Assembly (NCBI GenBank): GCA_030430425.1
Contig: JAUIFS010000001.1
Coordinates: forward strand, 5,992 to 69,991
Direction: 5' to 3'
DNA: 64,000 nt
Source: a bacterium
Lineage (GTDB): Bacteria > Patescibacteriota > Minisyncoccia > Phycocordibacterales > UBA918
In this document: positions 1-64,000 of the stretch, piece by piece
How the letters are laid out: every line of letters begins with the position of its first letter
Position numbering within the stretch: position 1 is the first letter of the stretch
Translations under genes and position numbers: made by a program
Notes under the pieces: generated by a model
Database searches by the model: none
What the model saw: the letters and a program-made list of their open reading frames with translations, nothing else
Told to the model about the DNA's origin: nothing

Positions 1-829
1 TCAACGATCGGAGAATTTCGAGCTTGGTGGTGTATGACTTCCCTGCTCCAGAAGTTGCAAAGGTTACCGAGTTGTAGTTAGTCAGCTGGTATCGGTCAAA
101 GAGTACCAATGAAGAGTTGTGTCGATTGATACCGTAGAGGATACCTGTATCAGAGGTCAGGTCAAACGAGGTAAAGGGAAAGAAACTTGAAAGTGGCGAA
201 GAGTTGAACTTGCTGTGTACCATCAACTGGTCGTCCATAAACGGCAACGCACTCTTCATGCCTTGTTCTTGTTGGAACTGGGCTGGTTTGATGTAAATAA
301 GACGTGAGTCAAGAATGTTTTTTATTTCATTTTCCGTTTTGTTGAGTTTTGACTCGTCCTCGCTGTAGATGGTCATGTAGAGACCCACATTAAACAACTT
401 CTCCTCTGCTTGTTGGAGCTTATCGCGCAGGTCTTCAAGGTTGCGATATGCAGCTTCTAGCTGCGGGTCACGCACCATACCTTGCTCGGCACGACTGTTT
501 ATTTGGCTTTGTACCTCAGCTACTTTTTTTTGGAATTTCTTAAGAGTACTTGCGGTATCGATTGGGTGTACAAAAATAGATACATCCATTTCTTTTTCCA
601 TATCGAGAATTGGCTCAAGCCACCCATCGTTGAGATATCGTGGATAGGAAATGGTGAAGAATGTACGAGCGTAGGTGCCGCTTATATTGATGGTTCGCTG
701 CCCTATTTCGATTCCAGACGGTGCAACGACGTCTTCAAGGGTGAGTAGCGCATGAGACACATCAGGAGTGTCTTCCTGAGTGGTGTTTGTTTTTTTTGCT
801 GCAGGTTGTAAAAAGTCTAAAAGCCCCAT
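1..829 (-). CDS. virB4: VirB4/TrbE/PrgJ-family type IV secretion ATPase, N-terminal about 276 aa; gene continues past window start
   Basis: Hand translation of minus strand from ATG at 829..827 gives MGLLDFLQPAAKK...VAPSGIEIGQRTINISGTYARTFFTISYPRYLNDGWLEPILD...DVSIFVHPID...SLVLFDRYQ...TSGAGKSYTTK (Walker A). The layout matches the central region of Gram-positive VirB4 homologs (PrgJ/TcpF). No stop reached before position 1. Confidence 0.75.
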   Translation of the reverse strand, partial: MGLLDFLQPAAKKTNTTQEDTPDVSHALLTLEDVVAPSGIEIGQRTINISGTYARTFFTISYPRYLNDGWLEPILDMEKEMDVSIFVHPIDTASTLKKFQKKVAEVQSQINSRAEQGMVRDPQLEAAYRNLEDLRDKLQQAEEKLFNVGLYMTIYSEDESKLNKTENEIKNILDSRLIYIKPAQFQQEQGMKSALPFMDDQLMVHSKFNSSPLSSFFPFTSFDLTSDTGILYGINRHNSSLVLFDRYQLTNYNSVTFATSGAGKSYTTKLEILRSL

Positions 830-871
830 ATGTCACTAGTATAACAGTCGTTGCGCGTACATCGGTCAGTA

Positions 872-1519
872 CTACCCACGTTGTTGTTCAGGAGCAGAAC
901 CGCTGATATCGGCAGGGTTGAAGATGTGGTAGTACAGCTCCACCAACGCCTCGTCTTCAAGCGCAATGGTACGCACACCGATGCGGTTCAGCCCTTGCTC
1001 TACCAGTGATGCACGTTGTTCCAGTTGCAGGCGGTGTTCCTCAAACGATGCGTCGTCTTGCTGCGGTGTTTTTTTGTTTCCGAGCACAGAACTTAAGCCA
1101 CTGCTGACGTTTTGCAACTCAACTCCGCGAGGTGAATACGGGATGACAATAAAAAAGTTTTTACTCATGACGTCTACCTCACTGACAAAACTTTTAATGA
1201 AATCGATGTACTCACGCAGCTGGATACGCATAAGGTCGTTATCTTGTTGCGGTTCGCGCGCACGTAGTTGATCGAGGTACGGCTCAATATCAAGCCGTCG
1301 TGATTGGATATAGAACTGAATGGAGAAATCGAGTGTGTTGAGGAATGTTTGGAATTGCCCGAGGATTGCCCGCTGTTCATCGAGCGACTTTAGTGCGAAG
1401 TTGATGGATGATGCAAGCAGAATACTACACATACGACCATCTTTCATAATCACGACATTTTGTTTAATGTCGCGGATGGGAACAAACTCCTGTGTTGTTT
1501 TTTGTTTTTGTTGTGCCAT
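872..1519 (-). CDS. VirB4 N-terminal-domain-like protein (215 aa), same frame as downstream ATPase ORF but separated by stop codons
   Basis: FVPIRDIKQNVVIMKDGRMCSILLASSINFALKSLDEQRAILGQFQTFLNTLDF resembles the N-terminal CagE/TrbE/VirB4 domain of PrgJ-like proteins. Ends at TAG 872..874. Confidence 0.6.
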   Translation of the reverse strand: MAQQKQKTTQEFVPIRDIKQNVVIMKDGRMCSILLASSINFALKSLDEQRAILGQFQTFLNTLDFSIQFYIQSRRLDIEPYLDQLRAREPQQDNDLMRIQLREYIDFIKSFVSEVDVMSKNFFIVIPYSPRGVELQNVSSGLSSVLGNKKTPQQDDASFEEHRLQLEQRASLVEQGLNRIGVRTIALEDEALVELYYHIFNPADISGSAPEQQRG

Positions 1520-1520
1520 A

Positions 1521-1952
1521 TTATTCAGCTTTTTGTAGTGCAGTTAGTTCAAGTTTTCGCGATAGGCTATTGATACCGCCTCCGTTGCGGTGTGGTGTCG
1601 GGATGTTTGTGGGTGTAGCACTTTTTTCAGGTATGTTTTCACTTTGATAGACGTTTGCGTTGCGTTTTCTCCAGTAGTAGATACGCGTTGAACCATAGAA
1701 CGTAATTGCCGACTCGAGGAAAATAGAAAAGGGGCGGTTATTCACTGGGTAAAACGCAAGCAGTGCAGCAAGCCCAGCAGCAGGAAGTCCAATAATTGCA
1801 AAGAGTATTTTTGAGGTGATAAAGGTGATCACTGCAATACCAATACCGCCACAAAGATACACAAACTGCCGCCAGGTGAACGGACCAAAAATCTTATCTT
1901 CAATTTCAATAAACTGAGGAACTTCAAATCGCATATTGCTTGTATTATACAT
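1521..1952 (-). CDS. PrgI/VirB3-like small membrane protein of T4SS (trimmed from the 237-aa track ORF)
   Basis: MRFEVPQFIEIEDKIFGPFTWRQFVYLCGGIGIAVITFI motif followed by two TM helices, typical of the PrgI family. The long form overlaps upstream gene 2023..2808 and the hairpin at 1993..2021, so the start was moved to the internal Met (1952 or 1934). Confidence 0.45.
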   Translation of the reverse strand: MYNTSNMRFEVPQFIEIEDKIFGPFTWRQFVYLCGGIGIAVITFITSKILFAIIGLPAAGLAALLAFYPVNNRPFSIFLESAITFYGSTRIYYWRKRNANVYQSENIPEKSATPTNIPTPHRNGGGINSLSRKLELTALQKAE

Positions 1953-1992
1953 GCTCTGTGCCGACGCGGGAGAGAAACTGTGCCCAGGCACT

Positions 1993-2021
1993 AAAAACCC
2001 TAGGATTATCCTAGGGTTTTT
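1993..2021. terminator. palindromic hairpin aaaaaccctaggattatcctagggttttt
   Basis: Perfect 10-bp stem flanked by an A-run and a T-run, between gene 2023..2808 and the PrgI-like gene. Confidence 0.5.
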
Positions 2022-2022
2022 A

Positions 2023-2808
2023 TTACTCATCGGTGTAGGTTGGTTTTTCAACCAGTGGCGGTTTCTCTGTAAGCAGATCGTCCTGTGATGCACTACGGAT
2101 AACTTCCTCAGTATGTTCCTGCTGCCCTGCTTCGTCAGGATAGAGGTCACGGTACGCACCATAACCATGTATACGAGAAACATCAGTGGGCATGCTACGC
2201 ATGGGTTGTACGTCTTTATATGCTTCCACTTCACTCGGCAGCTCGTTTGAAAACGTAAGCGGTTGTGCTTCTGGAAGTTCTGCAGAAGGGATTGGTCGTT
2301 CGTTTGATGTTTCTGCTGCGGGTGTTGTGTGTGCTATCGGTATGTTTGTTGGTGCAGGTGCAGTTGGCGCAGTTTGCATAGGAGTTTCTGGTGCGGTCAT
2401 GTCTTCAGGAGTATCTGGCACCTCGTCTGCTTCACCGTGTATTGCTTCTTCACGCAATGCTTTAAAGTTTTGTTGGAGCTCTTGCAGTCCCGAACGGTCC
2501 GGCTCCCCTTCCTTGCGCTCACGGTCTTCAACTGGTTTGAGAAACTCTGAGAGTTCAGAGAGGATGCGTTGTGCCTCATCTGCACTCACCCCTAGTTCTG
2601 ACTGGAGTTTTGCAGGGAGTTCAATCGTTTTATAGATACCGAGGATGGTGTCACCGATAAGGTACGTCAATATGTCTGATTTAGTGGGTGCTTGTGTAGG
2701 ATTAAAAATAGTTTCTAATTTTTGTCCAAGTTCAGGAGAGTTGTACACATCCCAAAGAGTGTCTGAAAGAAGGTGTTTTTTGTTTCTTCGCAGTTCTTCT
2801 AAAGTCAT
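2023..2808 (-). CDS. acidic Pro/Thr/Ala-rich hypothetical protein (261 aa) inside T4SS module
   Basis: Long ORF with a low-complexity acidic C-terminal half (PAPTNIPIAHTTPAAE...). No recognizable family. Confidence 0.5.
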   Translation of the reverse strand: MTLEELRRNKKHLLSDTLWDVYNSPELGQKLETIFNPTQAPTKSDILTYLIGDTILGIYKTIELPAKLQSELGVSADEAQRILSELSEFLKPVEDRERKEGEPDRSGLQELQQNFKALREEAIHGEADEVPDTPEDMTAPETPMQTAPTAPAPTNIPIAHTTPAAETSNERPIPSAELPEAQPLTFSNELPSEVEAYKDVQPMRSMPTDVSRIHGYGAYRDLYPDEAGQQEHTEEVIRSASQDDLLTEKPPLVEKPTYTDE

Positions 2809-2816
2809 ATTGTTTC

Positions 2817-5294
2817 TTATTTACCAAATGATTTACCCCCTGGAGATTTAAGCCAATTGATTATTTCTACTCCCCGCTCAGTTTCTCTGGATGAGGCATT
2901 TGCTGGTAAATTGTTAACATAGTTTTCTAAGTGGGTACGAATATCTTTTTGGGCTGATACGTCAAGTTCTGCAAAAGCTTTTGATTTAATAACTGATTCA
3001 GGTAGTGCTTCAACAAAATCTTTTTCTTTGAAAGCACCTTTTGGCAACTTTGCAATATCTCCTGCCTTTCTTTTCAGAATATTGGCTCTGGTTACCCCAT
3101 CTACTACTCCGCCACGCACCACTTTGAGAACAGCCTTTTCGTGTTCTTGTTTCAGGGTATCTTTATGTGCTTCAACCATCTTTAGTTTGTCGATCTTGTC
3201 TGTGGACAGATGGATTATGTTTTCTTCTTTTTGAAGTTCTTCGAAGCCAACAGCATTAAGCTCATCTGTACTTGCTTTTGCAAAACCTTTTCCAGGTTTT
3301 GCAGCGTCTCCTTTGATATACTTTACGGTTTCTTTTTTGTGTGCTTTTTGAATTTCACCTGTTTCAGTTTCACCAACATCGTCGCTCTTTACAATTGCTT
3401 CAAGCTTAGCAGGGGTTAAGAGGTGGGCATTGTTCATAATAGCTTTACGCCCGTCCTTAGTTTTTGCAATTTGCATAAGTTGTTCAGAAGTTGCGTTTTG
3501 GAATGCTTGTTGACGAGTCGCTTCGTCTGATGAAGACATGTCAGACTGTATCTTTCTTCTTGCAACTGTTGCTGTGTGTTTTTTAGATTCAGCCTTGTCT
3601 GCATCAACACGTTCTTTCCGTGAACCAGCAACACCAAAAGAAGCACTTTCCCCCTTTCCAACAAAAGAACGCATTGCACGTCGTGCGCGAGAGCGAGGTT
3701 TTCCTCGAGCATCATCCCGTGCATCCATCCGTTTCCCTTGCCAATTTGCAGCTTTACCAACGGCAGCACTTGCTCCCCAGCTTGCTCCATATCGAGGTAC
3801 CCACGTTGCTCCATTTCTCATACGACGCAAAGCTCCCTGTGTGGTATTCATAGCAACATTTGCGCCTTGGACACTCATACTTTGTCCAACTTTTGTTGCA
3901 GCGATAAGGAAACCAACTCCAATTGCAAAGAAGAGAAAAATAGTGAAGGTGTCTTTTGTCCATGTTTCACCAATAGAGCTAGCATATTTCCCTGTCCCCA
4001 TTGTCCCTTTTAATTGGATCATAGTGTAGAGACCAATATAGAGCATAAAGATATACGCCGGCGCAAAAAAAGCATAGCCAATAAACTTTTTCCACCACAT
4101 ATCAGAGTACTGCTTGAAACTAGGCAGTACCCACCCAAGGAACATGGCAGGAGAGAAGATCATAAAAATAATCAATGCAATAAACCGAGACACAAGCATG
4201 AGCCCGCCAAATGCGAGTGTCATCCCGAGAATAATGGAGAATAGGAGTACCATAATAGAGAACAATACAACCTGCCCGACTTCTTTCAGCGGATTTCCTG
4301 AAAACCAGCTTGAAATACGCAATGTCTCCATGTATGCAGACGCGATGCTCTTACCGTCAGCTGTGTAGCCTCCCCCGGCGCCTTGCGAGTTTACCGCGTC
4401 ATCTCCATCGAGGGTAACTTCACCTACTTCAAAACCATACGTTCCTTTGATACCTTGCGTTGCAACTGAGTGTATTGCAACTGCAGTATAGTTTGCAACG
4501 TCAACAATAACTTTTGTGAAATAGAGACTGAAGTTGATCAGTAGTGCGGCAACAATCAGCCACCCAAGTGCACGTTGAGTGCCAGTATCATCAGCAGAAA
4601 GGATTGTTTTTAAACCAATCCATACGAGCGAAAAGATGAAAAGAATGTTGAAAAGGTCGCGCACCACTGTCCATAGTGCATTTACGACCGCACCTAAAGA
4701 GCCATTACCTGCACTTTCTGCACAACCTTGTCCTCCATCTTTTACAAACCAACAACCCATTTCGAGTACCACTTTCTGTACCGCAAGGTCAAAAATGCTC
4801 CCACCAAGTGCTATCACCCATCCGCCCATTGCTACAGAAATATTGTATATCTTACTCTCTGTTTCATCGGCATTAACAGCATTTGTTTGTTGTGAGGCAT
4901 GTTCAGCAGCTGCAGCAACTGCGTCAGGGACATCTGCTGAGGTAAGTCCTGTTCCGGTGTCTTGACCCGGGGTAGATGGGTCAGAGGTACCGTCTGAGCC
5001 ACCACTTGTGTCGCCAATTCCTGTGTTGCCGGTACCTCCAAATGCATCAATTTCATCTTGAGTCCCATCGCCTGCTACACCTCCACAAGGGTATGGGTCA
5101 CCAAAGGCGTTATAACAAGTAGATTGTGCCTGCGCCGCCTGTGGTAGTGATAGAAAAAAATAGGAAACAAAAAAGAGACATACAGCAAAAACAACGAATA
5201 TACGCAAAAAGAAGTTCATATGACGCTGCATGAACATACCCATATAGGTCTTATTGTACCCTGTTTTCTGTTGTAAGAAACAGTATCTCCCCAC
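2817..5294 (-). CDS. VirB6/TrbL/PrgH-like polytopic membrane protein (825 aa) with signal peptide, Gly-rich segment and long charged C-terminal tail
   Basis: N-terminal hydrophobic signal (LFFVSYFFLSLPQAAQA), then at least 6 predicted TM helices (e.g. VVLFSIMVLLFSIILGMTLAFGGLMLVSRFIALIIFMIF) and a roughly 350-aa K/R/E-rich tail. It sits immediately upstream of the PrgI-like and VirB4 genes, as prgH does before prgI-prgJ. Confidence 0.5.
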   Translation of the reverse strand: MGRYCFLQQKTGYNKTYMGMFMQRHMNFFLRIFVVFAVCLFFVSYFFLSLPQAAQAQSTCYNAFGDPYPCGGVAGDGTQDEIDAFGGTGNTGIGDTSGGSDGTSDPSTPGQDTGTGLTSADVPDAVAAAAEHASQQTNAVNADETESKIYNISVAMGGWVIALGGSIFDLAVQKVVLEMGCWFVKDGGQGCAESAGNGSLGAVVNALWTVVRDLFNILFIFSLVWIGLKTILSADDTGTQRALGWLIVAALLINFSLYFTKVIVDVANYTAVAIHSVATQGIKGTYGFEVGEVTLDGDDAVNSQGAGGGYTADGKSIASAYMETLRISSWFSGNPLKEVGQVVLFSIMVLLFSIILGMTLAFGGLMLVSRFIALIIFMIFSPAMFLGWVLPSFKQYSDMWWKKFIGYAFFAPAYIFMLYIGLYTMIQLKGTMGTGKYASSIGETWTKDTFTIFLFFAIGVGFLIAATKVGQSMSVQGANVAMNTTQGALRRMRNGATWVPRYGASWGASAAVGKAANWQGKRMDARDDARGKPRSRARRAMRSFVGKGESASFGVAGSRKERVDADKAESKKHTATVARRKIQSDMSSSDEATRQQAFQNATSEQLMQIAKTKDGRKAIMNNAHLLTPAKLEAIVKSDDVGETETGEIQKAHKKETVKYIKGDAAKPGKGFAKASTDELNAVGFEELQKEENIIHLSTDKIDKLKMVEAHKDTLKQEHEKAVLKVVRGGVVDGVTRANILKRKAGDIAKLPKGAFKEKDFVEALPESVIKSKAFAELDVSAQKDIRTHLENYVNNLPANASSRETERGVEIINWLKSPGGKSFGK

Positions 5295-5375
5295 GTTGAC
5301 AGCTTTGTGTATGTGGGTTTATACAAAAGCGGTCACCGATAGGTGGCCGCTTTTGTATATAGGGTATGTAATTTA

Positions 5376-6848
5376 CTAATCGTCGTTGCAAGAGAGCTTT
5401 AAGAGATCAATTTGTTGTTTAAATGTTCCAATCTGTTGGGTAATTTCATAGTCAATGTGTATCTTTAAAAGATCATTTTCTGCAATATCTACCACACGAC
5501 CCCTAGACTTGAGCTTGTTGTACTCATTTATAATACTCGTTTGTTCTTGCGGGTCGGTTGATGCGTCAAAGCGGTTGCGTAGTGCGATAAGTTCGGGGAG
5601 TACTTGCTGTGAGTTCAGCTGTGCCAAAACCGCATTTGCACGTTCGGTACGTAAGCCGTTGGGTACTTCAGGGATAACGCATTTTTGATTGAGCTTTGCA
5701 GTATTGTCTCGATAGGTCACCAAGTCATCTATAAGTGTGACAATCTTTTTTTGCAACGTGATGTGTTTTTGCTCACGCGTAACTGCAGGACCAATTGGGT
5801 TTTCAATGCTTCCCGCTTCGGTTCCTTCGTCTTTAAGACTGTCTAAGAATGATCGCCCGTCACTTCCTTCAAAAGAAGTGTCGGTGTATTCTGAGCTGCC
5901 GAGTCCGAGCAGTCCGTTCATGCCGGTAATTGCTTGTTGCGCAAGTTGTGCAAAGAACGCCCCGATGATCTCATTGATTTCGTCTGCTTCAATAAGTGCA
6001 TCTTGTCCTGCACCGAGTGACTTATTGACTTGGTCAGCAATAACCTGTCCTGGCGTGGTGATATCACAGTCAGTTTGTGCTCCACTTGCAACGTCGGTGT
6101 CGCTACATACTTTGAAGGATAAGAATCCATCTCCCCAGTCAAGTTCTCGTACGGTATTTCCTTCTGCATCAGCAATACGTGCGTACATTTCTTGTTCCGC
6201 AGCAAGGTATGCTCCGGTCGGCGTGTTGATAGGGTTTTGGGTGACTTCAAACCAGTTTTGTGGATTGTAGGAATCCCCCGCGAGGAATCCTTCTATATTG
6301 TCAGCAACTCCACTGAGGGTACATTGTGCTTCGCTGCCAAACCCCTCATGTGTTTCTTCTTGGTAGGTAGTGGCAAGTGCAATTTTTACGTCGAGCTGGA
6401 ATGGACTACATAAGAAGTTAAGTGCAGGATCATTGTATATAAAGTCGCCTACTAGTGCGTCTGCTTGGTCAAGTAAGAACTGCTTGAGGTCGGTCACAAA
6501 CGCAGGACTTCCTTGGAACCCGGAGTTAATCCAGTTGAGGATACTCTGGGTCATGCTCTTGAGAATCATTTTTGCAAGTGCATGTGCAATTGGGTCGAGT
6601 GAAAGTTCTTTTAAAGCTAGAGATGTCTGCAGTCCTGCAATGGTGGTGTTTGCGCCGGCACTAATGGTGTCTTGTACCGTACCGTTACCTCCAATGACAG
6701 TTACTGTATCGCCTGTGCCTAAGAATGCATGTGCTTTCTGTACCTGTGCATCAGGGGTTATGGGTGTAAATCCAACACTGACAAAAACAAGTATGAAGAG
6801 TGAAACTCCGCTTATAGATTTTTTTAAAAAAGAACGTGGATATTTCAT
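5376..6848 (-). CDS. secreted hypothetical protein (490 aa) with N-terminal signal peptide
   Basis: MKYPRSFLKKSISGVSLFILVFVSVGF... signal-like N-terminus; no recognizable domain. Co-oriented with the T4SS module. Confidence 0.6.
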   Translation of the reverse strand: MKYPRSFLKKSISGVSLFILVFVSVGFTPITPDAQVQKAHAFLGTGDTVTVIGGNGTVQDTISAGANTTIAGLQTSLALKELSLDPIAHALAKMILKSMTQSILNWINSGFQGSPAFVTDLKQFLLDQADALVGDFIYNDPALNFLCSPFQLDVKIALATTYQEETHEGFGSEAQCTLSGVADNIEGFLAGDSYNPQNWFEVTQNPINTPTGAYLAAEQEMYARIADAEGNTVRELDWGDGFLSFKVCSDTDVASGAQTDCDITTPGQVIADQVNKSLGAGQDALIEADEINEIIGAFFAQLAQQAITGMNGLLGLGSSEYTDTSFEGSDGRSFLDSLKDEGTEAGSIENPIGPAVTREQKHITLQKKIVTLIDDLVTYRDNTAKLNQKCVIPEVPNGLRTERANAVLAQLNSQQVLPELIALRNRFDASTDPQEQTSIINEYNKLKSRGRVVDIAENDLLKIHIDYEITQQIGTFKQQIDLLKLSCNDD

Positions 6849-6859
6849 ACGCAGAAGTA

Positions 6860-7660
6860 CTAATTGTTTTCGTTAATACTGATAACACTATAGACAACCG
6901 AGTTGGCGTTCCAGGTGATACCTTGGGTAACTAGTGTTGCATAGAGTCCGTTAAGCGATACAAGCAGGCCGGTAGCATCATCTTGATAGCGTTTGAGTCG
7001 CAGCAGTGCGAGCATGGGGTCGGAAAAGGCATTACGCATAGCAGTGATGTCCGAAAGAATTGCTTGGTAACTGTTGAGTAGTGCAAGGTGTTCTTGCACC
7101 ATGCTGCTTGGTACTGAAAGGTTTTTTGTGGTGTCTACATACTGCGAGTATGCGTCGATCTTTGCATCGAGTTTTTTAAGATCATCACCATTTTGGGAGC
7201 GCAGTGCTTGCACAAGAATGTCTGTTTCTGATTGTGTGCCGTCTTCAGAATATGAAACGACAATAGATGCGATCGCTTCTCCGTATGCGGCTAATGCCTC
7301 AGGAGAATTGTTGGTGGTGATTACAATGTCTGCAGGGGTAAAAAGTGTGTCAGTAGCTTCCTGTGCAAGTGTGTCTGCAGCATTGGCAACAAGTTCATCA
7401 GGCGCGGTGCCGAATGCTCCATAGTTTTCAGAGCGTACAATATCTTGGAAGAAGTCGAGCGCAAATTGTTCGGTTACGGTCTCAGGAGGTACGTAGTCTG
7501 CACCGGGTTCACCTGTTATTGCAAGTGGCTCAGTAATCTGCAACGCTTCCTGCCAATCAGGAACACCGTCCCCATTTTGATCTAGTTCGGGGAGTGCTCT
7601 TCGTTCAGGTGCGAAGAAAAAGTGCACCGGAGATAAGGACTGCGGTAAAAAGTAAAGCAA
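6860..7660 (-). CDS. hypothetical protein (266 aa); possible N-terminal signal anchor encoded in another frame upstream (7606..7688)
   Basis: Track ORF starts at TTG. An ATG at 7688 opens MSASQKRISLALLFTAVLISGALFLRT* in the +1 frame across a T5 run, suggesting a frameshift or sequencing error. Confidence 0.5.
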   Translation of the reverse strand: MLYFLPQSLSPVHFFFAPERRALPELDQNGDGVPDWQEALQITEPLAITGEPGADYVPPETVTEQFALDFFQDIVRSENYGAFGTAPDELVANAADTLAQEATDTLFTPADIVITTNNSPEALAAYGEAIASIVVSYSEDGTQSETDILVQALRSQNGDDLKKLDAKIDAYSQYVDTTKNLSVPSSMVQEHLALLNSYQAILSDITAMRNAFSDPMLALLRLKRYQDDATGLLVSLNGLYATLVTQGITWNANSVVYSVISINENN

Positions 7661-7795
7661 GTGAAATTCGTTTCTGTGATGCAGACATATGAACTGTATA
7701 CATATATAAGTATACCAGCGGATCGGTGCTGGTGGCTTAGTGTGTGTATGAAGCTGTGGTTAACTCAGTGGATAACGCTGTATACAATATATGTA

Positions 7796-8620
7796 CTACT
7801 GGTGTGCGGACAGTGTAGAAGTTAATGTAAGCCATTTTTCAAGAGGTACATCCTCTGCACGTGCTGAAACAGGTATCGCTGCTGTTGAAAACATGTGTAT
7901 AAGTGCTTCTCGTGGGTATTGTTTTGCAAGGTTGCCAAGCAACTGCTTACGTTTTTGTCCAAAACCAAGGTGTAATACGTTGAAAAACAAGGTCTCATCG
8001 ACAGTTTTGAAGTTGTGCCGGTTAATGTTTCGTATCGCGATAATACCAGAATCTACTTTTGGAGGTGGCGTGAAGTGACCCCTTGAAACTGTCTTCACAT
8101 AGGTAGGGTTTCCGTATGCCTGCACCGAAAGAGAGAGGAGTGACTCTTTCTCCCCTCTCGAGATGTTACTACATGCTCGTTTTGCAACTTCTTTTTGCAC
8201 TAAGTACACAAGATCTGTTGGTTGTGTATCTAATTCTAAAAAGGTGCGAAACAGAAGCCCCGACAGATAATACGGTATATTGGCAACGACTTTAAAGTTA
8301 CGTTCAGCAATCTGCGGTAGGTCCGTACGCGCAAGCGTGCGCACATCGCGGTGCAATAGTATCAATTGTTTTTGTGTAAGGGCGTCTGCAAAAGTATCTT
8401 GGAGTACTGCAATTGCACGCGTGTCTGCTTCGAGGGCGATCACTGTTGCGCCGCGAGAAAGTAGTTCTTTAGTGAGCACTCCAGTCCCCGGACCAATCTC
8501 AAGGACAAGATCATCTTTCTGTACGTCTGCTGCATCACACATCCAACCAGGAACGACTGCACTGGTAAGAAAGTGCTGCCCGAGGGATTTCTTCGCATCA
8601 ATTTTTTTGATATCTACCAT
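7796..8620 (-). CDS. rsmA: 16S rRNA (adenine1518/1519-N6)-dimethyltransferase RsmA/KsgA
   Basis: LGQHFLTS..., VLEIGPGTGVLT SAM-binding motif, about 270 aa. Confidence 0.9.
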   Translation of the reverse strand: MVDIKKIDAKKSLGQHFLTSAVVPGWMCDAADVQKDDLVLEIGPGTGVLTKELLSRGATVIALEADTRAIAVLQDTFADALTQKQLILLHRDVRTLARTDLPQIAERNFKVVANIPYYLSGLLFRTFLELDTQPTDLVYLVQKEVAKRACSNISRGEKESLLSLSVQAYGNPTYVKTVSRGHFTPPPKVDSGIIAIRNINRHNFKTVDETLFFNVLHLGFGQKRKQLLGNLAKQYPREALIHMFSTAAIPVSARAEDVPLEKWLTLTSTLSAHQ

Positions 8621-8709
8621 ATGCGCCTACAGTACGTAATCTTCAAGCATAATGCAACGCGTTAGAGAGAACCATACTATCTCAGTTAACTGAGATAGTT
8701 GTCGGTTGT

Positions 8710-8749
8710 ATGCAAAAACGTGCGGCATGTATGCCGCACGTTTTTGCAT
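8710..8749. terminator. 40-nt perfect palindrome atgcaaaaacgtgcggcatgtatgccgcacgtttttgcat
   Basis: Immediately downstream of the helicase gene end (8753, minus strand); A-run/T-run flanks. Confidence 0.6.
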
Positions 8750-8752
8750 AGG

Positions 8753-10732
8753 TTAGTCGAGGAATACTGTTGTTTCGTATCCTGAGGTTCCCGCGTTTCC
8801 AAGCAGTCCCCCGCTCCCTTCTGTGGAGGTGCTGATTTGCACGTACTTGTTACTTATGTCGTTAAGGAAAGAAGAAGGAACGTTTACACGTTGTTGCCCA
8901 AAGATGGTGCGCATATGTGCGTAGGTAAGAAAAAGTTTTTTTTCTGCACGAGTGAGCGCAACATAGAACAGTCGGCGCTCTTCTTCTTCGTCAATACCGG
9001 TATTGTCCAAACGCTCATGCGGGAAGAGTCCTTCTTCCATACCAGTGATAAAGACATACGGGAACTCAAGACCTTTTGCAGCATGTACCGTCATGAGACG
9101 TACTGCGTCTCGGTCTTCTTTTTTCTGAAGTTCGTCTTGGTCACTCTGGAGCGCAGCATTTTCAATAAGTGCCTCCACACCCTCTTCAGGACCAAGCTCA
9201 TCGTAGCGTACTGCAAGGGTGACCAGTTCCTGCAGGTTTTCTAGGCGCTCAAGATCTTCTTCAGTACCATGTTTTTTTAAGTCAGCTTCAATTCCGGTTC
9301 GTGAAATGATGAACTTTAGTGTCTCTGAAATCTTTTCGGTTCGTGCATGATCGGCAATGTCTTGCATCATCGCATCAAAGCGTTCTACCTTCTCAAGCGT
9401 TGCACCTTTGAGTTCATCGCGCCTGCCCTCAAGTACTTTCAGCATGGTTACTTTCCCGATTCCCCTTGTGGGGGTATTGATGACACGGGTGATGTCCGCC
9501 GTACTCCCTGGGTTTAGTGCAAGGCGAAGGTACGAGAGTATATCTTTGATTTCTTTTCGTTCAAAAAACTTTGTACCTAAAAGTTGATAGGGGACGTTAA
9601 AGTTTAAGAATGCTTCTTCAAGTATGCGTGATTGAAAGTTTGTGCGATACAGTACCGCAATTGAGGAAGGAGAAGCACCGTCCTCAATGAGTGCCTGTAT
9701 GGTCATAACGATATACTCAGCTTCATCGTAGCCTGAGCGTGCCGCGTGGAGGGTTATTTTTTCTCCCTCTTTGTTTGAAGTGAATACGTTCTTCGGAATA
9801 CGATTTGTATTTTTCTCAATAATGTCATTGGAGGCCCCAATAATGGTTCCTGTTGAACGGTAGTTTTCTTCAAGGAAGACACTTTTTGCACCTTCAAAAT
9901 TATTTTCAAATTGCAGTACATTTTTTATGTCTGCCCCACGCCAAGAATAAATGTTTTGGTCGACATCTCCTACAACACATATGTTGTTATGTGCCTGTGC
10001 GAGTAGTTTAATGATTGCGAACTGGACTTTATTGGTGTCTTGGTATTCATCAACATGAATATAGCGGTAGCGCTGTTGGAGTGTTTCTCGTACGGTTGGG
10101 TACGCCTCAAGCATGCGTAATGTTTTTAATAAGAGGTCGTCAAAGTCGAGTGCTTGATCTTGCGCGAGTGCTTTGTCGTAATGTTCCCATACTTCAGCAC
10201 AGACTTTTTCTGGGTACGATGACGCAGTTTCTAAATAGTCTGTTCGTGAAAGTGCATCACCCTTCGCACGCGAGATCATTGAGAGCATTTTCCGAGGTTC
10301 AAATTGCTTTGGGTCATATCCTGCCGTTTCGATTGCTTTTTTGATTGCTCGATTGCTGTCACTACGATCATAAATGGTGAAATGTCGTGGGAGGTTAACG
10401 GTTGCATGGTGTTCACGAAGTGTCCGCACTCCAAACGCATGAAAGGTAGTGACAGTAGGTGTTGAATCGACACCTGCTCGGCTGCTTTCGGCGTAGGTGG
10501 CGATGAGTGCTTGTACGCGCTCACGCATTTCGGTAGCTGCTTTGTTGGTGAAGGTAACTGCAAGGATGTTGTGAGGAGCTACACCGTTGAGGATAAGGTG
10601 TACGATACGGTGGGTGATCACACGTGTTTTACCTGAACCCGCTCCTGCGAGCACAAGAAGGGGTCCTTCGGTAGTGGTAACGGCTTCTTTTTGTGGATCA
10701 TTTAACTCGGCTATGTGTGCTTGTTCTGACAT
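8753..10732 (-). CDS. uvrD: UvrD/PcrA/Rep-family ATP-dependent DNA helicase
   Basis: LLVLAGAGSGKTRVITHRI Walker A, VDEYQDTN, and the other superfamily 1 helicase motifs; 659 aa. Confidence 0.9.
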   Translation of the reverse strand: MSEQAHIAELNDPQKEAVTTTEGPLLVLAGAGSGKTRVITHRIVHLILNGVAPHNILAVTFTNKAATEMRERVQALIATYAESSRAGVDSTPTVTTFHAFGVRTLREHHATVNLPRHFTIYDRSDSNRAIKKAIETAGYDPKQFEPRKMLSMISRAKGDALSRTDYLETASSYPEKVCAEVWEHYDKALAQDQALDFDDLLLKTLRMLEAYPTVRETLQQRYRYIHVDEYQDTNKVQFAIIKLLAQAHNNICVVGDVDQNIYSWRGADIKNVLQFENNFEGAKSVFLEENYRSTGTIIGASNDIIEKNTNRIPKNVFTSNKEGEKITLHAARSGYDEAEYIVMTIQALIEDGASPSSIAVLYRTNFQSRILEEAFLNFNVPYQLLGTKFFERKEIKDILSYLRLALNPGSTADITRVINTPTRGIGKVTMLKVLEGRRDELKGATLEKVERFDAMMQDIADHARTEKISETLKFIISRTGIEADLKKHGTEEDLERLENLQELVTLAVRYDELGPEEGVEALIENAALQSDQDELQKKEDRDAVRLMTVHAAKGLEFPYVFITGMEEGLFPHERLDNTGIDEEEERRLFYVALTRAEKKLFLTYAHMRTIFGQQRVNVPSSFLNDISNKYVQISTSTEGSGGLLGNAGTSGYETTVFLD

Positions 10733-10983
10733 ACGTGCGCATAACTATATCATGTATATCCAGTGTACCTAAAAAAGAGGTACCGTACCGAGGGTAAAAA
10801 ATTATTCAATATAACTTACTGATGTCAATGGGATTATCGGCGCTAATATAGGGCATATTTTTATACTTTTTGCAGCACAGTGGAAAAGTGTAATACGTCA
10901 ATTGACCACTCAGTGCGGTTTAGTATTATTATCCGCATACCTCATTTGGTATACGTTACAGCGATGTAACAAGGGAGGACCTC

Positions 10984-12165
10984 ATGGTCCTTTTTACATG
11001 CAACGGAAGCAACAATACCGTAACGGGCGCAACACGGCGGAGAGACCATAACCAAAAACGTATAAAACAGATTTCACAAGACCCTGATCCCTCAAGTAGT
11101 CAGCGCATGAGTGCGCGCGATGATCAGGATACATATATAAGTAGCACTTCGGCTCGGGCGACGATTTTTGCCTCAGAGCTCATTCCTTTACTTGCAGTGC
11201 TACTGATCCCCTTTTCTGTGCATGCAGGAGTTTTCTCTTCAATGGCGCAGTTTTTTATAGAATCAGAAACCACTGAAGTTGCACGTGCTGAAGTTGATTA
11301 TTCAGCCCGCTACACGCCACTGCTTACCGCAACCATACAAGCCGATCCACAAAAAGCGATTGGTGGTGGTGACCTTGCGGTGTCTGACGGCGCACTTGTT
11401 TCTACCGGTCCGGTTGGTGAAGATGAAATAGCAGCGTCAAGCGCAAGCGCTGGAGAAATCAGCGTGTATGTCGTACGTGAAGGTGATTCGCTATCACAGA
11501 TTGCTGAGATGTATAACGTCACTACTAATACTATTTTGTGGGCAAACGATATTTCACGTGCAAGTGACATTCAGCCGGGCGACACACTCGTTATCCTCCC
11601 TATTGTGGGAGTGCGTCATGTAGTTGCTTCTGGTGAGACCCTTGGTTCTCTCTTAAAGAAATACGATGCAGATCTTGACGAGGTGCTGGCGTACAACAAT
11701 CTTTCTGAAGACGCAGTGCTTGCTGTTGGTGATGAGTTGATGATTCCTGGTGGTGAACTACATACACCCCGTACTGTTGCAAAACGACCGGCACCAAGTA
11801 AGTCTCGTGGCGCTACTGGCGGCGGAGGTTTTTCTCATCCTGTGCCTGGTGCGGTGCGTACCCAGGGTATTCACGGATACAACGCGGTTGACCTTGCTGC
11901 AGGTCACGGAACTGCTATCCGTGCCGCAGCAGCAGGAGAAGTTATTGTGTCTAAGGCAAGTGGTTGGAATGGCGGATACGGACAGTATATTGTAGTGCGA
12001 CACAACAACGGTACACAGACACTCTATGCACACCTCAGTGCAAACAACGTTGGTGTTGGTGCATGGGTTGGATCAGGACAAGTTATTGGTGCAATGGGTA
12101 ACACGGGTAAGTCCACGGGAACGCACTTACACTTCGAAGTACGTGGAGGAAGCAACCCCTTTTAG
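10984..12165 (+). CDS. LysM-domain M23 family metallopeptidase with N-terminal membrane anchor
   Basis: Strong SD aagggagga 5 nt before the ATG. Two LysM repeats (GDSLSQIAEMYNV..., GETLGSLLKKYDADLDEVLAYNNL) then M23 motifs HGYNAVDLAA...HLHFEV. Confidence 0.85.
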   Translation: MVLFTCNGSNNTVTGATRRRDHNQKRIKQISQDPDPSSSQRMSARDDQDTYISSTSARATIFASELIPLLAVLLIPFSVHAGVFSSMAQFFIESETTEVARAEVDYSARYTPLLTATIQADPQKAIGGGDLAVSDGALVSTGPVGEDEIAASSASAGEISVYVVREGDSLSQIAEMYNVTTNTILWANDISRASDIQPGDTLVILPIVGVRHVVASGETLGSLLKKYDADLDEVLAYNNLSEDAVLAVGDELMIPGGELHTPRTVAKRPAPSKSRGATGGGGFSHPVPGAVRTQGIHGYNAVDLAAGHGTAIRAAAAGEVIVSKASGWNGGYGQYIVVRHNNGTQTLYAHLSANNVGVGAWVGSGQVIGAMGNTGKSTGTHLHFEVRGGSNPF

Positions 12166-12220
12166 AAAAGTTTGAAAAGTTGGCGGATATCTTTGTCTCG
12201 CTACATAAAATAAAAGTTCA

Positions 12221-12247
12221 CCGTACGTTACGTACGGCTCTTTTTAT
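12221..12247 (+). terminator. hairpin ccgtacg-tta-cgtacgg followed by ctcttttta
   Basis: Stem-loop plus T-run just downstream of the M23 peptidase gene. Confidence 0.45.
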
Positions 12248-12399
12248 TTCATTTATGCTCCTCGAGCTCCATTCAATTTTTCAACCTTTTGGATCTCTTC
12301 GATATATTCATACAAAAAGGCGCTCGCCCTACTTCGTAGGTCTCGCGCCTTTTTCGTTCCGTGTCTTGTGGCAGCCGCTAAATAGCGGGCGGTCGCGAG

Positions 12400-13323
12400 C
12401 TAACTTGAGTTTTTAACCAAATCTATTCTTTTATACATTAAATCTTTAAATTTTTTATTTTCTGTATTTACCCACTTCATAGCGGCCCACACCACATCAT
12501 TGGTTCTTATAATTTTTTCATTCGCTTTCATATCGAGTGTTAAGGATTCTTTACTGCATTTAAAATAATAAGCACATCGTTCGATCAAGAAACTGAGCTG
12601 ATCTGGGCTAAAATTTCCATGTATTTTTATATAAGAAAGCCCAAAGAAGTTAGAAATACACGCATGCTCAAAATCATAAAAATTAATTTTACCATCAGTG
12701 TCGATAATCAACTTCGACTGAATATCTCCCCAGGCAAAACCTAACCTTCTTTCAGCCTTGTTTACATTTTCTAGGTATTTCAAGTTTTCTTTCAGTGTAG
12801 TTTCTATCCATACAGTAATTTCTTCTGGGAGGGTACCCTTCTTTGCTTCTTCAAAACGATTAAACCCGTATAGCTTTATACTTTCAATTGGATCAACATA
12901 GTCGTAAAACCTTAAGCCATTACTTTTGCAGAAAGCAACAAAAGCAGAAACATCTAGAGTAAACAGCTTGTGTAGCTGGCGAGCAAATGAATCAATTTGA
13001 TCATTAGAGAGATCTCTTTGTGACACAAGCTCACCTTCTATAAAGTTTTCGATAAGATAATTTTTGTCATAATCATAAAATAGAGCTCTCGGACAAAAAT
13101 CTATACCCTCATTTTCAAAGTACCTGAGAAAAGAATTTTCTTTCTCCAAAGAATCTAAGAATTGAGGCTCGGTTGACTTCTTTAATCTCAACACAAATTT
13201 TTGTCCATTTTCTTCAAGTAAATAGTTTTCATTACCGAATCCTTCTGCTAAAAAAACCACATTGGGGCTACTCACTAACGATGATCTCTTTGCAAGTTCT
13301 GCCACTTCTTCATTTGTTTTCAT
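12400..13323 (-). CDS. phosphotransferase-fold (APH/choline-kinase-like) protein kinase-like enzyme, AT-rich gene
   Basis: GFGNENYLLEENGQKFVLRLK (nucleotide-binding loop plus Lys), AWGDIQSKLIIDTDGKINFYDFEHA (catalytic loop and DFE/DFG-like motif). Local GC is clearly lower than in neighbouring genes. Confidence 0.55.
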   Translation of the reverse strand: MKTNEEVAELAKRSSLVSSPNVVFLAEGFGNENYLLEENGQKFVLRLKKSTEPQFLDSLEKENSFLRYFENEGIDFCPRALFYDYDKNYLIENFIEGELVSQRDLSNDQIDSFARQLHKLFTLDVSAFVAFCKSNGLRFYDYVDPIESIKLYGFNRFEEAKKGTLPEEITVWIETTLKENLKYLENVNKAERRLGFAWGDIQSKLIIDTDGKINFYDFEHACISNFFGLSYIKIHGNFSPDQLSFLIERCAYYFKCSKESLTLDMKANEKIIRTNDVVWAAMKWVNTENKKFKDLMYKRIDLVKNSS

Positions 13324-13410
13324 TGTAATGATTGTAACAAACCAGCACGAAACATAATGTCTCGTGCTAGCTCTAAACTGCGCGTGGTCTTGGATTCAAA
13401 CTAGAATATT

Positions 13411-14928
13411 TTATACACGAACCCTATACTGTAATGCCTCATATACATGAGGTGGTTGTATATCGTTTGAGTTGTCTAAATCAGCTATCGTCCGAGCAAC
13501 TTTAATAACCCGATGGTAGCTCCGCGGAGAGAGGTTGAGTTTCTCGCTACTCGTGCGGAGGATGTGCTGTACTTCACCGCTGAGCGTGATAGTTTCCTCA
13601 ATGTCACGTGCTGAAAGTTCAGCGTTTGTATACGTGCCACGTTTTTCTCCTCGTGCACGCATCATGTTTCTTGCGCTTTTGATTTGTTCTCGTGCACGCG
13701 CAGTCTCTCCAGTATTTGTTGTGGTAGTAGTGAGCGTGTCGTAGTCAACATGCGGTACTTCAAGCCAGAGGTCAATACGGTCAAGAATTGGTCCAGAGAT
13801 TTTGCCTTTGTATGTTTCAAGCATGGCGCTCGCAAAGTCGGTAGTCCCATCCTCACTCCCCCGATAGGGATTCATTGCTGCAATGAGAATAAAGTCTGCA
13901 GGAAACAGCGCGGTCCCTTGTACGCGAGAGATAGACACGACGCGGTCTTCAAGCGGTTGCCGCAGTGCATCAATACTCCGTCGTTCAAACTCAGGGAATT
14001 CATCGACAAACAATACTCCCTTGTGCGCAAGTGTGACTTCCCCCGGGCGAGGGTGCGCGCCACCGCCGACCAATGAAGTGTGACTTGCGGTGTGGTGTGG
14101 TGCACGAAACGGAGGCTGCGCGGAGACATTATTTTCATATACCCCCGCAACGGAATGAATTGCGGTAACCTCGAGTGCTTCCTCTCGTGATAGTGGCGGA
14201 AGTATTCCCTGAAAGGCACGCGCGAGCATCGTCTTCCCTGTCCCCGGAGGACCAACCATGATGACATTGTGTCTGCCTGCCGCAGCAATAAGAAGACCTC
14301 GCTTTGCAGCCTCTTGTCCTTTAATGTCTTCCAGTCGTGTAAGTCCGTCATGCCACTGCTCTTCCATGTGTGTGAGCTCTTGAACTGGCAGACAGCAGTG
14401 TTTTTCTTCATCTTTAGTTATATGGTGTACAACGTCCATAAGCGTACGTGCTGGGTAGATGGTTATGCCTGCAACAAGTGCTGCCTCCTGTGCATTGTCT
14501 TTAGGAACAATAACTTCGCTATAGCCGTGTTCTTTTGCTGCTTGCACAATAGCAAGTACTCCCCGCACTCCGCGTAGGTGCCCATTGAGAGAAAGCTCTC
14601 CCACATACATGCGCGAAACGTCAGTGGTGGACACTTCCTCTGCTGCGATGAGGTACGCAATGGCAATAGGGAGGTCGAACAGAGGTCCTTCTTTTTTAAG
14701 GTCAGCAGGCGCAAGTGAAATAGTTATTTTATGGTTCTTACTTTTTGGAGATGGAAAACCACTATTTTTTATCGCCGCACTGACACGGTCTTTTGCTTCT
14801 TCAATTGCTTTTCCAGGAAGTCCCACAATGGAAAATGAATGCAGACCTCGGGTGAGGTCTGCTTCAATAGTTACCGGTACACCTCCGGTAACAGTTCCTT
14901 GTGCAGTGTGTGTGGTTGCGACTGCCAT
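13411..14928 (-). CDS. comM: YifB/ComM family Mg-chelatase-like AAA+ ATPase
   Basis: Lon-like N-terminal domain, Walker A VIMVGPPGTGKTMLARA, and the C-terminal ComM helix-hairpin region; 505 aa. Confidence 0.9.
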   Translation of the reverse strand: MAVATTHTAQGTVTGGVPVTIEADLTRGLHSFSIVGLPGKAIEEAKDRVSAAIKNSGFPSPKSKNHKITISLAPADLKKEGPLFDLPIAIAYLIAAEEVSTTDVSRMYVGELSLNGHLRGVRGVLAIVQAAKEHGYSEVIVPKDNAQEAALVAGITIYPARTLMDVVHHITKDEEKHCCLPVQELTHMEEQWHDGLTRLEDIKGQEAAKRGLLIAAAGRHNVIMVGPPGTGKTMLARAFQGILPPLSREEALEVTAIHSVAGVYENNVSAQPPFRAPHHTASHTSLVGGGAHPRPGEVTLAHKGVLFVDEFPEFERRSIDALRQPLEDRVVSISRVQGTALFPADFILIAAMNPYRGSEDGTTDFASAMLETYKGKISGPILDRIDLWLEVPHVDYDTLTTTTTNTGETARAREQIKSARNMMRARGEKRGTYTNAELSARDIEETITLSGEVQHILRTSSEKLNLSPRSYHRVIKVARTIADLDNSNDIQPPHVYEALQYRVRV

Positions 14929-14930
14929 AG

Positions 14931-15305
14931 TTATGAAGGAAGTTGTGATTCGTTATCGAGGTCAGCTTTGCACGTCCGTGCTGCGGGATTTACTGAAAGC
15001 CGGTCTTCCTCAATTTCATTTTTACATAGTTCACAGGTCCCATACGTACCTGCGTCAATTTTGGAAAGCGCACGTTTGATATTGTTGCATCGTGTTTCGA
15101 GAGCACTGAGTGTTCCGCGGCGTTCTTGCCAGGCTTCAGAACGGTCGCCAAAATCATTTGGATCGGATTCATTTTTTGAAGGTTCCTCTGGCGTGGTGAT
15201 CCAGTCTTCGGGTGCGTTTGGATTTTGTACTCCAAGCTCTTCTAAGGAATGTGTTATTTCTGCTAGTTCTGTTTCGAGTATTTTTTTGTATGCTGATGTC
15301 TTCAT
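14931..15305 (-). CDS. DksA/TraR-family C4-type zinc-finger protein
   Basis: Coiled-coil N-terminus and C-terminal CELCKNEIEEDRLSVNPAARTCKAD with a 4-Cys motif. Confidence 0.7.
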   Translation of the reverse strand: MKTSAYKKILETELAEITHSLEELGVQNPNAPEDWITTPEEPSKNESDPNDFGDRSEAWQERRGTLSALETRCNNIKRALSKIDAGTYGTCELCKNEIEEDRLSVNPAARTCKADLDNESQLPS

Positions 15306-15330
15306 ATACAGACAGTATACCGCATGTGCT

Positions 15331-17199
15331 TTACTGACCTATCAAAGGGAGTAGCTTTACAAATGTTTCTGAGTCAGGAGTAATCAGAATCATGTTTTGC
15401 TTTATAAAAGAATAGATGAGTCGCTCAGAGTTTGTTGCATCGACCAAGACGCGTGCGCTCTTGTTTGCAATGACCGTATCTCTAAAGAAGGCAGTGCGTA
15501 TTTGGGTGTCTGTTCGAGCGTATGGGTCATACGATTCTGATACGGGTGAACCAAACAATGGTGAGAGGTCGCTACTGAGCACGGGTTCCCACTGCAACAT
15601 ACCTGCAAAACTCGTGTCAAAATTAGTTGTTTGTATAAGTATGAATGGTTTTGTGCCATCAATACTGCCGAACATTATTTCTGAAATATCACGTGTGAAT
15701 GATCCTGGTGTACGCAACGCCAGTGAGTTGAGGATTGTTTGCGCATCAGCAGGAATGGTTTTTCCAGACGTATCTTGCATTGTTGGGTATATTTGTATGG
15801 TTTCACGACTTGTCAGAGACGCGTTAAGTATTGACTGGAATGTGGCATCTTTACTGGTGTGTAACGTCACCGGAATTTGCTGTGTGGTTTGTAGTAATGA
15901 AGGAATACGGATTGGTGCCGCTTGTTCAGCTGGCGTGGAACCCATAAACATGTAGACACTTGTTCCGATACCAAGTAAAGAGGCACCAACAATAACAAGC
16001 CCATAGATATATATCGGTACTCGAGATGGTCTTGTAGCTGTTTGTGTTTCGGCAGAAGGTTGTAGGCGAGGAGTTTTTGTCTCAATTGGTTTCTTTTGCA
16101 GCACTGGTGTTGCTACAGGATCTGCTTTAGGTACAGCTGAAACCGGTGGCGTGTTGGACACTGCTGTTTTTGCTGCAGGAGGCTGCGTAACGTTGCGTTG
16201 GACCGTAGAGGGTGTTTCCGCAACCGGTGTCGGTGTTTTGGTTTCTTCCTTTTCTTGCGCACGATCAAATACCGGCTTTGGCGGTGGACCTTGTGCAACA
16301 ACACGTTCTTGCAACAGTGTATCAATAGGGTCTGCGACCTGTTCTTCAGGAACTGCTGCAGGAGCATTTTCTTGTTCAGGCATTTTTAAGGTGCGTACAT
16401 CAACTGGAGTTTCGTCGGTGGTATGTGTCCAGGTGGGAGCAGGTACGTCTTCTTTTTTCTTGATACCAACACTTGTTTTGGGAGCTTCTCGTTTTTTTGT
16501 GGTGAGTCGTTTTACCGTAATGCCGTGATCATTTTGTGGCACGTGATAACTGGCGCGTGCTGCTGCTGCAATAGTTGCAATACGCGTTTCTGCTTTACTG
16601 ACCATGTGTTCAGGTTCTTTTTGTTTGGTGAGTATTTCTTTTTTTGTGCCAAACCAATTTTGAAGCGATGCTCCAATTGCAGGCAATAGCCGAAACTTCT
16701 TTCTTTTTTTGTTTTGGATGATGGTTCCCTCTACTGCATCGTCATGGAGAGAAATATTTTGTGGTGCCTGGTTCAGCGTTGTGGCATCTGAAAAATTCCC
16801 CTCAATCTGTGCAACTTCATTTGCTAATGTTGTAGTATCAACAACAAGTTTTTTGGGTTTTGGTGCAGATGCAACAACTTCTGCCGCAAGCTTTTCTTTA
16901 CTCAAAATCTCCTCTGCTTTTGAAACAATAGGCGCAGCTTCTTTTGGAACAGGCATCGTTGCGTCACTTGCAGCAAGAAACTCTGAGGACTTTTTTACTT
17001 TCTCTCTTTTTCGATCAAGTGCTGCTTGCGGGAGCTTTGTTTCTTTAGGAGTGGCAAGAATAGCGTCGGTGCGTTGTTGTACCGATTTTTCTTCTTGTTT
17101 GAGTACGGGACGATTAGGCACTTCTTCACCACGTGCGCGTAGAGCGTCAGTGGTATAGGTGCGTATACGTGCAATGGAATGATCATTCCCTGTTGTCAT
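15331..17199 (-). CDS. hypothetical bitopic membrane protein (622 aa) with long Pro/Ala/Thr/Lys-rich cytoplasmic region and about 200-aa extracytoplasmic C-terminal domain
   Basis: Single TM segment (PIYIYGLVIVGASLLGIGTSVYMF). The N-terminus is low complexity; no family recognized. Confidence 0.55.
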   Translation of the reverse strand: MTTGNDHSIARIRTYTTDALRARGEEVPNRPVLKQEEKSVQQRTDAILATPKETKLPQAALDRKREKVKKSSEFLAASDATMPVPKEAAPIVSKAEEILSKEKLAAEVVASAPKPKKLVVDTTTLANEVAQIEGNFSDATTLNQAPQNISLHDDAVEGTIIQNKKRKKFRLLPAIGASLQNWFGTKKEILTKQKEPEHMVSKAETRIATIAAAARASYHVPQNDHGITVKRLTTKKREAPKTSVGIKKKEDVPAPTWTHTTDETPVDVRTLKMPEQENAPAAVPEEQVADPIDTLLQERVVAQGPPPKPVFDRAQEKEETKTPTPVAETPSTVQRNVTQPPAAKTAVSNTPPVSAVPKADPVATPVLQKKPIETKTPRLQPSAETQTATRPSRVPIYIYGLVIVGASLLGIGTSVYMFMGSTPAEQAAPIRIPSLLQTTQQIPVTLHTSKDATFQSILNASLTSRETIQIYPTMQDTSGKTIPADAQTILNSLALRTPGSFTRDISEIMFGSIDGTKPFILIQTTNFDTSFAGMLQWEPVLSSDLSPLFGSPVSESYDPYARTDTQIRTAFFRDTVIANKSARVLVDATNSERLIYSFIKQNMILITPDSETFVKLLPLIGQ

Positions 17200-17249
17200 G
17201 TTCTATAGTATCGCATGGTTTGTTTTTCTTGCTAAGGTACGTTATATAC

Positions 17250-17280
17250 AAAAGACCGGAGGCGTTGCCTCCGGTCTTTT
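17250..17280. terminator. hairpin aaaagaccggaggc-gttg-cctccggtctttt
   Basis: Perfect GC-rich stem with flanking A- and T-runs, downstream of the pnp stop (17287). Confidence 0.65.
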
Positions 17281-17286
17281 GTATAG

Positions 17287-19437
17287 TTACGCTTCTTTGC
17301 GTGGTGGTCGTTCAGGTGGTTGTATTCCCTTGCGTTGTGCAAAGTCGGGGTCGGCTTGCTTGATAGAAAGTCCTATTTTTCCATCTTCAACCTTTGAGAT
17401 AATTACTTCTACCGTTTCTCCTTCAGCGAGTATACCGTCCATTTTTTCGATCCGGAACGGCGCTATTTCAGAAATGTGAATGAGTCCTTCATTTTGTGCA
17501 TCGATTTTTGCAAACGCACCGAAGTCTACAACACGTACAATAGTAGCTTGTACGCGCTCACCCACTTCATACACTTTGGTGAGCGCTTCAATGCGCGCTG
17601 CTGCAGCTTGTGCGGTGCCATTTTTCCCAGTGATGAATACTGAACCGTCGTCTTCAATAGAAATTTCTTCAACCCCGGTTTCTTCTTTGAGAGTATTAAT
17701 GGTTTTTCCTCCAGAACCAATGACTAACCCAATCTGCTCAGGGAGAATGTTAAGCGTTACAATCTCTGGGGCACGGGGCGATATATGCGCACGTGGTTGC
17801 GCAATGGCTGCTTCCATAACGTCAAGAATCTCTAGACGTGCTCGTTTTGCTTTTTCAAGCGCTTCACCAAGAATCTGCACCGGAATACCTTCCACTTTTA
17901 CATCCATCTGGATTGCGGTTACACCTTCACGCGTACCTGCAACCTTAAAGTCCATGTCACCATGTTCGTCCTCAGGTCCTTGAATGTCAGTAAGCAGTGC
18001 GTAGTTATCTTTGTCGTACATCATAAGTCCAGAGGCAATACCTGCAACCGGTCGCTTGATTGGTACCCCGCCATCCATGAGTGCAAGTGTTGAGCCACAC
18101 GCAGATCCCATTGAGCTCGATCCGTTAGATGCCATCGTTTCAGATACAAGGCGGATTGTGTAGGGGAATTCACTTTGCGGAGGAATCACCGGTAAGAGTG
18201 CTTTCTCTGCAAGTGCGCCGTGACCAATCATACGTCGATTGAATCCTCCAACACGACCTGACTCCCCTACTGAAAAAGGTGCGAAGTTGTAGTGGTGGAT
18301 GTATCGCTTTTTACTGTCTTGATTTTCAATAGTATCAATCAGTTGTGCGGACTCAGGTCCTGCGAGTGTCAGTGCGGTGAAGATGTGCGTGCCTCCCCGA
18401 TAGAAAATTCCTGAGCCATGCAGTACTGGTGACACATCACCTGCCTGTGCGTACAGTTCTCGTACGGTATCCATGTCCCGTCCGTCAGCACGTTTCCCCT
18501 CTTCGATTGCGCCGCGGTGTAGCTCCTTGTCTACTTCTTCCTCAAAGTAGTCCGCTGCATGTGCTGCGTTCACTTCTGCATCAATCCTCTCTTCAATTGC
18601 TGCAAGGAATGCATCTTTTAGTGCATAGATATGGTCCTTTCCGGCACGATTAGAAAAGAGCACTTCAGTGAGCTGTATTGCAAACTCGTCTTTGAAAAGA
18701 GTATGCACCGCTTCAGGAAGTTGTGGCGCTTCGTATATTCGCTTTTCTTTTCCAATCTCTGCAATAATTTCTTTTTGCCAAGTTTCCAGTTTCTGATGAA
18801 TCGCAACGCTCGCTTCAAAGACGGCGAGGATGTCACTTTCAGGAACTTCAAAGGCGGCTGTTTCAATCATATTGATGTTGCCGTCTTTTCCGCAGGCAAG
18901 CACCTCAAAAGAAAGCTCATGTTCTTCGCGCTGAAGGTATGTTGGGTTTACAATCACTTCGCCTGTTTCTTTGTGTTGTCCAATACGCACAGCACCAACA
19001 GGTCCAGCCCAAGGAATGTCAGATACAGACAGTGCAAGTGATGCTCCAATAACACCAAGCACGTCGGGGTCGTCTTCTCCCATGGCAAGTACGGTGGTGA
19101 CTACTTGTATGTCGTTGCGCATGCTTTGATCAAACAATGGTCGGATCGTTCGATCGATGATGCGTGCAGAGAGTACTGCCTCATCGCTTGGTCGTCCTTC
19201 TCGTCGCATGAAGCGACTACCGAGCATCTGTCCTGCTGCGTAAAACTTTTCTTCAAACTCTACCGACAGTGGAAAGTACGGCATGTTGCTCGTGCGACTA
19301 CTCATCACTGCAGTGACAAGAATTGCAGTATCCCCCATACGAAGAATCACTGAGCCGTTTGCCTGGTTGGTAAGGTCAGTAAACTCAGCGGTCAATGTTT
19401 TACCCGCAATGTCTACTTCAAAGGTTTTCTTTTGCAT
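17287..19437 (-). CDS. pnp: polyribonucleotide nucleotidyltransferase (PNPase)
   Basis: 716 aa with two RNase PH-like domains, a KH domain and a C-terminal S1 domain (GERVQATIVRVVDFGAFAKI). Confidence 0.95.
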   Translation of the reverse strand: MQKKTFEVDIAGKTLTAEFTDLTNQANGSVILRMGDTAILVTAVMSSRTSNMPYFPLSVEFEEKFYAAGQMLGSRFMRREGRPSDEAVLSARIIDRTIRPLFDQSMRNDIQVVTTVLAMGEDDPDVLGVIGASLALSVSDIPWAGPVGAVRIGQHKETGEVIVNPTYLQREEHELSFEVLACGKDGNINMIETAAFEVPESDILAVFEASVAIHQKLETWQKEIIAEIGKEKRIYEAPQLPEAVHTLFKDEFAIQLTEVLFSNRAGKDHIYALKDAFLAAIEERIDAEVNAAHAADYFEEEVDKELHRGAIEEGKRADGRDMDTVRELYAQAGDVSPVLHGSGIFYRGGTHIFTALTLAGPESAQLIDTIENQDSKKRYIHHYNFAPFSVGESGRVGGFNRRMIGHGALAEKALLPVIPPQSEFPYTIRLVSETMASNGSSSMGSACGSTLALMDGGVPIKRPVAGIASGLMMYDKDNYALLTDIQGPEDEHGDMDFKVAGTREGVTAIQMDVKVEGIPVQILGEALEKAKRARLEILDVMEAAIAQPRAHISPRAPEIVTLNILPEQIGLVIGSGGKTINTLKEETGVEEISIEDDGSVFITGKNGTAQAAAARIEALTKVYEVGERVQATIVRVVDFGAFAKIDAQNEGLIHISEIAPFRIEKMDGILAEGETVEVIISKVEDGKIGLSIKQADPDFAQRKGIQPPERPPRKEA

Positions 19438-19544
19438 TATGAAATTGTATTTATAAGATCTGCAAGTTTCAGATTAGAACACACATGTGTGGTAACCTGC
19501 CTACTTGCAGACCTTTTGAATAACGTACTAACGATACCAATAAA

Positions 19545-19571
19545 GGCTGGAAACGTAAAACGTTTCCAGCC
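19545..19571 (-). promoter_or_regulatory. stem-loop ggctggaaacg-taaaa-cgtttccagcc in pnp leader
   Basis: Perfect 11-bp stem about 110 nt upstream of the pnp start. Candidate RNase III/autoregulatory hairpin, by analogy with rpsO-pnp leaders. Confidence 0.35.
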
Positions 19572-19668
19572 ATATGTTGCAAGCTCCAACTTGTTCCTGT
19601 TGTAAACTTTTGCATGTTTCCTAAACTTTATTTTATTTTCTCCCCACTGTTGTACACAAGGGCATTAA

Positions 19669-19712
19669 CCGTAAACGTTATTTTATCATTAATGATAAAA
19701 TAACGTTTACGG
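19669..19712. repeat. 44-nt perfect palindrome containing core ttatcattaatgataa (copy 1 of 2 in window)
   Basis: ccgtaaacgttattttatcattaatgataaaataacgtttacgg. The same 16-nt core recurs at 52759..52774. Confidence 0.6.
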
Positions 19713-19726
19713 AGTTTCTTCTAAAG

Positions 19727-19756
19727 AAAACCACGGTCATGCATGACCGTGGTTTT
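19727..19756. terminator. 30-nt perfect palindrome aaaaccacggtcatgcatgaccgtggtttt
   Basis: Immediately downstream of the NYN gene stop (19761); A/T-run flanked; bidirectional-terminator-like. Confidence 0.55.
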
Positions 19757-19760
19757 CTTT

Positions 19761-20402
19761 TTATAAATCATCAGTGTCAGTTCCGGTGGTGATCACTTTT
19801 TCTATTTGTGATCGTAGGTTTTCTTTTCCGTGTGACTTTGTCTTGGATGTTGCTTTCTTGCTCGTCTTTTTTCGTGCTGACTTCCCGCGTGGTGCACGGT
19901 AGCCAAGTAGAAAGTTTTTCGGATCTTCGTCGAGGTCGATGAAGTCATCTACTGCAGCGCGGAATGCAGAAGATGCACTGCGGCCGAAGGTGACTCCTTC
20001 TACCTGGCATCCCATGTTTTGAATGTATTCAACACCCGGGATGAAGTCGCCGTCGCCCGTTGCAAAGACAATAGCGTCAACTTTGTGTGCAAGCTTGATA
20101 GCGTCTACCACCATGCCTACGTCCCAGTCAGCTTTTTTTGCTCCACCGTAGAAAATCTGCAGGTCTTTTGTTTTAATCTCGATCCCTACTTTTTCAAGCG
20201 CTTCGAAAAATGGCTGTTCCTCCCCGCTTTCAGTGTTTACCACGTACGCTGCGGCACGAATAAGTTTACGCTCACCAAGTGCCGCTTTCACGACATTGGC
20301 AAAGTTTACTTTTGCTTTGTATAAATTTTTTGCACTATGATACAAGTTTTGTGTATCGATGATGATTGCTACCCGTTGGTCCGGGTGTCTAATTACTCCC
20401 AT
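19761..20402 (-). CDS. NYN-domain (LabA/DUF88-like) predicted ribonuclease with basic C-terminal tail
   Basis: VAIIIDTQNLYHSAKNL... and FATGDGDF motifs of the NYN/PIN-like fold; 213 aa. Confidence 0.7.
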   Translation of the reverse strand: MGVIRHPDQRVAIIIDTQNLYHSAKNLYKAKVNFANVVKAALGERKLIRAAAYVVNTESGEEQPFFEALEKVGIEIKTKDLQIFYGGAKKADWDVGMVVDAIKLAHKVDAIVFATGDGDFIPGVEYIQNMGCQVEGVTFGRSASSAFRAAVDDFIDLDEDPKNFLLGYRAPRGKSARKKTSKKATSKTKSHGKENLRSQIEKVITTGTDTDDL

Positions 20403-20617
20403 AAGTTTTAAAAGTTACGCGCACGATTATTGATCCATATCTTTGTCAGGCTGCGCAAAATTTTCTCGTCGTACCAAGTTAGTACGTCTCGCAAAATCTT
20501 ACTTACCTTCCTCGATCTGCATTCAATACCCGAGCGCTCTAGTATGTTTCTTTTCGTATAAAAATTTGAATCAGTTACGATTCGTACTTCGCAGTGTATC
20601 ACAAAGAGAAACGGTAA

Positions 20618-20642
20618 GCCCCGCGCCTTATAGGCGCGGGGC
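20618..20642 (-). terminator. rpsO terminator hairpin gccccgcgcc-ttata-ggcgcggggc
   Basis: 10-bp GC stem just downstream (minus strand) of the rpsO stop, followed by a T-rich tract. Confidence 0.6.
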
Positions 20643-20658
20643 AAACGTTTCAAGCAGA

Positions 20659-20925
20659 TTAGCGCTTTAGTCCGAGTTTCTTAATAAGACCCTCGTACGC
20701 TTTTTCATCTTTTCGCTGTAGATACTTTAGGTGCTTGCGACGATTCGCAACCATCTGCAGTAGTCCACGACGTGAGTGAAAATCTTTTTTGTGCTTCTTA
20801 AGGTGTTTCGCAAGCTCTTCAATCTGTCGAGTGAGGAGTGCTACCTGTGCTTCAGCAGAACCAGTGTCGGTGTCGTGCTTCTTCACATCCTTAATTGCGT
20901 TTGCTTTTTTTACTTTGCTTAACAT
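20659..20925 (-). CDS. rpsO: 30S ribosomal protein S15
   Basis: 88 aa; [29 protein letters not shown] is a classic S15 sequence. Confidence 0.95.
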
Positions 20926-21121
20926 AGTGTGTTTAAAAAATGCGTATTCTGTAATAGATACGACTTCAATGAAGTCCTACAGAAGTACGCGTACTAACCT
21001 GCGAAGGTTCCGTACACTATAGCACAATTTACATAAATTGCAAGTTATGCCTTTACTTTCACTGCCTGTCAAAGTTATTGTGCGACACTTCTCTTGGTAT
21101 ACTTATATATGTATGAATCCC

Positions 21122-21240
21122 ACCCTTACTTTGCCACAGTGTTGGGTTGGGAAAATAAAACAATTGATATATGTCGAATTCTTATCAAAAATCTAATCAC
21201 TTTGACACGCAAACATTGTTTGTAGTGGCAAAGTAAGGGT
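21122..21240. repeat. 16-bp perfect inverted repeat (acccttactttgccac / gtggcaaagtaagggt) with 87-bp spacer, ending 4 nt before the recombinase start
   Basis: Arms at 21122..21137 and 21225..21240. Confidence 0.6.
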
Positions 21241-21244
21241 CGGG

Positions 21245-22159
21245 ATGAAGCTTTCGCAGCTAAAACGAGAATTTTTAGAATACTTAGAGATTGAACGGGG
21301 GCGTTCGTTGAAGACGGTTGAAAACTATGAACGGTACCTCACAAAGTTTTTAGCATTTGTAAAAACCGACTCCCCTTCTAAACTAACCGAAGAGCAGGTG
21401 CGTGAGTTTCGCCTCTACCTCAACCGACAACCAGGAACAAAAGTTGGTGGTCGCATGGAACCAATGAAGCGAAAGACTCAGAACTACTACTTGATCGCGG
21501 TTCGCGCTTTTTTGAAATACATGCGTAAGCGTGGAATCGAATCGCTCAACCCCGAACGTATTGAGCTTGCGAAAGTAGCAGAGCGTTCACTTGACCTGAT
21601 TACTGCACAAGAACTCGCGCGCCTTATGAAAGCACCTGACCAAAAAACAATTCAGGGGTTGCGTGACTATGCTATTTTGCAACTTCTTTTCTCTACCGGT
21701 TTGCGTATCTCTGAACTTACCGGACTTTCTATCGATGACGTTGACCTTTCGCGTGACGAATTTTCAGTGCGTGGGAAGGGTGAGAAGATCCGCGTGGTCT
21801 TTCTTTCGGAAGAAGCAAAGAAAGCGATTCGGGCATACCTCGGCGCACGGAAGGATATGCATGATGCGCTCTTTATTCAGTATGGGAAAAATGCAAAGAA
21901 CGCTGCTGACCTCCGGCTCTCTCCTCGCGCCGTACAGCGGATGCTCAAAGCCTGCGCAGCTCAGGCAGGTATCACTCGAAAGGTATCGCCACACGTTATT
22001 CGTCACAGCTTCGCAACTGATCTTCTGCAAAATGGTGCAGACCTTCGTTCAGTGCAGGCACTTCTTGGTCATGCAAACATTGCAACCACACAGGTCTACA
22101 CACACGTCACAGATAAGCACTTAGCTGAAGTACATAAAAAGTTTCATAGTAAAAAGTAA
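21245..22159 (+). CDS. tyrosine site-specific recombinase, XerC/XerD-like
   Basis: 304 aa; N-terminal SAM-like core-binding domain; catalytic R...HxxR...Y region (RHSFATDLLQNGADLRSVQALLGHANIATTQVYTHV). Confidence 0.9.
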   Translation: MKLSQLKREFLEYLEIERGRSLKTVENYERYLTKFLAFVKTDSPSKLTEEQVREFRLYLNRQPGTKVGGRMEPMKRKTQNYYLIAVRAFLKYMRKRGIESLNPERIELAKVAERSLDLITAQELARLMKAPDQKTIQGLRDYAILQLLFSTGLRISELTGLSIDDVDLSRDEFSVRGKGEKIRVVFLSEEAKKAIRAYLGARKDMHDALFIQYGKNAKNAADLRLSPRAVQRMLKACAAQAGITRKVSPHVIRHSFATDLLQNGADLRSVQALLGHANIATTQVYTHVTDKHLAEVHKKFHSKK

Positions 22160-22193
22160 GTAGAAGAAGATGAAAAGAAAAACCCGATTACTT

Positions 22194-23540
22194 TTACTCG
22201 GTTTTTTCTTCAGATTCTATAATTTCTGAATCATCTTCAGGGTCGCCAAAGTATTTTTCACTGATCCTGGCTAATTTGTCATATATTTTTACACGAATAT
22301 GTTCTGGTAGTTGGGTGATCAAATCTTGGAACGCTTCGTAGAAAGCGCTATTTTTTGAGAAAGACTTTACTGAAAGCTGGGTTTGTAATTCTTTAACAAG
22401 CAGTCTTCTTTTTTTAAGTTCAATGTTGGGCATATGTTCGGATAGGATATCTACAAATGAATTAGGAAGATATGTACCGTTTTGTACATATTCTTTGAAT
22501 ACACTGTTAAGAATTACCTCTTCAGGGATATCGGCTATGGCGCTGATAAAAGCAATGTATTGTTCTGCAACACACATTTCGTTTGTATAGCCAACTTTTG
22601 TCTCGTGTAAGATACTGTCCAGATACGTGTTTTCAAAGTGATTGCGTGGGCACTGTGTGAGGTACGTTCGTGCCATACGTAGCGAGATCAGCTGTGTTAT
22701 TGCCTCGTTGATTCCCCTTCCTTTTTCTGTGATGTATCTCTCGGTTATTAACACTTGGTCTGACTCTCGAAGGACAAGTGACTGTTCCTCTCTTTCAACT
22801 TGCAGACCGAGAGCCCGGTAGTGAGAGTGGTCTGGCATGCTCGTATTTCCTGTGTCAGTTATTGCGTGGAGCTCTTCATGAATAAGAGAATGTACCGTTT
22901 TGATCCAGCCTAATATATCATCAAAATGTGCCCTTATTTCTTCTTCGTTCTCGTCTAAATAAGTTTGATCCGTAGCCATTGCTCGCACCTCAGTTGTGGT
23001 AACTGGAGGTTTCTTCTCTCCATGAATATGTTGGGCTATCATTTCACGTATCAGACCATGAGATTTTTCTTTAGATTTGGAATGATTCCATTTTATAAAG
23101 ACACGAGTGTGGTTAATATAATTCTGCAATGCAACCAAGTGTTGATCATTATAGAGTATTTGTGCGTTAGTAGATGCCGATTTAGAAAGTTTATATGCAT
23201 TAAGTGTAATAAACTTATTTAAGTTGTAGGTTGCATTAGATGTGTCGGTGTCCTTACCTTTTTCGATTATAATTTTTGCTTTTGGGATAAAGCGATTCAT
23301 GCATGAAATGACTCCCGTTGTTCCAAGGCTCTTACGTAGTTCTTGAAGAAATATATTGCGGACTGCAGTTTCATTTATATCATCTAAGTATCCGGCGATT
23401 TGTTTCATTTCAGGAGTGTCTTCAATTTCTTCAATGGATACATCTAGATCATCAAAAGCAGATTCAGCTTCAGGCGAGTAATTGCCGATAGGTTTTTGAG
23501 GGAAACGTTCACCTTCCATAATGTATTGATTATACCGCAC
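22194..23540 (-). CDS. hypothetical protein (448 aa) with HExxH zinc-metallopeptidase-like motif; AT-rich
   Basis: SLIHEELHAITD is the only recognizable motif. Composition is lower in GC than the flanks; convergent with the recombinase. Confidence 0.6.
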   Translation of the reverse strand: MRYNQYIMEGERFPQKPIGNYSPEAESAFDDLDVSIEEIEDTPEMKQIAGYLDDINETAVRNIFLQELRKSLGTTGVISCMNRFIPKAKIIIEKGKDTDTSNATYNLNKFITLNAYKLSKSASTNAQILYNDQHLVALQNYINHTRVFIKWNHSKSKEKSHGLIREMIAQHIHGEKKPPVTTTEVRAMATDQTYLDENEEEIRAHFDDILGWIKTVHSLIHEELHAITDTGNTSMPDHSHYRALGLQVEREEQSLVLRESDQVLITERYITEKGRGINEAITQLISLRMARTYLTQCPRNHFENTYLDSILHETKVGYTNEMCVAEQYIAFISAIADIPEEVILNSVFKEYVQNGTYLPNSFVDILSEHMPNIELKKRRLLVKELQTQLSVKSFSKNSAFYEAFQDLITQLPEHIRVKIYDKLARISEKYFGDPEDDSEIIESEEKTE

Positions 23541-23572
23541 GACCCGTACAGATATAAAAAGTGCGCCGAAAA

Positions 23573-23950
23573 CTATCGGCGCACTACTCTGTCTCGAGGT
23601 CGGGCGGTAAATCTGTGAAGATACAACACTTCTTCAGTTACTTGGATAAAGTACGCTTGATGTGACGCTCGCTCACCATCTTTAGGGGTGAGCTGTACGC
23701 GATAAAAATCACCCGCTCCCCCATTGCAATGTTTCATGCCGCCAGGGTATGGTCGAATGGAAACTCCTTTCATGTTTTTGAGCGTATCTACAAACAATGC
23801 ATGCTGTTCAGGTTTCACTTCGGGTAGTGTTTTCGTAAGAAAGGTATCTATGCGCTCACGCGTTTCTGCATCTATGTCATCAGGCATAGATATTGCTGCC
23901 AAAACATCTTCCATGTCATCACCTCTGATTTTCTGTGCGTACTTTCGCAA
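23573..23950 (-). CDS. hypothetical 125-aa protein, weak RelE/ParE-toxin-like C-terminal pattern
   Basis: GDFYRVQL...HQAYFIQVTEEVLYLHRFTARPRDR resembles the RelE/ParE pattern (gdyRiiY...v.ilrighR). No adjacent antitoxin-sized ORF. Confidence 0.35.
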   Translation of the reverse strand: MRKYAQKIRGDDMEDVLAAISMPDDIDAETRERIDTFLTKTLPEVKPEQHALFVDTLKNMKGVSIRPYPGGMKHCNGGAGDFYRVQLTPKDGERASHQAYFIQVTEEVLYLHRFTARPRDRVVRR

Positions 23951-23989
23951 ATTGTATAAGGTATGTCAAACACGGTATACTGCCACTAT

Positions 23990-24796
23990 ATGAAAATCTA
24001 CTCATGGAATGTAAATGGCATTCGGGCGGTTGAAAAAAAGGAGATGTTGGCACCTTTTATACAAAAACATAGCCCTGATGTACTGTGTATTCAAGAAACA
24101 AAGGCACAGGAGGACCAGGTTGCTGATATGTTTGCAGAATTATACCCAGCATATGAGCAATATTGGCATTCTGCTGAGCGAAAAGGCTACTCAAGTACTG
24201 CAATTTTCACCAAAATACCTCCCCTTGAAGTCATCTTAGGTATTCCTGATGACTTGAAAAAGAAGTACAAATTGGATGATGCCTACGGAGACACCACCAA
24301 AGAAGGACGTGTATTAACGCTTGAGTTTGAGCATTTCTACCTTTCAACAGTGTATACGCCTAACGCAAAGGATGATTTAAGCCGTATTCCTATGCGTCAG
24401 CAGTGGGATCCTGCATATTTGCAGTACATGCAACGCCTTGAGAAAGAAAAACCCGTTGTTTTTTGCGGTGATTTCAATGTCGCGCATACTGAGATAGACT
24501 TAGCACGTCCAAAACCAAATATGGGCAAAAAAGGCTTCACAGAAGAAGAAAGAGCTGGTTTTGATGCCATGATTGGTGCAGGATACGTTGATAGTTTGCG
24601 GTATTTTCATCCGAAAACACCCGATTTATACACGTGGTGGAGTCATTGGGGTGGCGCACGAGAACGAAACGTTGGGTGGAGGATTGATTATGTGATGGTG
24701 AGTGGCGCACTCACCTCTCTGCTCAAAAACGCTAAAATCCACCCAGATGTCTATGGGAGTGATCATTGTCCGGTATCAATTGATATTTCACTATAA
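23990..24796 (+). CDS. xth: exodeoxyribonuclease III (Xth/APE1 family)
   Basis: MKIYSWNVNGIRA..., QETK, and C-terminal SDHCPV motifs. Start placed at the second in-frame ATG. Confidence 0.85.
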   Translation: MKIYSWNVNGIRAVEKKEMLAPFIQKHSPDVLCIQETKAQEDQVADMFAELYPAYEQYWHSAERKGYSSTAIFTKIPPLEVILGIPDDLKKKYKLDDAYGDTTKEGRVLTLEFEHFYLSTVYTPNAKDDLSRIPMRQQWDPAYLQYMQRLEKEKPVVFCGDFNVAHTEIDLARPKPNMGKKGFTEEERAGFDAMIGAGYVDSLRYFHPKTPDLYTWWSHWGGARERNVGWRIDYVMVSGALTSLLKNAKIHPDVYGSDHCPVSIDISL

Positions 24797-24823
24797 GAAA
24801 ACCCACAGCAAGCGCTGCGGGTT

Positions 24824-25153
24824 TTAAGTTGTGATGGGGTCGAAGTGATTGATTACGTGACTTTTGTCTCGGGCATGTTGCTTTGCACGCTTTGTGACAC
24901 GAGCAAGCTTCTTGCTTGTTCGGTAGGTGCTTCTCCATACGGTTACGAGTGTACAAAAGTGCTCATCTACAACGGCGATGCAAAATTTTTCGCTTTCGAG
25001 AATGAACAAGAGAAGATAGTGGTACTTTTGCTCCTCCCAAACGTCAGTGCCGAGTGTGAAGTAGCTTTGAGTTTCAACAAGATTACGAATGACACAAGGT
25101 GAAACTGCTGCTCGGGAAAGCGCATTGATAGCGCCGTGCCGTGATATTTCCAT
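24824..25153 (-). CDS. hypothetical small protein (109 aa) with good SD
   Basis: aaaggagcctt precedes the ATG at 25153. Two operator-like palindromes lie 150-230 bp upstream. No family recognized. Confidence 0.3.
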   Translation of the reverse strand: MEISRHGAINALSRAAVSPCVIRNLVETQSYFTLGTDVWEEQKYHYLLLFILESEKFCIAVVDEHFCTLVTVWRSTYRTSKKLARVTKRAKQHARDKSHVINHFDPITT

Positions 25154-25294
25154 AAGGCTCCTTTCGGTTCTAACTGCAGTATACGCAGCAGAAAATAAGT
25201 GTCAAATCTATTCCTACAACAACACGATTTACAGCAATGTCAAATGCTAGTATCGATAAGGAGATTACATGGCTTTGTTGAGCCATGAAAACAC

Positions 25295-25322
25295 TTTTTT
25301 AAAATGCGTGTCCTTTATAAAG
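25295..25322. promoter_or_regulatory. perfect palindrome gtgtcctttataaaggacac (operator-like), first of a related pair
   Basis: Shares arms GTCCTTTA/TAAAGGAC with a second palindrome about 55 bp away (about 25349..25380; coordinates approximate). Confidence 0.4.
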
Positions 25323-25348
25323 GACACGCAATATTAGTTTTGCACAGT

Positions 25349-25380
25349 TATACACAAGCTTGTCCTTTACATATCCTTGT
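25349..25380. promoter_or_regulatory. palindrome tgtcctttaca-N6-tgtaaaggaca, second of the pair
   Basis: Same half-site as 25295..25322; followed by the AT-rich tagtatatat. Confidence 0.4.
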
Positions 25381-26122
25381 AAAGGACATAGTATATATGC
25401 AGGCCCAGAGAGGGCGAGCACATACAACAAAATGTAGAGCGCAGAAATGCAATCAACAGAGTATGTCTTAAAGAGCACATTTCACAAAGCAAAATGAGTT
25501 AATACCTCCAACTCTAAAGTTCATAACATCCCACCTAATCTAAGTAAGCACTTGTATAGTGAGTTGCGATGAGGAGAAGAATCAAAAAAGAAGTAGAAGC
25601 GAAGTGATTCCCATCCTCATAGCAGCTCATACACAAGAAAAGTACAAATTTAAACTAGTACGAGCTTACAACAAAGAACCAAAACAATTGGAAGTCCAGA
25701 AGAGAAAAAAAGGACGACCACCTGAGACAAACCGTCTCGATATAGGTTCGCAAAGAAGTAAGGCCCTAGGAAACCGGCAGCGAATGCATCCACACATTAG
25801 CTATCGATTCCCTAGGGTCTTTTTTGAATGAACAAATGCCCAAAGGGCATATTGTGAATTTATGTCCCAATCCCTTCCTTCCCTAGAAGGGATTGCTGGA
25901 CGAGCAAAGTCTAGATGTATCATGAGTCTACATCTAGGTACGGCTTCTAAAAAAATATGTGCCGTTTCCTTCGTACTGCACTCAGAAATAGAGTTATAAA
26001 TAACTCCAAGAATACGGCTTAAAATATAGCGATTGGAAGTTATCCACCGACAAAGACAAAAAGCGCCTATTTAGGCACTTTTTGTGTATTTTATGGCTTT
26101 GATCGCGTAATTTGGGGTTAAT

Positions 26123-27601
26123 TTAGCCAACTTTATGCTCTCTCGCGATGGCTTTGAGTGCTTTTTCCTCTTCTGTTGCCTGCTTTTCCTTCCCTGCTGT
26201 CCCCAATTTCTCAAGTTCTGTTTCAGGGAGTGTATTAAGCTCTAAAACCCTTGTTTCTAAGTACTTTTCTTCATTTTTAGTGGGGTCCTCCAGCACTTCT
26301 TCTAACAAAGCATGCAGGATATATCCTAGCTTTTTCCCCGGTTTTTCCCCAGTAATGTCCATAATGTCCTTTCCGTCTACCTTCAGCATCTTAACCGATA
26401 TAGGGTCTCTTAAAGCTTCATCAACCATGGCTTTGTACTTACGAAACCGAAACGGCTGCTCTTTAGGTCTTCCGGTACCAATGCGATCACAAATACGAAG
26501 ATTGAGAAGATCATCAATATGATCTTCTCCTATGCGCACAATAGTACGCCGTACTGCTGCGAGTGTAATTTCGTCAGGATCTGAGAAAAACATGTGCCAG
26601 CGCACGAGTTTTTCAACATTTTGGCTGAATTCTCGTGGCATTTTCAGGCGTTTGAGTATCTTGCGGGTCATGCGAGCGCCAACTACCTCGTGCCCGAAGA
26701 AAGAATAAGCCTTATTTTTGCCACCCATCGTTCGTGTGGCTGGTTTTCCGATGTCATGGAGAAGTGCAGCGTAGCGCATTTCGAGTGAAAAGCCCTTGTC
26801 AGCGGCCGCTTGGCAGGTACGTAGTAGGTGTTCGTACACGTCAAAAGCATGAATGCCTCCCTGCTCACACCCAATAGCGTCCTTAATCTCAGGCAGTACA
26901 TAGTTGAGCATTCCAAGACGCTCAAGGAATACGATGCCCTGCATCGGTGTGTCTGAGTGTATGATCTTCTGAAATTCATCCGCGATACGTTCAATAGAAA
27001 TACGTTCTAAAAGCGCACTATTCTTAGTGATTGACGTCATAGTCTCTGACTCAATGGCAAAGTTGAGTTGAGCAGCTAAACGAACAGCACGCATCATACG
27101 TAGTGCGTCTTCTCCAAAGCGTTCGTCTGGATTCCCTACTGTTTTAAGCCGTTTTTTCTTTATGTCTTCAATGCCACCAAATAAATCAACAAGTTTTTCG
27201 TCTTCTATACGATAGGCGATCGCATTGACGGTAAAATCACGTCGTTTGAGGTCTTCTTCAAGCGAAACGCCAAACGCTACGTTATCAGGGCGGCGTGCGT
27301 CTGAGTATGTTCCTTCAGTGCGATAAGGCGTAACTTCAATAACTTCAAGTGTTGGATCTTCAGCATCTTCAAACTTTACTCCGACAGTCCCGAAGTCGTT
27401 GTTGCAAAAGGTCTCATCTTCCCCGAAAAGACTCATTATTTCTTCAGGAGTAGCGTCGGTAGTGAGGTCCCAGTCTTTTGGGGTTCTACCGATAAGGAGG
27501 TCACGTACACAGCCACCCACCAAATACGCCTCAAAACCTCCCTTTTCAAGGGTTTTTGAAACATGTTGCACTTCTTTAGAGATGTCTGTGTGGGTTATCA
27601 T
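26123..27601 (-). CDS. cca: CCA-adding tRNA nucleotidyltransferase (PolyA-pol head plus HD domain)
   Basis: GGCVRDLLIGRTPKDWDLTT nucleotidyltransferase signature and a downstream HD domain (LLHDIGK); 492 aa. Confidence 0.85.
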   Translation of the reverse strand: MITHTDISKEVQHVSKTLEKGGFEAYLVGGCVRDLLIGRTPKDWDLTTDATPEEIMSLFGEDETFCNNDFGTVGVKFEDAEDPTLEVIEVTPYRTEGTYSDARRPDNVAFGVSLEEDLKRRDFTVNAIAYRIEDEKLVDLFGGIEDIKKKRLKTVGNPDERFGEDALRMMRAVRLAAQLNFAIESETMTSITKNSALLERISIERIADEFQKIIHSDTPMQGIVFLERLGMLNYVLPEIKDAIGCEQGGIHAFDVYEHLLRTCQAAADKGFSLEMRYAALLHDIGKPATRTMGGKNKAYSFFGHEVVGARMTRKILKRLKMPREFSQNVEKLVRWHMFFSDPDEITLAAVRRTIVRIGEDHIDDLLNLRICDRIGTGRPKEQPFRFRKYKAMVDEALRDPISVKMLKVDGKDIMDITGEKPGKKLGYILHALLEEVLEDPTKNEEKYLETRVLELNTLPETELEKLGTAGKEKQATEEEKALKAIAREHKVG

Positions 27602-27831
27602 TGGTGTTATTGTAGCAGATTACATTGCATGAATGTGTCTTATGTTACTAAAGACTTCGTTCTATTAAGTACCTGCTGACCCAGCGCCTTGTTTTCTTTT
27701 TTTTTGAGAAGGCAAAGCAGAATTTTCGGACTCGATCCTTACAGGATCAGTACAGGTTGTCACTATTTTGTTTCCTTCGTCACAAAATAGCAGGCAGCCT
27801 TTTCGAGTCCTGGTAGCCTACAGTCATACAC

Positions 27832-27859
27832 AAAGGCCGATGCATATGCATCGGCCTTT
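27832..27859. terminator. palindrome aaaggccgatgcatatgcatcggccttt
   Basis: Just downstream of tRNA-Arg on the minus strand, followed by a T-run on the plus strand. Confidence 0.55.
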
Positions 27860-27870
27860 GTTTATTTTTG

Positions 27871-27942
27871 TGTGCCTACCAGGACTCGAACCCAGAACGC
27901 TTGGGCCGAAACCAAGAATGATATCCATTTCACCATAGGCAC
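27871..27942 (-). tRNA. tRNA-Arg (anticodon TCG)
   Basis: Reverse complement folds as a cloverleaf: acceptor GTGCCTA/TAGGCAC, anticodon stem CTTGG/CCAAG with loop TTTCGGC, T-loop TTCGAGT. No CCA encoded. T-stem has two G-U pairs. Confidence 0.75.
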
Positions 27943-28065
27943 AGGTGTTTTTATGAGTACTGCACGTATTTCGGCTGTAATGCAGTGGGAATACTATACT
28001 TTATTTAAAAAGAAAATCAATAGTGCCACTTTCTGTGTCCCGCTGTGGTTTTTCAGTCTCTGTTT

Positions 28066-28788
28066 TTATAACTTCTTCCACAGCAACTTAAACAGCTTCT
28101 CTTGAAACCTTGCTATCTTTGCTGACTCTACAATGAATGCCGTATCTGAATCGTAGTCCACATATGCTGTCTTGTCTGCATAGACCACGAGCGAAATATT
28201 GTCTTCAAAGAGGTCGAAGTCTTTAGGGATTGCTTTTATGGTGCGTTCCAACTTCTGTTCTTTTTCTGCTGCCTTTGCTTCGCTTGTAATCACCAAGCGT
28301 TCGATCTGTTTTGCGTCACGAACCTGCATGTAGTAAGTATCTTTGTATGGCGTGCTGTCACCTAGATGCGAAGTGTAACGATAAAAGGTGCTTCCTCGTG
28401 GTAGTGAGTATGCAATATCATCATATACAAAACGTAGTCCCTTCTTCCCTTCAAAGTATCTAATGGTTGGTCGTTCAGGTTCTACTTCTTTATATTCTTC
28501 AACCAGGCTGGTGAGCATGTTTGTAGTGTCTTCTTGCTTCTTTTTATACTGAGTCAAGATGCGTTCGGGCGATTCTGCTTTATAAAAAATACGCTTCTGC
28601 TTTTGTACAAGACTGACATACCCGCTATTCTGCATTTTAGGCAGAAGTGTATACAGTGCAGGTCGATTGATATGTGTTTCTTTGCTAATGCTCGAAAGTG
28701 ACATAATGCCTCCCTGTAATAGCGTCTCATATACGGCTGCTTCCTTTTTAGTTAAGCCTGCATGAATGAGAATTTCGAAGGTATTCAT
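28066..28788 (-). CDS. TrmB-family transcriptional regulator
   Basis: N-terminal wHTH (LTKKEAAVYETLLQGGIMSLSSISKETHINRPALYTLL) plus a TrmB-like C-terminal domain; 240 aa. Confidence 0.7.
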   Translation of the reverse strand: MNTFEILIHAGLTKKEAAVYETLLQGGIMSLSSISKETHINRPALYTLLPKMQNSGYVSLVQKQKRIFYKAESPERILTQYKKKQEDTTNMLTSLVEEYKEVEPERPTIRYFEGKKGLRFVYDDIAYSLPRGSTFYRYTSHLGDSTPYKDTYYMQVRDAKQIERLVITSEAKAAEKEQKLERTIKAIPKDFDLFEDNISLVVYADKTAYVDYDSDTAFIVESAKIARFQEKLFKLLWKKL

Positions 28789-28949
28789 GGAAATTTGTAA
28801 GATATATTTACAAAACTAATATAGTTTAATATAAACACATAATTACTAAAAAGCAATTATATTTTCATATGTATGTACTTTAGTCTGACAAAAATAATTC
28901 TGAACGTATAGTAAGCCTGAAAGTTCTTTACAAAAGAAAGGAGGATCCC

Positions 28950-29528
28950 ATGTCGATCTTCAGAGTAAACCAAAATGCCGTACAGAACCAAGCGATGCAG
29001 TTTGCAATCATGGCGCATGCAAATCAGGTGCGTAAAGGCAATGAGCACATCCCGTATGTTTTTCATGTGATCGATGTTGCTGAAGAAGTGATCTACTACT
29101 CGGATCTCCCAGTTGCGCAGCTGGAGACTGCGGCAGTTGTTGCGCTTCTGCATGACACGGTTGAGGATACGATCGTTACTATTGCCGATATTGAAAATAA
29201 CTTCGGCAAAGAAGTTGCGCAAGGTGTTGCAGCCTTAAGCAAAGACGCATCAATTGTTGAGGCATCAGAGATCTCAAAGCTACAACAGCTGCAGGAAAGC
29301 ATTAAACGCATCAAAGCGGCACCGCGTTACGTATGGGCAGTGAAAATGGCTGACCGTGTATCGAACCTCAAGAATTTTCCAGCTATGTGGAGCCGGGAAA
29401 AGATTGAGCAGTATCTCGATGAGTCTGTATTGATTGCTCGAGAGCTTAGCGAAGCGTCCGAAGGGCTCCATGCTCGGTTGCTGATGCGGATCGCAGAAGC
29501 ACGGCGTATGCTCTGTATCAAAACATGA
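28950..29528 (+). CDS. HD-domain phosphohydrolase, RelA/SpoT-like (p)ppGpp hydrolase domain only
   Basis: AMQFAIMAHANQVRKGNEHIPYVFHVIDVAEEV...ALLHDTVEDT matches the SpoT/Mesh1 HD signature. Strong SD aaaggagga. Confidence 0.7.
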   Translation: MSIFRVNQNAVQNQAMQFAIMAHANQVRKGNEHIPYVFHVIDVAEEVIYYSDLPVAQLETAAVVALLHDTVEDTIVTIADIENNFGKEVAQGVAALSKDASIVEASEISKLQQLQESIKRIKAAPRYVWAVKMADRVSNLKNFPAMWSREKIEQYLDESVLIARELSEASEGLHARLLMRIAEARRMLCIKT

Positions 29529-29540
29529 AAGGAGGATGAA

Positions 29541-29819
29541 ATGAAGCAGCACACAGTAGTTCGGCAGGACTGGCTTGAGTCGGAAGCAGGTTGGGGTGTT
29601 CGTCCTGATGGATATACACTCCATCTCTCAGAAGAGGATCGAGAGCTGTTCATTGAGGAGTATTGGGCAGGAATGCCCGATGCTGTTCCAAGCGAATACT
29701 CGCGACCATGTGGAGGCTTGAAGTTCGTCGAGGTTGACCAAGAGCGCTATGAAGCGCTGCAGGAGCAACGTGATAGCAAGGAGCCGTTTGGCGTCTCGTG
29801 TTATGGCCTGTGGTTTTAA
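29541..29819 (+). CDS. hypothetical protein (92 aa), translationally coupled to the HD hydrolase
   Basis: SD gaaaggagga 6 nt upstream; starts 12 nt after the HD gene stop. Confidence 0.5.
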   Translation: MKQHTVVRQDWLESEAGWGVRPDGYTLHLSEEDRELFIEEYWAGMPDAVPSEYSRPCGGLKFVEVDQERYEALQEQRDSKEPFGVSCYGLWF

Positions 29820-29829
29820 AAACATCTTC

Positions 29830-29860
29830 TCACGGCGAGCAAAGCTCGCCGTGGTTTCTT
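29830..29860 (+). terminator. hairpin cacggcgagc-aaa-gctcgccgtg plus gtttcttt
   Basis: Between the 92-aa and 213-aa ORFs; possibly an attenuating rather than a full terminator. Confidence 0.45.
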
Positions 29861-29879
29861 TGAGAAAAGGAGAAAGAGT

Positions 29880-30521
29880 ATGTCAGGAAGAAAACATACC
29901 GATATACCAAAGATTGAGGATTATAAACCACTAGATCCTGCTGGCAATACATTTTGGATGCCGGTGCCGCACGCATGTTCATCAACACTCGATATGTCGT
30001 ATGATGTGCAAACTGCTTTAGTTGCATGGGGTGTAATACCGGTTTGTGACAAACCGTTTACGCAAATTATGCACCCTGATGATCCGAAGGTTGGGAAGTT
30101 TACCCTCCCTAAAGGGTGGAGTGTTCCATATCGCGGTAGGTTTGAGTGGTCATTGCGAGACGAGAACGATCGAGAGCGGGTTCGCATTTACTACGAATCT
30201 GGTCCGTATGACTACATTGTGCAGAGTCATCTTAGAATCCCATTCGATCTTCAAACGAGGATTTCTCGTGGCAAGGTACCACCACGAAAATGGTGGATGG
30301 AGCTATCGCACCATGGTCGGACTGTTTTTAAGAGTGATGTGATTCGGCCCTTCCCCAAGAAGGTGCGAAAATTACAAAAACAGATGGGTGAGGTGGAGTT
30401 CTCAATGAAGGTGTTCTTTCCTAGAATGGGCATCCTGAGGCCACCACTTGAAGAGGCGGCGAAAGCGTTTCTCAAAGAGAACTATCCTGATTTCCCGGTA
30501 GATCCAAATGCATATTGGTAA
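29880..30521 (+). CDS. hypothetical protein (213 aa)
   Basis: SD aaggag upstream; no family recognized; followed by a strong terminator. Confidence 0.55.
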   Translation: MSGRKHTDIPKIEDYKPLDPAGNTFWMPVPHACSSTLDMSYDVQTALVAWGVIPVCDKPFTQIMHPDDPKVGKFTLPKGWSVPYRGRFEWSLRDENDRERVRIYYESGPYDYIVQSHLRIPFDLQTRISRGKVPPRKWWMELSHHGRTVFKSDVIRPFPKKVRKLQKQMGEVEFSMKVFFPRMGILRPPLEEAAKAFLKENYPDFPVDPNAYW

Positions 30522-30540
30522 GTTGGTATCACTAGATGTA

Positions 30541-30570
30541 AACCCGTCGAATAGAATTCGACGGGTTTTT
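30541..30570 (+). terminator. intrinsic terminator aacccgtcgaat-agaa-ttcgacgggttttt
   Basis: Perfect 12-bp stem plus T5. Confidence 0.8.
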
Positions 30571-30585
30571 CTATATACTGTTTGC

Positions 30586-30870
30586 ATGGAACTTTCTGAA
30601 CGATATATGCAGAAGTTTGAGCAGGAAGGGTTTGCATCAGTGTATGAATGGCAGGACCCTCCCGGAACAGTATATGAAGAGCATGAGCACAAAGGAAAAG
30701 TGAGTCTTTTTGTCACCGATGGCTCAATTACATTTACTATTGACGGTAAGAATAAAGAAGTAATCGCCCCAGCGCGCATGGATATCCCTCCAAACACACC
30801 CCATTGTGCTGTTGTTGGTCCAGAGGGGTGGATTGTAATTGTTGCAGAGGAGATTGAAGGCGATAGTTAA
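30586..30870 (+). CDS. cupin-domain protein (about 94 aa)
   Basis: Start moved downstream of the terminator hairpin to MELSER.... Two-His cupin-like motif region (EEHEHKGKVSLFV...HCAV). Confidence 0.55.
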   Translation: MELSERYMQKFEQEGFASVYEWQDPPGTVYEEHEHKGKVSLFVTDGSITFTIDGKNKEVIAPARMDIPPNTPHCAVVGPEGWIVIVAEEIEGDS

Positions 30871-30885
30871 TTTTGAAAACCCTAT

Positions 30886-30918
30886 GAGAGACACGTGTGC
30901 ACGCACGTGTCTCTTTTT
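30886..30918 (+). terminator. hairpin gagagacacgtgtgcacgcacgtgtctctc plus ttttat
   Basis: Long perfect stem followed by a T-run after the cupin gene. Confidence 0.7.
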
Positions 30919-30971
30919 ATGTGTATAGACTTATTATGAACACTTGTAATGATATATAATAGATACATCCT

Positions 30972-31640
30972 ATGATACGAAATGAGGAGACATACAAGCA
31001 GGTCCTTGAATTCCGTAAGCGGGGCTTCACCTATGCGGAGATCGCTAAGATATGTGGTGTTTCTAAGGCGACTGTTTCTAACTATGTTGCAAAAAAGAAG
31101 TTTTCAAAGCAGGTAGCAAAGGATAATAGTGAGCGGGCAGCGAAAGAAAACAAGAAGCGTATGCAGCTTTTGAACGCTGCACGTGCCTCAGAACGAAAGG
31201 TGCGCTACCGTGAAGCGTTGCGTTCTGCAGAAACTGAGTACAAACACTACAAAAATTCTCCCCTGTTTACCGCTGGATTGATGATTTATCTCTGTGAGGG
31301 TGATATGAAGGATCGTTCTCGTATTCGTCTTACAACGCAAAACAAGGATGCTCATCGGCTATTTATAACATTCTTAGTTGAGTATCTGGGAGTTTCAAAA
31401 GCTGATGTGTCTTTCTGGTTATTGCTGTATATGGGAATGCAGGAGACAAAGGAGATAAGATGGTGGGCGCGACATGCTCGGCTGTCTGTTTCACAGTTTG
31501 GAAAGACGCAGTTTGTTGCTCAGCAGTCTAAAAAGAAAATATTGCATCATGGCACAGGAAATACTATAATCGTGGACACTGTTTTGAAGCAGAAGCTCAA
31601 TCGATGGATTACACTTGCTTCGAAGGAGTTAGGAAAATAA
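30972..31640 (+). CDS. HTH DNA-binding protein with LAGLIDADG-homing-endonuclease-like C-terminal domain
   Basis: N-terminal HTH (FTYAEIAKICGVSKATVSNYV). C-terminal TAGLMIYLCEGD followed by RIRLTTQNKDAHRLFITFLVEYLGVSKADVSF matches the LAGLIDADG core and its following beta-strand/helix pattern. Stop is 5 nt before tRNA-Gly. Confidence 0.5.
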   Translation: MIRNEETYKQVLEFRKRGFTYAEIAKICGVSKATVSNYVAKKKFSKQVAKDNSERAAKENKKRMQLLNAARASERKVRYREALRSAETEYKHYKNSPLFTAGLMIYLCEGDMKDRSRIRLTTQNKDAHRLFITFLVEYLGVSKADVSFWLLLYMGMQETKEIRWWARHARLSVSQFGKTQFVAQQSKKKILHHGTGNTIIVDTVLKQKLNRWITLASKELGK

Positions 31641-31645
31641 CAAAA

Positions 31646-31719
31646 GCGGCCATAGTTTAGTGGTAAAACGTATCGTTGCCAACGATAAGTCGGGGTTTCG
31701 ATTACCCCTGGCCGCACCA
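31646..31719 (+). tRNA. tRNA-Gly (anticodon GCC), CCA encoded
   Basis: GCGGCCA acceptor, D-stem GTTT/AAAC, anticodon stem TATCG/CGATA with loop TTGCCAA, T-arm GGGGT-TTCGATT-ACCCC, discriminator A, CCA. Confidence 0.9.
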
Positions 31720-31731
31720 ATCAGTATGACT

Positions 31732-31763
31732 AAAAAACACCTTTCTTAAGAAAGGTGTTTTTT
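31732..31763. terminator. hairpin aaaaaacacctttc-ttaa-gaaaggtgtttttt
   Basis: Perfect stem, bidirectional A/T flanks, downstream of tRNA-Gly. Confidence 0.75.
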
Positions 31764-31792
31764 AGTCATAGCAAGCAAACTGCTTTGCTTGC

Positions 31793-32059
31793 GTGCTGAT
31801 TGGTGAGCCGGAGACATGTATTGCTGGTCTCGCGTTTGTGTTACTACTTATTTCCCTACTTGGACAGCGATTCACAACACAGATAGCTTGGGCGGCGGAC
31901 ACACATGGGTGGTTTAAGCGAACACTAGGAGTGCTTTTCCTGCTGGTTGGTCTGAGTATTGCAACTGGGTTTGATAAGGTTATAGAAACAAAGATCCTCG
32001 ATTCTGGGTTTAATACTGTACAGTTTGAAAATAAGCTACTAGAGTCTGCCTTGGAATAG
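31793..32059 (+). CDS. possible small membrane protein (88 aa)
   Basis: Two hydrophobic helices (IAGLAFVLLLISLL, LGVLFLLVGLSIATGF). Alternative-start ORF with no SD; weak. Confidence 0.3.
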   Translation: MLIGEPETCIAGLAFVLLLISLLGQRFTTQIAWAADTHGWFKRTLGVLFLLVGLSIATGFDKVIETKILDSGFNTVQFENKLLESALE

Positions 32060-32166
32060 AAAATAAGCCGTTTTCTGACACCATATAGCATATCTGCTAT
32101 ATGGTGTATCTTTTTACGTACTTCTTTGGTACTATACGATGGAATAGTTATTTAAGAGGACAAACT

Positions 32167-33075
32167 ATGCTAGAAAACAAGAAGAAACCAACCATTGTCC
32201 TCCCCGAGGGTAATGAAGAGCGAATACTGCTTGCTGCAAAACAGGTTCTTAAGGAGGCGTTTTGCCGGCTTATCATTATCGGTGATGCTGCCTATGTAGC
32301 AAGTATTCTTGGCGATCTGTCGGGATACAGTGTTGTTTCGCCGGACAAAGGTGTTGCACTTGCTCGCTTGCAGCAGGCACGAATTGCTGCTGGGAAGAAG
32401 GAGCTTGCTGTCCCCTACCCAAATCTTGTGCAGGCTGCGGAAATGGTTCGTGATGGTACTGCTGATGGTGTCGTAGGAGGCGCTGAAGCAACAACCGATG
32501 TTGTGGCTGTTGTGTTTGCTAAAGTGATTGGGCTTAAGGCCGGGTTTAACTTGGTATATGACTGCTTCAAGATGGAAAAGGGCGACCAGGTCCTTGTTTT
32601 TGCCAACTGCGCACTGCTTGAAGTACCTACTACTGAGCAGCGTGCCGAAATAGCAATTTTGGCTGGTGAGTTTGCACGCTTTCTTGGTCTGGATCCAAAA
32701 GTCGCACTGCTGGATTATCAGACTGTTGGAAATGCACCGCGTCCATTACCGCAAGAGACCGCTCATGCTGTGCAAATTGCGCTGCAAAAGGCAGATTTTC
32801 CTGTTGATGGTCCCCTGCAGCTTGATGCTGCGGTAAATAAGACCATTGCTGCAAAAAAAGCACCTGACAGTCAAGTTGCTGGTAATGCAAACGTTCTTGT
32901 GTTTCCTGATCTGCGTTCAGGAAACATAGGATACAAAAACGCAGCACAGCTTGGAGGTTGGGTTGCAACCGGTCCTATACTGCTTGGTACTAAAAAACCT
33001 GCTAACGACCTTTCTCGTGGTTCTACTGTTGAAGAGATTGTAAGCACAATCAAGTTGACCGCACTGCAGGTATAG
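32167..33075 (+). CDS. phosphate acetyl/butyryl-transferase family protein (PTA_PTB domain)
   Basis: SD aagagga upstream. MLENKKKPTIVLPEGNEERIL... N-terminus and a C-terminal SRGSTVEEIV motif typical of Pta/Ptb. Start trimmed to the internal ATG. Confidence 0.8.
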   Translation: MLENKKKPTIVLPEGNEERILLAAKQVLKEAFCRLIIIGDAAYVASILGDLSGYSVVSPDKGVALARLQQARIAAGKKELAVPYPNLVQAAEMVRDGTADGVVGGAEATTDVVAVVFAKVIGLKAGFNLVYDCFKMEKGDQVLVFANCALLEVPTTEQRAEIAILAGEFARFLGLDPKVALLDYQTVGNAPRPLPQETAHAVQIALQKADFPVDGPLQLDAAVNKTIAAKKAPDSQVAGNANVLVFPDLRSGNIGYKNAAQLGGWVATGPILLGTKKPANDLSRGSTVEEIVSTIKLTALQV

Positions 33076-33087
33076 AGGTGAGAAAAC

Positions 33088-33118
33088 AAAAAAGGCGCTC
33101 AAGAGAGCGCCTTTTTCC
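33088..33118. terminator. hairpin aaaaaaggcgctc-aagaga-gcgccttttt
   Basis: Between the convergent pta-like and def genes. Confidence 0.7.
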
Positions 33119-33161
33119 TTTGTTTCATGTGTAACACCATGTGTTTGTTGCACGTGAAACA

Positions 33162-33695
33162 CTATTTATCCTTTATGTTCTTCAGATAGTAGTCACGATT
33201 TACAAAGGTGAGAGGGTCTGCCTTATCAGTAAACATTATGCCGTTTAGGTGATCGATTTCATGCTGAATTACACGAGCAAGAAGTCCTGATGCTGCTTTC
33301 TCTTGCAATTCACCTGCTTGATCCATGTACTGAACGGTCACCTCTATAGGACGTTCCACTTTTCCAAAAAAAGTACCATTAAGAACACTCCCGCATCCCT
33401 CATAACCATATTCTGTTTCGTGTGAAACTGAAATAATTTCAGGGTTGATGTAGATACAAAGTGGATCAGGGTCCTTTATATCAGGGCGATTCTTTGTTGC
33501 CACAATCTCGGAGACAAAAATACGGTCTATTTCACCTATTTGACAGGCAGCCATCCCTACAAGTCCAGTGTCTCGCATGGTGTCAACTAGGTCAGCAATG
33601 ACTTGCTGAACGCGAGAATCTTCCACATTAGCTACATGCTGTAGTGTTTCACGTAAAACAGGTTCGCCAATTTGAATTGTTTCTCTGATAGCCAT
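33162..33695 (-). CDS. def: peptide deformylase
   Basis: GMAACQIGE (motif 1), EGCGS (motif 2), QHEIDHLNG (motif 3). Confidence 0.9.
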   Translation of the reverse strand: MAIRETIQIGEPVLRETLQHVANVEDSRVQQVIADLVDTMRDTGLVGMAACQIGEIDRIFVSEIVATKNRPDIKDPDPLCIYINPEIISVSHETEYGYEGCGSVLNGTFFGKVERPIEVTVQYMDQAGELQEKAASGLLARVIQHEIDHLNGIMFTDKADPLTFVNRDYYLKNIKDK

Positions 33696-33773
33696 TTTAT
33701 ACCTCTATATTTATCTATTTCAGACTTCAGTATACAGAAATATCTTTAATGCGAAAGATATTTGTATGGAACA

Positions 33774-34199
33774 CTATTTCTTGTCCACTGAGTACCGACC
33801 GGCTCCAAGTCCTGCAATGGCTAGTGCACCAGCGAGGAACATTAATTGTAATTCGATTGCAGATCCGCCACCTCGTGCTGAAATAGTGAAAATTTCACCT
33901 ATATGTGCCAGTACAATAACAAAAACCATGGTGATTGTTACTAATTTTGCCGCTAAGCGTGTTTTATATCCAACGATAAGCATAATAGGCGCTACAACCT
34001 CACCAATATACACAAGGTATGCAAGCATTGCTGGTAAATGGTAGTTCTGGAAAAGACCTCCAATAAAATCAAGTGTTCCAGGATTAGAAATTTTATATAT
34101 TCCGTGGAGTAAGACTAGTAAACCAACAGCAAGACGTAAAATTAATTTTGCAGTGTCCGCAGACATGCAAGGTTCATTACATTTTTGTACTAAGTTCAT
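33774..34199 (-). CDS. DoxX-family membrane protein
   Basis: 141 aa; 4 TM helices; LRLAVGLLVLLHGIYKI DoxX-like N-terminus. Confidence 0.6.
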   Translation of the reverse strand: MNLVQKCNEPCMSADTAKLILRLAVGLLVLLHGIYKISNPGTLDFIGGLFQNYHLPAMLAYLVYIGEVVAPIMLIVGYKTRLAAKLVTITMVFVIVLAHIGEIFTISARGGGSAIELQLMFLAGALAIAGLGAGRYSVDKK

Positions 34200-34314
34200 A
34201 GCATGTATGTATTAAAATGATAGTACTGTATATAGTAGCATGCGGACTATGACTACGTTACACATGAAACATTATTTTCTTTGAAAAACAGCATTTCATG
34301 TGTAACATACAAGT

Positions 34315-34980
34315 ATGACTACTCTTCTGACAGCAGTTTTGCTTTATATTTTAGTGTTTGGGGCTGATTATCTGTTCTACGTGAAACAGGAAAAGTCATA
34401 TAAATACATTTCAGTGCAGACGTATATACTGTTTGTGATCGGGCAACTTGCCGCAATTTTTCTTTTTTATAATGAAATCACTTCATTTTTTGTCCATTGG
34501 CAATCAGAAGTCGTTTTCCTACTCATTTTTACAGCCTTTTTGCTACTTTTTACCTACGTGCTTATGCGTGACCGCTTGTATGTATGTAGTATGAGCTCAC
34601 GCTCATTACGATGTCTAACTCCTTGGTATGTATTGGTGAAAGGTGCTGAAATAGTGTTTCAGCAGCTTATTTACTTGATGGTTGCACTCACCCTCGCTTC
34701 CCTGCTTGGAGTCCATTTCTACACATACGTGGCATATATATTGATCCTACTTATCATGCACATCGTAGTGATACTTGGTGGTGGTCAAAGTGTTGTAAAA
34801 AGCCTTACATTTGGGCTATTTGCAATATCAGCTCCTATATTTTACGTATACACGGAAATGGGAGTATTTTGGCCCGCCGTGTACTTACATGGCGTCATGT
34901 ATGTGTTTTATTGGCTCACGATCGCTGACTTTGACGGTTCCTCGCTCAATTCTGCAGTAAAAGTGGAAAACCGTGGATAA
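34315..34980 (+). CDS. hypothetical polytopic membrane protein (221 aa)
   Basis: At least 6 hydrophobic helices; no family recognized. Confidence 0.5.
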   Translation: MTTLLTAVLLYILVFGADYLFYVKQEKSYKYISVQTYILFVIGQLAAIFLFYNEITSFFVHWQSEVVFLLIFTAFLLLFTYVLMRDRLYVCSMSSRSLRCLTPWYVLVKGAEIVFQQLIYLMVALTLASLLGVHFYTYVAYILILLIMHIVVILGGGQSVVKSLTFGLFAISAPIFYVYTEMGVFWPAVYLHGVMYVFYWLTIADFDGSSLNSAVKVENRG

Positions 34981-35143
34981 GTGAGTGGATAGGTGGATAA
35001 AGGACAGTACTTTATATATAAGAAATTTTAATTATATAGCTATAAATAAGGGTTTAATAACTAAAATCAATTATTTTGTACTTTACAACGTTTCACGTGA
35101 AACATATAAAAGATGTTACACATGGAACATTTAATACGTAAAT

Positions 35144-35548
35144 ATGAAGAAGAATGCTTATACAACAAAAGAAACAGGTAATTTAGGTGAAAGACTTGCC
35201 TGTGAGTATCTTGGGACGCAAGGATATATCATTATGGAGCGCAACTATTGGAAAAAATATGGTGAAATAGATATTATTGCTAAAAAAGATGGAATTATTC
35301 ACTTTATAGAGGTGAAAACTGTTTCATATGAAACAAAACAAGCTCTTGAGTATGCTGTTTCCCATGAAACATGGCGTCCAGAAGAACAGGTGACAGACAG
35401 GAAGCTTCACCAGATAGAAAAAGCACTAGAGACTTGGATTTCTGAGCGCCAGTATGAAGGGGAGTGGCAAATAGATGTAGCTGCAGTACGCATTGTACCA
35501 CGTGAAATATATGCAGCAGTCAACTATATTGCGAATATCATTCAATAA
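35144..35548 (+). CDS. yraN: YraN-family (UPF0102) predicted endonuclease
   Basis: GERLACEYLGTQGYIIMERNYWKKYGEIDIIAKKDGIIHFIEVK matches the YraN/Holliday-junction-resolvase-like core. Confidence 0.8.
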   Translation: MKKNAYTTKETGNLGERLACEYLGTQGYIIMERNYWKKYGEIDIIAKKDGIIHFIEVKTVSYETKQALEYAVSHETWRPEEQVTDRKLHQIEKALETWISERQYEGEWQIDVAAVRIVPREIYAAVNYIANIIQ

Positions 35549-35755
35549 ATGACTACAATTGGTACTATCTTGTCTAAAGGACATGTGTCTTTTAAAGGAG
35601 TCAGTCCCAGAAGTGCTGGCAGTAGTTGCGATTTCTTGAGGCAACTTCGGTGTTCAGTGTATTGCTGAAGAGGATTGAATTTTAATATGTTTTAAGTATT
35701 TTGTTTACAGCCATTTAACATTCCGGCAGAGCTTTCGATTCTGGTTCGTAAATAT

Positions 35756-35785
35756 AAAGTGCCCAGACCTAGGTCTGGGCACTTT
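35756..35785. terminator. palindrome aaagtgcccagacc-tag-ggtctgggcacttt
   Basis: Perfect 14-bp stem; sits between yraN (+) and tRNA-Pro (-); T/A runs on both sides. Confidence 0.75.
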
Positions 35786-35794
35786 ATATTTTTG

Positions 35795-35865
35795 TCGGGA
35801 TACTCAGAATCGAACTGAGGTCTTACGGTCCCAAACCGCACGCACTACCATTATGCTATACCCCG
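35795..35865 (-). tRNA. tRNA-Pro (anticodon TGG)
   Basis: Reverse complement gives CGGGGTA...TATCCCG acceptor (C1-G72, a proline identity feature), anticodon loop TTTGGGA with G37, T-arm CTCAG-TTCGATT-CTGAG. No CCA encoded. Confidence 0.85.
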
Positions 35866-36104
35866 AAAATTTAAAGAATTTTAAATTTTCGTTTAAACAA
35901 GTGATGTGAGAGCTTTAGCTCGAACCAGCTTGTTTCGCGAAGTGTCTTTAAATTCGATTAACCGTCGATCTGAGGCATGAGCCGAAGCAGATGGTTGCAC
36001 GAAGTCAAATATATAAATTCGCGACCAAAATAATACCATAATCAGTTTAAAATGCGAGTCATTAGATCATGTCTGGTACAATTGATGGCGATAGGGAATA
36101 TTTT

Positions 36105-37028
36105 ATGATTACACATTACTTTAAAACATTAAAAGATACTGAACTTAAAGAGGTTGATACGATACGTGCGGGCGTTTGGACGCATGTGGTTGCACCCACT
36201 GAAGATGAACTTGCAAAAGTTGTAGAGGAATATGGTCTCGACGAAGCTATTGTTGTAGACATCCAAGACTTCTTTGAAGTGCCACGTATGGAAAAGTCAG
36301 GAGGAGCAACATACTTTTTCACGCGGTATCCATTTGATGAAAAGGATGAAGACATCGATACTGCGCCTCTGCTTATCATAATGGGGGAGTCATACGTGGT
36401 AACTATTGCAATGCGAGAAGTACCACAGTTTGCATCATTTATAAAAGGAAAGACTGATGTGCATACCACGCAGAAAGCTCGTTTTTTTATTCAAATAATG
36501 GACACACTCACCAAGTCGTTTGAATACGAACTGATACGACTCCGCAAGTCAGTACACAGCGACCGGACAAAGCTACGACGTATCGGTAATCGAGAAATTG
36601 TTCGTTTAGTGAACTATGAACACGAGCTCAACGACATGATTGCTGCGGTAGTTCCGACTAATGCATGGCTCCAGCAGGTAACCACCGGAAACTACATGCA
36701 ACTTTTTTCTGAAGATGTGGAGCTTATGGAGGACGTAATGATTGCAAATAGTCAGTTGATTGATTCTGCACGTTCGGTGCTGAAGACTATTCAAAACATT
36801 CGTTCAGCTACCGAGTCGATTATGGCAAATAAGCTCAACAGAACCATTCAGACACTCACTGTGCTTACTATTATCCTTACCATTCCAACAATTATTGCTT
36901 CCTTGTATGGTATGAATGTTCCGTTGCCACTTTCTGAACACCCCTTTGCATTTTGGATGGTACTTACAGTGATTGTAATCGCAGTGATGACCGTTATTTT
37001 CATCTTTAAGAAAAGTCGATGGTTATAG
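36105..37028 (+). CDS. corA: CorA-family magnesium/cobalt transporter
   Basis: C-terminal two TM helices with YGMN motif (SLYGMNVPLP) and a cytoplasmic N-terminal domain. Start set at the internal ATG (MITHYF...). Confidence 0.8.
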   Translation: MITHYFKTLKDTELKEVDTIRAGVWTHVVAPTEDELAKVVEEYGLDEAIVVDIQDFFEVPRMEKSGGATYFFTRYPFDEKDEDIDTAPLLIIMGESYVVTIAMREVPQFASFIKGKTDVHTTQKARFFIQIMDTLTKSFEYELIRLRKSVHSDRTKLRRIGNREIVRLVNYEHELNDMIAAVVPTNAWLQQVTTGNYMQLFSEDVELMEDVMIANSQLIDSARSVLKTIQNIRSATESIMANKLNRTIQTLTVLTIILTIPTIIASLYGMNVPLPLSEHPFAFWMVLTVIVIAVMTVIFIFKKSRWL

Positions 37029-37030
37029 GT

Positions 37031-37639
37031 ATGCAAAAGCAACTAGTATACATACATGGAGGAGATGCATATGACACCTATGAAGCTTTTTTGCATGACT
37101 TGCAGAATCGTCCGCTGCGCACACCGCAAGGGATCGCTCCAAAGTCATGGTATCAAACGCTTCGAGAAGACCTTGGGGAGAAATTTGAGGTATTTGCTCC
37201 ACAGATGCCCAATAAACAAAACGCAAAATATGAGGAGTGGAAGATTTGGTTTGAGCGACATGCTGCATTTTTACGTGATGATGTTACGTTGCTCGGGTGG
37301 TCGTTGGGAGGTATTTTCTTTGCGAAGTATCTTTCTGAAAATGTTGTTCCTTTCAAAGTGGGGCATCTAATACTCTTAGCTGCTCCATTTAATACCGAGA
37401 ACTTGCAGGATGTTGGGTGCGGTGACTTTCTGCTTGATCCCGAGTTGCTTGGAAAGTTGCAAGACGTTGCACAGCAAGTGACTATTGTGCACTCAAAGGA
37501 TGACTTTGTGGTGCCCTATGAGCATGCACTTTTATACAAACAACTTTTGCCCGTTGCATCATTGGTTACGTATGAAGACAAGAATCATTTTTTGGTGGAG
37601 GAATTGCCTGAGTTGGTTGAGATGATTAAAAATCTGTAG
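37031..37639 (+). CDS. alpha/beta-hydrolase fold serine hydrolase (YdeN/RBBP9-like)
   Basis: GWSLGG (GxSxG nucleophile elbow), about 200 aa; downstream D and H candidates. Confidence 0.7.
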   Translation: MQKQLVYIHGGDAYDTYEAFLHDLQNRPLRTPQGIAPKSWYQTLREDLGEKFEVFAPQMPNKQNAKYEEWKIWFERHAAFLRDDVTLLGWSLGGIFFAKYLSENVVPFKVGHLILLAAPFNTENLQDVGCGDFLLDPELLGKLQDVAQQVTIVHSKDDFVVPYEHALLYKQLLPVASLVTYEDKNHFLVEELPELVEMIKNL

Positions 37640-37671
37640 AGTTTTTGTGTGTAAAAAGCACAACACCTGCG

Positions 37672-37990
37672 TTTACTTGGAGATAAAAATGCTTTGTGCT
37701 TCCATTTCGCTCGCTCCATCTTACAGAGAGCATCGATTCTAAACCGTAAAATCACTTATTTTTGCTGACGCAGAAAATAAATGGTTTTGCCAACTGCACT
37801 CCGCTCGGAAACGTAAGCAAGCTTCCGTTTCGCTCGCTCCATGAGACATTGTGAGAATTTTGAACCGTAAAACTCTTTACTTCGTACATGCGTACTCAGT
37901 AAAAGTTTTTCCAACTGCACTCCGCTCGGAGATAAAAATGCTTCGCGCTTTTATCTCACTCGCTACGTTTGTTGGTAAGAAATCGCCCAT
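37672..37990. repeat. three imperfect tandem repeat units of about 120-130 bp upstream of the ECF sigma gene
   Basis: ccaactgcactccgctcgga at 37790 and 37910; ggagataaaaatgcttYgYgctt at 37679 and 37928; tttcgctcgctccat at 37696 and 37828; aaccgtaaaa at 37742 and 37863. Each unit contains its own hairpin. Confidence 0.6.
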
Positions 37991-38020
37991 TCGGACGTCT
38001 TAAAGTATAATGGTTCTTGT

Positions 38021-38605
38021 ATGTCCGGTCAGGGAAAGAACGACAACATAAAAGGGGACCACGAAGAGCGTTTTTTGAAAGCTTTCGAGGAATATAGCGA
38101 TGCTTTGTTTCGGCATGCATTTCTACGTGTGAGCGATCGTGAACGTGCCATTGATATCGTACACGATACGTTTACCAAAGTGTGGACCTATGTGCGCAAT
38201 GGACACGAAGTTGATCAGTTTCGTCCATTTTTATACAAGGTACTCAACAATTTGATTATTGATGAGTATCGCAAACGAAAAGAAGCTTCACTTGACGCAA
38301 TCATGGAGGTTGATGGTATAGATGAAGGTACGTTTGATGAACTTTCTGAGAATACGGTTGAGTCGCTGGCAGCAACTCTTGATGGGAAAAAAGCATTTGA
38401 GCTTCTGCAAGAGCTCCCCGATACGTATCGGGAGATAATCGTGCTGCGTTTTGTAGATGAGTTAGGACCAAAAGAAATAGCGTCACTTACCGAAGAAACG
38501 GAGAACGTCATTTCCGTACGATTGCACCGTGGTCTGAAACTGCTTCGGAAAGCAGTAGAGGAAAAAGAAAAGGAGACACAAAAGAAACGAACAACAAAAA
38601 AGTAA
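38021..38605 (+). CDS. ECF-type RNA polymerase sigma-70 family factor
   Basis: Region 2 (DIVHDTFTKVW...LYKVLNNLIIDEYRKR) and region 4 (REIIVLRFVDELGPKEIASLTEETENVISVRLHRGLKLL). Confidence 0.85.
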   Translation: MSGQGKNDNIKGDHEERFLKAFEEYSDALFRHAFLRVSDRERAIDIVHDTFTKVWTYVRNGHEVDQFRPFLYKVLNNLIIDEYRKRKEASLDAIMEVDGIDEGTFDELSENTVESLAATLDGKKAFELLQELPDTYREIIVLRFVDELGPKEIASLTEETENVISVRLHRGLKLLRKAVEEKEKETQKKRTTKK

Positions 38606-38613
38606 CATATACA

Positions 38614-40155
38614 ATGAAACGATTTAGCGAACAATTTAAGAAAAAGTCAGAATCAATCCGTCTACGGGCAACCGAACGGGCTGATTTGCGCGATCGTCTT
38701 GTTTCATACATGGAGTATCATCCACTCCCACAAAACTTACGTACTCCTAAAGCTACGCCAAAAAAGCGTGTATCCGCAGGACTTGCTTCAGAGCCGTTTC
38801 GTGCTATTTCAATACATATGGCGTATATTCGCGGATTTGCAGGTGTGTTTGCAATATTTCTTGTCGTAGGCATTCCGTTTATTGCAGAACAATCAGTTCC
38901 TGGGGATGTGCTGTACCCTGTGAAAACGCACATTACAGAAGAAGTACGTGCGTCGTTAAAGCTTTCTCCGTACGCGAAAGTGGAGTGGGAGACACAACGT
39001 CTTGAGCGGCGTGTTGCTGAAGCACGTTTGCTTGCCAGTGAAGGGAAGCTTACTGCGGAAACAGAAGCTAAAGTAGCACAGGCAGTTAAAAATCATACAA
39101 GTGCTGCGCAACAAGAAATTGCACAGATTCGTGAAAATGACGCTGACGAAGCAGCTATTGCTGAGATTACGTTTGCCTCTGCGCTTGAGGTACAGTCTGA
39201 AGTGCTTGAAGGGCATATTGCAAAAATAGCAATGATTGCCACCGATGAGACAGAATCGCAAGAGGGGACGTCCGTGCGCGCACTTGCATCGGTAGTTTCA
39301 GAAGTTGCAGAAGATGCTGAAGATGCACAAGAGGCCGCAACTCCATCGTATGAAAAACTCCTTGGCGGTATTGAGGCTAAAACAACGTATGCCTATGAAC
39401 TCTTTGAGTCAGTACAGTCAGTTGCGTCACCTACTGAAGTAGCAGACATCGAACGTCGTCTAGCAGACGTTGAGCGTAAAGTGGCGTCAGTGATTACTGA
39501 TAATGAAACACCGATGATAGAAGCGGTTGTTGCAGATATCCCTGAGGTAATTGTTGAAGAAACAGGAACCTCGTCTGAAGAAATAGCAACATCGACTAGT
39601 GAAGTTGTTGCTGAAGAAGTGCCCGAAGAGACACCCGTAGTTGTTTCCTTTGAGAAACCTGCTGAAAAAATTGACCGGATTGCAACACTGCGAACAGCAT
39701 TGAAAGATCTGCAAAAACTTATTTCATTCATGACACAGATTGATGTACGAGAAACGGTGACTGTTGAAGAGCTCGTTCCTGTAACACTTACTGACGAGGA
39801 GAGAACTACAGCAGTACAAAAACAATATGCGCAGGCAAATACATATCTAGACACTATTGTGGCGATCACTACGAAGTCTAACGTTGACGAGAAAGTTACC
39901 TTCGCACTTGCACAATTGAAGGATACGCAACGTTTGCTTGACGCTGCAATAGAAGCAGGAGCAGTTACGGATGCTGAGAAATATGCTGCAGAGTTTCTAG
40001 CCCTCGCTGAGGATGCACATACGCATGCAGTAACGTTTCAAGTTGATGATTCTGTAGAGACTGTGTTAGAAGAAGTTGCTACTACAACAGAAGAGATTAT
40101 TGAGGAATTAGAAGACTCTGGACTTGAAACGGAGTCTACAGAAGAAATAAGATAA
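38614..40155 (+). CDS. putative anti-sigma factor / membrane protein with long acidic extracytoplasmic domain
   Basis: Starts 9 nt after the sigma gene; single TM (FAGVFAIFLVVGIPF); Ala/Glu-rich coiled C-terminal region. Confidence 0.5.
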   Translation: MKRFSEQFKKKSESIRLRATERADLRDRLVSYMEYHPLPQNLRTPKATPKKRVSAGLASEPFRAISIHMAYIRGFAGVFAIFLVVGIPFIAEQSVPGDVLYPVKTHITEEVRASLKLSPYAKVEWETQRLERRVAEARLLASEGKLTAETEAKVAQAVKNHTSAAQQEIAQIRENDADEAAIAEITFASALEVQSEVLEGHIAKIAMIATDETESQEGTSVRALASVVSEVAEDAEDAQEAATPSYEKLLGGIEAKTTYAYELFESVQSVASPTEVADIERRLADVERKVASVITDNETPMIEAVVADIPEVIVEETGTSSEEIATSTSEVVAEEVPEETPVVVSFEKPAEKIDRIATLRTALKDLQKLISFMTQIDVRETVTVEELVPVTLTDEERTTAVQKQYAQANTYLDTIVAITTKSNVDEKVTFALAQLKDTQRLLDAAIEAGAVTDAEKYAAEFLALAEDAHTHAVTFQVDDSVETVLEEVATTTEEIIEELEDSGLETESTEEIR

Positions 40156-40183
40156 AAAACCGGCAGCTTCTGCCGGTTTTTTT
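40154..40183 (+). terminator. hairpin aaaaaaccggcag-cttc-tgccggttttttt
   Basis: Immediately after the anti-sigma gene. Confidence 0.75.
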
Positions 40184-40185
40184 CT

Positions 40186-40749
40186 TTATTCTGGGGGTGG
40201 TTTCAAATGGTAGTCTTTAGCATAAATACTAATACCCAAACCTAGTCCGATCCAAAGAGATACGTTCTTTATCATTTCCTTGTCTTTTTGCTTACATGTA
40301 CAAAGACCATTTGTATGGAACCTCATGCAAATGAGTTTCTCTGCATCGCGTAGCTGTTTTAGTGCGGTAAGGATCCGTTTGCACATGTTGTGACTGAGTA
40401 CCTCTGTGTGTTTACAAGTGCACTGTGTAAATGTTTTACAGCATCGTGCACAACAGTTGCTTTGCAGGTGGACTTCTATCAAGTCCCGATTGCTTTTAAG
40501 AAAAAATAAATCCCCACCAAGAAATCCTGTTTCTTCCCAGAGTGTATGTATTAGTTGACACGTCGCGTCGTTGGTTGGAAGTACTGAGTAGAAAGCTTCC
40601 ATTTCAATTACAAGACATGATTGTTCTTTAGACAGCGTACCGCTCAAACGGTGCTTGTGCATGTTTCCGGTGCTTTCTTTGCGTCGCCGTTCTTCCTCTA
40701 TTCTTTCCTGCATCAATGCACTAATACCGAACATTCTATCGATATCCAT
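40186..40749 (-). CDS. Cys-rich hypothetical protein (187 aa) with C-terminal TM segment
   Basis: Cys cluster CCARCCKTFTQCTCKH...C...LCTC; C-terminal LWIGLGLGISIYA; no family recognized. Confidence 0.5.
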   Translation of the reverse strand: MDIDRMFGISALMQERIEEERRRKESTGNMHKHRLSGTLSKEQSCLVIEMEAFYSVLPTNDATCQLIHTLWEETGFLGGDLFFLKSNRDLIEVHLQSNCCARCCKTFTQCTCKHTEVLSHNMCKRILTALKQLRDAEKLICMRFHTNGLCTCKQKDKEMIKNVSLWIGLGLGISIYAKDYHLKPPPE

Positions 40750-40866
40750 TATTTTGTCCTCCCCTTGTATAACGTACTGATCTACTTTGCACTGTAATAC
40801 GCTCTTTGCAAAAATTCAAGAAAAGTAGGGAATAGTAATAATTTAGTTTTTTGTCAAAAAACTTTG

Positions 40867-40894
40867 TTGCAGATGTGTATTCCTTGTGTACAAT
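40867..40894 (+). promoter_or_regulatory. sigma70-like promoter TTGCAG-16-TACAAT
   Basis: Good -35/-10 spacing, about 95 nt upstream of the terminator at 40988. Confidence 0.35.
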
Positions 40895-40987
40895 GCATAT
40901 ATGCATCATGCACAAACATTTTATTTCTGGTTTTACGTTCCGCGAGTTGCTCGTGTAGTTGTTTGTGTGTAGGTACGACTTATGTAG

Positions 40988-41021
40988 AAAACGACCGCGA
41001 GCATATGCTCGCGGTCGTTTT
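40988..41021 (+). terminator. palindrome aaaacgaccgcgagcatatgctcgcggtcgtttt plus cttttgtg
   Basis: Perfect 15-bp stem in the middle of a divergent intergenic region. Confidence 0.7.
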
Positions 41022-41111
41022 CTTTTGTGATTCGATATATTTCTCCAAACTGTGGTGGCATATATCGGCTCACAATACGGTGAGTCGAAAACAAAAAAGG
41101 AGTTCTGTATC

Positions 41112-41402
41112 ATGACACACGCAACGTTTGTTCCTGAGGATAATCAGACGCCGCTACCGGCATTGCAACACAATGGACGGAACATTACACTTGATACGTT
41201 CAAAAAAGAATTGTTATCTACAGGAGTCTGTGCTGTGTATGTAGGACAAGGGAATCATATACACGCATTTCGGGACTTACTCGATGAACCGGAGCTGTAT
41301 ACGCTCTACATGCATCATCGAAAACGCATGTTCCATGTAGATGCGCTTGCGCAAGCACGTATGGAGCATACAGCAGCTGCAGAGCATCCATTTGCGCTGT
41401 GA
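41112..41402 (+). CDS. hypothetical protein (about 96 aa)
   Basis: SD aaaaaaggag upstream of ATG 41112; followed by a terminator. Confidence 0.45.
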   Translation: MTHATFVPEDNQTPLPALQHNGRNITLDTFKKELLSTGVCAVYVGQGNHIHAFRDLLDEPELYTLYMHHRKRMFHVDALAQARMEHTAAAEHPFAL

Positions 41403-41405
41403 ATA

Positions 41406-41436
41406 CACGCCGGCAGTACTGCCGGCGTTTTTCTTT
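41406..41436 (+). terminator. hairpin cgccggcag-ta-ctgccggcg plus tttttctttt
   Basis: Perfect GC stem plus T-run. Confidence 0.8.
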
Positions 41437-41488
41437 TGTGCAAAAAATGCTAGCATCAGTGCACTACTCATAATGTACAGAACACTAT

Positions 41489-42595
41489 ATGGAATCATTA
41501 GCAACAACAACACTTGCATATTTACCAGAGATGATCGCTTCAGTACCATACTTTGGTGAAGTTAATTTTGCACCATATGTAGCAGCCGGGGGATTGTTTA
41601 TTGGGTTGTCAGTACTGTTTAAAGTGGTGCTCGTGCTTGTTCTTTCGCGTTTGCAATATCTTTCGAAGAAAACAACTACCGATGTAGACGATGTTATTAT
41701 TGACGCGCTCTCAAGCATTCGGGCGTGGGTGTACACACTCGTATCATTCTATATTGCGTTGCAATTCTTCATGCTTCCTGAGCTCGTGCAGAAAGGACTT
41801 ACTGCAGTCGTACTCTTTGCAGTGGTGTGGCAATGTATTGAGATAGCGCTCTGTTTTGTGGAGTACGGCGCTATGCGATTTCTTGAAAAGGATGAAGATG
41901 GTGATGGGGAAGTCGATCCCAACTCAGCAACGGCATCACACCTAGTGACGCTTATTGCACGTATCGCATTGTGGGCGTTTGGTATTATTTTTGTACTTTC
42001 AAACCTTGGTATTGAAGTAACCTCACTTATTGCTGGTTTAGGTATTGGTGGTATTGCGGTTGCATTTGCGCTGCAAGGAGTACTTTCTGACTTGTTTGCA
42101 TCGTTTTCTATCTATGCCGATAAACCATTCCGTATTGGTGACTATATTGTTCTTGGTGCTGATTCAGGGACCGTTGAGAAGATTGGCGTGAAAACAACAC
42201 GTTTACGCACATTGCAAGGGGAGGAGTTAGTAGTGAGCAATGCAGAACTGACTACTGCACGGGTACAAAACTTCAAAAAAATGCAGGAGCGCCGTAGCTC
42301 AGTGCAGTTTGGTATTACGTATGAAACCCCTCATGAAAAGGTAAAGGAAATCAATGGTGTGGTTGCGCGTATTTTTGAAGCAATAGATGGAGCCCGCCTT
42401 GATCGGGTGCACTTTACTACGTTTGCTGACTCTGCACTGTTGTTTGATGTCGTGTTCTATGTTGAGTCTCCCGAATACGCAGTATTCTTAGACAAGCAAG
42501 AACAGTTTAACTTCGAGTTGATGGATAAGTTTGCTGAAATGGGCATAGACTTCGCATATCCAACACAAACTCTGTATCTGAAGAAAGAGGTGTAA
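41489..42595 (+). CDS. mscS: small-conductance mechanosensitive channel (MscS family)
   Basis: 368 aa; N-terminal TM helices, then the conserved MscS beta-domain (GDYIVLGADSGTVEKIGVKTTRLRTLQGEELVVSNAEL). Confidence 0.85.
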   Translation: MESLATTTLAYLPEMIASVPYFGEVNFAPYVAAGGLFIGLSVLFKVVLVLVLSRLQYLSKKTTTDVDDVIIDALSSIRAWVYTLVSFYIALQFFMLPELVQKGLTAVVLFAVVWQCIEIALCFVEYGAMRFLEKDEDGDGEVDPNSATASHLVTLIARIALWAFGIIFVLSNLGIEVTSLIAGLGIGGIAVAFALQGVLSDLFASFSIYADKPFRIGDYIVLGADSGTVEKIGVKTTRLRTLQGEELVVSNAELTTARVQNFKKMQERRSSVQFGITYETPHEKVKEINGVVARIFEAIDGARLDRVHFTTFADSALLFDVVFYVESPEYAVFLDKQEQFNFELMDKFAEMGIDFAYPTQTLYLKKEV

Positions 42596-42609
42596 TAGAA
42601 ATGTACAAT

Positions 42610-42645
42610 AAAAAGAGCAGCGCCCTGCAGGGCGCTGCTCTTTTT
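42610..42645. terminator. hairpin aaaagagcagcgccc-tgca-gggcgctgctcttttt
   Basis: Between the convergent mscS and protease genes. Confidence 0.8.
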
Positions 42646-43702
42646 ATTGTACAAGTTCTCTTTGGAGCATTTGTGAGAGAAAGGGGACTAATGTTTCTTT
42701 AAATAGTTGAGAACGGAAGGGAAGATTGCCCCCGAGGTTTCTTTGTAGGGTAAAGCCAGTTTCTTCTTGTATGGTGCGATCAATGTATGAGAGTGTGAGC
42801 GCACGAAGACTTCCTGCGCCATACGAAGCGTCATCGCCGCGTGTAGAGATGATTCCAATAACATCACCTTGTGTATTGAGTACAGGACCACCTGACGCAC
42901 CTTGCTCACCAACGAGTGACCCTCCAATAGTCATTAGGTCGGCATAGTTTGAACCAAAGGTCATCAGTTCAACAATGCTCGTGCTCGCTTGTTTGGGTAG
43001 TAACGGTGCGTTTCCATCTCCAGTTGCAAATGCAGTTCCTGCAGGGTATCCAGCGGCAATGGTTTCTGAATACAGTGCCTGGATAGGCAGTAGTGCGGTG
43101 TCCAATGGTAGCGCAGGAAATGTGCGGGGCATTGGCTTGTTGTTGAGACCCGCAGTTACATACAGAAGGGCATAGTCACGCTCCCCAGTTCCTTTAGGGT
43201 TTTCAGTGGCGATTAATGCTGCATGTTCCTGCACCCATGCAGGAGAGATATAGAGTAAATCAGCTTCATATGTTGCCACAGCTGGATTTCCGGTTCGTAC
43301 AATACAGTCTGTTTGTCCATTGAGTGTCTCAAGCAGGAGAAATTGCGCTACGTGGGCATTGGTGAGAATGACCCCATCGCTATCTACAAAGAAACCTGTT
43401 CCGGTGGTGGTGCGTGTATAGTCGTCTGTTGTATAGGTGCAGTAGATGTTTACCAGCGCCTCTAAAGGTGTGGCGGTTGCAGTGTTTGAGTCGGCATCAA
43501 TAACAGCTCCACTTTGATACGCAGCATTCTCGATGAGAATTTTTGGGATTGAGTTGTATGCAGAACTGAGTTTTGAAAAAGTTGTTTCTTCTTGAGTTGT
43601 ATCTTCGTGTACGAAGAGTTCCTCCACACGTTCAGCGATACCATTAGTCAGCGCTAAGTATGCGGAGAAGAACCCGATGATAATTTCAGTGAGTAGTTGC
43701 AT
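42644..43702 (-). CDS. trypsin-like (S1 family) serine protease with N-terminal signal/anchor
   Basis: ILTNAHV (His), GASGGPVLN (Ser). Start trimmed to ATG (MQLLTEIIIGFF...). Confidence 0.8.
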   Translation of the reverse strand: MQLLTEIIIGFFSAYLALTNGIAERVEELFVHEDTTQEETTFSKLSSAYNSIPKILIENAAYQSGAVIDADSNTATATPLEALVNIYCTYTTDDYTRTTTGTGFFVDSDGVILTNAHVAQFLLLETLNGQTDCIVRTGNPAVATYEADLLYISPAWVQEHAALIATENPKGTGERDYALLYVTAGLNNKPMPRTFPALPLDTALLPIQALYSETIAAGYPAGTAFATGDGNAPLLPKQASTSIVELMTFGSNYADLMTIGGSLVGEQGASGGPVLNTQGDVIGIISTRGDDASYGAGSLRALTLSYIDRTIQEETGFTLQRNLGGNLPFRSQLFKETLVPFLSQMLQRELVQ

Positions 43703-44297
43703 GTGGTGTAAGTATAGCAAACAGATGTGCTACAAGTTTGTGCTGTACCAGAATCCTTTTTGATCAAAATGAAAGACCTGGTCACTAAATGCAACCAGGT
43801 CTACACAAGTCCCCTTATCTTTATAAGGTAGTTAGTACCGTAATCTAACTAGGTAGCCCCATAGGAAATCATTGAGCCACAGCCTCATCGCCGGCTATTC
43901 AATGCATATCGCAGACGAGCACGTCCGTCGTCAACTTGTGTTCAGACAAAATATAACAAAGCAAAGTGTTTATGACAACACAAACATCACCGAGTTTTAT
44001 ATTTAATGAGTTGAAGCAGAGGAGTTTCTGTCTACGGTGGTGGTACACCCTTTAGTACCCCGCCTACTACACAAGTAGCATTTCCCGAGCATACCTCCTG
44101 GCGCAGGTTACTAAAGCACTTTGTGCTGTAAGTACTTGCCCTCCTTACAGGAGCTGTACACCTTGTCCGTATTTCTGTTCGTAAACTCCAGAAATCTTGG
44201 AAAAGGTCTTGCGAAGCTCCAAGTATTCGCTTCTCACCCAGCGCACTCGTTTTCTTTTTAGGAATAAAAGAAAACATCGTTTACGCTTCACAAAACT

Positions 44298-44327
44298 AAA
44301 AAACAGTCCGCAGGGACTGTTTTTCTT
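44298..44327. terminator. hairpin cagtcc-gcag-ggactg flanked by A6 / T5
   Basis: Downstream of tRNA-Gly(TCC) on the minus strand. Confidence 0.6.
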
Positions 44328-44336
44328 AACGTTTTG

Positions 44337-44407
44337 TGCGGGATAGGGGAATCGAACTCCTGACCTCTGCTTGGAAGGCAGATGTTATACCATTTAACTA
44401 ATCCCGC
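44337..44407 (-). tRNA. tRNA-Gly (anticodon TCC)
   Basis: Reverse complement gives GCGGGAT acceptor, D-stem GTTA/TAAC, anticodon stem TCTGC/GCAGA with loop CTTCCAA, T-loop TTCGATT (one A-C mismatch in the T-stem). No CCA encoded. Confidence 0.8.
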
Positions 44408-44665
44408 AATGCAAAAGATTTTAGCATAATGTGCCTATAATACAATACTTTTGTATATACAAAGTAAAAGAACCCCGGCTGAGGGTTCTTTTACAAAAAT
44501 GTGTGATGGGAAATAGCGCAGAATTGCTCTATGTATTTCCACATAGCGTAATACCTCCGCTACATGTGTAAGTATAGCACACGTGCAGAATCTCCATGTG
44601 GATAGAAACGGGGATAGAAAAAACAGCGTGCATGCACGCTGTTTTTTCTGTAGTGGGAAATAGAT

Positions 44666-44938
44666 TTATTTCACCGCGTCCTTCAGAGCCTTTGCTGCTC
44701 GGAACTTTGGTACGCGCATAGCTGGAACTTCAATAGGTTCACCTGTGCGTGGGTTTCGAGCTGTGCGAGCGTTTCGCATTTTAGCTGAGAAAATACCAAG
44801 TCCTGCGATTGATACTTCTTGACCATCTTTTAGCGTTTCAACGATTGAAGTCATAACAACTTCTACCGCTCGTTCTGCGTCGGCCTTAGTAATACCTAGC
44901 TCTTCGTGGATCTTGTTAATGATGTCTGCCTTATTCAT
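44666..44938 (-). CDS. hup: HU-family DNA-binding protein
   Basis: MNKADIINKIHEELGITKADAERAVE...GLGIFSAKMRNARTARNPRTGEPIEVPAMRVPKFRAAKALKDAV; about 90 aa. Start trimmed to MNKADII. Confidence 0.9.
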   Translation of the reverse strand: MNKADIINKIHEELGITKADAERAVEVVMTSIVETLKDGQEVSIAGLGIFSAKMRNARTARNPRTGEPIEVPAMRVPKFRAAKALKDAVK

Positions 44939-45110
44939 ATTGTTTTTCTGAATAGTAACTACTGGCGAATAAACATTTTGTGATGGCGCTACACCATGCA
45001 CGGTGCCCTAATGGCTTGTAAAACATTATATAGCAACATATTTACCATGCAACGACTTGTAAAGCAGTATTTGTGTGTTGTGGTGCTTTCGGGATATTCT
45101 GTATGCTATG

Positions 45111-45947
45111 ATGGCAGGCATGCAAAAAATCGCAATTCAAGGGATCAAAGGTGCATTTCATCATGAAGCAGCGCAAAAACTCATTGACGGTGAGGTGCTT
45201 GAGTGTGTCACGTTTCAAGATGTGTTCGATGCTGTTATCGCTGCAAAGGCTGCATACGGCATTGTTGCGATTGAAAATAGTATTCATGGTTCTATAAACC
45301 ACGTATATCGCCTGCTACAGCGCCACAACCTTTGGATTGCAGGTGAGACCACACTCAGTATTGAGCAGTACCTCATTGGTCCACAAGAAATTGCCGTTTC
45401 TGAACTCAATACACCCGAAGCAGAGGTGCGCACCATGTTTCCTGCCTTTGCACAGTGTGAGCTATGGCTTGAGGAGCATTTGCCGCTTACCAAGCGTGTG
45501 GAGCTCTATGACACTGCGTTTAGTGTACAGAGTGTCGTCGACGAAGGTGAACCGTTGACGGTGGCTATTGGAGGGAAGTATGCGGCTAAAGTATATGGTG
45601 GAAAGATTATTGAAGGACCAATTAATGATGATCCACACAACTACACACGCTTTATTCTCCTTACCAAAGAACGGCAGGATGCTCCCGATGCAAACCGCAC
45701 GTCGATCATCCTTACTACTGGTCACTCTGAAGGTGCGCTGTATCGTGCACTTGGAGCATTTGCAAACGCAAAGATAAACCTCTCAAAACTAGATAGCCAT
45801 CCCATCCAGTCTGACACTCGCCACTATTCTTTTTATATAGACCTTGAAGCAGGTGTTGCTGACCCGGCAGTACGTCAGGCATTTGATGAGATCCGTGCAA
45901 CAGGGTGCGAGATAAAAACACTCGGTAGTTATAGGGTGGAAGAGTAG
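45111..45947 (+). CDS. pheA: prephenate dehydratase with C-terminal ACT domain
   Basis: KIAIQGIKGAFHHEAA N-terminus, TRF motif (NYTRFILL), and an ACT domain (SIILTTGHSEGALYRALGAFAN). Start at internal Met; 45120 also possible. Confidence 0.85.
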   Translation: MAGMQKIAIQGIKGAFHHEAAQKLIDGEVLECVTFQDVFDAVIAAKAAYGIVAIENSIHGSINHVYRLLQRHNLWIAGETTLSIEQYLIGPQEIAVSELNTPEAEVRTMFPAFAQCELWLEEHLPLTKRVELYDTAFSVQSVVDEGEPLTVAIGGKYAAKVYGGKIIEGPINDDPHNYTRFILLTKERQDAPDANRTSIILTTGHSEGALYRALGAFANAKINLSKLDSHPIQSDTRHYSFYIDLEAGVADPAVRQAFDEIRATGCEIKTLGSYRVEE

Positions 45948-45960
45948 GGGACACATAAGA

Positions 45961-45992
45961 AAAGCCTGATTCATTTTAAACCAGGCTTTTTG
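45961..45992 (+). terminator. hairpin agcctg-attcattttaaac-caggct plus ttttt
   Basis: After pheA. Confidence 0.55.
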
Positions 45993-46208
45993 TGAGCTTT
46001 GAAGCGATACCCGCGACCGTCGCGACCAATTGGTCGGGGCGAATTTTTTTGTACTTAGGATCCCTATTATCTTGATTTTGAATAATGTGTATCGTTATTC
46101 TAATTTCAAAGCATAACGAGGTAGATAAGAAAAATAGCACAAGGCGTATAATTGCATACGACGAGTGCTATTTTTTGTATTCTAACGAAGTTAGGCGAAG
46201 AAATTAGA

Positions 46209-47747
46209 TTAACGAGCGTAGGAAATTACGCGGGTTTCTCTGATTACATGCACCTTAATCTCTCCTGGGTACCGAAGCTGGGCTTCGATGTTGCCAGCAA
46301 TGGTGCGTGCAAGTGCGTTTGCTTGCACGTCTGTCAGTTCCTCTGGGTTCACCATGACACGGATCTCTCGCCCTGCTGAGATTGCAAACGCCTTCTGTAC
46401 CCCCACAAGGTCAGTGGCGATTGCTTCAAGCTCCGTTAGTCGTTTGATGTAGTTTTCAATAGAATCGCGTCGTGCGCCTGGTCGGGCCCCAGAGATAGAG
46501 TCAGCAACTTGTACGATGATCGACTCAGGTGTTTCGTACGGATACTCTTCGTGGTGGGCACGCATCGCGAGGATGACCTTCTCATCAACACCATACTTCT
46601 GGAGAATACGAATACCGATCTCAACATGTGTTCCTTGCACCTCATGACTGATGGTTTTTCCGATGTCGTGCAACAGTGCTCCAGCACGCGCAACGGCAAC
46701 GTCAGCTCCCGTTTCTTCTGCAATGATTGCGGCGATGCTTGCCATTTCAACTGAGTGCCAGAGTACATTTTGTCCATAGCTCGTACGGAAGTGGAGCCGT
46801 CCGAGAATGGTAAGAAGATCAGGGTGGAGGTTTTGTACACCGGCTTCAAACGCTGCCTTTTCTCCCATCTTACGGATGGTGCTCGCAACTTCGCTGCGTG
46901 CTTTTTCGATAGCTTCTTCGATCTTCGCAGGCTGAATTCGTCCGTCTTTCAAAAGTGTTTCAAGTGCTACCCGAGCAATCTCGCGACGAATAGGGTCAAA
47001 GGAAGAAAGGGTGATGTACCCTGGTGTATCGTCGATAAGTACATCAACTCCGGTGAGTCGCTCAAACGTGCGTACGTTTCGACCTTCTTTACCAATCACT
47101 TTCCCTTTCAGGTCGTCACTGGGGAGCTCGACATTTGAAGTCATGATGTTTGTCGGCATGTTGTTCCCTTGCCGGTGAATTGCTGCAAGGAGAATGTTTT
47201 GTGCTTGCGCTTCAAACGCTTCTTCTCCCATCATGGAAAGCTTTTGAATGCGTTTTGTAAGATCTTCTGCACGCTCGGTCTCCATGCGTGCAATTACTTG
47301 GTTGTATGCATCTTCTTGTGTAAGTCCGGCAACTTCTTCTAGTTTTGTATCAAGTTCACCTTTTCGTGCATCAAGACGTGCCTTGAGCTCTTTTACTTGG
47401 TCAATCTTGTCTCGAACAGCTTCTTTTTCAGAATCGAGTGTGATCTGACGATCATCAAGAAGCTCCTCCTTTTTTTCAAGTCGGTCTTCTTTGTGTTTGA
47501 TTTTTTCTTCTCGGTCTTTTTGGTCTATTTTTGCTTCAGCTTCAATTTTTTCTGCTTTTGCTTCAGCCTTTTCAATAATTTTTAGTGCTTTTTCTTCTGC
47601 TTCGAGTTCTTTTTCTTTAATAGCAAGTTCTACCGACGACTTCTTTGAAAGTGCGTGTAGGTATCGCAGGTAGTATCCAGAACCTATGCCGAAGAAAAGT
47701 GCAGCAGCTACTGCTCCAAGGAGCATCATAGGGGGCATTGGGGGCAT
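46209..47747 (-). CDS. rny: ribonuclease Y
   Basis: N-terminal TM, long coiled-coil, KH domain (GKVIGKEGRNVR), HD domain (LLHDIGK...). 512 aa. Confidence 0.9.
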   Translation of the reverse strand: MPPMPPMMLLGAVAAALFFGIGSGYYLRYLHALSKKSSVELAIKEKELEAEEKALKIIEKAEAKAEKIEAEAKIDQKDREEKIKHKEDRLEKKEELLDDRQITLDSEKEAVRDKIDQVKELKARLDARKGELDTKLEEVAGLTQEDAYNQVIARMETERAEDLTKRIQKLSMMGEEAFEAQAQNILLAAIHRQGNNMPTNIMTSNVELPSDDLKGKVIGKEGRNVRTFERLTGVDVLIDDTPGYITLSSFDPIRREIARVALETLLKDGRIQPAKIEEAIEKARSEVASTIRKMGEKAAFEAGVQNLHPDLLTILGRLHFRTSYGQNVLWHSVEMASIAAIIAEETGADVAVARAGALLHDIGKTISHEVQGTHVEIGIRILQKYGVDEKVILAMRAHHEEYPYETPESIIVQVADSISGARPGARRDSIENYIKRLTELEAIATDLVGVQKAFAISAGREIRVMVNPEELTDVQANALARTIAGNIEAQLRYPGEIKVHVIRETRVISYAR

Positions 47748-47896
47748 AGTATGTGGTTGTTATACATATAATCATTTCGTCCGTGACGGGCATGTCTATC
47801 GTTGCAGTCATTAGAAAACATAGCAGAATTCTGCGTATGTGTCGACAAAAGTGTATGTAATTGCTAATGTACGAATAGGAAAAGAGGGAGTACCAT

Positions 47897-48103
47897 ATGT
47901 CTAAGCTCGAACTGTTAATTCGTATCATTGCAAGTCTGGTGTTTCTTATAGGACCGTTGTTTTTACTTTGGGGGCTTTTCTCTTCAGGATTGCAGACCGA
48001 ACAACCTCTTGTTCTTGAGATAGCCATCAGCACTATGCATGCAGTGATTATCACATCTGCAATACTAGTTTTGCAGTACCTGATATGGACAGAACCGTTG
48101 TAA
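47897..48103 (+). CDS. small two-helix membrane protein (68 aa)
   Basis: SD aagagggag upstream; two hydrophobic helices; followed by the terminator at 48105. Confidence 0.45.
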   Translation: MSKLELLIRIIASLVFLIGPLFLLWGLFSSGLQTEQPLVLEIAISTMHAVIITSAILVLQYLIWTEPL

Positions 48104-48104
48104 T

Positions 48105-48134
48105 AAAAAGCTCGCCATCTTGGCGAGCTTTTTC
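48105..48134. terminator. hairpin aaaaagctcgcc-atct-tggcgagcttttt
   Basis: Between the small ORF (+) and clpP (-). Confidence 0.8.
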
Positions 48135-48147
48135 TATGTTGGAATTG

Positions 48148-48756
48148 TTAGTTATATATCACATCTACTAAGCCGTATTTCTTAGCTTCATCTGCATCCA
48201 TGAAGAAGTCACGATCGACATCCTTCTCAATAACTGAGAGTGCTTTGCCGGTTGCCTTTGCAAGCATCTTGTTTAGTCGTGTGCGTGTCTTCAGGATATG
48301 CTTTGCTGTAATGTCGATATCTGACGCTTGTCCGTAGGCGCCACCACTTGGCTGATGAATCATCACTTCTGCGTTTGGCAGAATTGCTCGTTTTCCTTTT
48401 GCACCCTGCGAGAGAATGAGGGACCCCATAGAAGCTGCCATTCCGGTACACACGGTCGCAACGTCTGGCTTTATGTGATGCATGGTGTCGATGATCGAAA
48501 GTCCTGCGGTCACGCTCCCTCCTGGTGAGTTTACATAAATAAAAATGTCCTTCTTTGGGTCTTCTGCTTCAAGAAAGAGAAGTTGTGCAACCACCAGGTT
48601 CGCCATATGGTCTTCAATCGGACCGGTGACAAAAATAATACGCTCTTTAAGAAGTCGTGAGTAGATATCGAATGCTCGTTCACCTCCTTGCGTCTTTTCA
48701 ATTACCATTGGCACAAGTTGTGCCTGCTCTGTATGTTGTGATTTTTCCATAGTCAA
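48148..48756 (-). CDS. clpP: ATP-dependent Clp protease proteolytic subunit
   Basis: Catalytic Ser/His/Asp contexts [12 protein letters not shown] and MIHQPSGG; 202 aa. Confidence 0.95.
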
Positions 48757-48824
48757 AATTTAAATTACATCCGTTTCTGTATGTTGTGTACTGTATCAGA
48801 AAGTAGAGAAGTTGGGAACAAAAC

Positions 48825-48856
48825 AAAAAACCTTTCGATCGATTGAAAGGTTTTTT
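48825..48856. terminator. hairpin aaaaaacctttcgatc-gattgaaaggtttttt
   Basis: Between tig and clpP (both minus strand). Confidence 0.8.
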
Positions 48857-48983
48857 GTCGCCGCTCTGTTTGGCGAAAGTTAAGCAGAGTGCTTTAGACA
48901 CAAGACGCGCAAGGAATTTGGAGCGAGCCTTACTGATGCATAAGGCGAGCTTCAAATTACCGAAGCGCAACACAGATGGAGTA

Positions 48984-50189
48984 TTATGATTGGCTTTCGA
49001 GCATCTGCATCACTGCTTCGTTAGTCATGACTGATGCTACATATACACGTACGCGTGCTTCATCAGCATCTTTGTATTGCTCGAGCAATTGATCAACTTG
49101 TGCGTCCATTGCTGCTTGGTCAGGCTTCACGTCTTCAACTTTTGCAATTTCGTTGAGGATGAGTTGTAGCTGCGCTCGCTTTTCTGCTGCAGGTGTCCAC
49201 TCAGCGGTGAGTTCTTCCTTTGTTTTTTTAATGTGTCCGAGGTAGTCATCCATCTTAAGGTTTGCGCGGGTGAGATCTTCGTTCATTTGCGCGAACATTT
49301 GTTCGATTTCAGAGTCGATGAGGATTTGTGGTAGTACCATCTGCGAAGCCTCGATCACTTTGTCAGTAATCTTTGCTCGATGTGCAGCACCTACTTCTCG
49401 TTCTTTTTCAATAGAGAGGTGTTCACGAACTTTTGCTTTGAAGTCGTCTACAGATTCAAACTGTCCTGGTTGTCCGAGCTCCTTCACAAGGTCATCGGTA
49501 AGCTCAGGGATCTCGTCGTCTGATACTGCTTTTACTTCAGGCTCGTCATGTGCTGGTCCGTCATGCACGGTGCCGTCTGCGTGTGTGTGTGTTTCTTTTT
49601 CTCCTTCTTTTTCTACAGTCTCTGGAGTAGGGAGTTCAGTTGTGTCACCCATATCCGCTTTCTTTTCTGCAGCTTCAGCATTCTTCTTTGCAGCTTCTTG
49701 CATGCGCTCGTACGCAAGTTTTTGTCGGAGGATGTCTTTGATCTGTGTTTCAACCTCTTCATCAGTTACTTCAGCAGAAGCTTTCTCTTTGTTTGCCTCA
49801 GCAGCAATTGCTTTGTAGTCACCAAGTGTGATTTCTGGAATAACTGCAACCGTTGCAGTGAATCCAAGTGGATTATCTTCCGCAATTTTCGTAATCGAAA
49901 GCTTTGGGTATCCAATTGCATCGATCTTGTGATGCTTACATGCTTCTGGGTATGCTTCAGCAATAGCCCGTTCCGCCATTTCGGAAAGAATAGCCATTTC
50001 TCCAACACGCTTTACTACCTCTGTGTCTGGCACGTGACCTTTGCGGAACCCATCAATCTCAATGTCTTTCCCATAGTGTGTAATTGCAGCTGCTTTATGT
50101 TTTGCAAGCTCTGCAAAAGGAATTTCCCCCTCAATTTTTACCTGAGAGTTTTCTTCCTTTGTTACTGTAAAATCTTTAACAAAATCCAT
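48984..50189 (-). CDS. tig: trigger factor with low-complexity acidic insertion
   Basis: N-terminal ribosome-binding domain (MDFVKDFTVTKEENSQVKIEGEIP), GFRKGHVP motif, PPIase-like and C-terminal arms. Includes an inserted E/K/T/H-rich segment. Confidence 0.85.
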   Translation of the reverse strand: MDFVKDFTVTKEENSQVKIEGEIPFAELAKHKAAAITHYGKDIEIDGFRKGHVPDTEVVKRVGEMAILSEMAERAIAEAYPEACKHHKIDAIGYPKLSITKIAEDNPLGFTATVAVIPEITLGDYKAIAAEANKEKASAEVTDEEVETQIKDILRQKLAYERMQEAAKKNAEAAEKKADMGDTTELPTPETVEKEGEKETHTHADGTVHDGPAHDEPEVKAVSDDEIPELTDDLVKELGQPGQFESVDDFKAKVREHLSIEKEREVGAAHRAKITDKVIEASQMVLPQILIDSEIEQMFAQMNEDLTRANLKMDDYLGHIKKTKEELTAEWTPAAEKRAQLQLILNEIAKVEDVKPDQAAMDAQVDQLLEQYKDADEARVRVYVASVMTNEAVMQMLESQS

Positions 50190-50369
50190 ATATATTAACT
50201 AAGAATGTATAAATAAGAATCAAAAATCCAAATGTGAATTAAGAAATAGGTGCTTACGATGTAAGCACCACAAGCGATGGGCATTAAACCATATTGCCGT
50301 TGCTTTTACCAGAGTAAAAAGAAAACCCCACAGAGTCTGCGAGGTTTTATAATAACCTTGTAGTTTGTT

Positions 50370-50750
50370 TTACTCCGATGCCGCATTAATCTCTGCTTCG
50401 ATTGCAGTAATTTCCGCATCAAGATTTGAAAGGTCAGTACTGTCGATGTCTGCTTGGATAGCATTGATCTCGTTAGAGGTGCTGAGTGCTCCCATGGTGT
50501 CAACCTCAGCTTCTGCATTCGTACTCTCAGGTTCGTTGTTTTCTTCTGCAGTCGGTCGTGTATTTGTATGTGTAGAAGAGTCAGTGGTGCTTGTCATAGT
50601 ACTTCCCCAGACATAGAGTCCGCCAAGAATTAAAACAAGGATGACGATAAGGATACCAAGTATCGCGCCGAGGTGTGCAGATTTATCTTGTGTTTGCATT
50701 GAAGAAAAAGATTCTTCAGGCATTTTCATTTTTGTATTATTTTCTTCCAT
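50370..50750 (-). CDS. small membrane-anchored acidic protein (126 aa)
   Basis: One TM (AILGILIVILVLILGGLYVW) followed by a Thr/Glu/Asp-rich tail. Confidence 0.4.
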   Translation of the reverse strand: MEENNTKMKMPEESFSSMQTQDKSAHLGAILGILIVILVLILGGLYVWGSTMTSTTDSSTHTNTRPTAEENNEPESTNAEAEVDTMGALSTSNEINAIQADIDSTDLSNLDAEITAIEAEINAASE

Positions 50751-50786
50751 AATGATTGAACGTTATTTTGAATGGTACCTAACTAT

Positions 50787-51497
50787 TTATTGTGTTTCGA
50801 GTGTTGCTTCGGTAGTTGTGTTGTTTGTTTGAGCTGCGGCAACTGCTTGAGTAAGTGTTGCTACCGAATTTTTAAGTGCACTATGGGCGTTTCTGATATC
50901 TGTAGCAGTGCCAATATATACTGTTTTTGTTTGCTCCCATGCTTCTTTTGGTGCCTCAGAATATGCAACACCATCAATGAGTACGTCGATACCCACAATA
51001 GTGAGTGTTGCATTTTCGATATGTGTTCGTGCCTCTTCAAGTTGTGTACGTGCTTCTGAGGTGTCGATGTTCTCCATTTCAAGCAAGTTTATACGTGCTT
51101 CAGTACGTTCTATAATTTGCATAATCCGTGCGATAGCAGCCTCCATGCGGTTTGAAGTGTTTGCTGAGAGATTACGTATACGGCTTTGTTTTTCTTTCGT
51201 AAGTACAGGCTGCACACCTTCAAAACCATCCTCGATTACAACATCGGTAGATCCTTCAGGGAGTGATTCACCATCTTCTAAATCAAGTATAGGGTCTTCT
51301 GTCTGCAGGTCTTCGGTATAGGATTCGTCCGTTACGTCTTCTTCAGGAAGTATTTCTGAAGCTCTGTCTTGTAATAATTGATAATTTTCTGTTGGAGTAG
51401 TTCCTGTTTCTTGCGCATGTGCAACAAATGCAAGGCTACAGAGTGCAATCAATGCTGCGGCACTGAAAGCTCCTAATGATATATGTGCTGTTTTCAT
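50787..51497 (-). CDS. secreted coiled-coil protein (about 236 aa)
   Basis: Signal peptide MKTAHISLGAFSAAALIALCSLAFVAHAQ; remainder helical and acidic. Start trimmed to the signal-peptide Met. Confidence 0.5.
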   Translation of the reverse strand: MKTAHISLGAFSAAALIALCSLAFVAHAQETGTTPTENYQLLQDRASEILPEEDVTDESYTEDLQTEDPILDLEDGESLPEGSTDVVIEDGFEGVQPVLTKEKQSRIRNLSANTSNRMEAAIARIMQIIERTEARINLLEMENIDTSEARTQLEEARTHIENATLTIVGIDVLIDGVAYSEAPKEAWEQTKTVYIGTATDIRNAHSALKNSVATLTQAVAAAQTNNTTTEATLETQ

Positions 51498-51669
51498 ACT
51501 ATGTATTATCTTAAAAATCCTGAGCATCCCGCTCATTTGTATATAGTATACGTGCATACATAAGTATATTGTTCGTACTATACACAGGGACACAAGGATT
51601 AGTGTACGGACCTAAAAAATACTACGGTATACCGTAGTATTTTTTAGGTGCGTACTAGTCGCAATGTAC

Positions 51670-52590
51670 TTACATTTTTAGTGCAGGCAAGATTTGTTTT
51701 TTACGAGACACAATTCCCGGGAGCACTTCAGTATCGCTCTCGACCGTTACTCCAAACGATGCTTCCACTACTTGTGTAGTCAGATCGTTGTAGGTCAGCA
51801 CAGTTGCTTTTTCGTTGAGAATGTCAACAATGAAGAAGAGTACTTCATCTACATCTTTTTCCTCAGCGATGAGGTCCGCAATAGCTGCAACGATACCGTC
51901 TTTGCGCTCCAATACCGTTTCTGGAGTGGTGGTCTCAAGTACTGATACGCGGAAGTTTTTGTCTCCCACATCGTATTTCTTGCTGTCGAGGGTGATAAGT
52001 CCCTTATCTGAAAATTCTGAAACATCAGACTTTGCCGCAAACATCTTGTCTGCGTACGCAGAGAGATCTATTTCGAGTGTCGCCGCAAGTTTTTCCGCTA
52101 CGTCCTTATCGTGTGGTGTTGTTGTGGGTGATCGAAACGCAAGGGTGTCTGAGAGAATACATGAAAGCATGAGTCCAGCGATTTCGTGCGGCATGGTTGT
52201 CGCCTTTTCGCCCATAAGGTCGTGCATGACGGTGGCAGTACATGCAAGTGGGCGCATGGTAATGTCTACCGGTCCTGCGGTCTCCAAGCCGCCTACAAGC
52301 TTGTGGTGGTCAATGATCTGCAGTACCTGCGCTTCGTTTATGTTTGCCGGAAGTTCCTGGGGGTTATTGGTGTCTACGATTACGACCTGGGCATCTTCTG
52401 CAAGTGTCTCGAGAAGCGCAGGTGCAGTAACGCCCCAGTGATTGAGTACAAATTTTGTTTCTGTATTGAGCTCACCTAAGACAAACGCCTGTGCGTCTGC
52501 TCCGGTGTGTTCGTTTAAATACCACGCCCAGATAAGTGCAGAGCAGGTTGCGTCGGTGTCGGGTGACTTGTGTCCAAAAACGTTGATCAT
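51670..52590 (-). CDS. ppaC: manganese-dependent inorganic pyrophosphatase (family II, DHH-DHHA2)
   Basis: MINVFGHKSPDTDATCSAL, a DHH motif region (IIDHHKL), and C-terminal DHHA2 with GGH-like motifs; 306 aa. Confidence 0.85.
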   Translation of the reverse strand: MINVFGHKSPDTDATCSALIWAWYLNEHTGADAQAFVLGELNTETKFVLNHWGVTAPALLETLAEDAQVVIVDTNNPQELPANINEAQVLQIIDHHKLVGGLETAGPVDITMRPLACTATVMHDLMGEKATTMPHEIAGLMLSCILSDTLAFRSPTTTPHDKDVAEKLAATLEIDLSAYADKMFAAKSDVSEFSDKGLITLDSKKYDVGDKNFRVSVLETTTPETVLERKDGIVAAIADLIAEEKDVDEVLFFIVDILNEKATVLTYNDLTTQVVEASFGVTVESDTEVLPGIVSRKKQILPALKM

Positions 52591-52697
52591 ATTGTTGGTC
52601 TTTAGTTATTAGCTTTTAGCAATTAGGCACCTATCGTACCTCATTCACCACAACTTATGAAGACTTTATAGTATGCACCTTAGACAACAATAGTATA

Positions 52698-52735
52698 CAA
52701 AAGCACGGCGCCCCATGGGGCGCCGTGCTTTTTTG
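52698..52735. terminator. hairpin aaaagcacggcgcccc-atg-gggcgccgtgctttttt
   Basis: Perfect 13-bp GC stem with A/T flanks, between nusA and ppaC. Confidence 0.8.
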
Positions 52736-52752
52736 CCATTTTGTTCGAGATC

Positions 52753-52780
52753 CTTGCGTTATCATTAATGATAACGCAAG
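52753..52780. repeat. 28-nt perfect palindrome cttgcgttatcattaatgataacgcaag (copy 2 of the ttatcattaatgataa core)
   Basis: Same 16-nt core as 19669..19712; lies between the nusA stop and the terminator. Confidence 0.6.
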
Positions 52781-52809
52781 AGAATTGGAAGAGTTTTAGA
52801 GAGAGGTAA

Positions 52810-54315
52810 TTACTCTTTTGTTTCTTCCTCAGCCTCCTCTGCAATCGCTTCACCTTCTGCTTCAGTCTCTTCGGCAGCAGCTTCTTTTTTAGCTTCTTCT
52901 TCTACTTCAGCCATAAGCTCTTCTGCTTCCTCGGGAGTATCAACCTCATCGATTTCCTGCACTTGCTCTTCGTCAGTGAGGTCACGATCTTCTGTCGCTT
53001 CATCTTCTTCCGGAAGTTCTGGTTTTGTGGTGGTTGCGTCTTCGTTCTCGAGTACGTCTGCATCAGCACCAGCTTCGGTAGTTACTGGAGCGATGATTTC
53101 TGACTTTCCATCAGCGTCTGCTTCAGCAAGACCTTCACCTACATGGGAGATAATATCAATCTTCCAACCGGTTAGTTTTGCTGCAAGTCGTACGTTTTGT
53201 CCACCACGACCAATCGCAAGTGATTGCTGGTCAGGCGCGACTTCAACGATAGCGTGCCCACGGTTGTCTTCCCCGTCTTCGTCATCAGTTGGTTCAGACT
53301 CGATAGTTACTGAGAGTACCTGCGCTGGTGAAAGCGCATCCTCGATAAATTCAATTGGGTCTTCTGACCACTCGATGATGTCGATTTTCTCGCCACCAAG
53401 CTCGCTCATGACGGTTGAAACACGTACACCACGTTGTCCTACTAGAGAACCAACAGGGTCAATGTGTTCATCGTGTGCAAATACGGCAACTTTTGAACGA
53501 GCACCAGCTTCACGTGCAATTGCTTTGATCTCTACAATGCCGTTTTGCAGTTCGGGTGTTTCAATCGCAAACAGCCCTTCAAGGAAGTCAGCGTGCGCGC
53601 GTGAGAGTTTTAGGAAAATGCCGCGTGCGGTTTCATCCACCTTCAGGAGTGAAGCACGGATGCGCTCTCCAGGGCGGAATCGTTCTCCAGGAATCTGTTC
53701 ATCATAGGGCATAACTGCAGTGACGCGTCCAAGATCTACATAGAGGTTTCCGCGTTCAAAACGTTGCACGTGTCCAAGGATGATATCTCCTTCTTTTTGT
53801 CCAAACTCAGCGAGTGCTGATTCTTTTTCAGCTTCACGAATTTTCTGAATAATAACCTGCTTAGCAGTCTGTGCTGCGATGCGCCCAAAGTCGTCCTTGC
53901 TTTCAAGGGGGAAGACAAGTTCTTCTCCGAGCTCAACATCTTTTTTGATGAGACGTGCACTATCGATCATGATGTGCTTTTCAGGGTCAAACCGAACCTT
54001 GCCGTCATCGTCTGCCTCTTCTTCTTGCTTTTCAGGAGCGCCTGCAGGAAGTGGCTTTTCTTCAACCTCTTCGTCAGTTTCTTCAGGCTCAGGCTTGAGC
54101 ATTGATTCATCTACGGCAATTTTTATCTGATTGAAAATTGTCGTTCCCGTTGCAATATCAAATTCTGTGCGGATGATTTGTCCACGCTTTCCGTATTCTT
54201 TCTTGTATGCAGTAGCAAGTGCTTGCTCGATAGCATCCATCATTTTCTCGCGTGAAATACCGCGTTCTTCTTCCATTTCTCCGAGTACGGAGTTGATTAC
54301 CTTTAGATCAAACAT
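52810..54315 (-). CDS. nusA: transcription termination/antitermination factor NusA with acidic insertion and long acidic C-terminal tail
   Basis: N-terminal domain MFDLKVINSVLGEMEEERGISREKMMDAIEQALATAYKK; S1 and two KH domains (GRGGQNVRLAAKLTGWKIDI). The tail is an E/A/D-rich run of about 90 aa. Confidence 0.9.
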   Translation of the reverse strand: MFDLKVINSVLGEMEEERGISREKMMDAIEQALATAYKKEYGKRGQIIRTEFDIATGTTIFNQIKIAVDESMLKPEPEETDEEVEEKPLPAGAPEKQEEEADDDGKVRFDPEKHIMIDSARLIKKDVELGEELVFPLESKDDFGRIAAQTAKQVIIQKIREAEKESALAEFGQKEGDIILGHVQRFERGNLYVDLGRVTAVMPYDEQIPGERFRPGERIRASLLKVDETARGIFLKLSRAHADFLEGLFAIETPELQNGIVEIKAIAREAGARSKVAVFAHDEHIDPVGSLVGQRGVRVSTVMSELGGEKIDIIEWSEDPIEFIEDALSPAQVLSVTIESEPTDDEDGEDNRGHAIVEVAPDQQSLAIGRGGQNVRLAAKLTGWKIDIISHVGEGLAEADADGKSEIIAPVTTEAGADADVLENEDATTTKPELPEEDEATEDRDLTDEEQVQEIDEVDTPEEAEELMAEVEEEAKKEAAAEETEAEGEAIAEEAEEETKE

Positions 54316-54567
54316 ATATAAATATCGTGTATGTATAGGGTATTCCCCTTAGTTGTAATACGTCTGGCTTTATAAAAAAGAAAACCGACCGCAGAGGTCG
54401 ATATCAGACACACATATAGTATATCTCTGAGGGAGAACTGTCAATTGAATGAGAAAACCCTTGTTTCTAGGTGTAGAAGAATATAAATAATTGACAAATA
54501 GTATAATACATGCTATTATAATAAATAGTACTGCTTTCACCTGGGGGTCATTTTTTGGAGAAGACCA

Positions 54568-54804
54568 ATGAAAGCATCGCACAAGAACACCAAAAAGACA
54601 CTGTCGATCTTTGGCGCAATCAGCAGCGTGCTGATTATTGCCTTCGGCATCTACCTGTATATGAGCTATAACGCCAATGCAGGTACGCCAACAGTGTCAA
54701 AAACGGAATCGTCAGCGCCACTGACGTCCGTGCGGCCAATGCCGCGCCCAGAAGCACGTGCACGCGCCTTCCGCGCACAGCAACTGATTCTGGAAAACAA
54801 ATAA
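54568..54804 (+). CDS. small membrane protein (78 aa)
   Basis: SD ggagaag upstream; one TM (LSIFGAISSVLIIAFGIYLYM); basic/Pro-rich tail. Confidence 0.45.
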   Translation: MKASHKNTKKTLSIFGAISSVLIIAFGIYLYMSYNANAGTPTVSKTESSAPLTSVRPMPRPEARARAFRAQQLILENK

Positions 54805-54915
54805 GCAAAGCAGCGCTTTGCAAAAACGCCCGAGCATAAGCTCTGGGCGTTTTTACGTAGATACTGCAACATACACTGTATAACTAAACGGTTTGCAGTG
54901 CCAAGGGAGGGTATA

Positions 54916-56721
54916 ATGAGACACAAGAACACACGGGATGTTTGTTTGTTCTACTGTTTTTTATATATGCGTATACAAGATGAACAACTAAAGCGCTTTG
55001 TTTCAGACGCGGGGCTCGTACCCAAAAAGGACCTTGAAGCTGCACAAAAAGTAGCAAAGGAAGAAAAAAGAACGCTTGCTGAAGCACTTATTGCGGGAGG
55101 GTATCTTACTGAAGACGACCTTCGTCGTGTGGAGTCGTATGTGTTGGGGATTCCGTTTGTGTCACTTAAGGAAGAAAAGATCGACTTTGAGATTCTCTCA
55201 CTCATCCCCGAACCCGTCGCACGAAACCACAATATTATCGCGTTTAAAAAGAATGACGCGTCGCTCGAGGTTGCCATGCTTGACACCGCTGACTTGCCTG
55301 CAATCGATTTTGTAAAGAAAAAAGTAGGACTGAAAATTCTCCCGCGCCTGACCGACACTGAGTCGATGCGTTTTGCGCTCCAGCAGTACCAAAAAACACT
55401 GAAGGATGAGTTTGGTGACATTATCGCTAAAGAGTCCTCTGCTTTGAAAATAATTACAGAAGAAGGGGGAGAGGAAGTTAGTGAAGCTGACCTTAAGAAA
55501 ATGGCAGAAGACCTCCCGGTGGTGCGTATTGTGGACACGCTTTTACGACACGCGATTATCCAAGGCGCATCTGATATTCATATTGAACCAATGGAAGAGC
55601 AATTACTCGTTCGGTATCGTATTGACGGTATTTTGCATGATGCGATGACACTGCCGAAACATGCATCATCGACTATTGCGGCACGCCTGAAGGTGCTTTC
55701 AAGCTTAAAGCTCGATGAAAAGCGTCTCCCGCAGGACGGTCGCTTTAAAATGGAAATGGACGGACAAAAAGTATCGTTTCGTGTGTCGGTACTTCCTATT
55801 TTTTACGGTGAAAAGATCGTCATGCGTCTGTTGCGTGAAAACCGTTCAGGATTCTCATTGGAAGGTATTGGGTTCCATGGGAGTACGCATGAGCGGATTC
55901 AGAGTGCGATGAAGCAAACTACAGGAATCATTCTCGTGACTGGTCCAACAGGTTCAGGTAAAACAACAACCTTGTACACTATTCTCGATCTGCTTAATAC
56001 GCCAGAGGTAAACGTTTCAACTATTGAAGACCCGATTGAGTATCAAATGCCCCGTATCAATCAGACACAGGTAAAGTCTGAAATTGGCTTTACCTTCTCA
56101 GCTGGGTTGCGATCACTCATGCGTCAGGACCCTGACATTATTATGGTGGGAGAGATCCGTGACCAAGAAACCGCAAGTCTTGCGATCAACGCTGCACTTA
56201 CCGGACACCTTGTGCTTGCAACCGTACACACCAACTCAGCTGCAGGAACGATTGCGCGACTTGTTGACATGGGCGTGGAGTCATTTTTGATGGTTTCTAC
56301 GTTGCGTGTTGCAATTGGTCAACGACTAGTACGCCGCATAAAGGAAGATGCACGTGAGCCATATACACTTACCTCGAACGAAAAATCAGAACTTTCAAAA
56401 CATGCTGATCTTGATCGAGTACTCGAAACGCTCAAAGAAGAAAATATTATAAAATCAAACGCTACGTGGAACAGCGTGCCATTTTATCATGCGGTACCAG
56501 ATGCATCTGGGGAAGAAGTCTATAAAGGACGCATGGGGATCCATGAGGTGTTGCCGGTATCTACTACTATGAAAGACATGGTGATGTCGAGTGCCACTGC
56601 AGATCAGATTGAGGAACAAGCGCGAAAAGAAGGAATGCTTACCATGCTTGAGGATGGTATTTACAAAGCTGCACGCGGGATGACTACCATCGAAGAGGTA
56701 CTTCGGGTTATTAATGAATAA
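54916..56721 (+). CDS. pilB: type IV pilus assembly ATPase PilB (GspE family)
   Basis: SD gggaggg 6 nt upstream of ATG 54916. N-terminal GSPII-E domain; Walker A GPTGSGKTTT; Asp and His boxes; tetra-Cys region absent or degenerate. Confidence 0.9.
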   Translation: MRHKNTRDVCLFYCFLYMRIQDEQLKRFVSDAGLVPKKDLEAAQKVAKEEKRTLAEALIAGGYLTEDDLRRVESYVLGIPFVSLKEEKIDFEILSLIPEPVARNHNIIAFKKNDASLEVAMLDTADLPAIDFVKKKVGLKILPRLTDTESMRFALQQYQKTLKDEFGDIIAKESSALKIITEEGGEEVSEADLKKMAEDLPVVRIVDTLLRHAIIQGASDIHIEPMEEQLLVRYRIDGILHDAMTLPKHASSTIAARLKVLSSLKLDEKRLPQDGRFKMEMDGQKVSFRVSVLPIFYGEKIVMRLLRENRSGFSLEGIGFHGSTHERIQSAMKQTTGIILVTGPTGSGKTTTLYTILDLLNTPEVNVSTIEDPIEYQMPRINQTQVKSEIGFTFSAGLRSLMRQDPDIIMVGEIRDQETASLAINAALTGHLVLATVHTNSAAGTIARLVDMGVESFLMVSTLRVAIGQRLVRRIKEDAREPYTLTSNEKSELSKHADLDRVLETLKEENIIKSNATWNSVPFYHAVPDASGEEVYKGRMGIHEVLPVSTTMKDMVMSSATADQIEEQARKEGMLTMLEDGIYKAARGMTTIEEVLRVINE

Positions 56722-57958
56722 GTCTCTGCACATGCCTACATTTACGTACACAGGGGAAGATAAAGACGGAACAGCGATAACACAAACAGTCGAGGCAGCA
56801 GATCGTTTTGCAGTGTATGAGATTGCACGTGTTGCGGGGCACACGGTACACAACATCGGTGCACAGAAGAAAATCAATATACAGCAGTTGCTCAATGTAG
56901 AGAAAATAGAATATGCACTGAGTCGAGTGAAGCAAGATGAATTGGTGATGATGACGCGCAACCTCGGGTCTATGCTCGTTGCCGGACTGCCACTTTCTCG
57001 CGCACTTTCAGTGATCGAGCGTCAGAGTAAAAACCCAAAACTAAAAGGAGTTATTACAGACGTTGCTGAACGTATTAATACAGGTGAAGGGTTTCACGAA
57101 GCTATTGGACGGTATCCAAAGATTTTTAGTGATCTCTACGTCGCCATGGTGCGCGCAGGAGAAGAGAGTGGGAAAATGGCTGAAGCGCTCCACACACTGA
57201 GTATCCAAATGGAACGCTCATCTTCTTTGAAGAAAAAAATTAAGGGTGCAATGATCTATCCTGCAATTGTTATTACTATCCTGGTCATCATTGGGGTGTT
57301 GATGATGATCTTTGTAATGCCGTCAATCACTGACACGTTTAAAAAACTTGATGTTGATTTGCCGATGACAACACAAATACTTATCCAGGTGAGTGATTTT
57401 ATGAGCCAAAATGCAGTACTTACTATTTTAGGAATGATCGGGTTTGTAGTGGGTTTCATTTTCGCACTGCGCAGCGGTCCAGGGAAGAAGATTGCGTCTT
57501 GGGTGATTCCGAAGCTTCCTATTATTGGGAATATGGCAAAGGAGACAAACGCAGCGCGAACTGCACGCACGCTTTCCTCGCTTCTTTCTTCAGGGGTGGA
57601 TGTTATTCGTTCTCTGAATATTACTGAAGAGGTGGTGCAAAATTATTATTATAAAAAAATTATTGCTGATGCTGCAAAACGTGTCGAAAAAGGAACCGCA
57701 CTGTCAGAAATATTTATTGAACGTGATGATTTATATCCGGTTCTCGTAGGGGAGATGATTCTCGTAGGGGAAGAGACAGGTAATATTGCAAAAATGCTTG
57801 AGGAACTTGCGGTGTTTTATGAGACAGAGGTGGAACAGAAAACGAAAGATCTTTCAACTATTATTGAACCACTGCTTATGGTTGTCATTGGGGGAACGGT
57901 AGGTTTCTTTGCGTTGGCAATGATTGCACCAATTTACTCAATTAGTGACAGTATCTAG
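56714..57958 (+). CDS. pilC: type IV pilus inner-membrane platform protein PilC (GspF family)
   Basis: Overlaps the pilB stop by 8 nt; two GspF repeats each followed by TM helices; 414 aa. Confidence 0.9.
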   Translation: MNKSLHMPTFTYTGEDKDGTAITQTVEAADRFAVYEIARVAGHTVHNIGAQKKINIQQLLNVEKIEYALSRVKQDELVMMTRNLGSMLVAGLPLSRALSVIERQSKNPKLKGVITDVAERINTGEGFHEAIGRYPKIFSDLYVAMVRAGEESGKMAEALHTLSIQMERSSSLKKKIKGAMIYPAIVITILVIIGVLMMIFVMPSITDTFKKLDVDLPMTTQILIQVSDFMSQNAVLTILGMIGFVVGFIFALRSGPGKKIASWVIPKLPIIGNMAKETNAARTARTLSSLLSSGVDVIRSLNITEEVVQNYYYKKIIADAAKRVEKGTALSEIFIERDDLYPVLVGEMILVGEETGNIAKMLEELAVFYETEVEQKTKDLSTIIEPLLMVVIGGTVGFFALAMIAPIYSISDSI

Positions 57959-57968
57959 TATTTAGTTT

Positions 57969-59753
57969 ATGCATGTACGCACAAAACAGGTAGCGCAAAA
58001 TACGAAGTATTTTGCGCTACCTGTTTTTAGAAGGGGGTATACATTTATTGAATTACTGGTGACTATTGCAATTTTTACACTTGTATTTACGGCATTATTT
58101 GCAGGTGTACAAGCTTCACTTTCACTCGTGGGGACTTCTAAGGCACAAGCGGGGGCTTTAGCACTTATGGTTGATCGAATGGAGTACTTACGATCACTTC
58201 CGTACAACGATCTTGGGACTATCTCAGGCGTACCAGCCGGATCAATTCCTCAAAATCGTACTGTTTCGATAAACGGCATTGAGTATACAGAGCGTGTTTT
58301 AGTACAGTATGTTGATGATGATGCCGATGGTGTCGGCGGCGCAGATAGCAATGGAATTCTTGCTGATTACAAACAAGTCAAAATTGAATATTCGTGGACG
58401 GTGGGTGGAAAATCAAACAGCGCTGCACTTGTTTCAAATATGATCCCTACTGGGATTGAGACAACTGCAGGTGGCGGAACTATCCGTGTAAATGTGTTTG
58501 ATGCGGGAGTACTTCCAGTTGTTGGTGCGTCGGTACGTTTTGTAAATAATTCATTGAGTAGTCCTATTGATACCACACGATACACCGATCCTACGGGAGT
58601 TGCGTATCTTTCAGGTGCTCCCGCCGGTGCTGATTACGAGATTACCGTTACTGATACCAATTACTCAACAGACGGAACGCATACGGCAACAACGTCAAAT
58701 CCAAACCCAACCACACCACCTGTTGCAGTACTTGAAAGCCAGGTTTCAACGATGAACTTTCAGATCGACGAACTGAGTGATTTGCGTATAAAAACAGTTG
58801 CACCTGCAACATTCGGTTCATATACAGACACGTTTACTGATACAACAGGTCTCTATACGCAAGCAAGCACTACCGTTGGCGGCGGAAGTCTCATGTTAGC
58901 TGCTGATGCAGGAGTATATCGACCATACGGTGTTACGGTAAGTGCAAGTACCACACCAGGAACTATTGCTGCTTGGTATATGCTCGATTTTTCAGCTACC
59001 ACCTCAGCGTCAACGTCAGTTGCAGTGTCTGTGTTGTATGACAATGGGGGAACCATGCAGCATGTTCCCGATGGAGACTTGCCAGGGAACAGTGCGGGGT
59101 TTACATCTGCGCCAGTGGATCTTTCAGCGCTTGATGTTTCTACCTACGACACACTTGGTATACAGGCAACATTAGAGACAATTGACGGAGCGTACACCCC
59201 TGAGATATATGATTGGGAGCTTCGTCATATTGTTTCACAAAGTCCAATCTCTGGAGTGGCAATGGAAATAAGTGGCAGTAAAAGTATTGGAACCGATGGC
59301 GCAGCACAGCCAGTATTAAAATACAGTGACACCGGAACTACTGATGGTTCAGGAGAATGGGACCAACCCAACATCGAATATGATCTGTATGATATTGCAG
59401 TGGTCAGTGCTGGATACGATGTCTATGAAGTATGTCCAGTTGTACCGTATGCTCTGGACCCTGGTGTATCAGAAGAGATCTTGTTTATATTGGGAGCAGC
59501 TGCAGGAAATATGCTTCGCGTGCATGTAACTGAAACTGATGGTACGCCAATTCCTAACGCAACGGTGCGTCTTGAAAATACGGGGGTGGATGAACTGTCA
59601 GTGACTTCTTTGTGTGGACAAGCGTACTTTAGTAGTGGTTTGTATGCAGATAGTAACTATACACTCACTACGTCGGCTGCAGGATTTACTACTGACGTAT
59701 CTACGGGGGTAGAAGTGACCAGTAGCAGTACGGTAACCGTTATACTTAACTAA
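57969..59753 (+). CDS. large type IV pilin-like protein (594 aa) with class III leader and Thr/Ser/Gly-rich beta-rich body
   Basis: Prepilin signature RRG-YTFIELLVTIAIFTLVF (Gly-1, Glu+5) followed by about 550 aa. Confidence 0.7.
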   Translation: MHVRTKQVAQNTKYFALPVFRRGYTFIELLVTIAIFTLVFTALFAGVQASLSLVGTSKAQAGALALMVDRMEYLRSLPYNDLGTISGVPAGSIPQNRTVSINGIEYTERVLVQYVDDDADGVGGADSNGILADYKQVKIEYSWTVGGKSNSAALVSNMIPTGIETTAGGGTIRVNVFDAGVLPVVGASVRFVNNSLSSPIDTTRYTDPTGVAYLSGAPAGADYEITVTDTNYSTDGTHTATTSNPNPTTPPVAVLESQVSTMNFQIDELSDLRIKTVAPATFGSYTDTFTDTTGLYTQASTTVGGGSLMLAADAGVYRPYGVTVSASTTPGTIAAWYMLDFSATTSASTSVAVSVLYDNGGTMQHVPDGDLPGNSAGFTSAPVDLSALDVSTYDTLGIQATLETIDGAYTPEIYDWELRHIVSQSPISGVAMEISGSKSIGTDGAAQPVLKYSDTGTTDGSGEWDQPNIEYDLYDIAVVSAGYDVYEVCPVVPYALDPGVSEEILFILGAAAGNMLRVHVTETDGTPIPNATVRLENTGVDELSVTSLCGQAYFSSGLYADSNYTLTTSAAGFTTDVSTGVEVTSSSTVTVILN

Positions 59754-59755
59754 GT

Positions 59756-60358
59756 ATGCAAAAAAAATGTATACCACAAAAAGGAATGACCTTAGTTGAG
59801 GTAATTATTGTCTCGACACTTTTTTCACTCATCATGTTTGCTGTCGGAGAAAGTATTGCAACCATGTATCGCTCTAATGCGTATACAATTGCACAGTCAT
59901 TTCAAGTGCAGCATGCACGGAAAGGCGTCCAGGCCTTGGTGCGCGATATTCGTGAAATGACGTATGCTGACGACGGCACGTTTCCACTTGCAGATATGCA
60001 AGAGCATCGCATCGGATTTTATAGTGACATTGATCGAGACAGTAGTGTTGAGTATGTTGAGTATGAGCTTGCAACAAACACCCTGAGTAAACGTGTTTAC
60101 AATGCCACAGGATCACCCGCAACGTATGACACTTCTGCATCTGATGAGACATATATACTTTCAGAGTATGTACAAAATCAGGACTATGGCACATCAACAT
60201 TTTACTACTTTGATGAAAATGGAAATGAAGCAACTGCAACTTCTACCGTAACTGATATCCGTTTTATCCGCGTGCAATCTATTATCAACATCGATCCTAT
60301 TCGTGATCCAGGACAATTTATGTTGCGCAGTAGCGCGTCGTTGCGTAATGTTAACTAA
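59756..60358 (+). CDS. type IV pilin / pseudopilin (200 aa)
   Basis: KG-MTLVEVIIVSTLFSLIMFAV prepilin N-terminus with Glu+5. Confidence 0.7.
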   Translation: MQKKCIPQKGMTLVEVIIVSTLFSLIMFAVGESIATMYRSNAYTIAQSFQVQHARKGVQALVRDIREMTYADDGTFPLADMQEHRIGFYSDIDRDSSVEYVEYELATNTLSKRVYNATGSPATYDTSASDETYILSEYVQNQDYGTSTFYYFDENGNEATATSTVTDIRFIRVQSIINIDPIRDPGQFMLRSSASLRNVN

Positions 60359-60368
60359 TACATAAGCT

Positions 60369-61778
60369 ATGAGTACTTTTCAATCTAATGCACAAAAAGG
60401 AACACTGTTGGTATTGGTGCTTGTGTTTGGAGCAGTATTTTTCGTAATGGCAGCAAGTTTTCTTAATTATTTTGTATCACAATCAGAATTACAAAAGTCT
60501 AAATACCAACTCGGGCAAGCGCGTGAGATAGCTGAAGCTGGACTTAATTATTACAAATGGTACTTAGCACATTATCCAGACGACGTAACTCATGGCACCG
60601 GCGTACCAGGTCCGTATACGCTTCCATACGATGATCCGGAGCTAGGAACTATAGGTGAATACTCACTTGAGATTGCCAGTAGTACCTTTTGTGGGCAGGT
60701 GAGTTCTATTGAAATCACATCAACAGGTCACACGTATGAGAATCCAAACATGGCACAAACTATTTATGCTCGCTATGCACGTCCTACCGTTGCAGAGTAT
60801 GCGTACATCATTAACTCAAATGTATGGGCAGGTGCTGACCGAACGATTATTGGTCCGTATCATTCAAACGGCGGTGTGCGTATGGACGGGACAAACAATT
60901 CCACGGTAACGTCTGGACAGGCAACCTGGAACTGCACGAGTTCGTTTGGCTGTAGTCCCTCCGATGCAAATGCTGATGGGGTTGTAGGGAGTGGTCCGAA
61001 CTTTGATTTGTGGACGTTCCCATCAACACCGATTAACTTCACGGGACTCACTGTTGATCTTGCACTCATGCGTGATCGTGCAGAAAACGGTGGTGGTATC
61101 TACATTCCACCATCTGGTGATTATGGGTATCGTGTGACTTTTGAAAGTGATGGGGATGTAGTTGTTCGTGTAGTAGATCGTACATGGAGCCACTACGAGT
61201 ATTCATCTGATGATGGTTGGTATGTTGCACGAAATCTCATTCGTGACGATGATCCTTATGCAACCTATACGCTTAATGAAGCGTGCCCACTCATTTTTGT
61301 TGAAGACAAAGTATGGCTTGAAGGTGAGGTGCCAGGGAAGGTTACGATTGCTGCGGCAGATACTGATACGCCGGGAAATGATTTTTCAATAATTCTGCAC
61401 GATAATATTACCTATGCCACTGCCAGTTCAGGATTGCTTGCAATCGCTGAAGAAGATGTTCTGGTGGGTTACGATGTGCCGAACAATATGGAGCTCAATG
61501 GTATCTTTATTGCGCAAAACGGTAAATTTGGAAGGAATCGTTACACTTCCTCAGTAAATGGTGGTGATCGGTGTCGTAATTCGTTAACTATTCATGGCAC
61601 AATAGTATCTAATGGTCGCGTTGGTACGAAGTGGTCTGGTTCAGGATGTGGTGGATACAACTCAGGCTTTGATATTCGCTATAACTCATATGATAGAGAC
61701 CTTGTGAATGATCCACCGCCACTTGCGCCGCACACCTCGGACGATTTTCGATTTATTGAATGGAGGGAGATGTATTAA
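60369..61778 (+). CDS. minor-pilin-like protein lacking Glu+5 (469 aa)
   Basis: KG-TLLVLVLVFGAVFFVMAA hydrophobic N-terminus (PilX/GspK-like, no E5) followed by a large Gly/Asn/Thr-rich domain. Confidence 0.55.
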   Translation: MSTFQSNAQKGTLLVLVLVFGAVFFVMAASFLNYFVSQSELQKSKYQLGQAREIAEAGLNYYKWYLAHYPDDVTHGTGVPGPYTLPYDDPELGTIGEYSLEIASSTFCGQVSSIEITSTGHTYENPNMAQTIYARYARPTVAEYAYIINSNVWAGADRTIIGPYHSNGGVRMDGTNNSTVTSGQATWNCTSSFGCSPSDANADGVVGSGPNFDLWTFPSTPINFTGLTVDLALMRDRAENGGGIYIPPSGDYGYRVTFESDGDVVVRVVDRTWSHYEYSSDDGWYVARNLIRDDDPYATYTLNEACPLIFVEDKVWLEGEVPGKVTIAAADTDTPGNDFSIILHDNITYATASSGLLAIAEEDVLVGYDVPNNMELNGIFIAQNGKFGRNRYTSSVNGGDRCRNSLTIHGTIVSNGRVGTKWSGSGCGGYNSGFDIRYNSYDRDLVNDPPPLAPHTSDDFRFIEWREMY

Positions 61779-61958
61779 TATACATCTCCCCCCTGATTGC
61801 TACGAGAGTCGCAATGGTCGATCTGGGTCCTCATTTGAAGCAGGATGAGTTGGAGGGAGTGCACGAGATACAAAAGTACAGAAAAGAACACGATGTAATA
61901 ACGTCGTGTTCTTTTCCCATGATACAATCAATCTATTAGAAATAGCATTGATTGCAGC

Positions 61959-62741
61959 ATGAAATCACACATCCCTCTCATTGTCGGGAACTGGAAAATG
62001 AATCCCGCAACACTTGGAAAAGCGCGAAAGCTCTTTCTTGATACTCGAAAAGAAATTGGGCGGAAGAAATTAGAAACGCAAATAGCAGTAGCACCGCCAT
62101 TCCCATTTCTTTCGGAAATGCAGCGGCTGTCTCCATCGCAGCGTATTGGACTTGCAGCACAGGACGTTTTTTTTGAAAGTATTGGTGCACATACTGGGGA
62201 GGTGTCTTTGCCGATGTTGAAGAGTGTGGGAGTTAGTTCAGTAATTGTTGGACATTCTGAACGGCGCGCAGCAGGAGAGACTGATGAAGAGATATATAAA
62301 GACATACAAGCAATTTTCAAAAGTGGTGTGACTGCTATTGTCTGTGTGGGAGAAAAGGCGCGTGATGCACAGGGCAACTATTTTGGTATTGTTGAAGCAC
62401 AAATACGCTCTGCCATCCGGAGCATTCCAAAGACAAAACTAAAACAGCTTGTCATTGCGTACGAACCGGTGTGGGCAATTGGTACGGGCAACCATGCAAC
62501 TGCTGAAGATGTGCACGAAATGAAACTTTTTATACAGAAAATTATCGCTGATCAATTTGGAAGAGATGCTATTAAAAAAGTGCGTGTCCTCTATGGCGGC
62601 TCAGTGAAAAAGAAAAATGCGCACGCGTTGTTAGCAGTGGGGCAGGTAGATGGGTTTCTTATCGGGGGAGCAAGCCTCAAGCCAAAAGAGTTTGCAGCGA
62701 TTATTCATATAGCAGAATCACATGGAAAAGGCACCCTTTAA
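61959..62741 (+). CDS. tpiA: triose-phosphate isomerase
   Basis: IVGNWKMN..., VGHSERR, AYEPVWAIGTG, GGASLK motifs. Confidence 0.9.
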   Translation: MKSHIPLIVGNWKMNPATLGKARKLFLDTRKEIGRKKLETQIAVAPPFPFLSEMQRLSPSQRIGLAAQDVFFESIGAHTGEVSLPMLKSVGVSSVIVGHSERRAAGETDEEIYKDIQAIFKSGVTAIVCVGEKARDAQGNYFGIVEAQIRSAIRSIPKTKLKQLVIAYEPVWAIGTGNHATAEDVHEMKLFIQKIIADQFGRDAIKKVRVLYGGSVKKKNAHALLAVGQVDGFLIGGASLKPKEFAAIIHIAESHGKGTL

Positions 62742-63864
62742 AAGCGTTACACAGTGTAAAGGGTTGCAAGGGACCTATGTGCTTCTTCGCACTTCCATCA
62801 ATGTTCCTATTGTTGATGGTGAGGTATTTAATCAGTTTCGGATTATGCGCAGTCTTCCAACGATTCAATACTTGGTAGAGCAGGGTGCGCGTGTGATTGC
62901 GTGTGGTCACATTGGAAGTGACGGTGCACAAAGTACAAAACCAGTTGCGGACATCATTGGAAAGTATGCACCAGTGCATTTTTCTACGGAAGTTTCTGGT
63001 GTTACCTCAAAGAATTTCCGTGACGAACTCAAAGATGGAGAAGTGCTCTTTCTTGAGAACCTCCGTAAAGATCCTCGTGAAAAACAAAATGATGCTGATT
63101 TTGCACGTGAACTCGCTGATTTAGCTGATGTGTATGTAAACGATGCATTTCCTGTATCACATCGGGAACATGCATCGATTGTAGGAGTGCCTGCGTTTCT
63201 TCCTTCATATGTAGGTATGAACTTCGTACATGAGTTTACCGAACTCACGAAGGCACTCACACCCAAAAAGCCAGCTCTCTTCTTACTGGGAGGAGCAAAG
63301 TTTGATACAAAAATGCCGCTGGTTGAGAAATTTTTGTCTATTTATGACCACTTATTTATTGGAGGTGCGCTTGCAAATGATTTCTTCAAAGCAAAAGGGT
63401 ATGAGGTGGGCACCTCACTTGTTTCAGATATCGATCTTTCAGACAGTCCGTTGCTTGCGCATGAACAGATTCTGCTTCCGATTGATGTAGTGGTGAGTGA
63501 TGGCAAAGAAACGCGCGTATGTGGACCTGATGCAGTACAGAAAAACGAAGCGATTGTAGACGCTGGTCCCCAAACAGTCGCGATGCTCACACCGCTTATT
63601 GCACATGCACAGATGGTGCTTTGGAATGGTCCGTTTGGAAACTATGAAGCAGGGTTCGATACGTATACTATGGAAACTGCAAAACTAATTGGTGCTGCCG
63701 ATGGCTATTCGGTAGTTGGTGGGGGAGACACCGTTGCGGTTATTGAGTCGCTCTTCTGTCAAGAAAAATATAGCTTCCTTTCAACGGCCGGAGGAGCTAT
63801 GCTTTCGTTTTTAGAAAATGGAACGGTGTCTGCAATTGAAGCACTTAAGAGTGCTGCTAAGTAG
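62722..63864 (+). CDS. pgk: phosphoglycerate kinase
   Basis: N-terminal LLRTSINVPIVDGEVFNQFRI...ACGHIGS and C-terminal GGGDTVAV; 380 aa; overlaps tpiA by 20 nt. Confidence 0.9.
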   Translation: MEKAPFKSVTQCKGLQGTYVLLRTSINVPIVDGEVFNQFRIMRSLPTIQYLVEQGARVIACGHIGSDGAQSTKPVADIIGKYAPVHFSTEVSGVTSKNFRDELKDGEVLFLENLRKDPREKQNDADFARELADLADVYVNDAFPVSHREHASIVGVPAFLPSYVGMNFVHEFTELTKALTPKKPALFLLGGAKFDTKMPLVEKFLSIYDHLFIGGALANDFFKAKGYEVGTSLVSDIDLSDSPLLAHEQILLPIDVVVSDGKETRVCGPDAVQKNEAIVDAGPQTVAMLTPLIAHAQMVLWNGPFGNYEAGFDTYTMETAKLIGAADGYSVVGGGDTVAVIESLFCQEKYSFLSTAGGAMLSFLENGTVSAIEALKSAAK

Positions 63865-63909
63865 TCTTAAATGTCTGGATGTGGTATTCTCAGTTTAGAG
63901 GAGAATACT

Positions 63910-64000
63910 ATGGCAGATGAATTTGAAAAAAGGTATCGAAAGAACCTAAAACGTCTCAAGGAAAGACCTGTTCGAACAAGTGAGCCACACAACCCTGGAC
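63910..64000 (+). CDS. 5' end of an unidentified ORF (runs off window)
   Basis: SD ggaga upstream of ATG; MADEFEKRYRKNLKRLKERPVRTSEPHNPG... Confidence 0.3.
   Translation, partial: MADEFEKRYRKNLKRLKERPVRTSEPHNPG

Follow-up and report, generated by a model that had tools for sequence, protein, structure and literature searches.

A probable chromosomal Patescibacteria-clade type IV secretion operon and its conserved partner proteins

ORF analysis of a 64-kb stretch of DNA (the window) located seven closely packed, co-oriented minus-strand genes at positions 1-7690, just where the initial annotation had placed them. In the order of transcription these are gene A (6860..7688), gene B (5376..6848, 490 aa), a gene for an extended VirB6/TrbL-like polytopic membrane protein (2817..5237, 806 aa), gene D (2023..2808, 261 aa), a gene for a PrgI/VirB3-like small membrane protein (1521..1934, 137 aa), one for a TrsD-like protein (872..1519, 215 aa) and the 5' part of a VirB4 ATPase gene (1..829, 276 codons), which is cut by the window edge. 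The intergenic gaps are 11 nt between A and B, 138 nt between B and the VirB6-like gene (computed with the VirB6 start at 5237), 8 nt between the latter and D, 88 nt between D and PrgI, 1 nt between PrgI and TrsD, and 42 nt between TrsD and VirB4. A domain search of the window ORFs confirmed the housekeeping flanks KsgA and UvrD that had been described, with ksgA adjoining the module. The flank holds ComM together with UvrD, and this synteny is conserved in related loci. The base composition of the module did not differ from that of the remaining window. A tyrosine recombinase of XerC/D-like appearance is encoded at 21245-22159, 13 kb off amid housekeeping genes.

VirD4 or relaxase domains were absent from every sizeable ORF of the window, as had been reported, and from up to 10 kb downstream in orthologous loci. 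Similarly, Pfam searches detected neither a VirB8-like protein (NTF2 fold) nor a VirB1-like hydrolase among A, B, D or the downstream orthologous genes. A LysM/M23 peptidase gene is situated 3.3 kb from the module on the opposite strand; it could be a substitute for VirB1.

The ORF of the VirB6-like protein (5294-2817) has 825 codons. Because the corresponding NCBI protein (P0001) has 806 aa, the start was placed at 5237. The N-terminus consists of a transmembrane or signal segment followed by a Gly/Thr/Asp-rich external loop; about six transmembrane helices and a basic, hydrophilic C-terminal extension of ~340 aa make up the protein. The 825-aa protein itself had no direct match in Pfam or NCBIfam. 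Its 92 homologs reached E-values of 1e-21 to 1e-34, and many carry precomputed matches to PF19590 (TrbL_3) or PF04610 (TrbL). TrbL was matched by 10 of the 53 aligned homologs, e.g. by P0074 with 32.7 bits (cut-off 25.9) over nearly the whole profile; the matched region falls within the polytopic membrane core, at residues ~207-446. The homology to VirB6/TrbL is thus transitive, via the protein's own family, and the earlier assignment of the 825-aa protein was borne out in this indirect manner. In all related loci the VirB6 gene is upstream of PrgI with only gene D in between.

The 137-aa protein was correctly assigned to the PrgI family: it matched PF12666 with 35.7 bits (gathering score 27; E 1.3e-08). 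It has a transmembrane hairpin with a hydrophobic segment at 43-61, and its orthologs are 64-66% identical in alignments which begin at residue 1. The 215-aa protein matched NCBIfam TrsD/TraD (E 1e-07), positions 99-244 of VirB4_plasma (E 4.3e-11) and positions 2-121 of conju_CD1110, collinear with the VirB4 ORF; its orthologs carry PF26593 (TraC-like). Judged by these matches, the TrsD-like protein is a stand-alone counterpart of the VirB4 N-terminal part. The spacer of 42 nt to VirB4 contains four in-frame stops. VirB4 thus comes here naturally in two pieces, the TrsD-like protein and the ATPase proper.

The VirB4 gene starts at 829 and has a Walker A motif (GAGKS) at about 20-50. The fragment of 276 aa matched conju_CD1110 at positions 164-438 (164 bits, E 4.7e-48) and VirB4_plasma (E 7.5e-37). 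It is 85-87% identical to full-length orthologs of 603-604 aa in two Paceibacteria MAGs (L001, L004), which carry P-loop_TraG, AAA_10 and DUF87. An FtsK/HerA translocase was considered and rejected. FtsK was not matched and all strong matches were to VirB4 or TraC families; in a full-length ortholog the HerA-type DUF87 scored far more weakly (E 1.3e-06) than P-loop_TraG (E 1.4e-25). The ATPase was accordingly VirB4 and not FtsK/HerA, as originally stated. A CedB-type ATPase was also dismissed, as NF041017 reached only 12.3 bits (E 0.046), far short of its 700-bit cut-off. By its best-scoring models VirB4 appears to be of the monoderm (MPF-FATA-related) type and to group with other Patescibacteria VirB4s.

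VirB4 relatives were found in 564 species-level genomes. Among the best 80 of these, all 74 testable loci were colinear and on one strand, which answers the proposal of a synteny comparison with related genomes, and median identity was 71% for VirB4 vs 60% for DnaA and 59% for UvrD. Across Paceibacteria MAGs VirB4 is 68-96% identical. All homologs originated from Patescibacteria or Paceibacteria MAGs, in agreement with the suggested CPR-type genome. The initial annotation had the module end in VirB4. VirB4 is present; in relatives, however, the operon runs past it into genes for a protein with three transmembrane segments (3-TM), for secreted proteins and for candidate VirB2-like pilins, and on to yidC-rnpA-rpmH-dnaA; it is complete up to this terminus in L001 and L004. 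Downstream proteins of 265-309 aa in the orthologous loci have two transmembrane segments and matched PF18895 (T4SS_pilin) with E 7e-5 to 2e-4 and 21-23 bits, i.e. below the threshold of 26.6. The operon probably goes on beyond window position 1 with this set of 3-TM, secreted-protein and VirB2-like pilin-candidate genes. From the end of VirB4 to dnaA the median distance was 5.4 kb in 59 related loci. Going by the synteny in relatives, the operon would abut yidC-rnpA-rpmH-dnaA, and the locus therefore most likely lies ~5 kb from dnaA and the replication origin.

Gene A is broken: a homopolymer run of T5 (plus strand A5, 7617-7621) carries a 1-nt frameshift. Its membrane anchor, MSASQKRISLALLFTAVLISGALF, is encoded from the ATG at 7688 in a different frame; because of the frameshift the remaining ORF of 266 aa (7660-6860) is devoid of it. 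The 266-aa protein had been called secreted or anchored; an anchor is encoded, yet the ORF as such has none. Orthologs of A have 287-297 aa. The predicted structure is all-helical, and according to this model A is predicted to be an N-terminally anchored, extracytoplasmic four-helix-bundle protein. Neither by sequence nor by fold did A match a known T4SS subunit.

The product of gene B has a hydrophobic segment near its N-terminus (residues 7-25) that is either a signal or an anchor. Its core is highly conserved (W106, N108, G110, F111, G113, P115, F117, plus six conserved Cys), and a helical bundle is predicted at the C-terminus. More than 784 homologs were found, and the family comprises 5,613 clusters at 50% identity (E<=0.001). 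The family is thus very large, and neither Pfam nor NCBIfam has a model which matches B. The predicted structure (pLDDT 66.8) is all-helical, confident only at residues 350-490, and had no specific fold match, none to a known T4SS subunit. B is probably secreted and extracytoplasmic; six conserved Cys are to be expected of an envelope component. A VirB5/TraC-type stalk or tip protein, cf. TraC (1r8i), is a candidate role. B remains beside VirB6 in loci that have lost the ksgA flank. The A-B-VirB6 block was intact in three loci with broken ksgA adjacency (L045, L073, L080) and was missing as a block in another (L048).

The product of gene D is acidic and rich in Pro and Thr, and the composition count agreed with the earlier description (51 D+E, 24 K+R, 26 P and 23 T in 261 aa). 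Neither a transmembrane segment nor a signal was found in D. A conserved domain of ~105 aa at the N-terminus is followed by a spacer that is variable and disordered; at the C-terminus there is a short conserved motif, PTYTDE here and DPYRE in relatives. The slot between VirB6 and PrgI is always filled by a D-type gene, even in divergent loci, and the N-terminal domain is common to them. D is thus taken to be an acidic protein of the cytoplasm.

We consider it very probable that the genes of window 1-7690 constitute the promoter-proximal two-thirds of a vertically inherited, chromosomal T4SS operon of the Patescibacteria clade in a Paceibacteria-type (CPR) bacterium. To judge from the sequences, they supply the cytoplasmic-membrane core for a T4SS of the monoderm (MPF-FATA-like) kind. 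This core is composed of an extended VirB6 channel protein, a VirB3-like PrgI and a split VirB4 (TrsD-like protein plus ATPase), with A, B and D as presumptive conserved, lineage-specific partners. Quinonero-Coronel et al. (2025, Microb Genom; PMC12102498) described a Patescibacteria-clade T4SS which in Paceibacteria consists of VirB4, TrsD, PrgI/VirB3, VirB6 and VirB2-like pilins, lacks a relaxase and is close to dnaA, rnpA, ksgA and rpmH. The component set is equal and chromosomal here, with pilins and dnaA proximity inferred from relatives. The TrsD-like protein, PrgI/VirB3 and VirB6/TrbL were all encountered beside or near virB4, ksgA adjoins and a relaxase is absent from the 64-kb window. 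Nothing essential is different, although gene A is frameshifted in the present copy. Among the components listed in the sections consulted, the families of A, B and D are not named.

A counterpart is the T4SS of Southlakia epibionticum ML1 (SEML1_0006-0019), in which the order is VirB6-PrgI-(TrsD)-VirB4 beside dnaA (Wang et al., 2023, Cell; PMC10633639). It shares with the present locus the order of VirB6-like, PrgI, TrsD-like and VirB4 genes, the dnaA side (inferred here) and an extended VirB6 whose C-terminal domain is large and hydrophilic; in neither cluster is there a recognisable coupling protein or relaxase. Pilin genes are in the cluster as they are, as candidates, in loci related to the present one. 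The S. epibionticum cluster, for its part, has two VirB6-like proteins of giant size, an NTF2-like protein and a PrgI of 300 aa; lysozyme and peptidase genes directly follow virB4, and six pilin genes form a divergently transcribed array. In contrast, the present locus has one VirB6 gene, with A and B upstream of it and D between it and PrgI, and the genes downstream differ. The S. epibionticum T4SS was essential for epibiotic growth, with the functional evidence limited to one Saccharibacterium.

As had been noted, the order VirB6-PrgI-VirB4 is that of prgH (VirB6)-prgI (VirB3)-prgJ (VirB4) in the enterococcal Prg/Pcf system of pCF10, here with D and TrsD inserted. A separate TrsD ahead of the VirB4 homolog is also known from the staphylococcal Trs system of pGO1. 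Both MPF-FATA systems and the present locus have a monoderm architecture without VirB7, VirB9 and VirB10. Unlike in pCF10 and pGO1, VirD4/PcfC, relaxase and oriT were not found (window and up to 10 kb downstream in orthologous loci), nor were a PrgB-type adhesin, a PrgK-type hydrolase or a recognisable VirB8-like PrgL; VirB6 is of the extended type, and the locus sits on the chromosome close to the origin and is passed on vertically. The archaeal Ced system (CedA/CedB) likewise combines a VirB4-family ATPase with a polytopic membrane protein and has no relaxase or coupling protein; its gene set, however, is unlike the present one.

Could the operon encode a DNA-import device like archaeal Ced or Helicobacter ComB, which pulls in host DNA or nucleotide polymers as a nucleotide supply? 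The lack of a relaxase and coupling protein near the cluster, in the window as in orthologous loci, and the syntenic ComM and UvrD genes in the flank fit this, and import of DNA or other macromolecules is favoured in PMC12102498. We nevertheless regard it as unlikely. The CedB match was insignificant, the nearest resemblance of VirB4 is to conjugative monoderm VirB4s, and a DNA-binding component was recognised in none of A, B and D. Further, in S. epibionticum comEC-dependent DNA uptake was dispensable whereas the T4SS was essential; ComEC DNA uptake is therefore not the needed role of the T4SS. Far less probable still is a true conjugation or mobilisation machine, with VirD4 and relaxase elsewhere in the genome, or a decaying integrated conjugative element. 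The core is indeed homologous to conjugative MPF-FATA systems, the window has a recombinase gene at 21245-22159, and according to PMC12102498 many Patescibacteria genomes have VirD4-like genes, usually distant from virB4. Yet no more than 103 of the 3,035 Patescibacteria genomes have relaxases, and the unlinked t4cp was non-essential in S. epibionticum. The recombinase is remote, XerC/D-like and surrounded by housekeeping genes, and a compositional anomaly was not found vs the rest of the window. Colinearity by oriC in 74 of 74 testable loci (best 80 of 564 genomes) and a VirB4 which is more conserved than DnaA are the opposite of what is expected for a mobile or decaying element.

The partner proteins pose a question of their own. 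A, B and D may be unrelated surface or cytoplasmic proteins, neighbours only through origin-proximal synteny and neither T4SS subunits nor effectors. Because ksgA and uvrD are as syntenic as A, B and D, conserved order alone is no proof that these are T4SS parts, and A and B resemble no known T4SS subunit in sequence or fold. On the other hand, the genes are on one strand and tightly spaced (A-B 11 nt, VirB6-D 8 nt), the A-B-VirB6 trio survives replacement or interruption of the ksgA flank and is lost as a block, the VirB6-PrgI slot always holds a D-type gene, and an extracytoplasmic B with six conserved Cys fits an envelope component. A chance neighbourhood thus appears distinctly unlikely, and by their conserved linkage A, B and D are plausible lineage-specific T4SS components.

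Since the T4SS matches the Patescibacteria-clade system of PMC12102498 and has a counterpart in PMC10633639, it is already known. It is a real but ordinary system, published before, with the exception of the partner proteins A, B and D. Added here are the frameshift in gene A, the family size of B and its linkage to VirB6, and the domain layout of D. In the Patescibacteria-clade T4SS proposed here, VirB4 hexamers would dock through PrgI and TrsD and power a VirB6-based channel, and they would probably also build a short VirB2-like pilus; the extracellular face of the channel would be decorated by A and B. The T4SS would act where the cell contacts its host cell and, rather than conjugating DNA, may transport macromolecules, be they proteins or others, on which its host-dependent way of life relies.

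The left end of the window (positions 1-7690) carries seven genes, all on the minus strand, with spacers of 11, 138, 8, 88, 1 and 42 nt. In order, these are gene A (ORF 7660-6860), gene B (ORF 6848-5376, 490 aa), a VirB6-like polytopic protein (5237-2817), gene D (2808-2023, 261 aa), a member of the PrgI/VirB3 family (1934-1521, 137 aa), a TrsD-like protein (1519-872, 215 aa) and the 5' part of VirB4. The latter starts at 829 and runs for 276 codons to the window edge, ending just past a GAGKS Walker A motif. The longest ORF of the VirB6-like protein has 825 aa; the identical NCBI protein P0001 has 806 aa, and the 138-nt spacer between B and this gene was recomputed using the corresponding start at 5237. 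The ORF layout thus showed that the count, coordinates and descriptions of the genes in the initial annotation were correct. A promoter/terminator scan was uninformative (6 promoter-like sites vs 13.1 expected from shuffles).

The 137-aa protein is a PrgI/VirB3 family member as had been proposed (Pfam, 35.7 bits; gathering score 27). The VirB4 fragment matched the NCBIfam model conju_CD1110 (164 bits, E 4.7e-48) and a VirB4 model from Mycoplasma ICEs (E 7.5e-37). FtsK was not matched by the fragment in the profile scan, and in a full-length VirB4 ortholog the HerA-type DUF87 scored weakly (E 1.3e-06) against P-loop_TraG (E 1.4e-25). This decides for VirB4 and against FtsK/HerA. Judged by its sequence, the ATPase at the window edge is a monoderm-type VirB4. 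The 215-aa protein matches the TrsD/TraD family as well as positions 2-121 of the CD1110 VirB4 model, and the ORF that follows it covers positions 164-438 of the same model. Thus, VirB4 is naturally split into a TrsD-like protein and an ATPase. A split by pseudogene formation was ruled out: every relative has two genes here as well, and the 42-nt spacer contains four in-frame stops.

The 806-aa protein itself had no direct match in Pfam or NCBIfam scans. All of its 92 homologs come from Patescibacteria MAGs; a precomputed TrbL_3 or TrbL annotation is attached to many of them. Upon re-scanning, Pfam TrbL (PF04610; cut-off 25.9 bits) was matched by 10 of 53 aligned family members; the homologs P0074 and P0065 scored 32.7 and 26.1 bits, respectively, and the P0074 match spans profile positions 17-212 of 215. 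The TrbL matches project onto approximately residues 207-446 of the window protein, i.e. its block of transmembrane helices. The precomputed TrbL_3 annotation (PF19590) on the ortholog from the related locus L001 was not reproduced in our own Pfam scan, whereas TrbL was reproduced on other members. The proposed VirB6/TrbL identity is therefore borne out by way of the family. The C-terminal tail of about 340 aa is basic and hydrophilic, and a protein with such a long tail fits the 'extended VirB6' type of a 2025 review (PMC12857230).

To the right, the module is flanked by KsgA, a UvrD/PcrA helicase, a LysM/M23 peptidase, a phosphotransferase, ComM, a DksA/TraR zinc-finger protein and PNPase, which confirmed the housekeeping flank on this side. 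VirD4, TraG and relaxase domains were absent from all sizeable ORFs of the 64-kb window, in agreement with the initial annotation. The whole arrangement is seen in two related contigs, L001 and L004, with VirB6 orthologs that are 41% and 47% identical. There, ComM, LysM/M23, UvrD and KsgA are located upstream of the module, which consists of A, B, VirB6 (TrbL_3), a small variable gene, PrgI, a TraC-like protein of ~210 aa and a VirB4 of 603-604 aa. VirB4 is followed (L001 16130-21029; L004 15941-19657) by a 3-TM protein, a secreted protein of ~325 aa, one or two two-TM proteins of 265-309 aa and a secreted protein of ~391 aa; beyond the latter are yidC, rnpA, rpmH and dnaA. From this arrangement it follows that the module is cut by the window edge; about five more genes would lie beyond position 1. 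None of these post-virB4 proteins in L001 and L004 had a confident family match; the two-TM proteins matched the T4SS_pilin family (PF18895) below threshold. These pilin-like proteins have long C-terminal extensions and are duplicated in L001 (89% identical over 157 aa).

Is the locus a mobile element or the remnant of one? Scanning one genome per species, we found 564 genomes with a VirB4 relative and compared the best 80 of these loci, which come from Kaiser-, Nomura-, Campbell-, Adler-, Zambryskii- and Taylorbacteria and from 'Paceibacteria' MAGs. Within this set, the genes were colinear on one strand in all 74 testable loci, and the median distance from VirB4 to the dnaA start was 5.4 kb (n = 59 loci). 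Median identities among the best 80 of 564 were 71% for VirB4, a figure somewhat inflated because loci were picked by VirB4 similarity, 60% for DnaA, 59% for UvrD, 54% for TrsD, 46% for KsgA, 40% for PrgI, 35% for B, 31% for A and 27% for VirB6. Even with this selection, VirB4 is at least as constrained as DnaA. The G+C content is flat across the window. Synteny, conservation and composition thus rule out an ICE or a plasmid remnant; the locus is core and vertically inherited. Cumulative GC skew of the plus strand rises near-monotonically from 0.09 to 1.48 over positions 1-64000. This is compatible with an origin shortly before position 1 and one replichore extending from it to the right, in which case the T4SS genes would be on the lagging strand, transcribed towards the origin and head-on to replication.

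Several other loci of the window are recorded here. A type IV pilus cluster (54898-61778, plus strand) encodes a 607-aa PilB-like ATPase (T2SSE and MshEN) and a PilC-like platform protein (T2SSF). Two more of its products have an N-terminal methylation motif; one, of 594 aa, contains CarboxypepD_reg domains, and the other has 200 aa. A further product, of 469 aa, is without Pfam match (60369-61778, plus strand). Type IV pili are the other known host-contact machine of Patescibacteria. Large minus-strand ORFs without Pfam match are at 15331-17199 (622 aa), beside the DksA-like and ComM genes as in L004, and at 22194-23540 (448 aa). At 38021-40155 (plus strand) an ECF-type sigma factor (194 aa) is directly followed by a 513-aa DUF5667-domain protein; this looks like a sigma/anti-sigma pair. 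The LysM/M23 peptidase (10984-12165, plus strand) is syntenic in relatives too; it is encoded on the opposite strand, at a distance of 3.3 kb from the T4SS genes. VirB1-like matches with M23 and LysM domains in Patescibacteria are noted by Quinonero-Coronel et al. (2025; PMC12102498), and the peptidase might supply the cell-wall hydrolase that the system lacks.

In the same article, the VirB4 proteins of Patescibacteria form a monophyletic clade within MPF-FATA. TrsD is the commonest associated component; PrgI/VirB3, VirB6 and VirB2-like pilins also occur, relaxases are almost absent and coupling-protein genes are mostly unlinked. In Paceibacteria the systems are close to dnaA, rnpA, ksgA and rpmH. 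The window module is exactly the same system. A homologous cluster in Southlakia epibionticum adjoins dnaA and comprises VirB6-like, NTF2-like, VirB6-like, PrgI, TrsD-like, VirB4, peptidase and lysozyme genes plus a pilin array; by Tn-seq it is essential for growth on the host (Wang et al., 2023; PMC10633639). In the 2025 review, the Patescibacteria systems count as an accepted new branch within the superfamily (PMC12857230). The match with the published systems supports the T4SS interpretation of the initial annotation, yet it also means that the system is already known. The feature is real and an ordinary copy of it.

The window encodes a monoderm-type inner translocon (VirB6, VirB3 and split VirB4) with conserved extracytoplasmic partners and no conjugation-specific genes in reach. 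In the inferred mechanism, VirB4 hexamers held by PrgI and TrsD would energise a VirB6 channel and probably also power a VirB2-like pilus. A and B would work on the outer side of the membrane; D as well as the basic tail of VirB6 would work on the cytoplasmic side. Such a machine may move proteins or host macromolecules for host-dependent growth; it would not conjugate DNA. Alternatively, the system may import DNA or other macromolecules, the option preferred by the authors of PMC12102498; here, a match to CedB was insignificant, and in Southlakia epibionticum ComEC-dependent DNA uptake is dispensable but the T4SS is not.

Do A, B and D belong to the T4SS? Scanned against Pfam and NCBIfam they gave no meaningful match, and family profiles of A, B and VirB6 found only chance-level matches among PDB sequences. 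The A-B-VirB6 trio is contiguous also in loci with an interrupted or replaced ksgA flank (L045, L073, L080). In a further Patescibacteria MAG (L048, 1-10000), PNPase, DksA-like, ComM and M23 genes are directly followed by PrgI-TrsD-VirB4; the uvrD-ksgA-A-B-VirB6 block is missing from its usual place upstream of PrgI, so that this genome must either encode VirB6 and its partners elsewhere or have lost them. Retention of the trio beside a disrupted ksgA flank and absence of the block from this place in L048 argue, circumstantially, that A and B go with VirB6 and not with the housekeeping flank.

Gene A orthologs are intact, have 287-297 aa and start with an N-terminal membrane anchor. Here the anchor, MSASQKRISLALLFTAVLISGALF, begins with an ATG at 7688 and is out of frame with the 266-aa body; a 1-nt change in a T5 run (A5 on the plus strand, 7617-7621) restores the frame. 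The NCBI annotation contains a 255-aa remnant only. The frameshift could be either an assembly error or a real lesion. Protein B has an N-terminal hydrophobic segment, a strongly conserved core with invariant W106, N108, G110, F111, G113, P115 and F117, and six cysteines, each kept in at least 90% of the sequences, which fits an extracytoplasmic protein. Its family has 5,613 clusters at 50% identity (E<=0.001), 2,657 of them at E<=1e-30; neither a Pfam or NCBIfam model nor, by sequence search, a PDB relative was matched. The predicted structure is confident only over a C-terminal helical bundle (residues 350-490). In the virB and RP4 trb operons of Gram-negative bacteria, virB5/trbJ has the same position with respect to virB6/trbL as B has here. 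B-like domains are also present inside larger proteins adjoining VirB6 (L055, L072, L074). Protein D contains 51 acidic and 24 basic residues, 26 Pro and 23 Thr, and neither a signal peptide nor a TM segment was found in it. The products of genes in the same slot of divergent loci have in common a ~105-aa N-terminal domain followed by a variable acidic or Pro-rich spacer; they end in a short motif that reads DPYRE in most of them, PTYTDE in the window. This short conserved peptide after a long disordered spacer (window 2023-2808; L004, L045, L055, L073, L080) resembles a docking motif.

Tentatively, and with the odds against it as a whole, A, B and D may be read as Paceibacteria-specific structural subunits of a distinct T4SS subtype. 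B would be the functional VirB5 counterpart, a helical protein stabilised by disulfides and seated on the VirB6 platform of a VirB2-like pilus, either at its base or at its tip. A would be a sensor or adaptor built as an anchored four-helix bundle. D would serve as an adaptor in the cytoplasm: its DPYRE-type C-terminal peptide would dock on VirB4 or the tail of VirB6, in place of the missing coupling protein.

The T4SS of Patescibacteria is near-universal in a huge uncultivated radiation, adjacent to the origin and devoid of conjugation genes; in the single organism tested it is essential for epibiotic growth. The window copy leaves this picture unchanged; what remains of interest are the families of A, B and D. 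A further point of modest value is that VirB4 is more strongly constrained than DnaA in these genomes. The Paceibacteria VirB6 gene is accompanied by genes for three proteins without family annotation: A and B, conserved and extracytoplasmic, and the acidic cytoplasmic D. Complex prediction could start from these proteins, and so could pull-downs when a Paceibacteria host-epibiont pair is in culture. If the joint reading is true, the three proteins would mark out a monoderm T4SS subtype of its own, with a pilus and used in exchange with the host.

Follow-up and report, generated by a model that had tools for sequence, protein, structure and literature searches.

In Patescibacteria no T4SS component is more abundant than TrsD, whose gene usually adjoins virB4; of 2272 TrsD homologues, 1664 occur in association with VirB4 (Quiñonero-Coronel et al. 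2025, Microb Genom 11:001409, PMC12102498). According to the same study, the protein displays a remote homology to the N-terminus of VirB4, outside Patescibacteria it occurs only in the pGO1 subclass of MPF-FATA, and the homologue in Ca. Southlakia epibionticum ML1 is given as essential; the T4SS of Patescibacteria is reported there, with reference to Wang et al. 2023, to be essential for epibiotic growth (PMC12102498). The staphylococcal TrsD/TrsE pair of pGO1, the MPF-FATA prototype, likewise comprises a protein of ca. 200 aa with homology to the VirB4 N-terminus. A comparable division is found on plasmids of Bacillota, in which genes for PrgI, a TrsD-like protein of 257–274 aa and a VirB4 of ca. 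620 aa lie in this order. In the unsplit VirB4 proteins, represented by the CD1110 family (NF045971), TrwK of R388 (PDB 7o41/8rtb) and the homologues P0141 and P0252, the same domains follow one another in the same order and with the same total length, but in one polypeptide instead of two.

The window, i.e. the whole 64,000-nt stretch of DNA analysed here, carries at its beginning what is very probably a normal trsD–virB4 pair of a Patescibacteria (monoderm, MPF-FATA-like) T4SS, with both proteins being made. The locus comprises the following features.

1931..1521, minus strand: prgI gene, coding for a VirB3-like protein and adjoining trsD on its upstream side, with its likely start at ATG 1931 (MRFEVPQF...)
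1519..872, minus strand: trsD-like gene (N-ORF), coding for a stand-alone protein of 215 aa, the stop codon TAG 874..872 included in the span
871..830, minus strand: trsD–virB4 intergenic spacer of 42 nt (14 codons), read directly from the sequence
846..838, minus strand: candidate extended -10-like box, TGtTATACT, with its end 8 nt upstream of ATG 829
829..1, minus strand: 5' part of the short virB4 ATPase gene (C-ORF), 276 codons visible, start codon ATG 829..827

As in the published Patescibacteria pairs, virB4 is directly preceded by the gene for a stand-alone TrsD-like protein, PrgI/VirB3 is encoded nearby and the location is chromosomal; no substantive difference from those pairs is seen, and the window is another instance of them. 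The first-pass annotation described two ORFs in one reading frame, a 215-aa ORF followed by a VirB4 ATPase part restarting at ATG 829, and this description holds on the minus strand. The frame shared by N-ORF and ATG 829 stays open to window position 1, where virB4 is cut by the window edge and not by biology, its orthologues being intact and ca. 600 aa long; the Walker A motif SGAGKSYT lies near position 1, at the end of the visible ORF. The spacer contains three in-frame stop codons, TGA 868–866, TAG 838–836 and TGA 835–833. The four stops counted earlier are thus obtained only when the TAG terminating N-ORF is included, and they come in the order TAG, TGA, TAG, TGA rather than TAG, TGA, TGA, TAG as had been given. 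It was also correctly noted that no SD precedes the restart, the 20 nt ahead of ATG 829 being devoid of any SD-like motif.

The VirB3-like neighbour expected of a virB4 gene is encoded at 1931..1521, whose product matches PrgI (PF12666) in Pfam with 37.4 bits against a gathering score of 27 (E 3.8e-9). A mechanically called prgI ORF of 237 aa starting with GTG (1521..2234, minus strand) overlaps the upstream gene for a 261-aa protein by ca. 210 nt; the true start of prgI is probably ATG 1931, with a perfect TATAAT ending 9 nt upstream of it. Further upstream, three genes are oriented in the same way, 2023..2808, 2817..5294 and 5376..6848 (all on the minus strand), none of which has any Pfam or NCBIfam match. 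The first codes for an acidic, Pro-rich protein of 261 aa, the second for a protein of 825 aa that has numerous hydrophobic segments and is rich in Gly, Thr and Asp in its N-terminal region, and the third for a protein of 490 aa with an N-terminal hydrophobic segment. They presumably encode further T4SS components, the 825-aa product being possibly a VirB6-like channel protein. Genes for KsgA, a UvrD-type helicase, PNPase and a Xer-type recombinase lie around the T4SS cluster, which is thus flanked by housekeeping genes and therefore chromosomal.

The assignment of the two ORFs to VirB4 is based on family profiles. The earlier suggestion that the 215-aa ORF matches the VirB4 N-terminal region is borne out by its matches to two NCBIfam models, VirB4_plasma (profile positions 99–244 of 894, E 4e-11) and CD1110 (NF045971, positions 2–121 of 752). 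The same two models are matched by C-ORF further downstream, CD1110 at positions 164–438 (E 4.7e-48) and VirB4_plasma at positions 268–539; the TraC-F-type and VirB4_CagE profiles of NCBIfam are matched by C-ORF as well, and together with the Walker A P-loop these matches identify it as a short VirB4. In Pfam, TraC_F_IV, the model of the VirB4 N-terminal domain, is covered by N-ORF at positions 40–174 and by C-ORF at positions 278–374. N-ORF and C-ORF thus map, on these profiles, as colinear and non-overlapping pieces of one VirB4, with the TrsD-like protein as the counterpart of the first ca. 210 residues of the unsplit protein. When the two window ORFs are summed, Walker A falls at about residue 470, as in unsplit VirB4. 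The possibility that N-ORF and the start of C-ORF are tandem duplicates was considered and dropped (hhalign probability 0.2%). There is no profile similarity between N-ORF and the start of C-ORF, which means that TrsD does not duplicate something that C-ORF has retained.

The relation of N-ORF to TrsD is seen in both the gene arrangement and the sequence. Its product is a stand-alone protein of the ca. 200-aa class (215 aa) encoded immediately upstream of virB4, 42 nt away, with homology to the N-terminal portion of VirB4. It matches the NCBIfam TrsD/TraD model NF041427 over positions 9–143 of 201 (E 1e-7) with 32 bits, far under the curated cut-off of 200. By this comparison, the window protein is related to the staphylococcal and enterococcal TrsD/TraD proteins, but the link is a remote one and the protein is not a family member by the NCBI rule; for pGO1, the gene order compared here is taken from the literature. 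Pfam PF26593 was not returned for the window ORF by the Pfam scan, while it is the precomputed label of all the best 120 of 4930 N-ORF homologues.

These 4930 homologues came out of a search through 5.8 billion proteins; the best 120 of them, with 67–100% identity, are all stand-alone proteins of 204–232 aa. An identical 215-aa protein (P0001) and a 99% identical one (P0002) are on record from other assemblies. A look-up of the exact 215-aa sequence returned no recorded contig. An exhaustive HMMER search over clusters formed at 50% identity gave 2380 families, and among the best 150 of them two appear as fusions with the ATPase, P0141 (797 aa) and P0252 (898 aa), of 36–45% identity; the junction in P0252 carries a linker of ca. 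100 residues that is rich in Pro and Ala. Many representatives of the TrsD family carry C-terminal extensions of 50–230 residues past a conserved domain of ca. 205 residues, e.g. P0158 (432 aa), P0208 (406 aa) and P0264 (443 aa).

The fused protein P0141 shows how the two window ORFs correspond to a complete VirB4. Its residues 6–213 align with N-ORF (45% identity) and residues 226–475 with C-ORF (49% identity), its TraC_F_IV match (169–394) spans the junction, and its residues 451–746 align to residues 445–733 of TrwK; it also matches the structure of the VirB4 C-terminal domain, 4ag5 (E 5e-44). The alignments of P0141 and TrwK indicate that N-ORF and C-ORF, taken together, have the length of a canonical VirB4 and keep its register. 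For N-ORF, an AlphaFold2 model was built from an alignment of 47 sequences; it is of moderate confidence (mean pLDDT 69, pTM 0.58). In Foldseek, its 14 best PDB matches are all TrwK/VirB4 chains from the cryo-EM structures of the R388 T4SS, the best of them being 8rtb_A (E 7e-4, probability 1.0, TMq 0.53). The position of the N-ORF product at the very N-terminus of TrwK would follow from the colinearity argument. When the PDB was searched by sequence, neither N-ORF, nor its profile of 47 sequences, nor the C-ORF fragment gave more than chance matches, and the link to the solved VirB4 structures came solely via the fold search and the fused homologue.

Alignment of orthologous loci from relatives, the check proposed in the first-pass annotation, was done by scanning one genome per species, and it returned 80 loci, all from Patescibacteria (Kaiserbacteria, Paceibacteria/Parcubacteria, Nomurabacteria and others). 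In all 80 the TrsD-like ORF ends in a stop codon and the ATPase ORF opens at the homologous ATG. The restart sequence is MG-I/L-L/F-D in most loci and MRLPNF in three. In 75 of the 80 loci the orthologous ORF of ca. 600 aa begins at the residue to which ATG 829 aligns; the five loci outside the 75 tabulated are also split on translation, and in L070 the split consists of TAG, 3 nt and then ATG. Two loci bear the labels 'Patiriisocius sp.' (L004, JBLHQB010000004.1) and 'Acidimicrobiales bacterium' (L006, JBLIMJ010000004.1), while being 75–79% identical to the Patescibacteria-type protein of the window; the odd names probably denote mislabelled or contaminated bins.

The spacers of the 75 tabulated loci have a median length of 5 nt and extremes of -4 (the genes overlapping in ATGA) and 82 nt, most of them being 1–13 nt long; they are unrelated in sequence, and TAA is the commonest terminator. 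The restart lies in frame 0, 1 or 2 relative to the TrsD-like ORF in 19, 23 and 33 of these loci, respectively, so the common frame of the window ORFs is uninformative and can be put down to chance. In L018 and L021 about 400 nt separate trsD from virB4 (L018:6628-7030, L021:6631-7027). The L018 spacer holds a 117-aa gene of the 23S-rRNA-intervening-sequence-protein (23S-rRNA-IVP) family (PF05635, E 1e-35). A second PF05635 gene copy is located just upstream of trsD in L018 (5619..5972), and the L021 spacer begins with the same sequence as that of L018.

Both halves are under strong purifying selection: relative to the closest relative, L001, dN/dS is 0.043 for N-ORF and 0.034 for C-ORF. In the comparisons with the remaining relatives, substitutions at synonymous sites have reached saturation (pS 0.74–0.90), and pN is 0.06–0.24. 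The low dN/dS and pN values indicate that both genes encode functional proteins, and the combination that marks a pseudogene, a lineage-specific disruption accompanied by relaxed selection, was not found.

The split reaches beyond Patescibacteria. A tblastn search against plasmids gave 105 records, mostly from Bacillota. The Pontibacillus plasmid NZ_CP062975 codes for a 274-aa hypothetical protein whose gene overlaps by 11 nt that of a 'VirB4-like conjugal transfer ATPase, CD1110 family' of 621 aa. On pCLJ of C. botulinum (NC_012654), the gene for a PrgI family protein is followed first by that for a 'TraC family protein' of 257 aa and then by that for an 'ATP-binding protein' of 620 aa. The N protein of Pontibacillus aligns end to end with N-ORF (30% identity), and residue 29 of its VirB4 aligns with residue 29 of C-ORF (36% identity); the break thus falls at the same point, and the split either predates the Patescibacteria lineage or is shared with it. 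The Bacillota arrangement differs from that of the window in being plasmid-borne, in the 11-nt overlap of the genes in place of a 42-nt spacer, and in an additional N-terminal extension of ca. 30 residues in the N protein.

The lack of an SD before virB4 has little meaning in this genome. Of 37 gene starts across the window (1..64000), 3 have an SD-like motif, which is the background rate, and hence the absence of one at ATG 829 is uninformative. On the other hand, a TAnnnT motif beginning at -20 to -12 is present at 18 of the 37 starts versus 14% of control ATGs (p = 5e-7), suggesting that leaderless or short-leader transcripts are widespread in the genome. The window belongs to a small long-spacer clade, in which the spacers have lengthened to 35–82 nt and which also includes L001, L002, L004–L007 and L020. 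The spacers of this clade are otherwise unalignable, but a TG-extended -10 box is kept 8–20 nt before the ATG. In L001 it reads TGcTATAAT and occupies the same place as TGtTATACT of the window, while L002, L004, L005, L006, L007 and L020 have TTGnnn, a 17-nt gap and TGcGAnAAT (e.g. L006:6634-6707). The latter arrangement looks like an internal sigma-70-type promoter of virB4 that would have arisen in one clade. A generic sigma-70 scan called no promoter in the window spacer, and over positions 1..8000 it found fewer promoter-like sites than in shuffled sequences; the spacer box was missed because the window has no good -35. The candidate promoter therefore rests on the comparative conservation of the TG-extended -10 box, and not on the generic scan. 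No Rfam element was found in the region.

Of the readings offered in the first-pass annotation, the natural split into a two-subunit VirB4 is the one supported, and the others fail on the same comparisons. An intact virB4 broken by stop mutations, with a decaying pseudogene and a non-functional T4SS as the outcome, could be read from the four in-frame stops within 45 nt and the restart lacking an SD; it is refuted by the split and conserved restart codon in 80 of 80 orthologous loci and by a dN/dS of ca. 0.04 for both halves. Since thousands of stand-alone homologues of ca. 209 aa exist, the same split is found on Bacillota plasmids and about 90% of the window genes have no SD, decay of the gene is highly improbable. 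The unusual appearance of the locus is all that speaks for an assembly or sequencing artefact hiding one contiguous ORF. For this to be so, four separate stop codons would all have to be errors, and yet identical and 99% identical proteins come from other assemblies and the organisation recurs in 80 independently assembled genomes; the probability of an error is practically negligible. Recoding, whether by read-through, a reassigned code or frameshifting, would yield a single VirB4 polypeptide and would fit the frame shared by the window ORFs. The spacer, however, contains TAG as well as TGA, so no single reassignment suffices, and among the orthologues the restart is spread over all three frames, the spacers are unrelated, with TAA as the commonest terminator, and in at least L018 a whole gene is inserted between the ORFs. 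The region, moreover, is free of Rfam elements. Recoding is thus as good as dismissed; like the artefact, with which it had been proposed, it is refuted by the conservation of the split in 80 of 80 loci, by the dN/dS values and by relative frames that vary between species.

The main surviving rival, itself unlikely, is that TrsD is an independent accessory factor, an old paralogue that resembles the VirB4 N-terminus and does not complete the short VirB4. It draws on the literature, which gives TrsD only a 'remote homology' and no assigned function, on TrsD homologues, notably those of Gracilibacteria, that do not adjoin virB4, and on the variable C-terminal extensions that bring many family members to a total of 250–440 aa. 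Against it, the short VirB4 is devoid of exactly the segment that TrsD supplies, the mapping of the two being colinear and non-overlapping; the total length and the position of Walker A match TrwK only for the summed ORFs; TrsD has no similarity to the start of C-ORF; and fused forms exist.

With the locus read as a trsD–virB4 pair, the first ca. 210 residues of the VirB4 N-terminal domain would be made as a separate TrsD-like protein, and the rest of that domain together with the ATPase domain as a VirB4 of ca. 600 aa translated from ATG 829. TrsD would dock non-covalently on the short VirB4, so that the whole N-terminal domain of VirB4 would be rebuilt at the membrane, beside the VirB3-like PrgI, and TrsD would probably also contact PrgI/VirB3. 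In relatives with spacers of 1–13 nt, a single mRNA with translational coupling seems the likelier route of expression. In the long-spacer clade, transcription of virB4 probably starts at a promoter of its own as well; the lack of an SD would then be accounted for by an mRNA with a short leader or none at all. A tentative and rather doubtful extension of this scheme takes TrsD for a detachable N-terminal half of VirB4, possibly in contact with VirB3/PrgI, whose separateness lets the stoichiometry or the order of assembly vary, with the promoter of the long-spacer clade uncoupling virB4 from trsD. As to the origin of the two-gene state, it could be either an ancient fission common to Bacillota and Patescibacteria, or the state of a two-gene ancestor that became fused in other lineages.

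The split arrangement has already been described, and the small ORF is a catalogued component, TrsD; the window locus adds nothing to what is already seen from the published survey and from thousands of arrangements identical to it. What is added to that survey (PMC12102498) by the present analysis is the colinear complementation of the two proteins, the break point common with Bacillota, and the analysis of the spacers and the candidate promoter. In annotation, two genes should be called here, a trsD-like gene and virB4, with no flag of a frameshifted or disrupted virB4. The split gives no ground to doubt that the organism has a working T4SS, and because this system is reported to be essential for epibiotic growth, a mistaken pseudogene call would mislead inference about the metabolism or lifestyle of the bacterium.

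What the first reader, a model, noticed from the sequence alone, without database searches (positions are those of the whole stretch)
12170..13410. AT-rich island carrying a phosphotransferase-fold kinase-like gene
The 12400..13323 gene is visibly lower in GC than all neighbours (long A/T runs throughout). It encodes an APH/choline-kinase-fold protein with glycine-loop, catalytic-loop (AWGDIQSKLIID, Trp in place of the usual His) and DFE motifs. It sits between the M23 peptidase terminator and comM. Compositional atypicality suggests lateral acquisition. Family members include antibiotic (aminoglycoside/macrolide) kinases, choline or ethanolamine kinases and small-molecule kinases. The H-to-W substitution in the catalytic loop is unusual.
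Basis: partly seen in the sequence, partly recalled or inferred. Interest (0 to 1): 0.5.

Follow-up and report, generated by a model that had tools for sequence, protein, structure and literature searches.

The report
Laterally acquired orphan small-molecule kinase gene
An AT-rich, single-gene insert in a variable slot between two conserved housekeeping genes of an ultrasmall (Patescibacteria-type) bacterium encodes an uncharacterised kinase of the antibiotic-kinase/choline-kinase fold with a rewired catalytic loop. It is a real but fairly ordinary accessory gene whose substrate is unknown.

Summary

Lateral acquisition is supported independently of composition. Relatives keep the order PNPase-hyp-DksA-ComM-[slot]-M23 peptidase-UvrD-KsgA. 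The comM/M23 slot ranges from 6 to about 3,500 nt and carries different cargo (PAP2, MazF toxin-antitoxin, GST, GFA, unknowns). None of 83 surveyed loci has this kinase there. Homologues sit in unrelated contexts in Paceibacterota, Kaiserbacteria and Saccharimonadia, and in contigs labelled DPANN archaea.

The family is small (60 clusters at E<=1e-30 among 1.84 billion representatives). Its nearest named relatives are LicA choline kinase, thiamine kinase and GntI, all far below family cut-offs. The catalytic Asp and the DFE Asp are kept. The loop reads WGDIQS, one residue short; the metal-binding Asn is lost and Gln202 appears in an either/or pattern with it. Arg replaces the beta3 Lys. Choline-pocket residues are not conserved.

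Best reading: an active, accessory small-molecule kinase of unknown substrate. Interest is modest.

The parts
12400..13323 (-). CDS of a 307-aa APH/choline-kinase-fold kinase. Key residues: G-loop E27-Y34, R46/K49, catalytic loop W198-G-D200-I-Q202-S, D217-F-E219, Y231-I-K233-I-H235, N275-D276..W279..W284.
13324..13410 (-). 87-nt spacer between the comM stop and the kinase start. It holds a weak hairpin (about 13344..13368). A sigma-70-like promoter match (13435->13408) overlaps the end of comM.
   Evidence: Sequence and promoter scan. DNA homology to the kinase locus L015 extends about 50 nt upstream of the start codon, window 13324..13373. Homology to comM loci of relatives stops at about 13405..13421.
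12297..12369 (.). Conserved 73-nt element holding an A-tract / 19-nt-arm hairpin / T-tract (12314..12354). It is a bidirectional intrinsic terminator at the M23-proximal border of the cargo.
   Evidence: Inverted repeat I1. 82-85% identical copies lie next to the M23 gene in L034, L026 and L033, with a 42-nt match in L043. The consensus fold has compensatory pair changes.
12166..12272 (.). Second spacer module next to the M23 stop, with a bidirectional terminator-like hairpin at 12221..12237.
   Evidence: Terminator scan. It is homologous to the M23-proximal spacer of other relatives: L037 at 76% over 121 nt and L036 at 70% over 172 nt.
10984..12165 (+). Conserved flank: LysM + M23 peptidase gene, convergent with the kinase.
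   Evidence: Pfam. Syntenic in 54 of 83 loci of relatives.
13411..14928 (-). Conserved flank: comM / YifB Mg-chelatase-like AAA ATPase gene, upstream of the kinase on the same strand.
   Evidence: Pfam. More than 100 clusters are 70-83% identical.

Best explanation
The gene is a horizontally acquired, single-gene accessory cassette of roughly 12370..13373. It sits in a hypervariable slot between the convergent housekeeping genes comM and the M23 peptidase gene of a marine or aquatic Paceibacterota-type (Patescibacteria) genome.

The product is most likely a catalytically active, ATP-dependent small-molecule O-phosphotransferase. It belongs to the branch of the APH superfamily that holds LicA choline kinase, thiamine kinase and GntI.

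Inferred mechanism:
- The glycine loop (G28-N33), Arg46 (at the beta3 Lys position, as in eukaryotic choline kinases) and Lys49 hold the ATP phosphates.
- Asp217 of the DFE motif binds Mg2+.
- Asp200 acts as the catalytic base on a substrate hydroxyl.
- Gln202 takes over the role of the lost loop Asn.

The substrate is unknown. It is probably not choline and probably not an aminoglycoside. The company kept by the slot in relatives (GST, GFA, PAP2, toxin-antitoxin) fits a dispensable niche, detoxification or salvage function.

Shown: the fold, family membership, conservation pattern, the variable slot and the absence of the kinase from relatives. Inferred: catalytic activity, residue roles and type of substrate.
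For: Fold and family.

Intact typical member.

Conserved catalytic residues: D200 in 47/47, D217 in 45/47, G28 in 47/47, K49 in 44/47.

Gln202/Asn204 pattern: all 8 sequences without Q202 have N204, against 2 of 39 with Q202 (Fisher p = 1.4e-7, but only about 3 independent clades). Wider relatives carry HGD(L/I)GxN.

Nearest named relatives: GntI matches 59 of 75 wider-family members and ThiK 52 of 75. Pfam Choline_kinase matches 18 of 75. The family profile matches LicA 4r77 at E = 1.5e-13 over its full length.

Transfer:
- The slot survey found 0 of 83 loci with the kinase, slot lengths of 6-3,498 nt and diverse cargo.
- No gene neighbour is shared across 17 kinase loci.
- The kinase gene is the only long DNA-level match between L015 and the window: 72% over 968 nt, against 54% amino-acid identity for a shared T2SS ATPase.
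- GC3 of the window subclade stays at 0.30-0.33 in hosts whose GC3 is 0.385, 0.455 and 0.556.
Against: Activity is not shown. The canonical Brenner motif HxDxxxxN is not met: His is Trp, the loop is one residue shorter and the Asn is lost. The beta3 Lys is Arg, so a pseudokinase or a different chemistry is not excluded.

No operon partner, no characterised homologue above 16% identity and no ligand information constrain the substrate.

No mobile-element signature (integrase, flanking repeats, nearby tRNA) explains how the cassette entered. No phage, plasmid or viral carrier was found.

About half of the GC deficit is family-intrinsic amino-acid composition.

I could not inspect model coordinates, so residue roles rest on sequence alignment to LicA.
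Confidence: 0.7

Rival explanations
1. It is an antibiotic-resistance kinase (aminoglycoside, macrolide or another antibiotic) that detoxifies a compound met in the host-associated niche.
Confidence: 0.15
2. It is a bacterial choline/ethanolamine kinase (LicA-like) or a thiamine kinase that salvages a cationic alcohol from the host.
For: LicA is the best PDB match for the family profile (E = 1.5e-13, full length). The ThiK and GntI models are the commonest NCBIfam matches. Arg at the beta3 position resembles human choline kinase, where Arg146 contacts the alpha-phosphate (PMC4364537; the positional equivalence is from my own knowledge). Organisms with reduced genomes depend on salvage.
Against: All scores are far below family cut-offs: GntI 58 against 357 bits, ThiK 27 against 299 bits. 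There is no PF01633 match for the window protein. Choline-pocket and catalytic residues of LicA are not conserved: T29->G30, V178->Q202, N181->variable, Y197->H220, E213->H235, W254->M282. No licB/licC/licD or thiamine genes lie nearby in any locus. The patchy accessory distribution argues against a core salvage role.
Confidence: 0.12
3. It is a pseudokinase or a non-phosphotransferase (a scaffold, or another ATP-dependent chemistry) that has kept the fold.
For: Three canonical features are altered together: His->Trp, loss of the loop Asn with a one-residue deletion, and beta3 Lys->Arg.
Against: The catalytic Asp is invariant. The DFE Asp, the G-loop Gly/Asn and Lys49 are nearly invariant. Gln202 and Asn204 are mutually exclusive, as expected if one functional group must be retained. 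Arg at beta3 is compatible with activity in choline kinases.
Confidence: 0.08
4. The low GC is only a by-product of the protein's amino-acid composition, and the gene is a vertically inherited resident.
For: GC at codon positions 1+2 is below the host in all 15 other loci. In most loci GC3 equals the host's. Amino-acid composition alone explains 0.061 of the 0.108 deficit.
Against: In the window, GC3 and synonymous codon choice are also shifted (z -1.7; z -2.6). None of 83 relatives has the gene at this site, and sites empty to 6-94 nt exist in relatives with 76-79% identical ComM. The closest homologue lies at a different locus in another genome.
Confidence: 0.05

Closest known systems
LicA, the choline kinase of Streptococcus pneumoniae (PDB 4R77/4R7B; Pfam PF01633 Choline_kinase)
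   Different: 14-15% identity. The catalytic loop is one residue shorter, and H->W and N181->variable. The P-loop Thr29 needed for choline kinase activity is Gly. The choline-cage residues Y197, W254 and E213 are His, Met and His. There is no lic operon context. PF01633 is not matched by the window protein.
APH(2'') aminoglycoside phosphotransferases (e.g. PDB 3TDV, 4DBX, 4ORK)
   Different: 13-14% identity. No match of the window protein to any NCBIfam APH model. Different catalytic-loop motif. The C-lobe is not acidic.
GntI (guanitoxin pathway kinase, NCBIfam NF041256) and thiamine kinase ThiK (TIGR02721)
   Same: These are the only NCBIfam models that the window protein matches: 58 bits over residues 22-285, and 27 bits over residues 25-123. 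They are also the commonest matches across the wider family, 59 and 52 of 75 members.
   Different: Scores are 6- to 11-fold below the equivalog cut-offs (357 and 299 bits). No guanitoxin or thiamine genes are nearby.

Membership tests
Pfam PF01636 APH (phosphotransferase enzyme family; protein-kinase-like fold) | Whole-protein score above the Pfam gathering threshold | tested here: met
   35.1 bits against 23.2, E = 1.5e-8, residues 23-224. 65 of 75 wider-family members also match.
Pfam PF01636 APH (phosphotransferase enzyme family; protein-kinase-like fold) | Bilobal kinase fold with an N-lobe beta-sheet and a helical C-lobe | tested here: met
Pfam PF01636 APH (phosphotransferase enzyme family; protein-kinase-like fold) | Brenner phosphotransferase motif HxDxxxxN in the catalytic loop | tested here: not met
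   The loop reads W198-G-D200-I-Q-S-K-L. His is Trp in 46 of 47 sequences. The loop is one residue shorter than in LicA, and the position aligned with the Asn is variable (K/N/E/S/R/D). The catalytic Asp is kept in 47 of 47.
Pfam PF01636 APH (phosphotransferase enzyme family; protein-kinase-like fold) | Metal-binding Asp of the DFG/DxE motif | tested here: met
   D217-F-E219; Asp in 45 of 47 sequences.
Pfam PF01636 APH (phosphotransferase enzyme family; protein-kinase-like fold) | Phosphotransferase activity | not testable with these tools
   Needs an enzyme assay.
Choline/ethanolamine kinase (PF01633; LicA type) | Match to the family model | tested here: not met
   No PF01633 match at E <= 10 for the window protein. 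Only 18 of 75 wider-family members match.
Choline/ethanolamine kinase (PF01633; LicA type) | Choline kinase motif ending in Glu, and the aromatic cage (LicA Y197, W251, W254, Y268, E213) plus P-loop Thr29 | tested here: not met
   By alignment: Y197->H220, W251->W279 (kept), W254->M282, E213->H235, T29->G30. The residue equivalent to Y268 could not be aligned.
Choline/ethanolamine kinase (PF01633; LicA type) | lic-type genomic context (choline transporter, cytidylyltransferase, phosphocholine transferase) | tested here: not met
   No neighbour is shared among the kinase loci, and no such genes appear in the Pfam-annotated ones. An EamA transporter lies 4 kb away in L006 only.
Thiamine kinase ThiK (TIGR02721) / GntI (NF041256) equivalogs | Score above the curated equivalog cut-off | tested here: not met
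   27.4 against 299.45 bits, and 58.2 against 357 bits.
Clinically defined aminoglycoside or macrolide phosphotransferases (NCBIfam AMR models) | Match to an APH/Mph model | tested here: not met
   No match for the window protein at E <= 10.
Anti-phage defence system component (PADLOC) | Match to a defence-system protein model | tested here: not met
   0 families at E <= 1.

The most novel reading that the evidence does not exclude
The window protein belongs to a compact, uncharacterised clade of APH-fold kinases confined to ultrasmall episymbiotic lineages. These are Paceibacterota, Kaiserbacteria and Saccharimonadia, plus contigs labelled Nanoarchaeota, Nanohaloarchaea or 'archaeon'. The clade appears to move laterally among them, possibly across the bacterial/archaeal boundary. 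It has a rebuilt catalytic centre: Trp for His, a shortened loop, Gln202 replacing the metal/phosphate-binding Asn, and Arg for the beta3 Lys. It would then phosphorylate a substrate class not covered by any characterised family member, perhaps a host-derived metabolite or a toxin relevant to the episymbiotic lifestyle.
Probability: 0.2. Interest if true: 0.5.

Novelty: new variant of a known kind. Interest (0 to 1): 0.3.

Why it matters
Patescibacteria and DPANN archaea have tiny genomes, so each retained accessory gene is informative about how they live on their hosts. This case gives a cleanly delimited example of a gene-exchange hot spot (the comM/M23 slot), with empty sites in relatives. 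It also gives a small kinase clade whose active site shows a traceable substitution path (HGDxGxN -> WGDxGxN -> WGDxQSx). That path could be tested as an example of how kinases re-house a catalytic amide. Beyond that it is an orphan enzyme. Without a substrate it does not open a long-standing question.

Tried and rejected
- PDB sequence search with the single protein found nothing meaningful. Only family profiles reached LicA.
- The AFDB Foldseek library was unavailable.
- The exact-sequence contig look-up of the window protein found no record.
- PADLOC and PHROGs gave no real match.
- IMG/VR viral contigs, PLSDB plasmids and GenBank phages held no homologue, so no vector was identified.
- Repeats flanking the gene: no direct or inverted repeat brackets the cassette, only short chance-level pairs. 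There is no tRNA within 14 kb. Rfam finds only four tRNAs in the window.
- All-against-all comparison of neighbours in 17 loci found no conserved partner. Synteny exists only among near-identical Saccharimonadia or Nanohaloarchaea loci, next to housekeeping genes such as ArgRS, CTP synthase and MscL.
- I tried to show that the relative carrying ComM P0199 and the contig carrying kinase P0006 are the same genome. The look-up did not return that contig.
- Literature searches for 'Patescibacteria' with 'aminoglycoside phosphotransferase', and 'Candidate Phyla Radiation' with 'choline kinase', found nothing on this family.
- A similarity between the invariant Y152-G-F-N-R156 and LicA's C-terminal Y268-G-V-N-R was seen in one alignment. 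It is statistically insignificant (0.3 bits) and was not used.

Full report
**1. What is in the sequence**

The region 12166..13410 is the spacer between two convergent or tandem conserved genes. One is a LysM + M23 peptidase gene (10984..12165, +). The other is a comM/YifB Mg-chelatase-like AAA ATPase gene (13411..14928, -).

The spacer holds one long ORF, 12400..13323 on the minus strand, starting with ATG and encoding 307 aa.

Its GC content is 0.333 against 0.440 for the 64-kb window. It is the lowest of 52 non-overlapping ORFs of at least 120 aa (mean 0.441, sd 0.033). No other 924-nt stretch of the window is as low (minimum elsewhere 0.358; z = -3.9).

I split the deficit into two parts:
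- With the window's own codon usage, this amino-acid sequence would have GC 0.383 (z = -2.9 among the ORFs).
- Synonymous codon choice removes a further 0.049 (z = -2.6).

So both the Lys/Asn/Phe/Ile/Tyr/Glu-rich composition and codon choice contribute.

**2. The protein**

Family and fold:
- Pfam assigns it to APH (PF01636) at 35.1 bits, above the gathering score of 23.2. No CotH or Choline_kinase match appears at E <= 10.
- NCBIfam gives only two weak matches: GntI at 58 bits (cut-off 357) and thiamine kinase at 27 bits (cut-off 299).
- An AlphaFold2 model built on 47 homologues is confident (pLDDT 94.1, pTM 0.89).
- Foldseek against the whole PDB agrees.

The fold therefore places the protein among small-molecule kinases but does not discriminate between subfamilies.

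Family size:
- A word-indexed search of 5.8 billion proteins found only 47 homologues. A source names one 'phosphotransferase [Candidatus Kaiserbacteria bacterium]', another carries a 'Patescibacteria group bacterium' tag, and most are unnamed.
- A full HMM search of 1.84 billion cluster representatives found 60 clusters at E <= 1e-30, 151 at E <= 1e-10 and 990 at E <= 1e-3.

**3. Active site**

In the 47-sequence alignment, G28, P78, Y152, G153, R156, W172, D200 and K233 are invariant. K49, W198, G199, D217, F218, E219, H235, N275, D276, W279, W284 and R299 are nearly so. The window protein keeps 78 of the 79 columns that are at least 85% conserved. It is an intact, typical member.

The catalytic loop is W-G-D-I-Q-S-x-(V/L)-I-I.

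More distant relatives from the representative search carry H-G-D-(L/I)-G-x-N-(I/L)-R. Aligned with LicA (C-H-I-D-L-V-P-E-N-F), the whole family has a one-residue deletion between the Asp and the Asn. A path can be read across the family:
- HGDxGxN in the wider family.
- WGDIGxN in a divergent subclade of close homologues (P0044-P0047, 33-36% identical to the window protein).
- WGDIQSx in the window's clade, where the Asn position is variable (10 K, 10 N, 8 E, 8 S, 4 R, 3 D among the commonest residues).

The eight sequences that lack Gln202 all have Asn204. Only 2 of the 39 with Gln202 do (Fisher p = 1.4e-7; about three independent clades, so the p-value overstates the evidence).

The beta3 Lys position covaries. 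It is Lys in six of those eight sequences and Arg46 in the Gln202 clade, which also has a near-invariant Lys49.

The LicA paper (PMC4364537) states that in human choline kinase Arg146, Asn311 and Asp330 contact the alpha-phosphate. That Arg146 sits at the beta3 position is my own knowledge.

I infer that the enzyme is active and that Gln202 replaces the Asn functionally. This is inference, not demonstration. It affects a residue that, to my knowledge, is structural rather than catalytic.

**4. Substrate clues**

The family profile matches LicA over its full length (E = 1.5e-13) and then a Mesorhizobium choline/ethanolamine-kinase-family protein.

I used the LicA structure paper and that alignment to map residues:

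| LicA residue | Role in LicA | Residue here |
|---|---|---|
| Asp176 | catalytic Asp | Asp200 |
| Asp194 / Glu196 | metal motif | Asp217 / Glu219 |
| Asn32 | G-loop, alpha-phosphate | Asn33 |
| Thr29 | T29A keeps about 10% activity | Gly30 |
| Val178 | choline pocket | Gln202 |
| Tyr197 | choline cage | His220 |
| Trp251 | choline cage | Trp279 (kept) |
| Trp254 | choline cage | Met282 |
| Glu213 | pairs with the quaternary amine | His235 |

An invariant Lys233 lies two residues before His235.

The protein has pI 5.3, and its C-terminal lobe has net charge +1. To my knowledge this is unlike the acidic aminoglycoside-binding lobes of APHs.

I conclude that the protein is neither a bona fide choline kinase nor a typical aminoglycoside kinase. 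The conserved basic and polar residues hint at a neutral or anionic acceptor, with low confidence.

Gene neighbourhood gives no help. Neighbours differ in every independent locus, and an all-against-all comparison of neighbours in 17 loci finds no shared partner.

PADLOC gives no match and PHROGs no meaningful match.

**5. Lateral acquisition**

ComM of the window has more than 100 clusters at 70-83% identity. Three relatives (80-82%) show the same gene order: PNPase, a large unannotated protein, DksA/TraR, ComM, [slot], M23/LysM peptidase (convergent), UvrD, KsgA. Their slot contents differ:
- a PAP2 phosphatase plus tiny ORFs;
- a PemK toxin-antitoxin pair plus small ORFs;
- a 203-aa unknown protein.

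DNA homology to the window stops at the comM stop (about 13405-13421) and at the M23 stop (12164).

I then surveyed 83 loci carrying ComM relatives of 44-83% identity:
- The convergent M23 gene was found downstream in 54.
- The slot is 6 to 3,498 nt long.
- Among close relatives (ComM >= 74%) the slot lengths are 6, 94, 309, 335, 450, 668, 731, 751, 761, 893, 1263, 1363, 1418, 1872 and 3392 nt.
- None of the 83 loci contains a homologue of the kinase.

Cargo identified in other relatives includes a GST, a second MazF/PemK module, a GFA-family protein, another PAP2, a DUF6886 protein and, further away, a ClpB-like ATPase.

The four slots compared first are AT-rich relative to their loci. Some other relatives' slots are not (up to 0.498 GC).

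The slot borders are recognisable:
- A 73-nt element (12297..12369) contains an A-tract / hairpin / T-tract bidirectional terminator (12314..12354). It is 82-85% identical in L034, L026 and L033, and partly present in L043. In those loci it directly abuts the M23 gene, and it shows compensatory pair changes.
- In the window it is separated from the M23 gene by a second module (12166..12272, hairpin 12221..12237). That module is homologous to the M23-proximal spacer of other relatives, L037 and L036.

The kinase cassette proper is thus about 12370..13373.

Elsewhere the closest homologue with long context (P0006, 68% identical) sits between a GNAT acetyltransferase plus methyltransferase and a GGDEF gene in a marine contig. 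Between that 21-kb locus and the 64-kb window, the kinase gene plus about 50 nt upstream is the only long nucleotide match (72% over 968 nt). A shared T2SS-type ATPase is only about 54% identical in protein.

Across 15 other loci the family's GC at codon positions 1+2 is always below the host's, which is a family property. GC3 is host-like in most loci. In the window's subclade it is not: 0.30, 0.32 and 0.33 in hosts with mean GC3 of 0.385, 0.455 and 0.556. This fits recent, separate acquisitions from a low-GC donor pool.

No integrase, flanking repeat or nearby tRNA marks the insertion. No phage, plasmid or viral contig carries a homologue. The route of entry is therefore unknown. Recombination after DNA uptake is a guess.

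**6. Distribution**

In one-genome-per-species contigs, homologues occur in MAGs labelled as follows:
- Paceibacterota, Kaiserbacteria and Saccharimonadia;
- Nanoarchaeota (50% identity);
- an unclassified 'archaeon' (47%, on a 390-kb contig);
- Nanohaloarchaea (28-29%).

Two labels (Gammaproteobacteria, Aquimarina) are probably binning errors.

The 'archaeon' copy lies inside a glycolytic cluster: PGK, kinase, methyltransferase, PfkB, DeoC-type aldolase, a short TIM and EamA. I did not verify the archaeal assignment with marker genes, so transfer between domains is suggested, not shown.

**7. Verdict**

The gene is a laterally acquired single-gene cassette in a hypervariable slot. It encodes an orphan APH/ChoK-fold kinase.

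It is a member of PF01636 by score and fold. It fails the classical Brenner motif and the choline-kinase, ThiK/GntI and resistance-APH membership tests. I therefore file it as a new variant of a known kind.

The most interesting aspects are the traceable Asn-to-Gln relocation in the catalytic loop and the restriction of the clade to ultrasmall episymbionts. The substrate remains unknown. Overall interest is modest.

Noticed in passing
window 12297..12369 (hairpin 12314..12354); L034:3413-3485, L026:8185-8255, L033:7695-7767, L043:7175-7216: A 73-nt A-tract/hairpin/T-tract element is 82-85% identical across relatives. That is more conserved than the adjacent coding DNA (about 70-76%), and it shows compensatory stem changes. 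It looks like a shared bidirectional terminator that also marks the M23-side border of the variable slot.
   Followed up: partly
window 12166..12272 versus L037 and L036: The window carries two terminator modules in tandem between the M23 gene and the kinase. Relatives have one or the other next to the M23 gene. The spacer is therefore a mosaic, which suggests repeated recombination at this site.
   Followed up: partly
window 15331..17199 (-): A 622-aa ORF without any Pfam match sits between PNPase and DksA. Its position is conserved in relatives, but the length there varies from 592 to 1,039 aa.
   Followed up: no
window 22194..23540 (-); 33774..35548; 40186..41113 (-): Other below-average-GC stretches exist. 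One is a 448-aa ORF with no Pfam match (GC 0.383). The 34-36 kb region (GC 0.37-0.38) holds DoxX, an unknown 221-aa ORF and a UPF0102/NERD protein next to tRNA-Pro. Two overlapping ORFs without Pfam matches lie at 40.2-41.1 kb. These may be further accessory segments.
   Followed up: partly
window 44144..44214 versus L015:3351-3419: A 71-nt stretch is 83% identical between the window and an otherwise dissimilar marine contig. It lies about 120 nt from tRNA-Gly(tcc). Its nature was not determined, and Rfam gives no match.
   Followed up: no
L006:9992-10894 and flanks: In a 390-kb contig labelled 'archaeon', the kinase homologue is embedded in a glycolysis and starch-degradation cluster: GH15, GAPDH, amylase, PGK, kinase, methyltransferase, PfkB, DeoC aldolase, TIM and an EamA transporter.
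   Followed up: partly
L003 (CAZIJG010000001.1) and L004 (WTKB01000236.1): Contigs carrying homologues are labelled 'Gammaproteobacteria' and 'Aquimarina sp.' but have 31-33% GC and a gene content unlike those taxa. They are probably mis-binned MAG contigs.
   Followed up: no
L015-L018, upstream of the kinase homologue P0006: In the closest long-context homologue, a GNAT acetyltransferase and a class I SAM methyltransferase directly precede the kinase on the same strand. A methyltransferase also flanks the L006 copy. This may be chance.
   Followed up: partly

Follow-up and report, generated by a model that had tools for sequence, protein, structure and literature searches.

What are the three pilin-like proteins that lie directly behind a type IV filament ATPase gene and its platform gene in an ultrasmall, Kaiserbacteria-like CPR bacterium? 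The original prediction, made on a 64-kb window (the whole stretch of DNA analysed here), treated them as three 'pilins', two of them giant, and as candidates for host-cell attachment or for DNA-binding tip proteins.

A conserved operon of ATPase, platform and three pilin-like proteins

All five ORFs were found where that prediction had placed them, with pilB and pilC followed by proteins of 594, 200 and 469 amino acids that carry prepilin-type N-termini:

54316–54966, forward strand: intergenic region between the divergent genes nusA (reverse strand) and pilB, containing a sigma-70-like site (54491–54519)
54967–56721, forward strand: pilB, predicted start ATG 54967
56714–57958, forward strand: pilC, a PilC/GspF-type polytopic platform protein
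57969–59753, forward strand: ORF594, a predicted modular minor pilin
59756–60358, forward strand: ORF200, a predicted plain minor pilin with Glu5
60369–61778, forward strand: ORF469, a predicted Glu5-less cap pilin of the ComZ or solenoid-PilX type

The pilB frame opens at 54898 and its start had been put at ATG 54916; ATG 54967 is probably the true start, because the alignment to TIGR02538 opens at residue 31 of the ORF and homologues align from there. The genes are tightly packed, with an 8-bp overlap between pilB and pilC and then gaps of 10, 2 and 10 bp up to ORF469. The sigma-70-like site agrees with 11 of 12 consensus positions and has an extended TG, which is a consensus match only. A 78-aa ORF at 54568–54804 had no homologue in 80 related loci and no Pfam match. 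In all 80 of these Patescibacteria loci, as far as the contigs extend, nusA stands next to the block pilB-pilC-ORF594-ORF200-ORF469-tpiA-pgk.

The description of the locus as a type IV filament operon with three pilin-like proteins was borne out. PilB is a PilB/GspE-type assembly ATPase (Pfam T2SSE, E = 1.3e-121; N-terminal MshEN, 3e-12) with a median identity of 79% across 69 related loci, and it scored 525.7 bits against TIGR02538 (PilB) and 519.9 bits against TIGR02533 (GspE), both under the equivalog cutoffs. PilC gave two Pfam T2SSF matches (E = 8e-58), and the GspF, PilC and ComGB models each matched it under cutoff. The N_methyl signature was recovered in the two pilin-like proteins that have Glu5.

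Three prepilin leaders, one without Glu5

ORF594 begins with a 23-aa leader ending in RRG (VFRRG/YTFIELLV, the slash marking the end of the leader), with Gly-1 and Glu+5. This leader exceeds the family consensus of about 11 aa, and a search for an alternative in-frame start codon showed that none exists. ORF200 has a 10-aa leader ending in KG (PQKG/MTLVEVII), again with Gly-1 and Glu+5. Both proteins passed Pfam N_methyl (23.0 bits for ORF594 and 23.6 bits for ORF200; cutoff 21.2) and TIGR02532. Gly-1 is present in 65 of 65 and Glu5 in 66 of 66 members of the ORF594 family; in the ORF200 family position −1 is Gly or Ala, and Glu5 is found in 58 of 58 members and in 98 of 98 in a more diverse set. 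The Gly-1/Glu5 context is therefore real and conserved, and these N-termini would be processed by a prepilin peptidase.

ORF469 departs from this pattern, as had been noticed originally. Its leader (aa 1–11; AQKG/TLLVLVLV) ends in KG and has Gly-1, but Leu stands at +5. The same holds family-wide: Gly-1 is kept in 60 of 62 members and +5 is Leu, Val or Ile in all 62, with Glu in none. E. coli K-12 GspK (QRG/VALLIVL) likewise has Gly-1 without Glu5.

Ordinary pilins are 120–160 aa long, which makes the large proteins here about 3–4 times that size and not the 5–10 times first estimated. The reported richness in Thr, Ser, Gly and Asn was confirmed, with a combined content of 34.8% in ORF594, 27.5% in ORF200 and 32.4% in ORF469; for 15 housekeeping proteins from the same window the value is 20.6%. 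All three proteins are also acidic (pI 4.1–4.7) and Lys-poor.

ORF469 is modelled as a GspK-like pilin with an inserted beta-solenoid

In structure models we observed the 'lollipop' fold of type IV pilins, a long N-terminal alpha-helix on an antiparallel beta-sheet. The predicted parts of ORF469 are as follows:

aa 1–68: leader (aa 1–11), then alpha-1 helix, to aa 68
aa 83–137: pilin sheet of four strands
about aa 141–455 (60789–61733, forward strand): beta-solenoid
aa 461–468: terminal strand

The modelled pilin domain has the topology of GspK, its sheet interrupted by a bulky domain, and this insert is a triangular beta-solenoid resembling that of ice-binding proteins. The order of secondary structure (helix, four strands, solenoid, final strand) agrees with the topology of ComZ, a DNA-binding tip pilin of Thermus thermophilus whose partner pilin is PilA2 (PDB 6QVI; PMC6561018). 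The ComZ chain has 518 residues and ORF469 has 469. Aligned by structure, the two share 18% identity, and homology is not detectable at the sequence level: a profile of 62 ORF469 family members searched against all PDB sequences returned no match at E ≤ 10.

ORF469 matched no Pfam or NCBIfam model, including NF037980 (T2SS_GspK) and PilX_N, because it has a leader, Gly-1 and a hydrophobic stretch but Leu at +5; PilX_N matched just 3 of the 62 family members (best E = 1e-4). On the structure model, ORF469 is likely a GspK/PilX-class cap pilin of the ComZ type. Its median identity of 58%, among the highest for any gene of the locus, exceeds that of TpiA (51%) and Pgk (50%), with some bias because loci were ranked by their ORF469 match.

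ORF594 is a modular pilin and ORF200 a plain one

ORF594 comprises the following predicted modules:

aa 24–165 (58038–58463, forward strand): small, GspI-like pilin module with a Glu5-bearing alpha-1 helix
aa 164–167: linker, a low-confidence stretch after the pilin module, which ends at about aa 160
aa 168–258: beta-rich module D1
aa 259–428: beta-rich module D2, jelly-roll/CBM-like
aa 429–512: beta-rich module D3
aa 513–594: beta-rich module D4

This arrangement of pilin module, short linker and four beta modules is that of a modular pilin (Raynaud et al. 2021, PMC8179133). Such proteins number more than 1,200 in 264 architectures across monoderms and diderms (PMC8179133), so large modular pilins are widespread in bacteria and are not the CPR hallmark that had been suggested. 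In the model the pilin module is a small pilin fold superposable on GspI, and it resembles a GspI/PilV-class minor pilin. At the sequence level ORF594 did not pass the curated gspI/PilV models (TIGR01707, 18.3 bits; cutoff 44.35); sub-threshold matches among 67 family members were to gspI (17), XpsI (10) and PilV (5). The beta modules have predicted transthyretin/CnaB-like and jelly-roll/CBM-like folds, which are adhesin-like, and include two CarboxypepD_reg domains. Three ORF594 orthologues carry an extra module of DUF2341 and a ConA-like lectin (Laminin_G_3). Resemblance to non-pilin surface proteins (sortase-pilin and TIE proteins) was confined to the appended beta-sandwich modules of ORF594.

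ORF200 has Glu5, and its size falls inside the GspJ/PilW range of about 190–270 aa. Sub-threshold matches among 98 relatives were most often to ComGE (73), gspJ (58), ComGF (52), PRK10557 (50) and gspI (43), and more rarely to ComGD (38), gspH (28), ComGC (24), gspG (22) and gspK (4); ORF200 itself scored 14.9 bits against TIGR01711 (gspJ; cutoff 64.85). Some homologues are named PulJ or PilW by JGI. Nothing past the N-terminal helix was matched, either by a profile search against PDB sequences or by hhalign against E. coli GspG–K. From its position, size, Glu5 and sub-threshold N-terminal matches, ORF200 is probably a GspJ/PilW-like middle subunit.

A predicted minor-pilin tip complex

Together, these results lead us to regard the operon, with good though not full confidence, as a type IV filament motor and platform joined to a three-member minor-pilin cap set equivalent to GspI-GspJ-GspK or PilV-PilW-PilX. 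The tight operon, the gene order kept in 80 loci, the modelled topology of ORF469 and the family-wide absence of its Glu5 all support this reading. Rather than three independent giant 'pilins', the proteins would form an ordered I-(J)-K-type set that caps and primes filaments. ORF469 would be incorporated first, its beta-solenoid capping the filament as proposed for ComZ and cyanobacterial PilX proteins; lacking Glu5, it needs no subunit above. The GspI-like module of ORF594 and the probably GspJ-like ORF200 would pack below it through their Glu5-bearing alpha-1 helices to give a heterotrimer, with the beta-sandwich and jelly-roll string of ORF594 extending outward beyond the tip as an arm that binds a ligand. 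The lectin module added in three ORF594 orthologues looks like module swapping, as expected for a carrier displayed at the tip. A major pilin encoded elsewhere would polymerise beneath this complex.

The operon parallels the GspI-J-K and PilV-W-X sets, with three adjacent genes in I-J-K order right behind the ATPase and platform genes and a last gene that keeps Gly-1 and has lost Glu5. In contrast to those sets, the operon lacks both a GspH/FimU-like fourth member and a major (pseudo)pilin, the I-like ORF594 is modular, the insert of the K-like ORF469 is a beta-solenoid whereas that of GspK is an alpha-domain, and the curated GspI/J/K models match the three proteins under cutoff or not at all. 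Compared with ComZ and PilA2, the set here comes from a CPR organism in which outer membrane and secretin are presumed absent, and the GspI-like partner bears about 430 aa of extra modules.

In the monoderm Streptococcus sanguinis, the tip set PilA-PilB-PilC has one subunit that lacks Glu5 and two that are modular (PMC9934059). It too is an operon of three minor pilins, in a bacterium that has no outer membrane; its modular subunits expose adhesive modules at the filament tip, and PilC includes a ConA-like lectin module of the kind found in the three ORF594 orthologues. There, however, Glu5 is missing from PilA, a small GspI-like subunit, and the modules are vWA and lectin, whereas here the large solenoid pilin lacks Glu5, the GspI-like ORF594 has it, and the modules are transthyretin-like, jelly-roll and solenoid. 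Cyanobacterial PilX proteins (PilX1–3, HpsA-like) have the same ice-binding-like solenoid inserted ahead of the last strand, but occur in sets of four core minor pilins, PilX-PilV-PilW-FimT (bioRxiv 10.64898/2026.02.12.705559). In the suggested comparison with Saccharibacteria, TM7x PilX1 and PilX2 are also large with atypical signal peptides (PMC11623550) and, like cyanobacterial PilX, are PilX-class proteins whose bulky apical domain is a proposed tip plug or adhesin, but their modules are jelly-roll and beta-propeller, not solenoid.

Ligand of the tip and extent of the filament

Since ComZ binds DNA (PMC6561018), the original suggestion of a tip protein that may bind DNA is a reasonable lead. 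In its stronger form, in which the tip complex is a DNA receptor for transformation or nucleotide scavenging and ORF469 a functional ComZ equivalent, the idea is compatible with a minor-pilin tip complex and may be right, although we hold it only tentatively. The high conservation of ORF469 fits a universal ligand, six Arg residues are invariant or nearly so in its family (R158, R171, R389, R417, R437 and R443), and the window also contains a ComM/YifB-type gene, but ComM is widespread and has no link to the operon. The acidic, Lys-poor composition of all three proteins does not favour DNA binding: the ORF469 solenoid is net acidic, K+R totalling 20 and D+E 39, and the pI of the full protein is 4.5. 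ComZ is likewise without obvious positive patches (PMC6561018). Detectable sequence homology to ComZ is also missing, and cyanobacterial solenoid PilX proteins, proposed as plugs, are found in both competence and motility sets (bioRxiv 10.64898/2026.02.12.705559), so that the fold does not imply DNA binding.

Of a complete type IVa machinery, the window holds PilB and PilC alone. A major pilin, pilD, pilM, pilN/O, pilT and a GspH/FimU-like fourth minor pilin were not found in it, nor were PilD/M/T-like Pfam matches among its otherwise unassigned ORFs. A type II secretion system was not recognised either, with GspE and GspF models under cutoff, no GspG-like major pseudopilin in the window and no match to secretin or GspC/L/M among the window ORFs scanned, which were part of the total. 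A search of the window, and of the 10 kb around each of the 80 loci, turned up no further Glu5 prepilin, so ORF594, ORF200 and ORF469 are not just additions to a neighbouring major pilin. Giant major pilins were rejected as an identity for the three.

This isolation, together with the finding that no locus has a pilB or pilT paralogue within 10 kb, would suit a self-contained minimal filament in which ORF200 repeats in a short T2SS- or Com-like pseudopilus capped by ORF469 and ORF594. The fixed position amid housekeeping genes, the near-equal scores of PilB and PilC for the pilus and secretion models and the prevalence of Com pseudopilus matches among ORF200 relatives (ComGE, ComGF and ComGD) point the same way. 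We nevertheless consider this unlikely. Major pilins are often encoded apart from minor-pilin operons, for instance at separate TM7x loci (PMC11623550), which makes absence within 10 kb weak evidence; type IV pilus genes are reported as near-universal in Patescibacteria (PMC11623550), so other pilus loci probably exist; mature ORF200, at about 190 aa, exceeds the typical size of a major (pseudo)pilin; and matches to gspG and ComGC are found in less than a quarter of its relatives.

It is more doubtful still that the large proteins are pilus-displayed attachment adhesins typical of episymbiotic CPR bacteria, with specificity evolving with the host: the CnaB/transthyretin-like stalk domains and sugar-binding jelly-rolls that ORF594 resembles, its added lectin modules, the lower conservation of its C-terminal two thirds (40–59% compared with 56–79% for the rest) and the need for PilX2 in efficient host binding by TM7x (PMC11623550) speak for it. 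Against it, modular pilins also occur outside the CPR, and each of the three proteins keeps a near-constant length over hundreds of homologues, unlike diversifying adhesins. ORF469, its value somewhat biased by the ranking, is conserved above TpiA and Pgk of the same genomes, which would not be expected of an adhesin that evolves fast with a specific host. What survives of the adhesin proposal is the adhesin-like modules of ORF594; the conservation of ORF469 is better explained by a structural or conserved-ligand role than by attachment to a specific host.

As a minor-pilin tip complex, the system is of a kind already known and is newly recognised in this group; its tip modules would bind an external ligand, for which the candidates are DNA and a glycan or surface that is conserved.

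A conserved locus encodes a motor, a platform and three prepilins

Three prepilin-like proteins of 594, 200 and 469 aa (ORF594, ORF200 and ORF469) are encoded after pilB and pilC, in a closely packed run of five ORFs; pilB and pilC overlap by 8 bp, and the next three gaps measure 10, 2 and 10 bp.

The pilus operon and its flanking genes
52810–54315, minus strand: nusA, upstream of pilB and divergent
54898–56721, plus strand: pilB ORF; Pfam T2SSE (E 1e-121) and MshEN N-domain
56714–57958, plus strand: pilC; two T2SSF domains (Pfam)
57969–59753, plus strand: ORF594; prepilin leader RRG/YTFIELLV
59756–60358, plus strand: ORF200; prepilin leader KG/MTLVEVII
60369–61778, plus strand: ORF469; prepilin leader KG/TLLVLVLV
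from 61959, plus strand: tpiA, then pgk; 180-bp gap after ORF469

The start of pilB is probably the ATG at 54967, not 54916 as first proposed, because the alignment to TIGR02538 begins at ORF residue 31. The two ATPase models of NCBIfam (PilB and GspE) scored nearly the same, as did the two platform models (PilC and GspF), and every score lay below its equivalog cutoff. Between nusA and pilB (54491–54804), a near-consensus sigma-70-like site (TTGACA, 17 nt, TATTAT, extended TG) lies ahead of an ORF of 78 aa that has a single hydrophobic segment; this ORF had no Pfam hit and no homologue in 80 related loci and, not being conserved, was ruled out as part of the pilus system. No hairpin resembling a terminator turned up on the plus strand between ORF469 and tpiA (61779–61958) in a consensus scan. 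As tpiA and pgk follow right after ORF469 on the same strand in every related locus (among L001–L080) that reaches past ORF469, the pilus and glycolytic genes may be co-transcribed.

Homologues came from Kaiserbacteria, Paceibacterota and Patescibacteria metagenome bins, with hundreds to thousands per protein and near-constant length: 2,093 hits for ORF469 (the best 120 spanning 448–525 aa), 551 for ORF594 (most about 570–600 aa) and 668 for ORF200, whose profile recovered 822 representatives at E ≤ 1e-10 in a full-library HMM search of 1.84 billion proteins. A locus scan with one genome per species yielded 171 loci, ranked by their ORF469 match, of which 80 were kept. Wherever the contig reaches, the order nusA (minus strand), pilB–pilC–594–200–469–tpiA–pgk was unchanged in these 80. 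Median identity to the window proteins in the same loci was 79% for pilB, 75% for nusA, 67% for pilC, 58% for ORF469 (somewhat inflated by the ranking), 51% for ORF200 and TpiA, 50% for Pgk and 44% for ORF594. The proposed surface-exposed cap pilin ORF469 (60369–61778) thereby outranks the adjoining TpiA and Pgk in conservation (58% versus 51% and 50%), a comparison that ranking by ORF469 biases somewhat. Several public bins with the locus (L003, L005, L019 and many of L004–L080) go under the names Acidimicrobiales, Patiriisocius, Azotimanducaceae or 'uncultured Candidatus Saccharibacteria'; on a Patescibacteria-type locus, these look like taxonomic mislabels or mis-binned contigs.

Leaders and composition are family traits

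The three leaders read as originally predicted, and both ORF594 and ORF200 passed the N_methyl and TIGR02532 models; ORF469 matched no Pfam or NCBIfam family. For ORF594, there is no alternative start codon that would shorten the 23-aa leader. Signal-peptide features are traits of the families: Gly-1 is present in 65/65 and Glu5 in 66/66 ORF594 members, Glu5 in 58/58 ORF200 members (98/98 in a diverse set), and Gly-1 in 60/62 ORF469 members, in which position +5 is Leu, Val or Ile in 62/62 and never Glu. The proteins are larger than ordinary pilins, but by 3–4-fold rather than the 5–10-fold first proposed for two of them. The richness in Thr, Ser, Gly and Asn, also first noted for two of them, was borne out, with these residues together making up 35% of ORF594, 27% of ORF200 and 32% of ORF469 versus 21% of housekeeping proteins in the window. 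All three (57969–61778) are acidic (pI 4.1–4.7) and depleted in Lys (1.5–2.5% versus 6.2% in window housekeeping proteins). The four invariant cysteines of ORF469 (C108, C189, C195 and C306) and the two nearly invariant cysteines of ORF594 (C489 and C549) fit an extracytoplasmic location.

ORF469 is placed in the ComZ / solenoid-PilX class

The structural neighbours of ORF469 are the pair reported for ComZ, the DNA-binding tip pilin of Thermus, in which a GspK-like pilin domain holds, ahead of its final strand, a triangular solenoid of the ice-binding type. We place ORF469 in this ComZ / solenoid-PilX class. Database members of the family number more than 2,000, and the sources that name them call them hypothetical proteins. 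Its profile matched no PDB sequence at E ≤ 10, PilX_N matched only 3 of 62 members, and per-member Pfam scans gave no hit to T2SSJ, PilW or an ice-binding family; at the sequence level, ORF469 is without kinship to anything curated. When profiles of all three families were searched against all PDB sequences, only the N-terminal helix was matched (geopilin and PilA), with nothing for ORF469. Local hhalign comparisons with GspG/H/I/J/K of E. coli K-12 (NC_000913.3), run with the family profiles both complete and stripped of the helix, likewise found nothing past the helix, so class is not assignable by sequence.

ORF594 is a modular pilin and ORF200 is a proposed J-like pilin

The model of ORF594 (pLDDT 89.1) comprises a helix (residues 26–75), a small four-strand sheet (96–158), a low-confidence linker (164–167) and four beta-rich domains that extend to the C-terminus. 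A GspI-like reading of its pilin module is supported by weak sub-threshold sequence hits (gspI 17, XpsI 10 and PilV 5 of 67 members). Structure matches over 114–122 aligned residues went to the sugar-binding jelly-rolls Fbs1 and CBM61 and phage tail proteins, which we assign, as a probable placement, to the central domain of about 170 aa. In 3 of the 80 loci (L028:6469–9384, L045:6432–9362 and L074:6446–9382) the orthologue is about 950–970 aa long and consists of the 594-aa core, a Gly/Ser/Thr linker and an appended DUF2341 plus Laminin_G_3/Pentaxin (ConA-like lectin) module. These predicted jelly-roll and lectin modules suggest glycan binding. By the definition of Raynaud et al., ORF594 is a modular pilin; their count exceeded 1,200 proteins of this kind, with 264 architectures, from monoderms and diderms, including some CPR (PMC8179133). 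Identity as a sortase-type pilin or TIE protein was rejected; the likeness is confined to generic beta-sandwich modules (TM scores 0.1–0.2), and the N-terminus is that of a genuine prepilin.

ORF200, a pilin with Glu5, has the size of GspJ, and some of its homologues are named PulJ or PilW by JGI. Among 98 diverse relatives, the commonest specific sub-threshold hits were ComGE (73), gspJ (58), ComGF (52) and PRK10557 (50), with fewer to gspI (43), gspH (28), gspG (22) and gspK (4); they cover mainly the N-terminal 60–70 residues. The globular part matched nothing in PDB sequence profiles or in hhalign against E. coli GspG–K, a broader profile of the 822 representatives still matched only pilin N-termini in the PDB, and per-member Pfam scans found neither T2SSJ nor PilW nor an ice-binding family. 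Position, size and these weak hits are therefore what points to ORF200 being of the J class.

A proposed filament-tip complex

We consider it probable that the three genes form an I-(J)-K-type minor-pilin set in canonical order, encoding a tip complex. ORF469 would enter first, capping the filament with its solenoid; as it has no Glu5, it would not have to neutralise the N-terminus of an overlying subunit. ORF594 and ORF200 would dock below via their Glu5 helices, with the module string of ORF594 projecting from the tip, and the major pilin would then be added from below by PilB and PilC.

As to the ligand, the high degree of conservation of ORF469 favours a structural role (plug or primer) or a conserved ligand. 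That the complex specifically receives DNA is compatible with this tip reading and is a tentative proposal that we rate as somewhat unlikely; the resemblance to ComZ suggests a DNA ligand, though all three proteins are acidic.

Other readings concern the remaining machinery. The 64-kb window contains no Gly-x4-Glu prepilin besides those of the operon, window ORFs not assigned by eye gave no hit to PilD, PilM, PilT or secretin families, and the 80 related loci had neither a further Glu5 prepilin nor a pilB or pilT paralogue within 10 kb in either direction. The major pilin and remaining machinery, if present, are encoded elsewhere. A self-contained pseudopilus with no separate major pilin is an unlikely reading of these absences. 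Slightly less likely still is that the five genes amount to a minimal but complete type IV filament machine, made up of motor, platform and three pilins, in which neither a dedicated major pilin nor a retraction ATPase takes part. It would build only a short 'tip-only' pseudopilus, whose conserved solenoid head would serve the cell as an essential device for attachment or for uptake, such as the scavenging of DNA; if true, this would account for a surface pilin more conserved than glycolytic enzymes. A strictly host-specific adhesin, for which the predicted glycan-binding modules might speak, is the least probable.

Two further regions were noted in the window. At 1–7660 on the minus strand, a truncated ORF at the window start with a sub-threshold TraC_F_IV (VirB4/TraC-like) match is followed by large ORFs of 215, 261, 825, 490 and 266 aa whose N-termini are hydrophobic. 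No Pfam family is matched above its cutoff by any of them, and one has a sub-threshold hit; this row may represent a conjugation-like, T4SS-like or other apparatus of the cell surface. At 13411–14928, minus strand, lies a ComM/YifB-type Mg-chelatase-like AAA+ protein (ChlI, Mg_chelatase and Mg_chelatase_C) with no link to the pilus operon. Elsewhere in bacteria, the ComM/YifB family acts in recombination during natural transformation.

Discussion

The nearest functional analogues of the proposed tip are ComZ–PilA2 of Thermus, the solenoid-PilX core sets of cyanobacteria and S. sanguinis PilABC. ComZ was placed at the pilus tip on steric grounds and shown to bind PilA2 and DNA (PMC6561018). All cyanobacterial PilX homologues carry a ComZ-type ice-binding-like solenoid and have been proposed as tip plugs replacing PilY1 (bioRxiv 10.64898/2026.02.12.705559). 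PilABC is a monoderm tip set of three pilins, of which one lacks Glu5 and two are modular and adhesive, and has been called a rudimentary HIJK (PMC9934059), and in Saccharibacteria the large PilX1 and PilX2, with atypical signal peptides, are proposed tip proteins (PMC11623550).

The core minor-pilin tip complex, modular pilins and the ComZ-type solenoid cap are thus already known, and the operon reveals no new kind of machine. What is new is the recognition of the large ORF469 family, which is without a curated match and hypothetical where named, as of the ComZ-type class; a minor-pilin set of just three genes, in which the I-like subunit is modular; and a locus fixed among housekeeping genes across the clade. 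The type IV filaments of this clade are thought to serve attachment, motility or DNA uptake, and the organisms that bear them lack the means to make many building blocks for themselves. Placing ORF469 in the ComZ / solenoid-PilX class, with its neighbours as an I-J-K-type set, gives a concrete, testable model of the filament tip for the Kaiserbacteria/Paceibacteria-like clade. With the CPR case proposed here, the solenoid-capped tip spans Thermus, cyanobacteria and CPR, which supports the idea that it stands in for PilY1-type plugs in many lineages.
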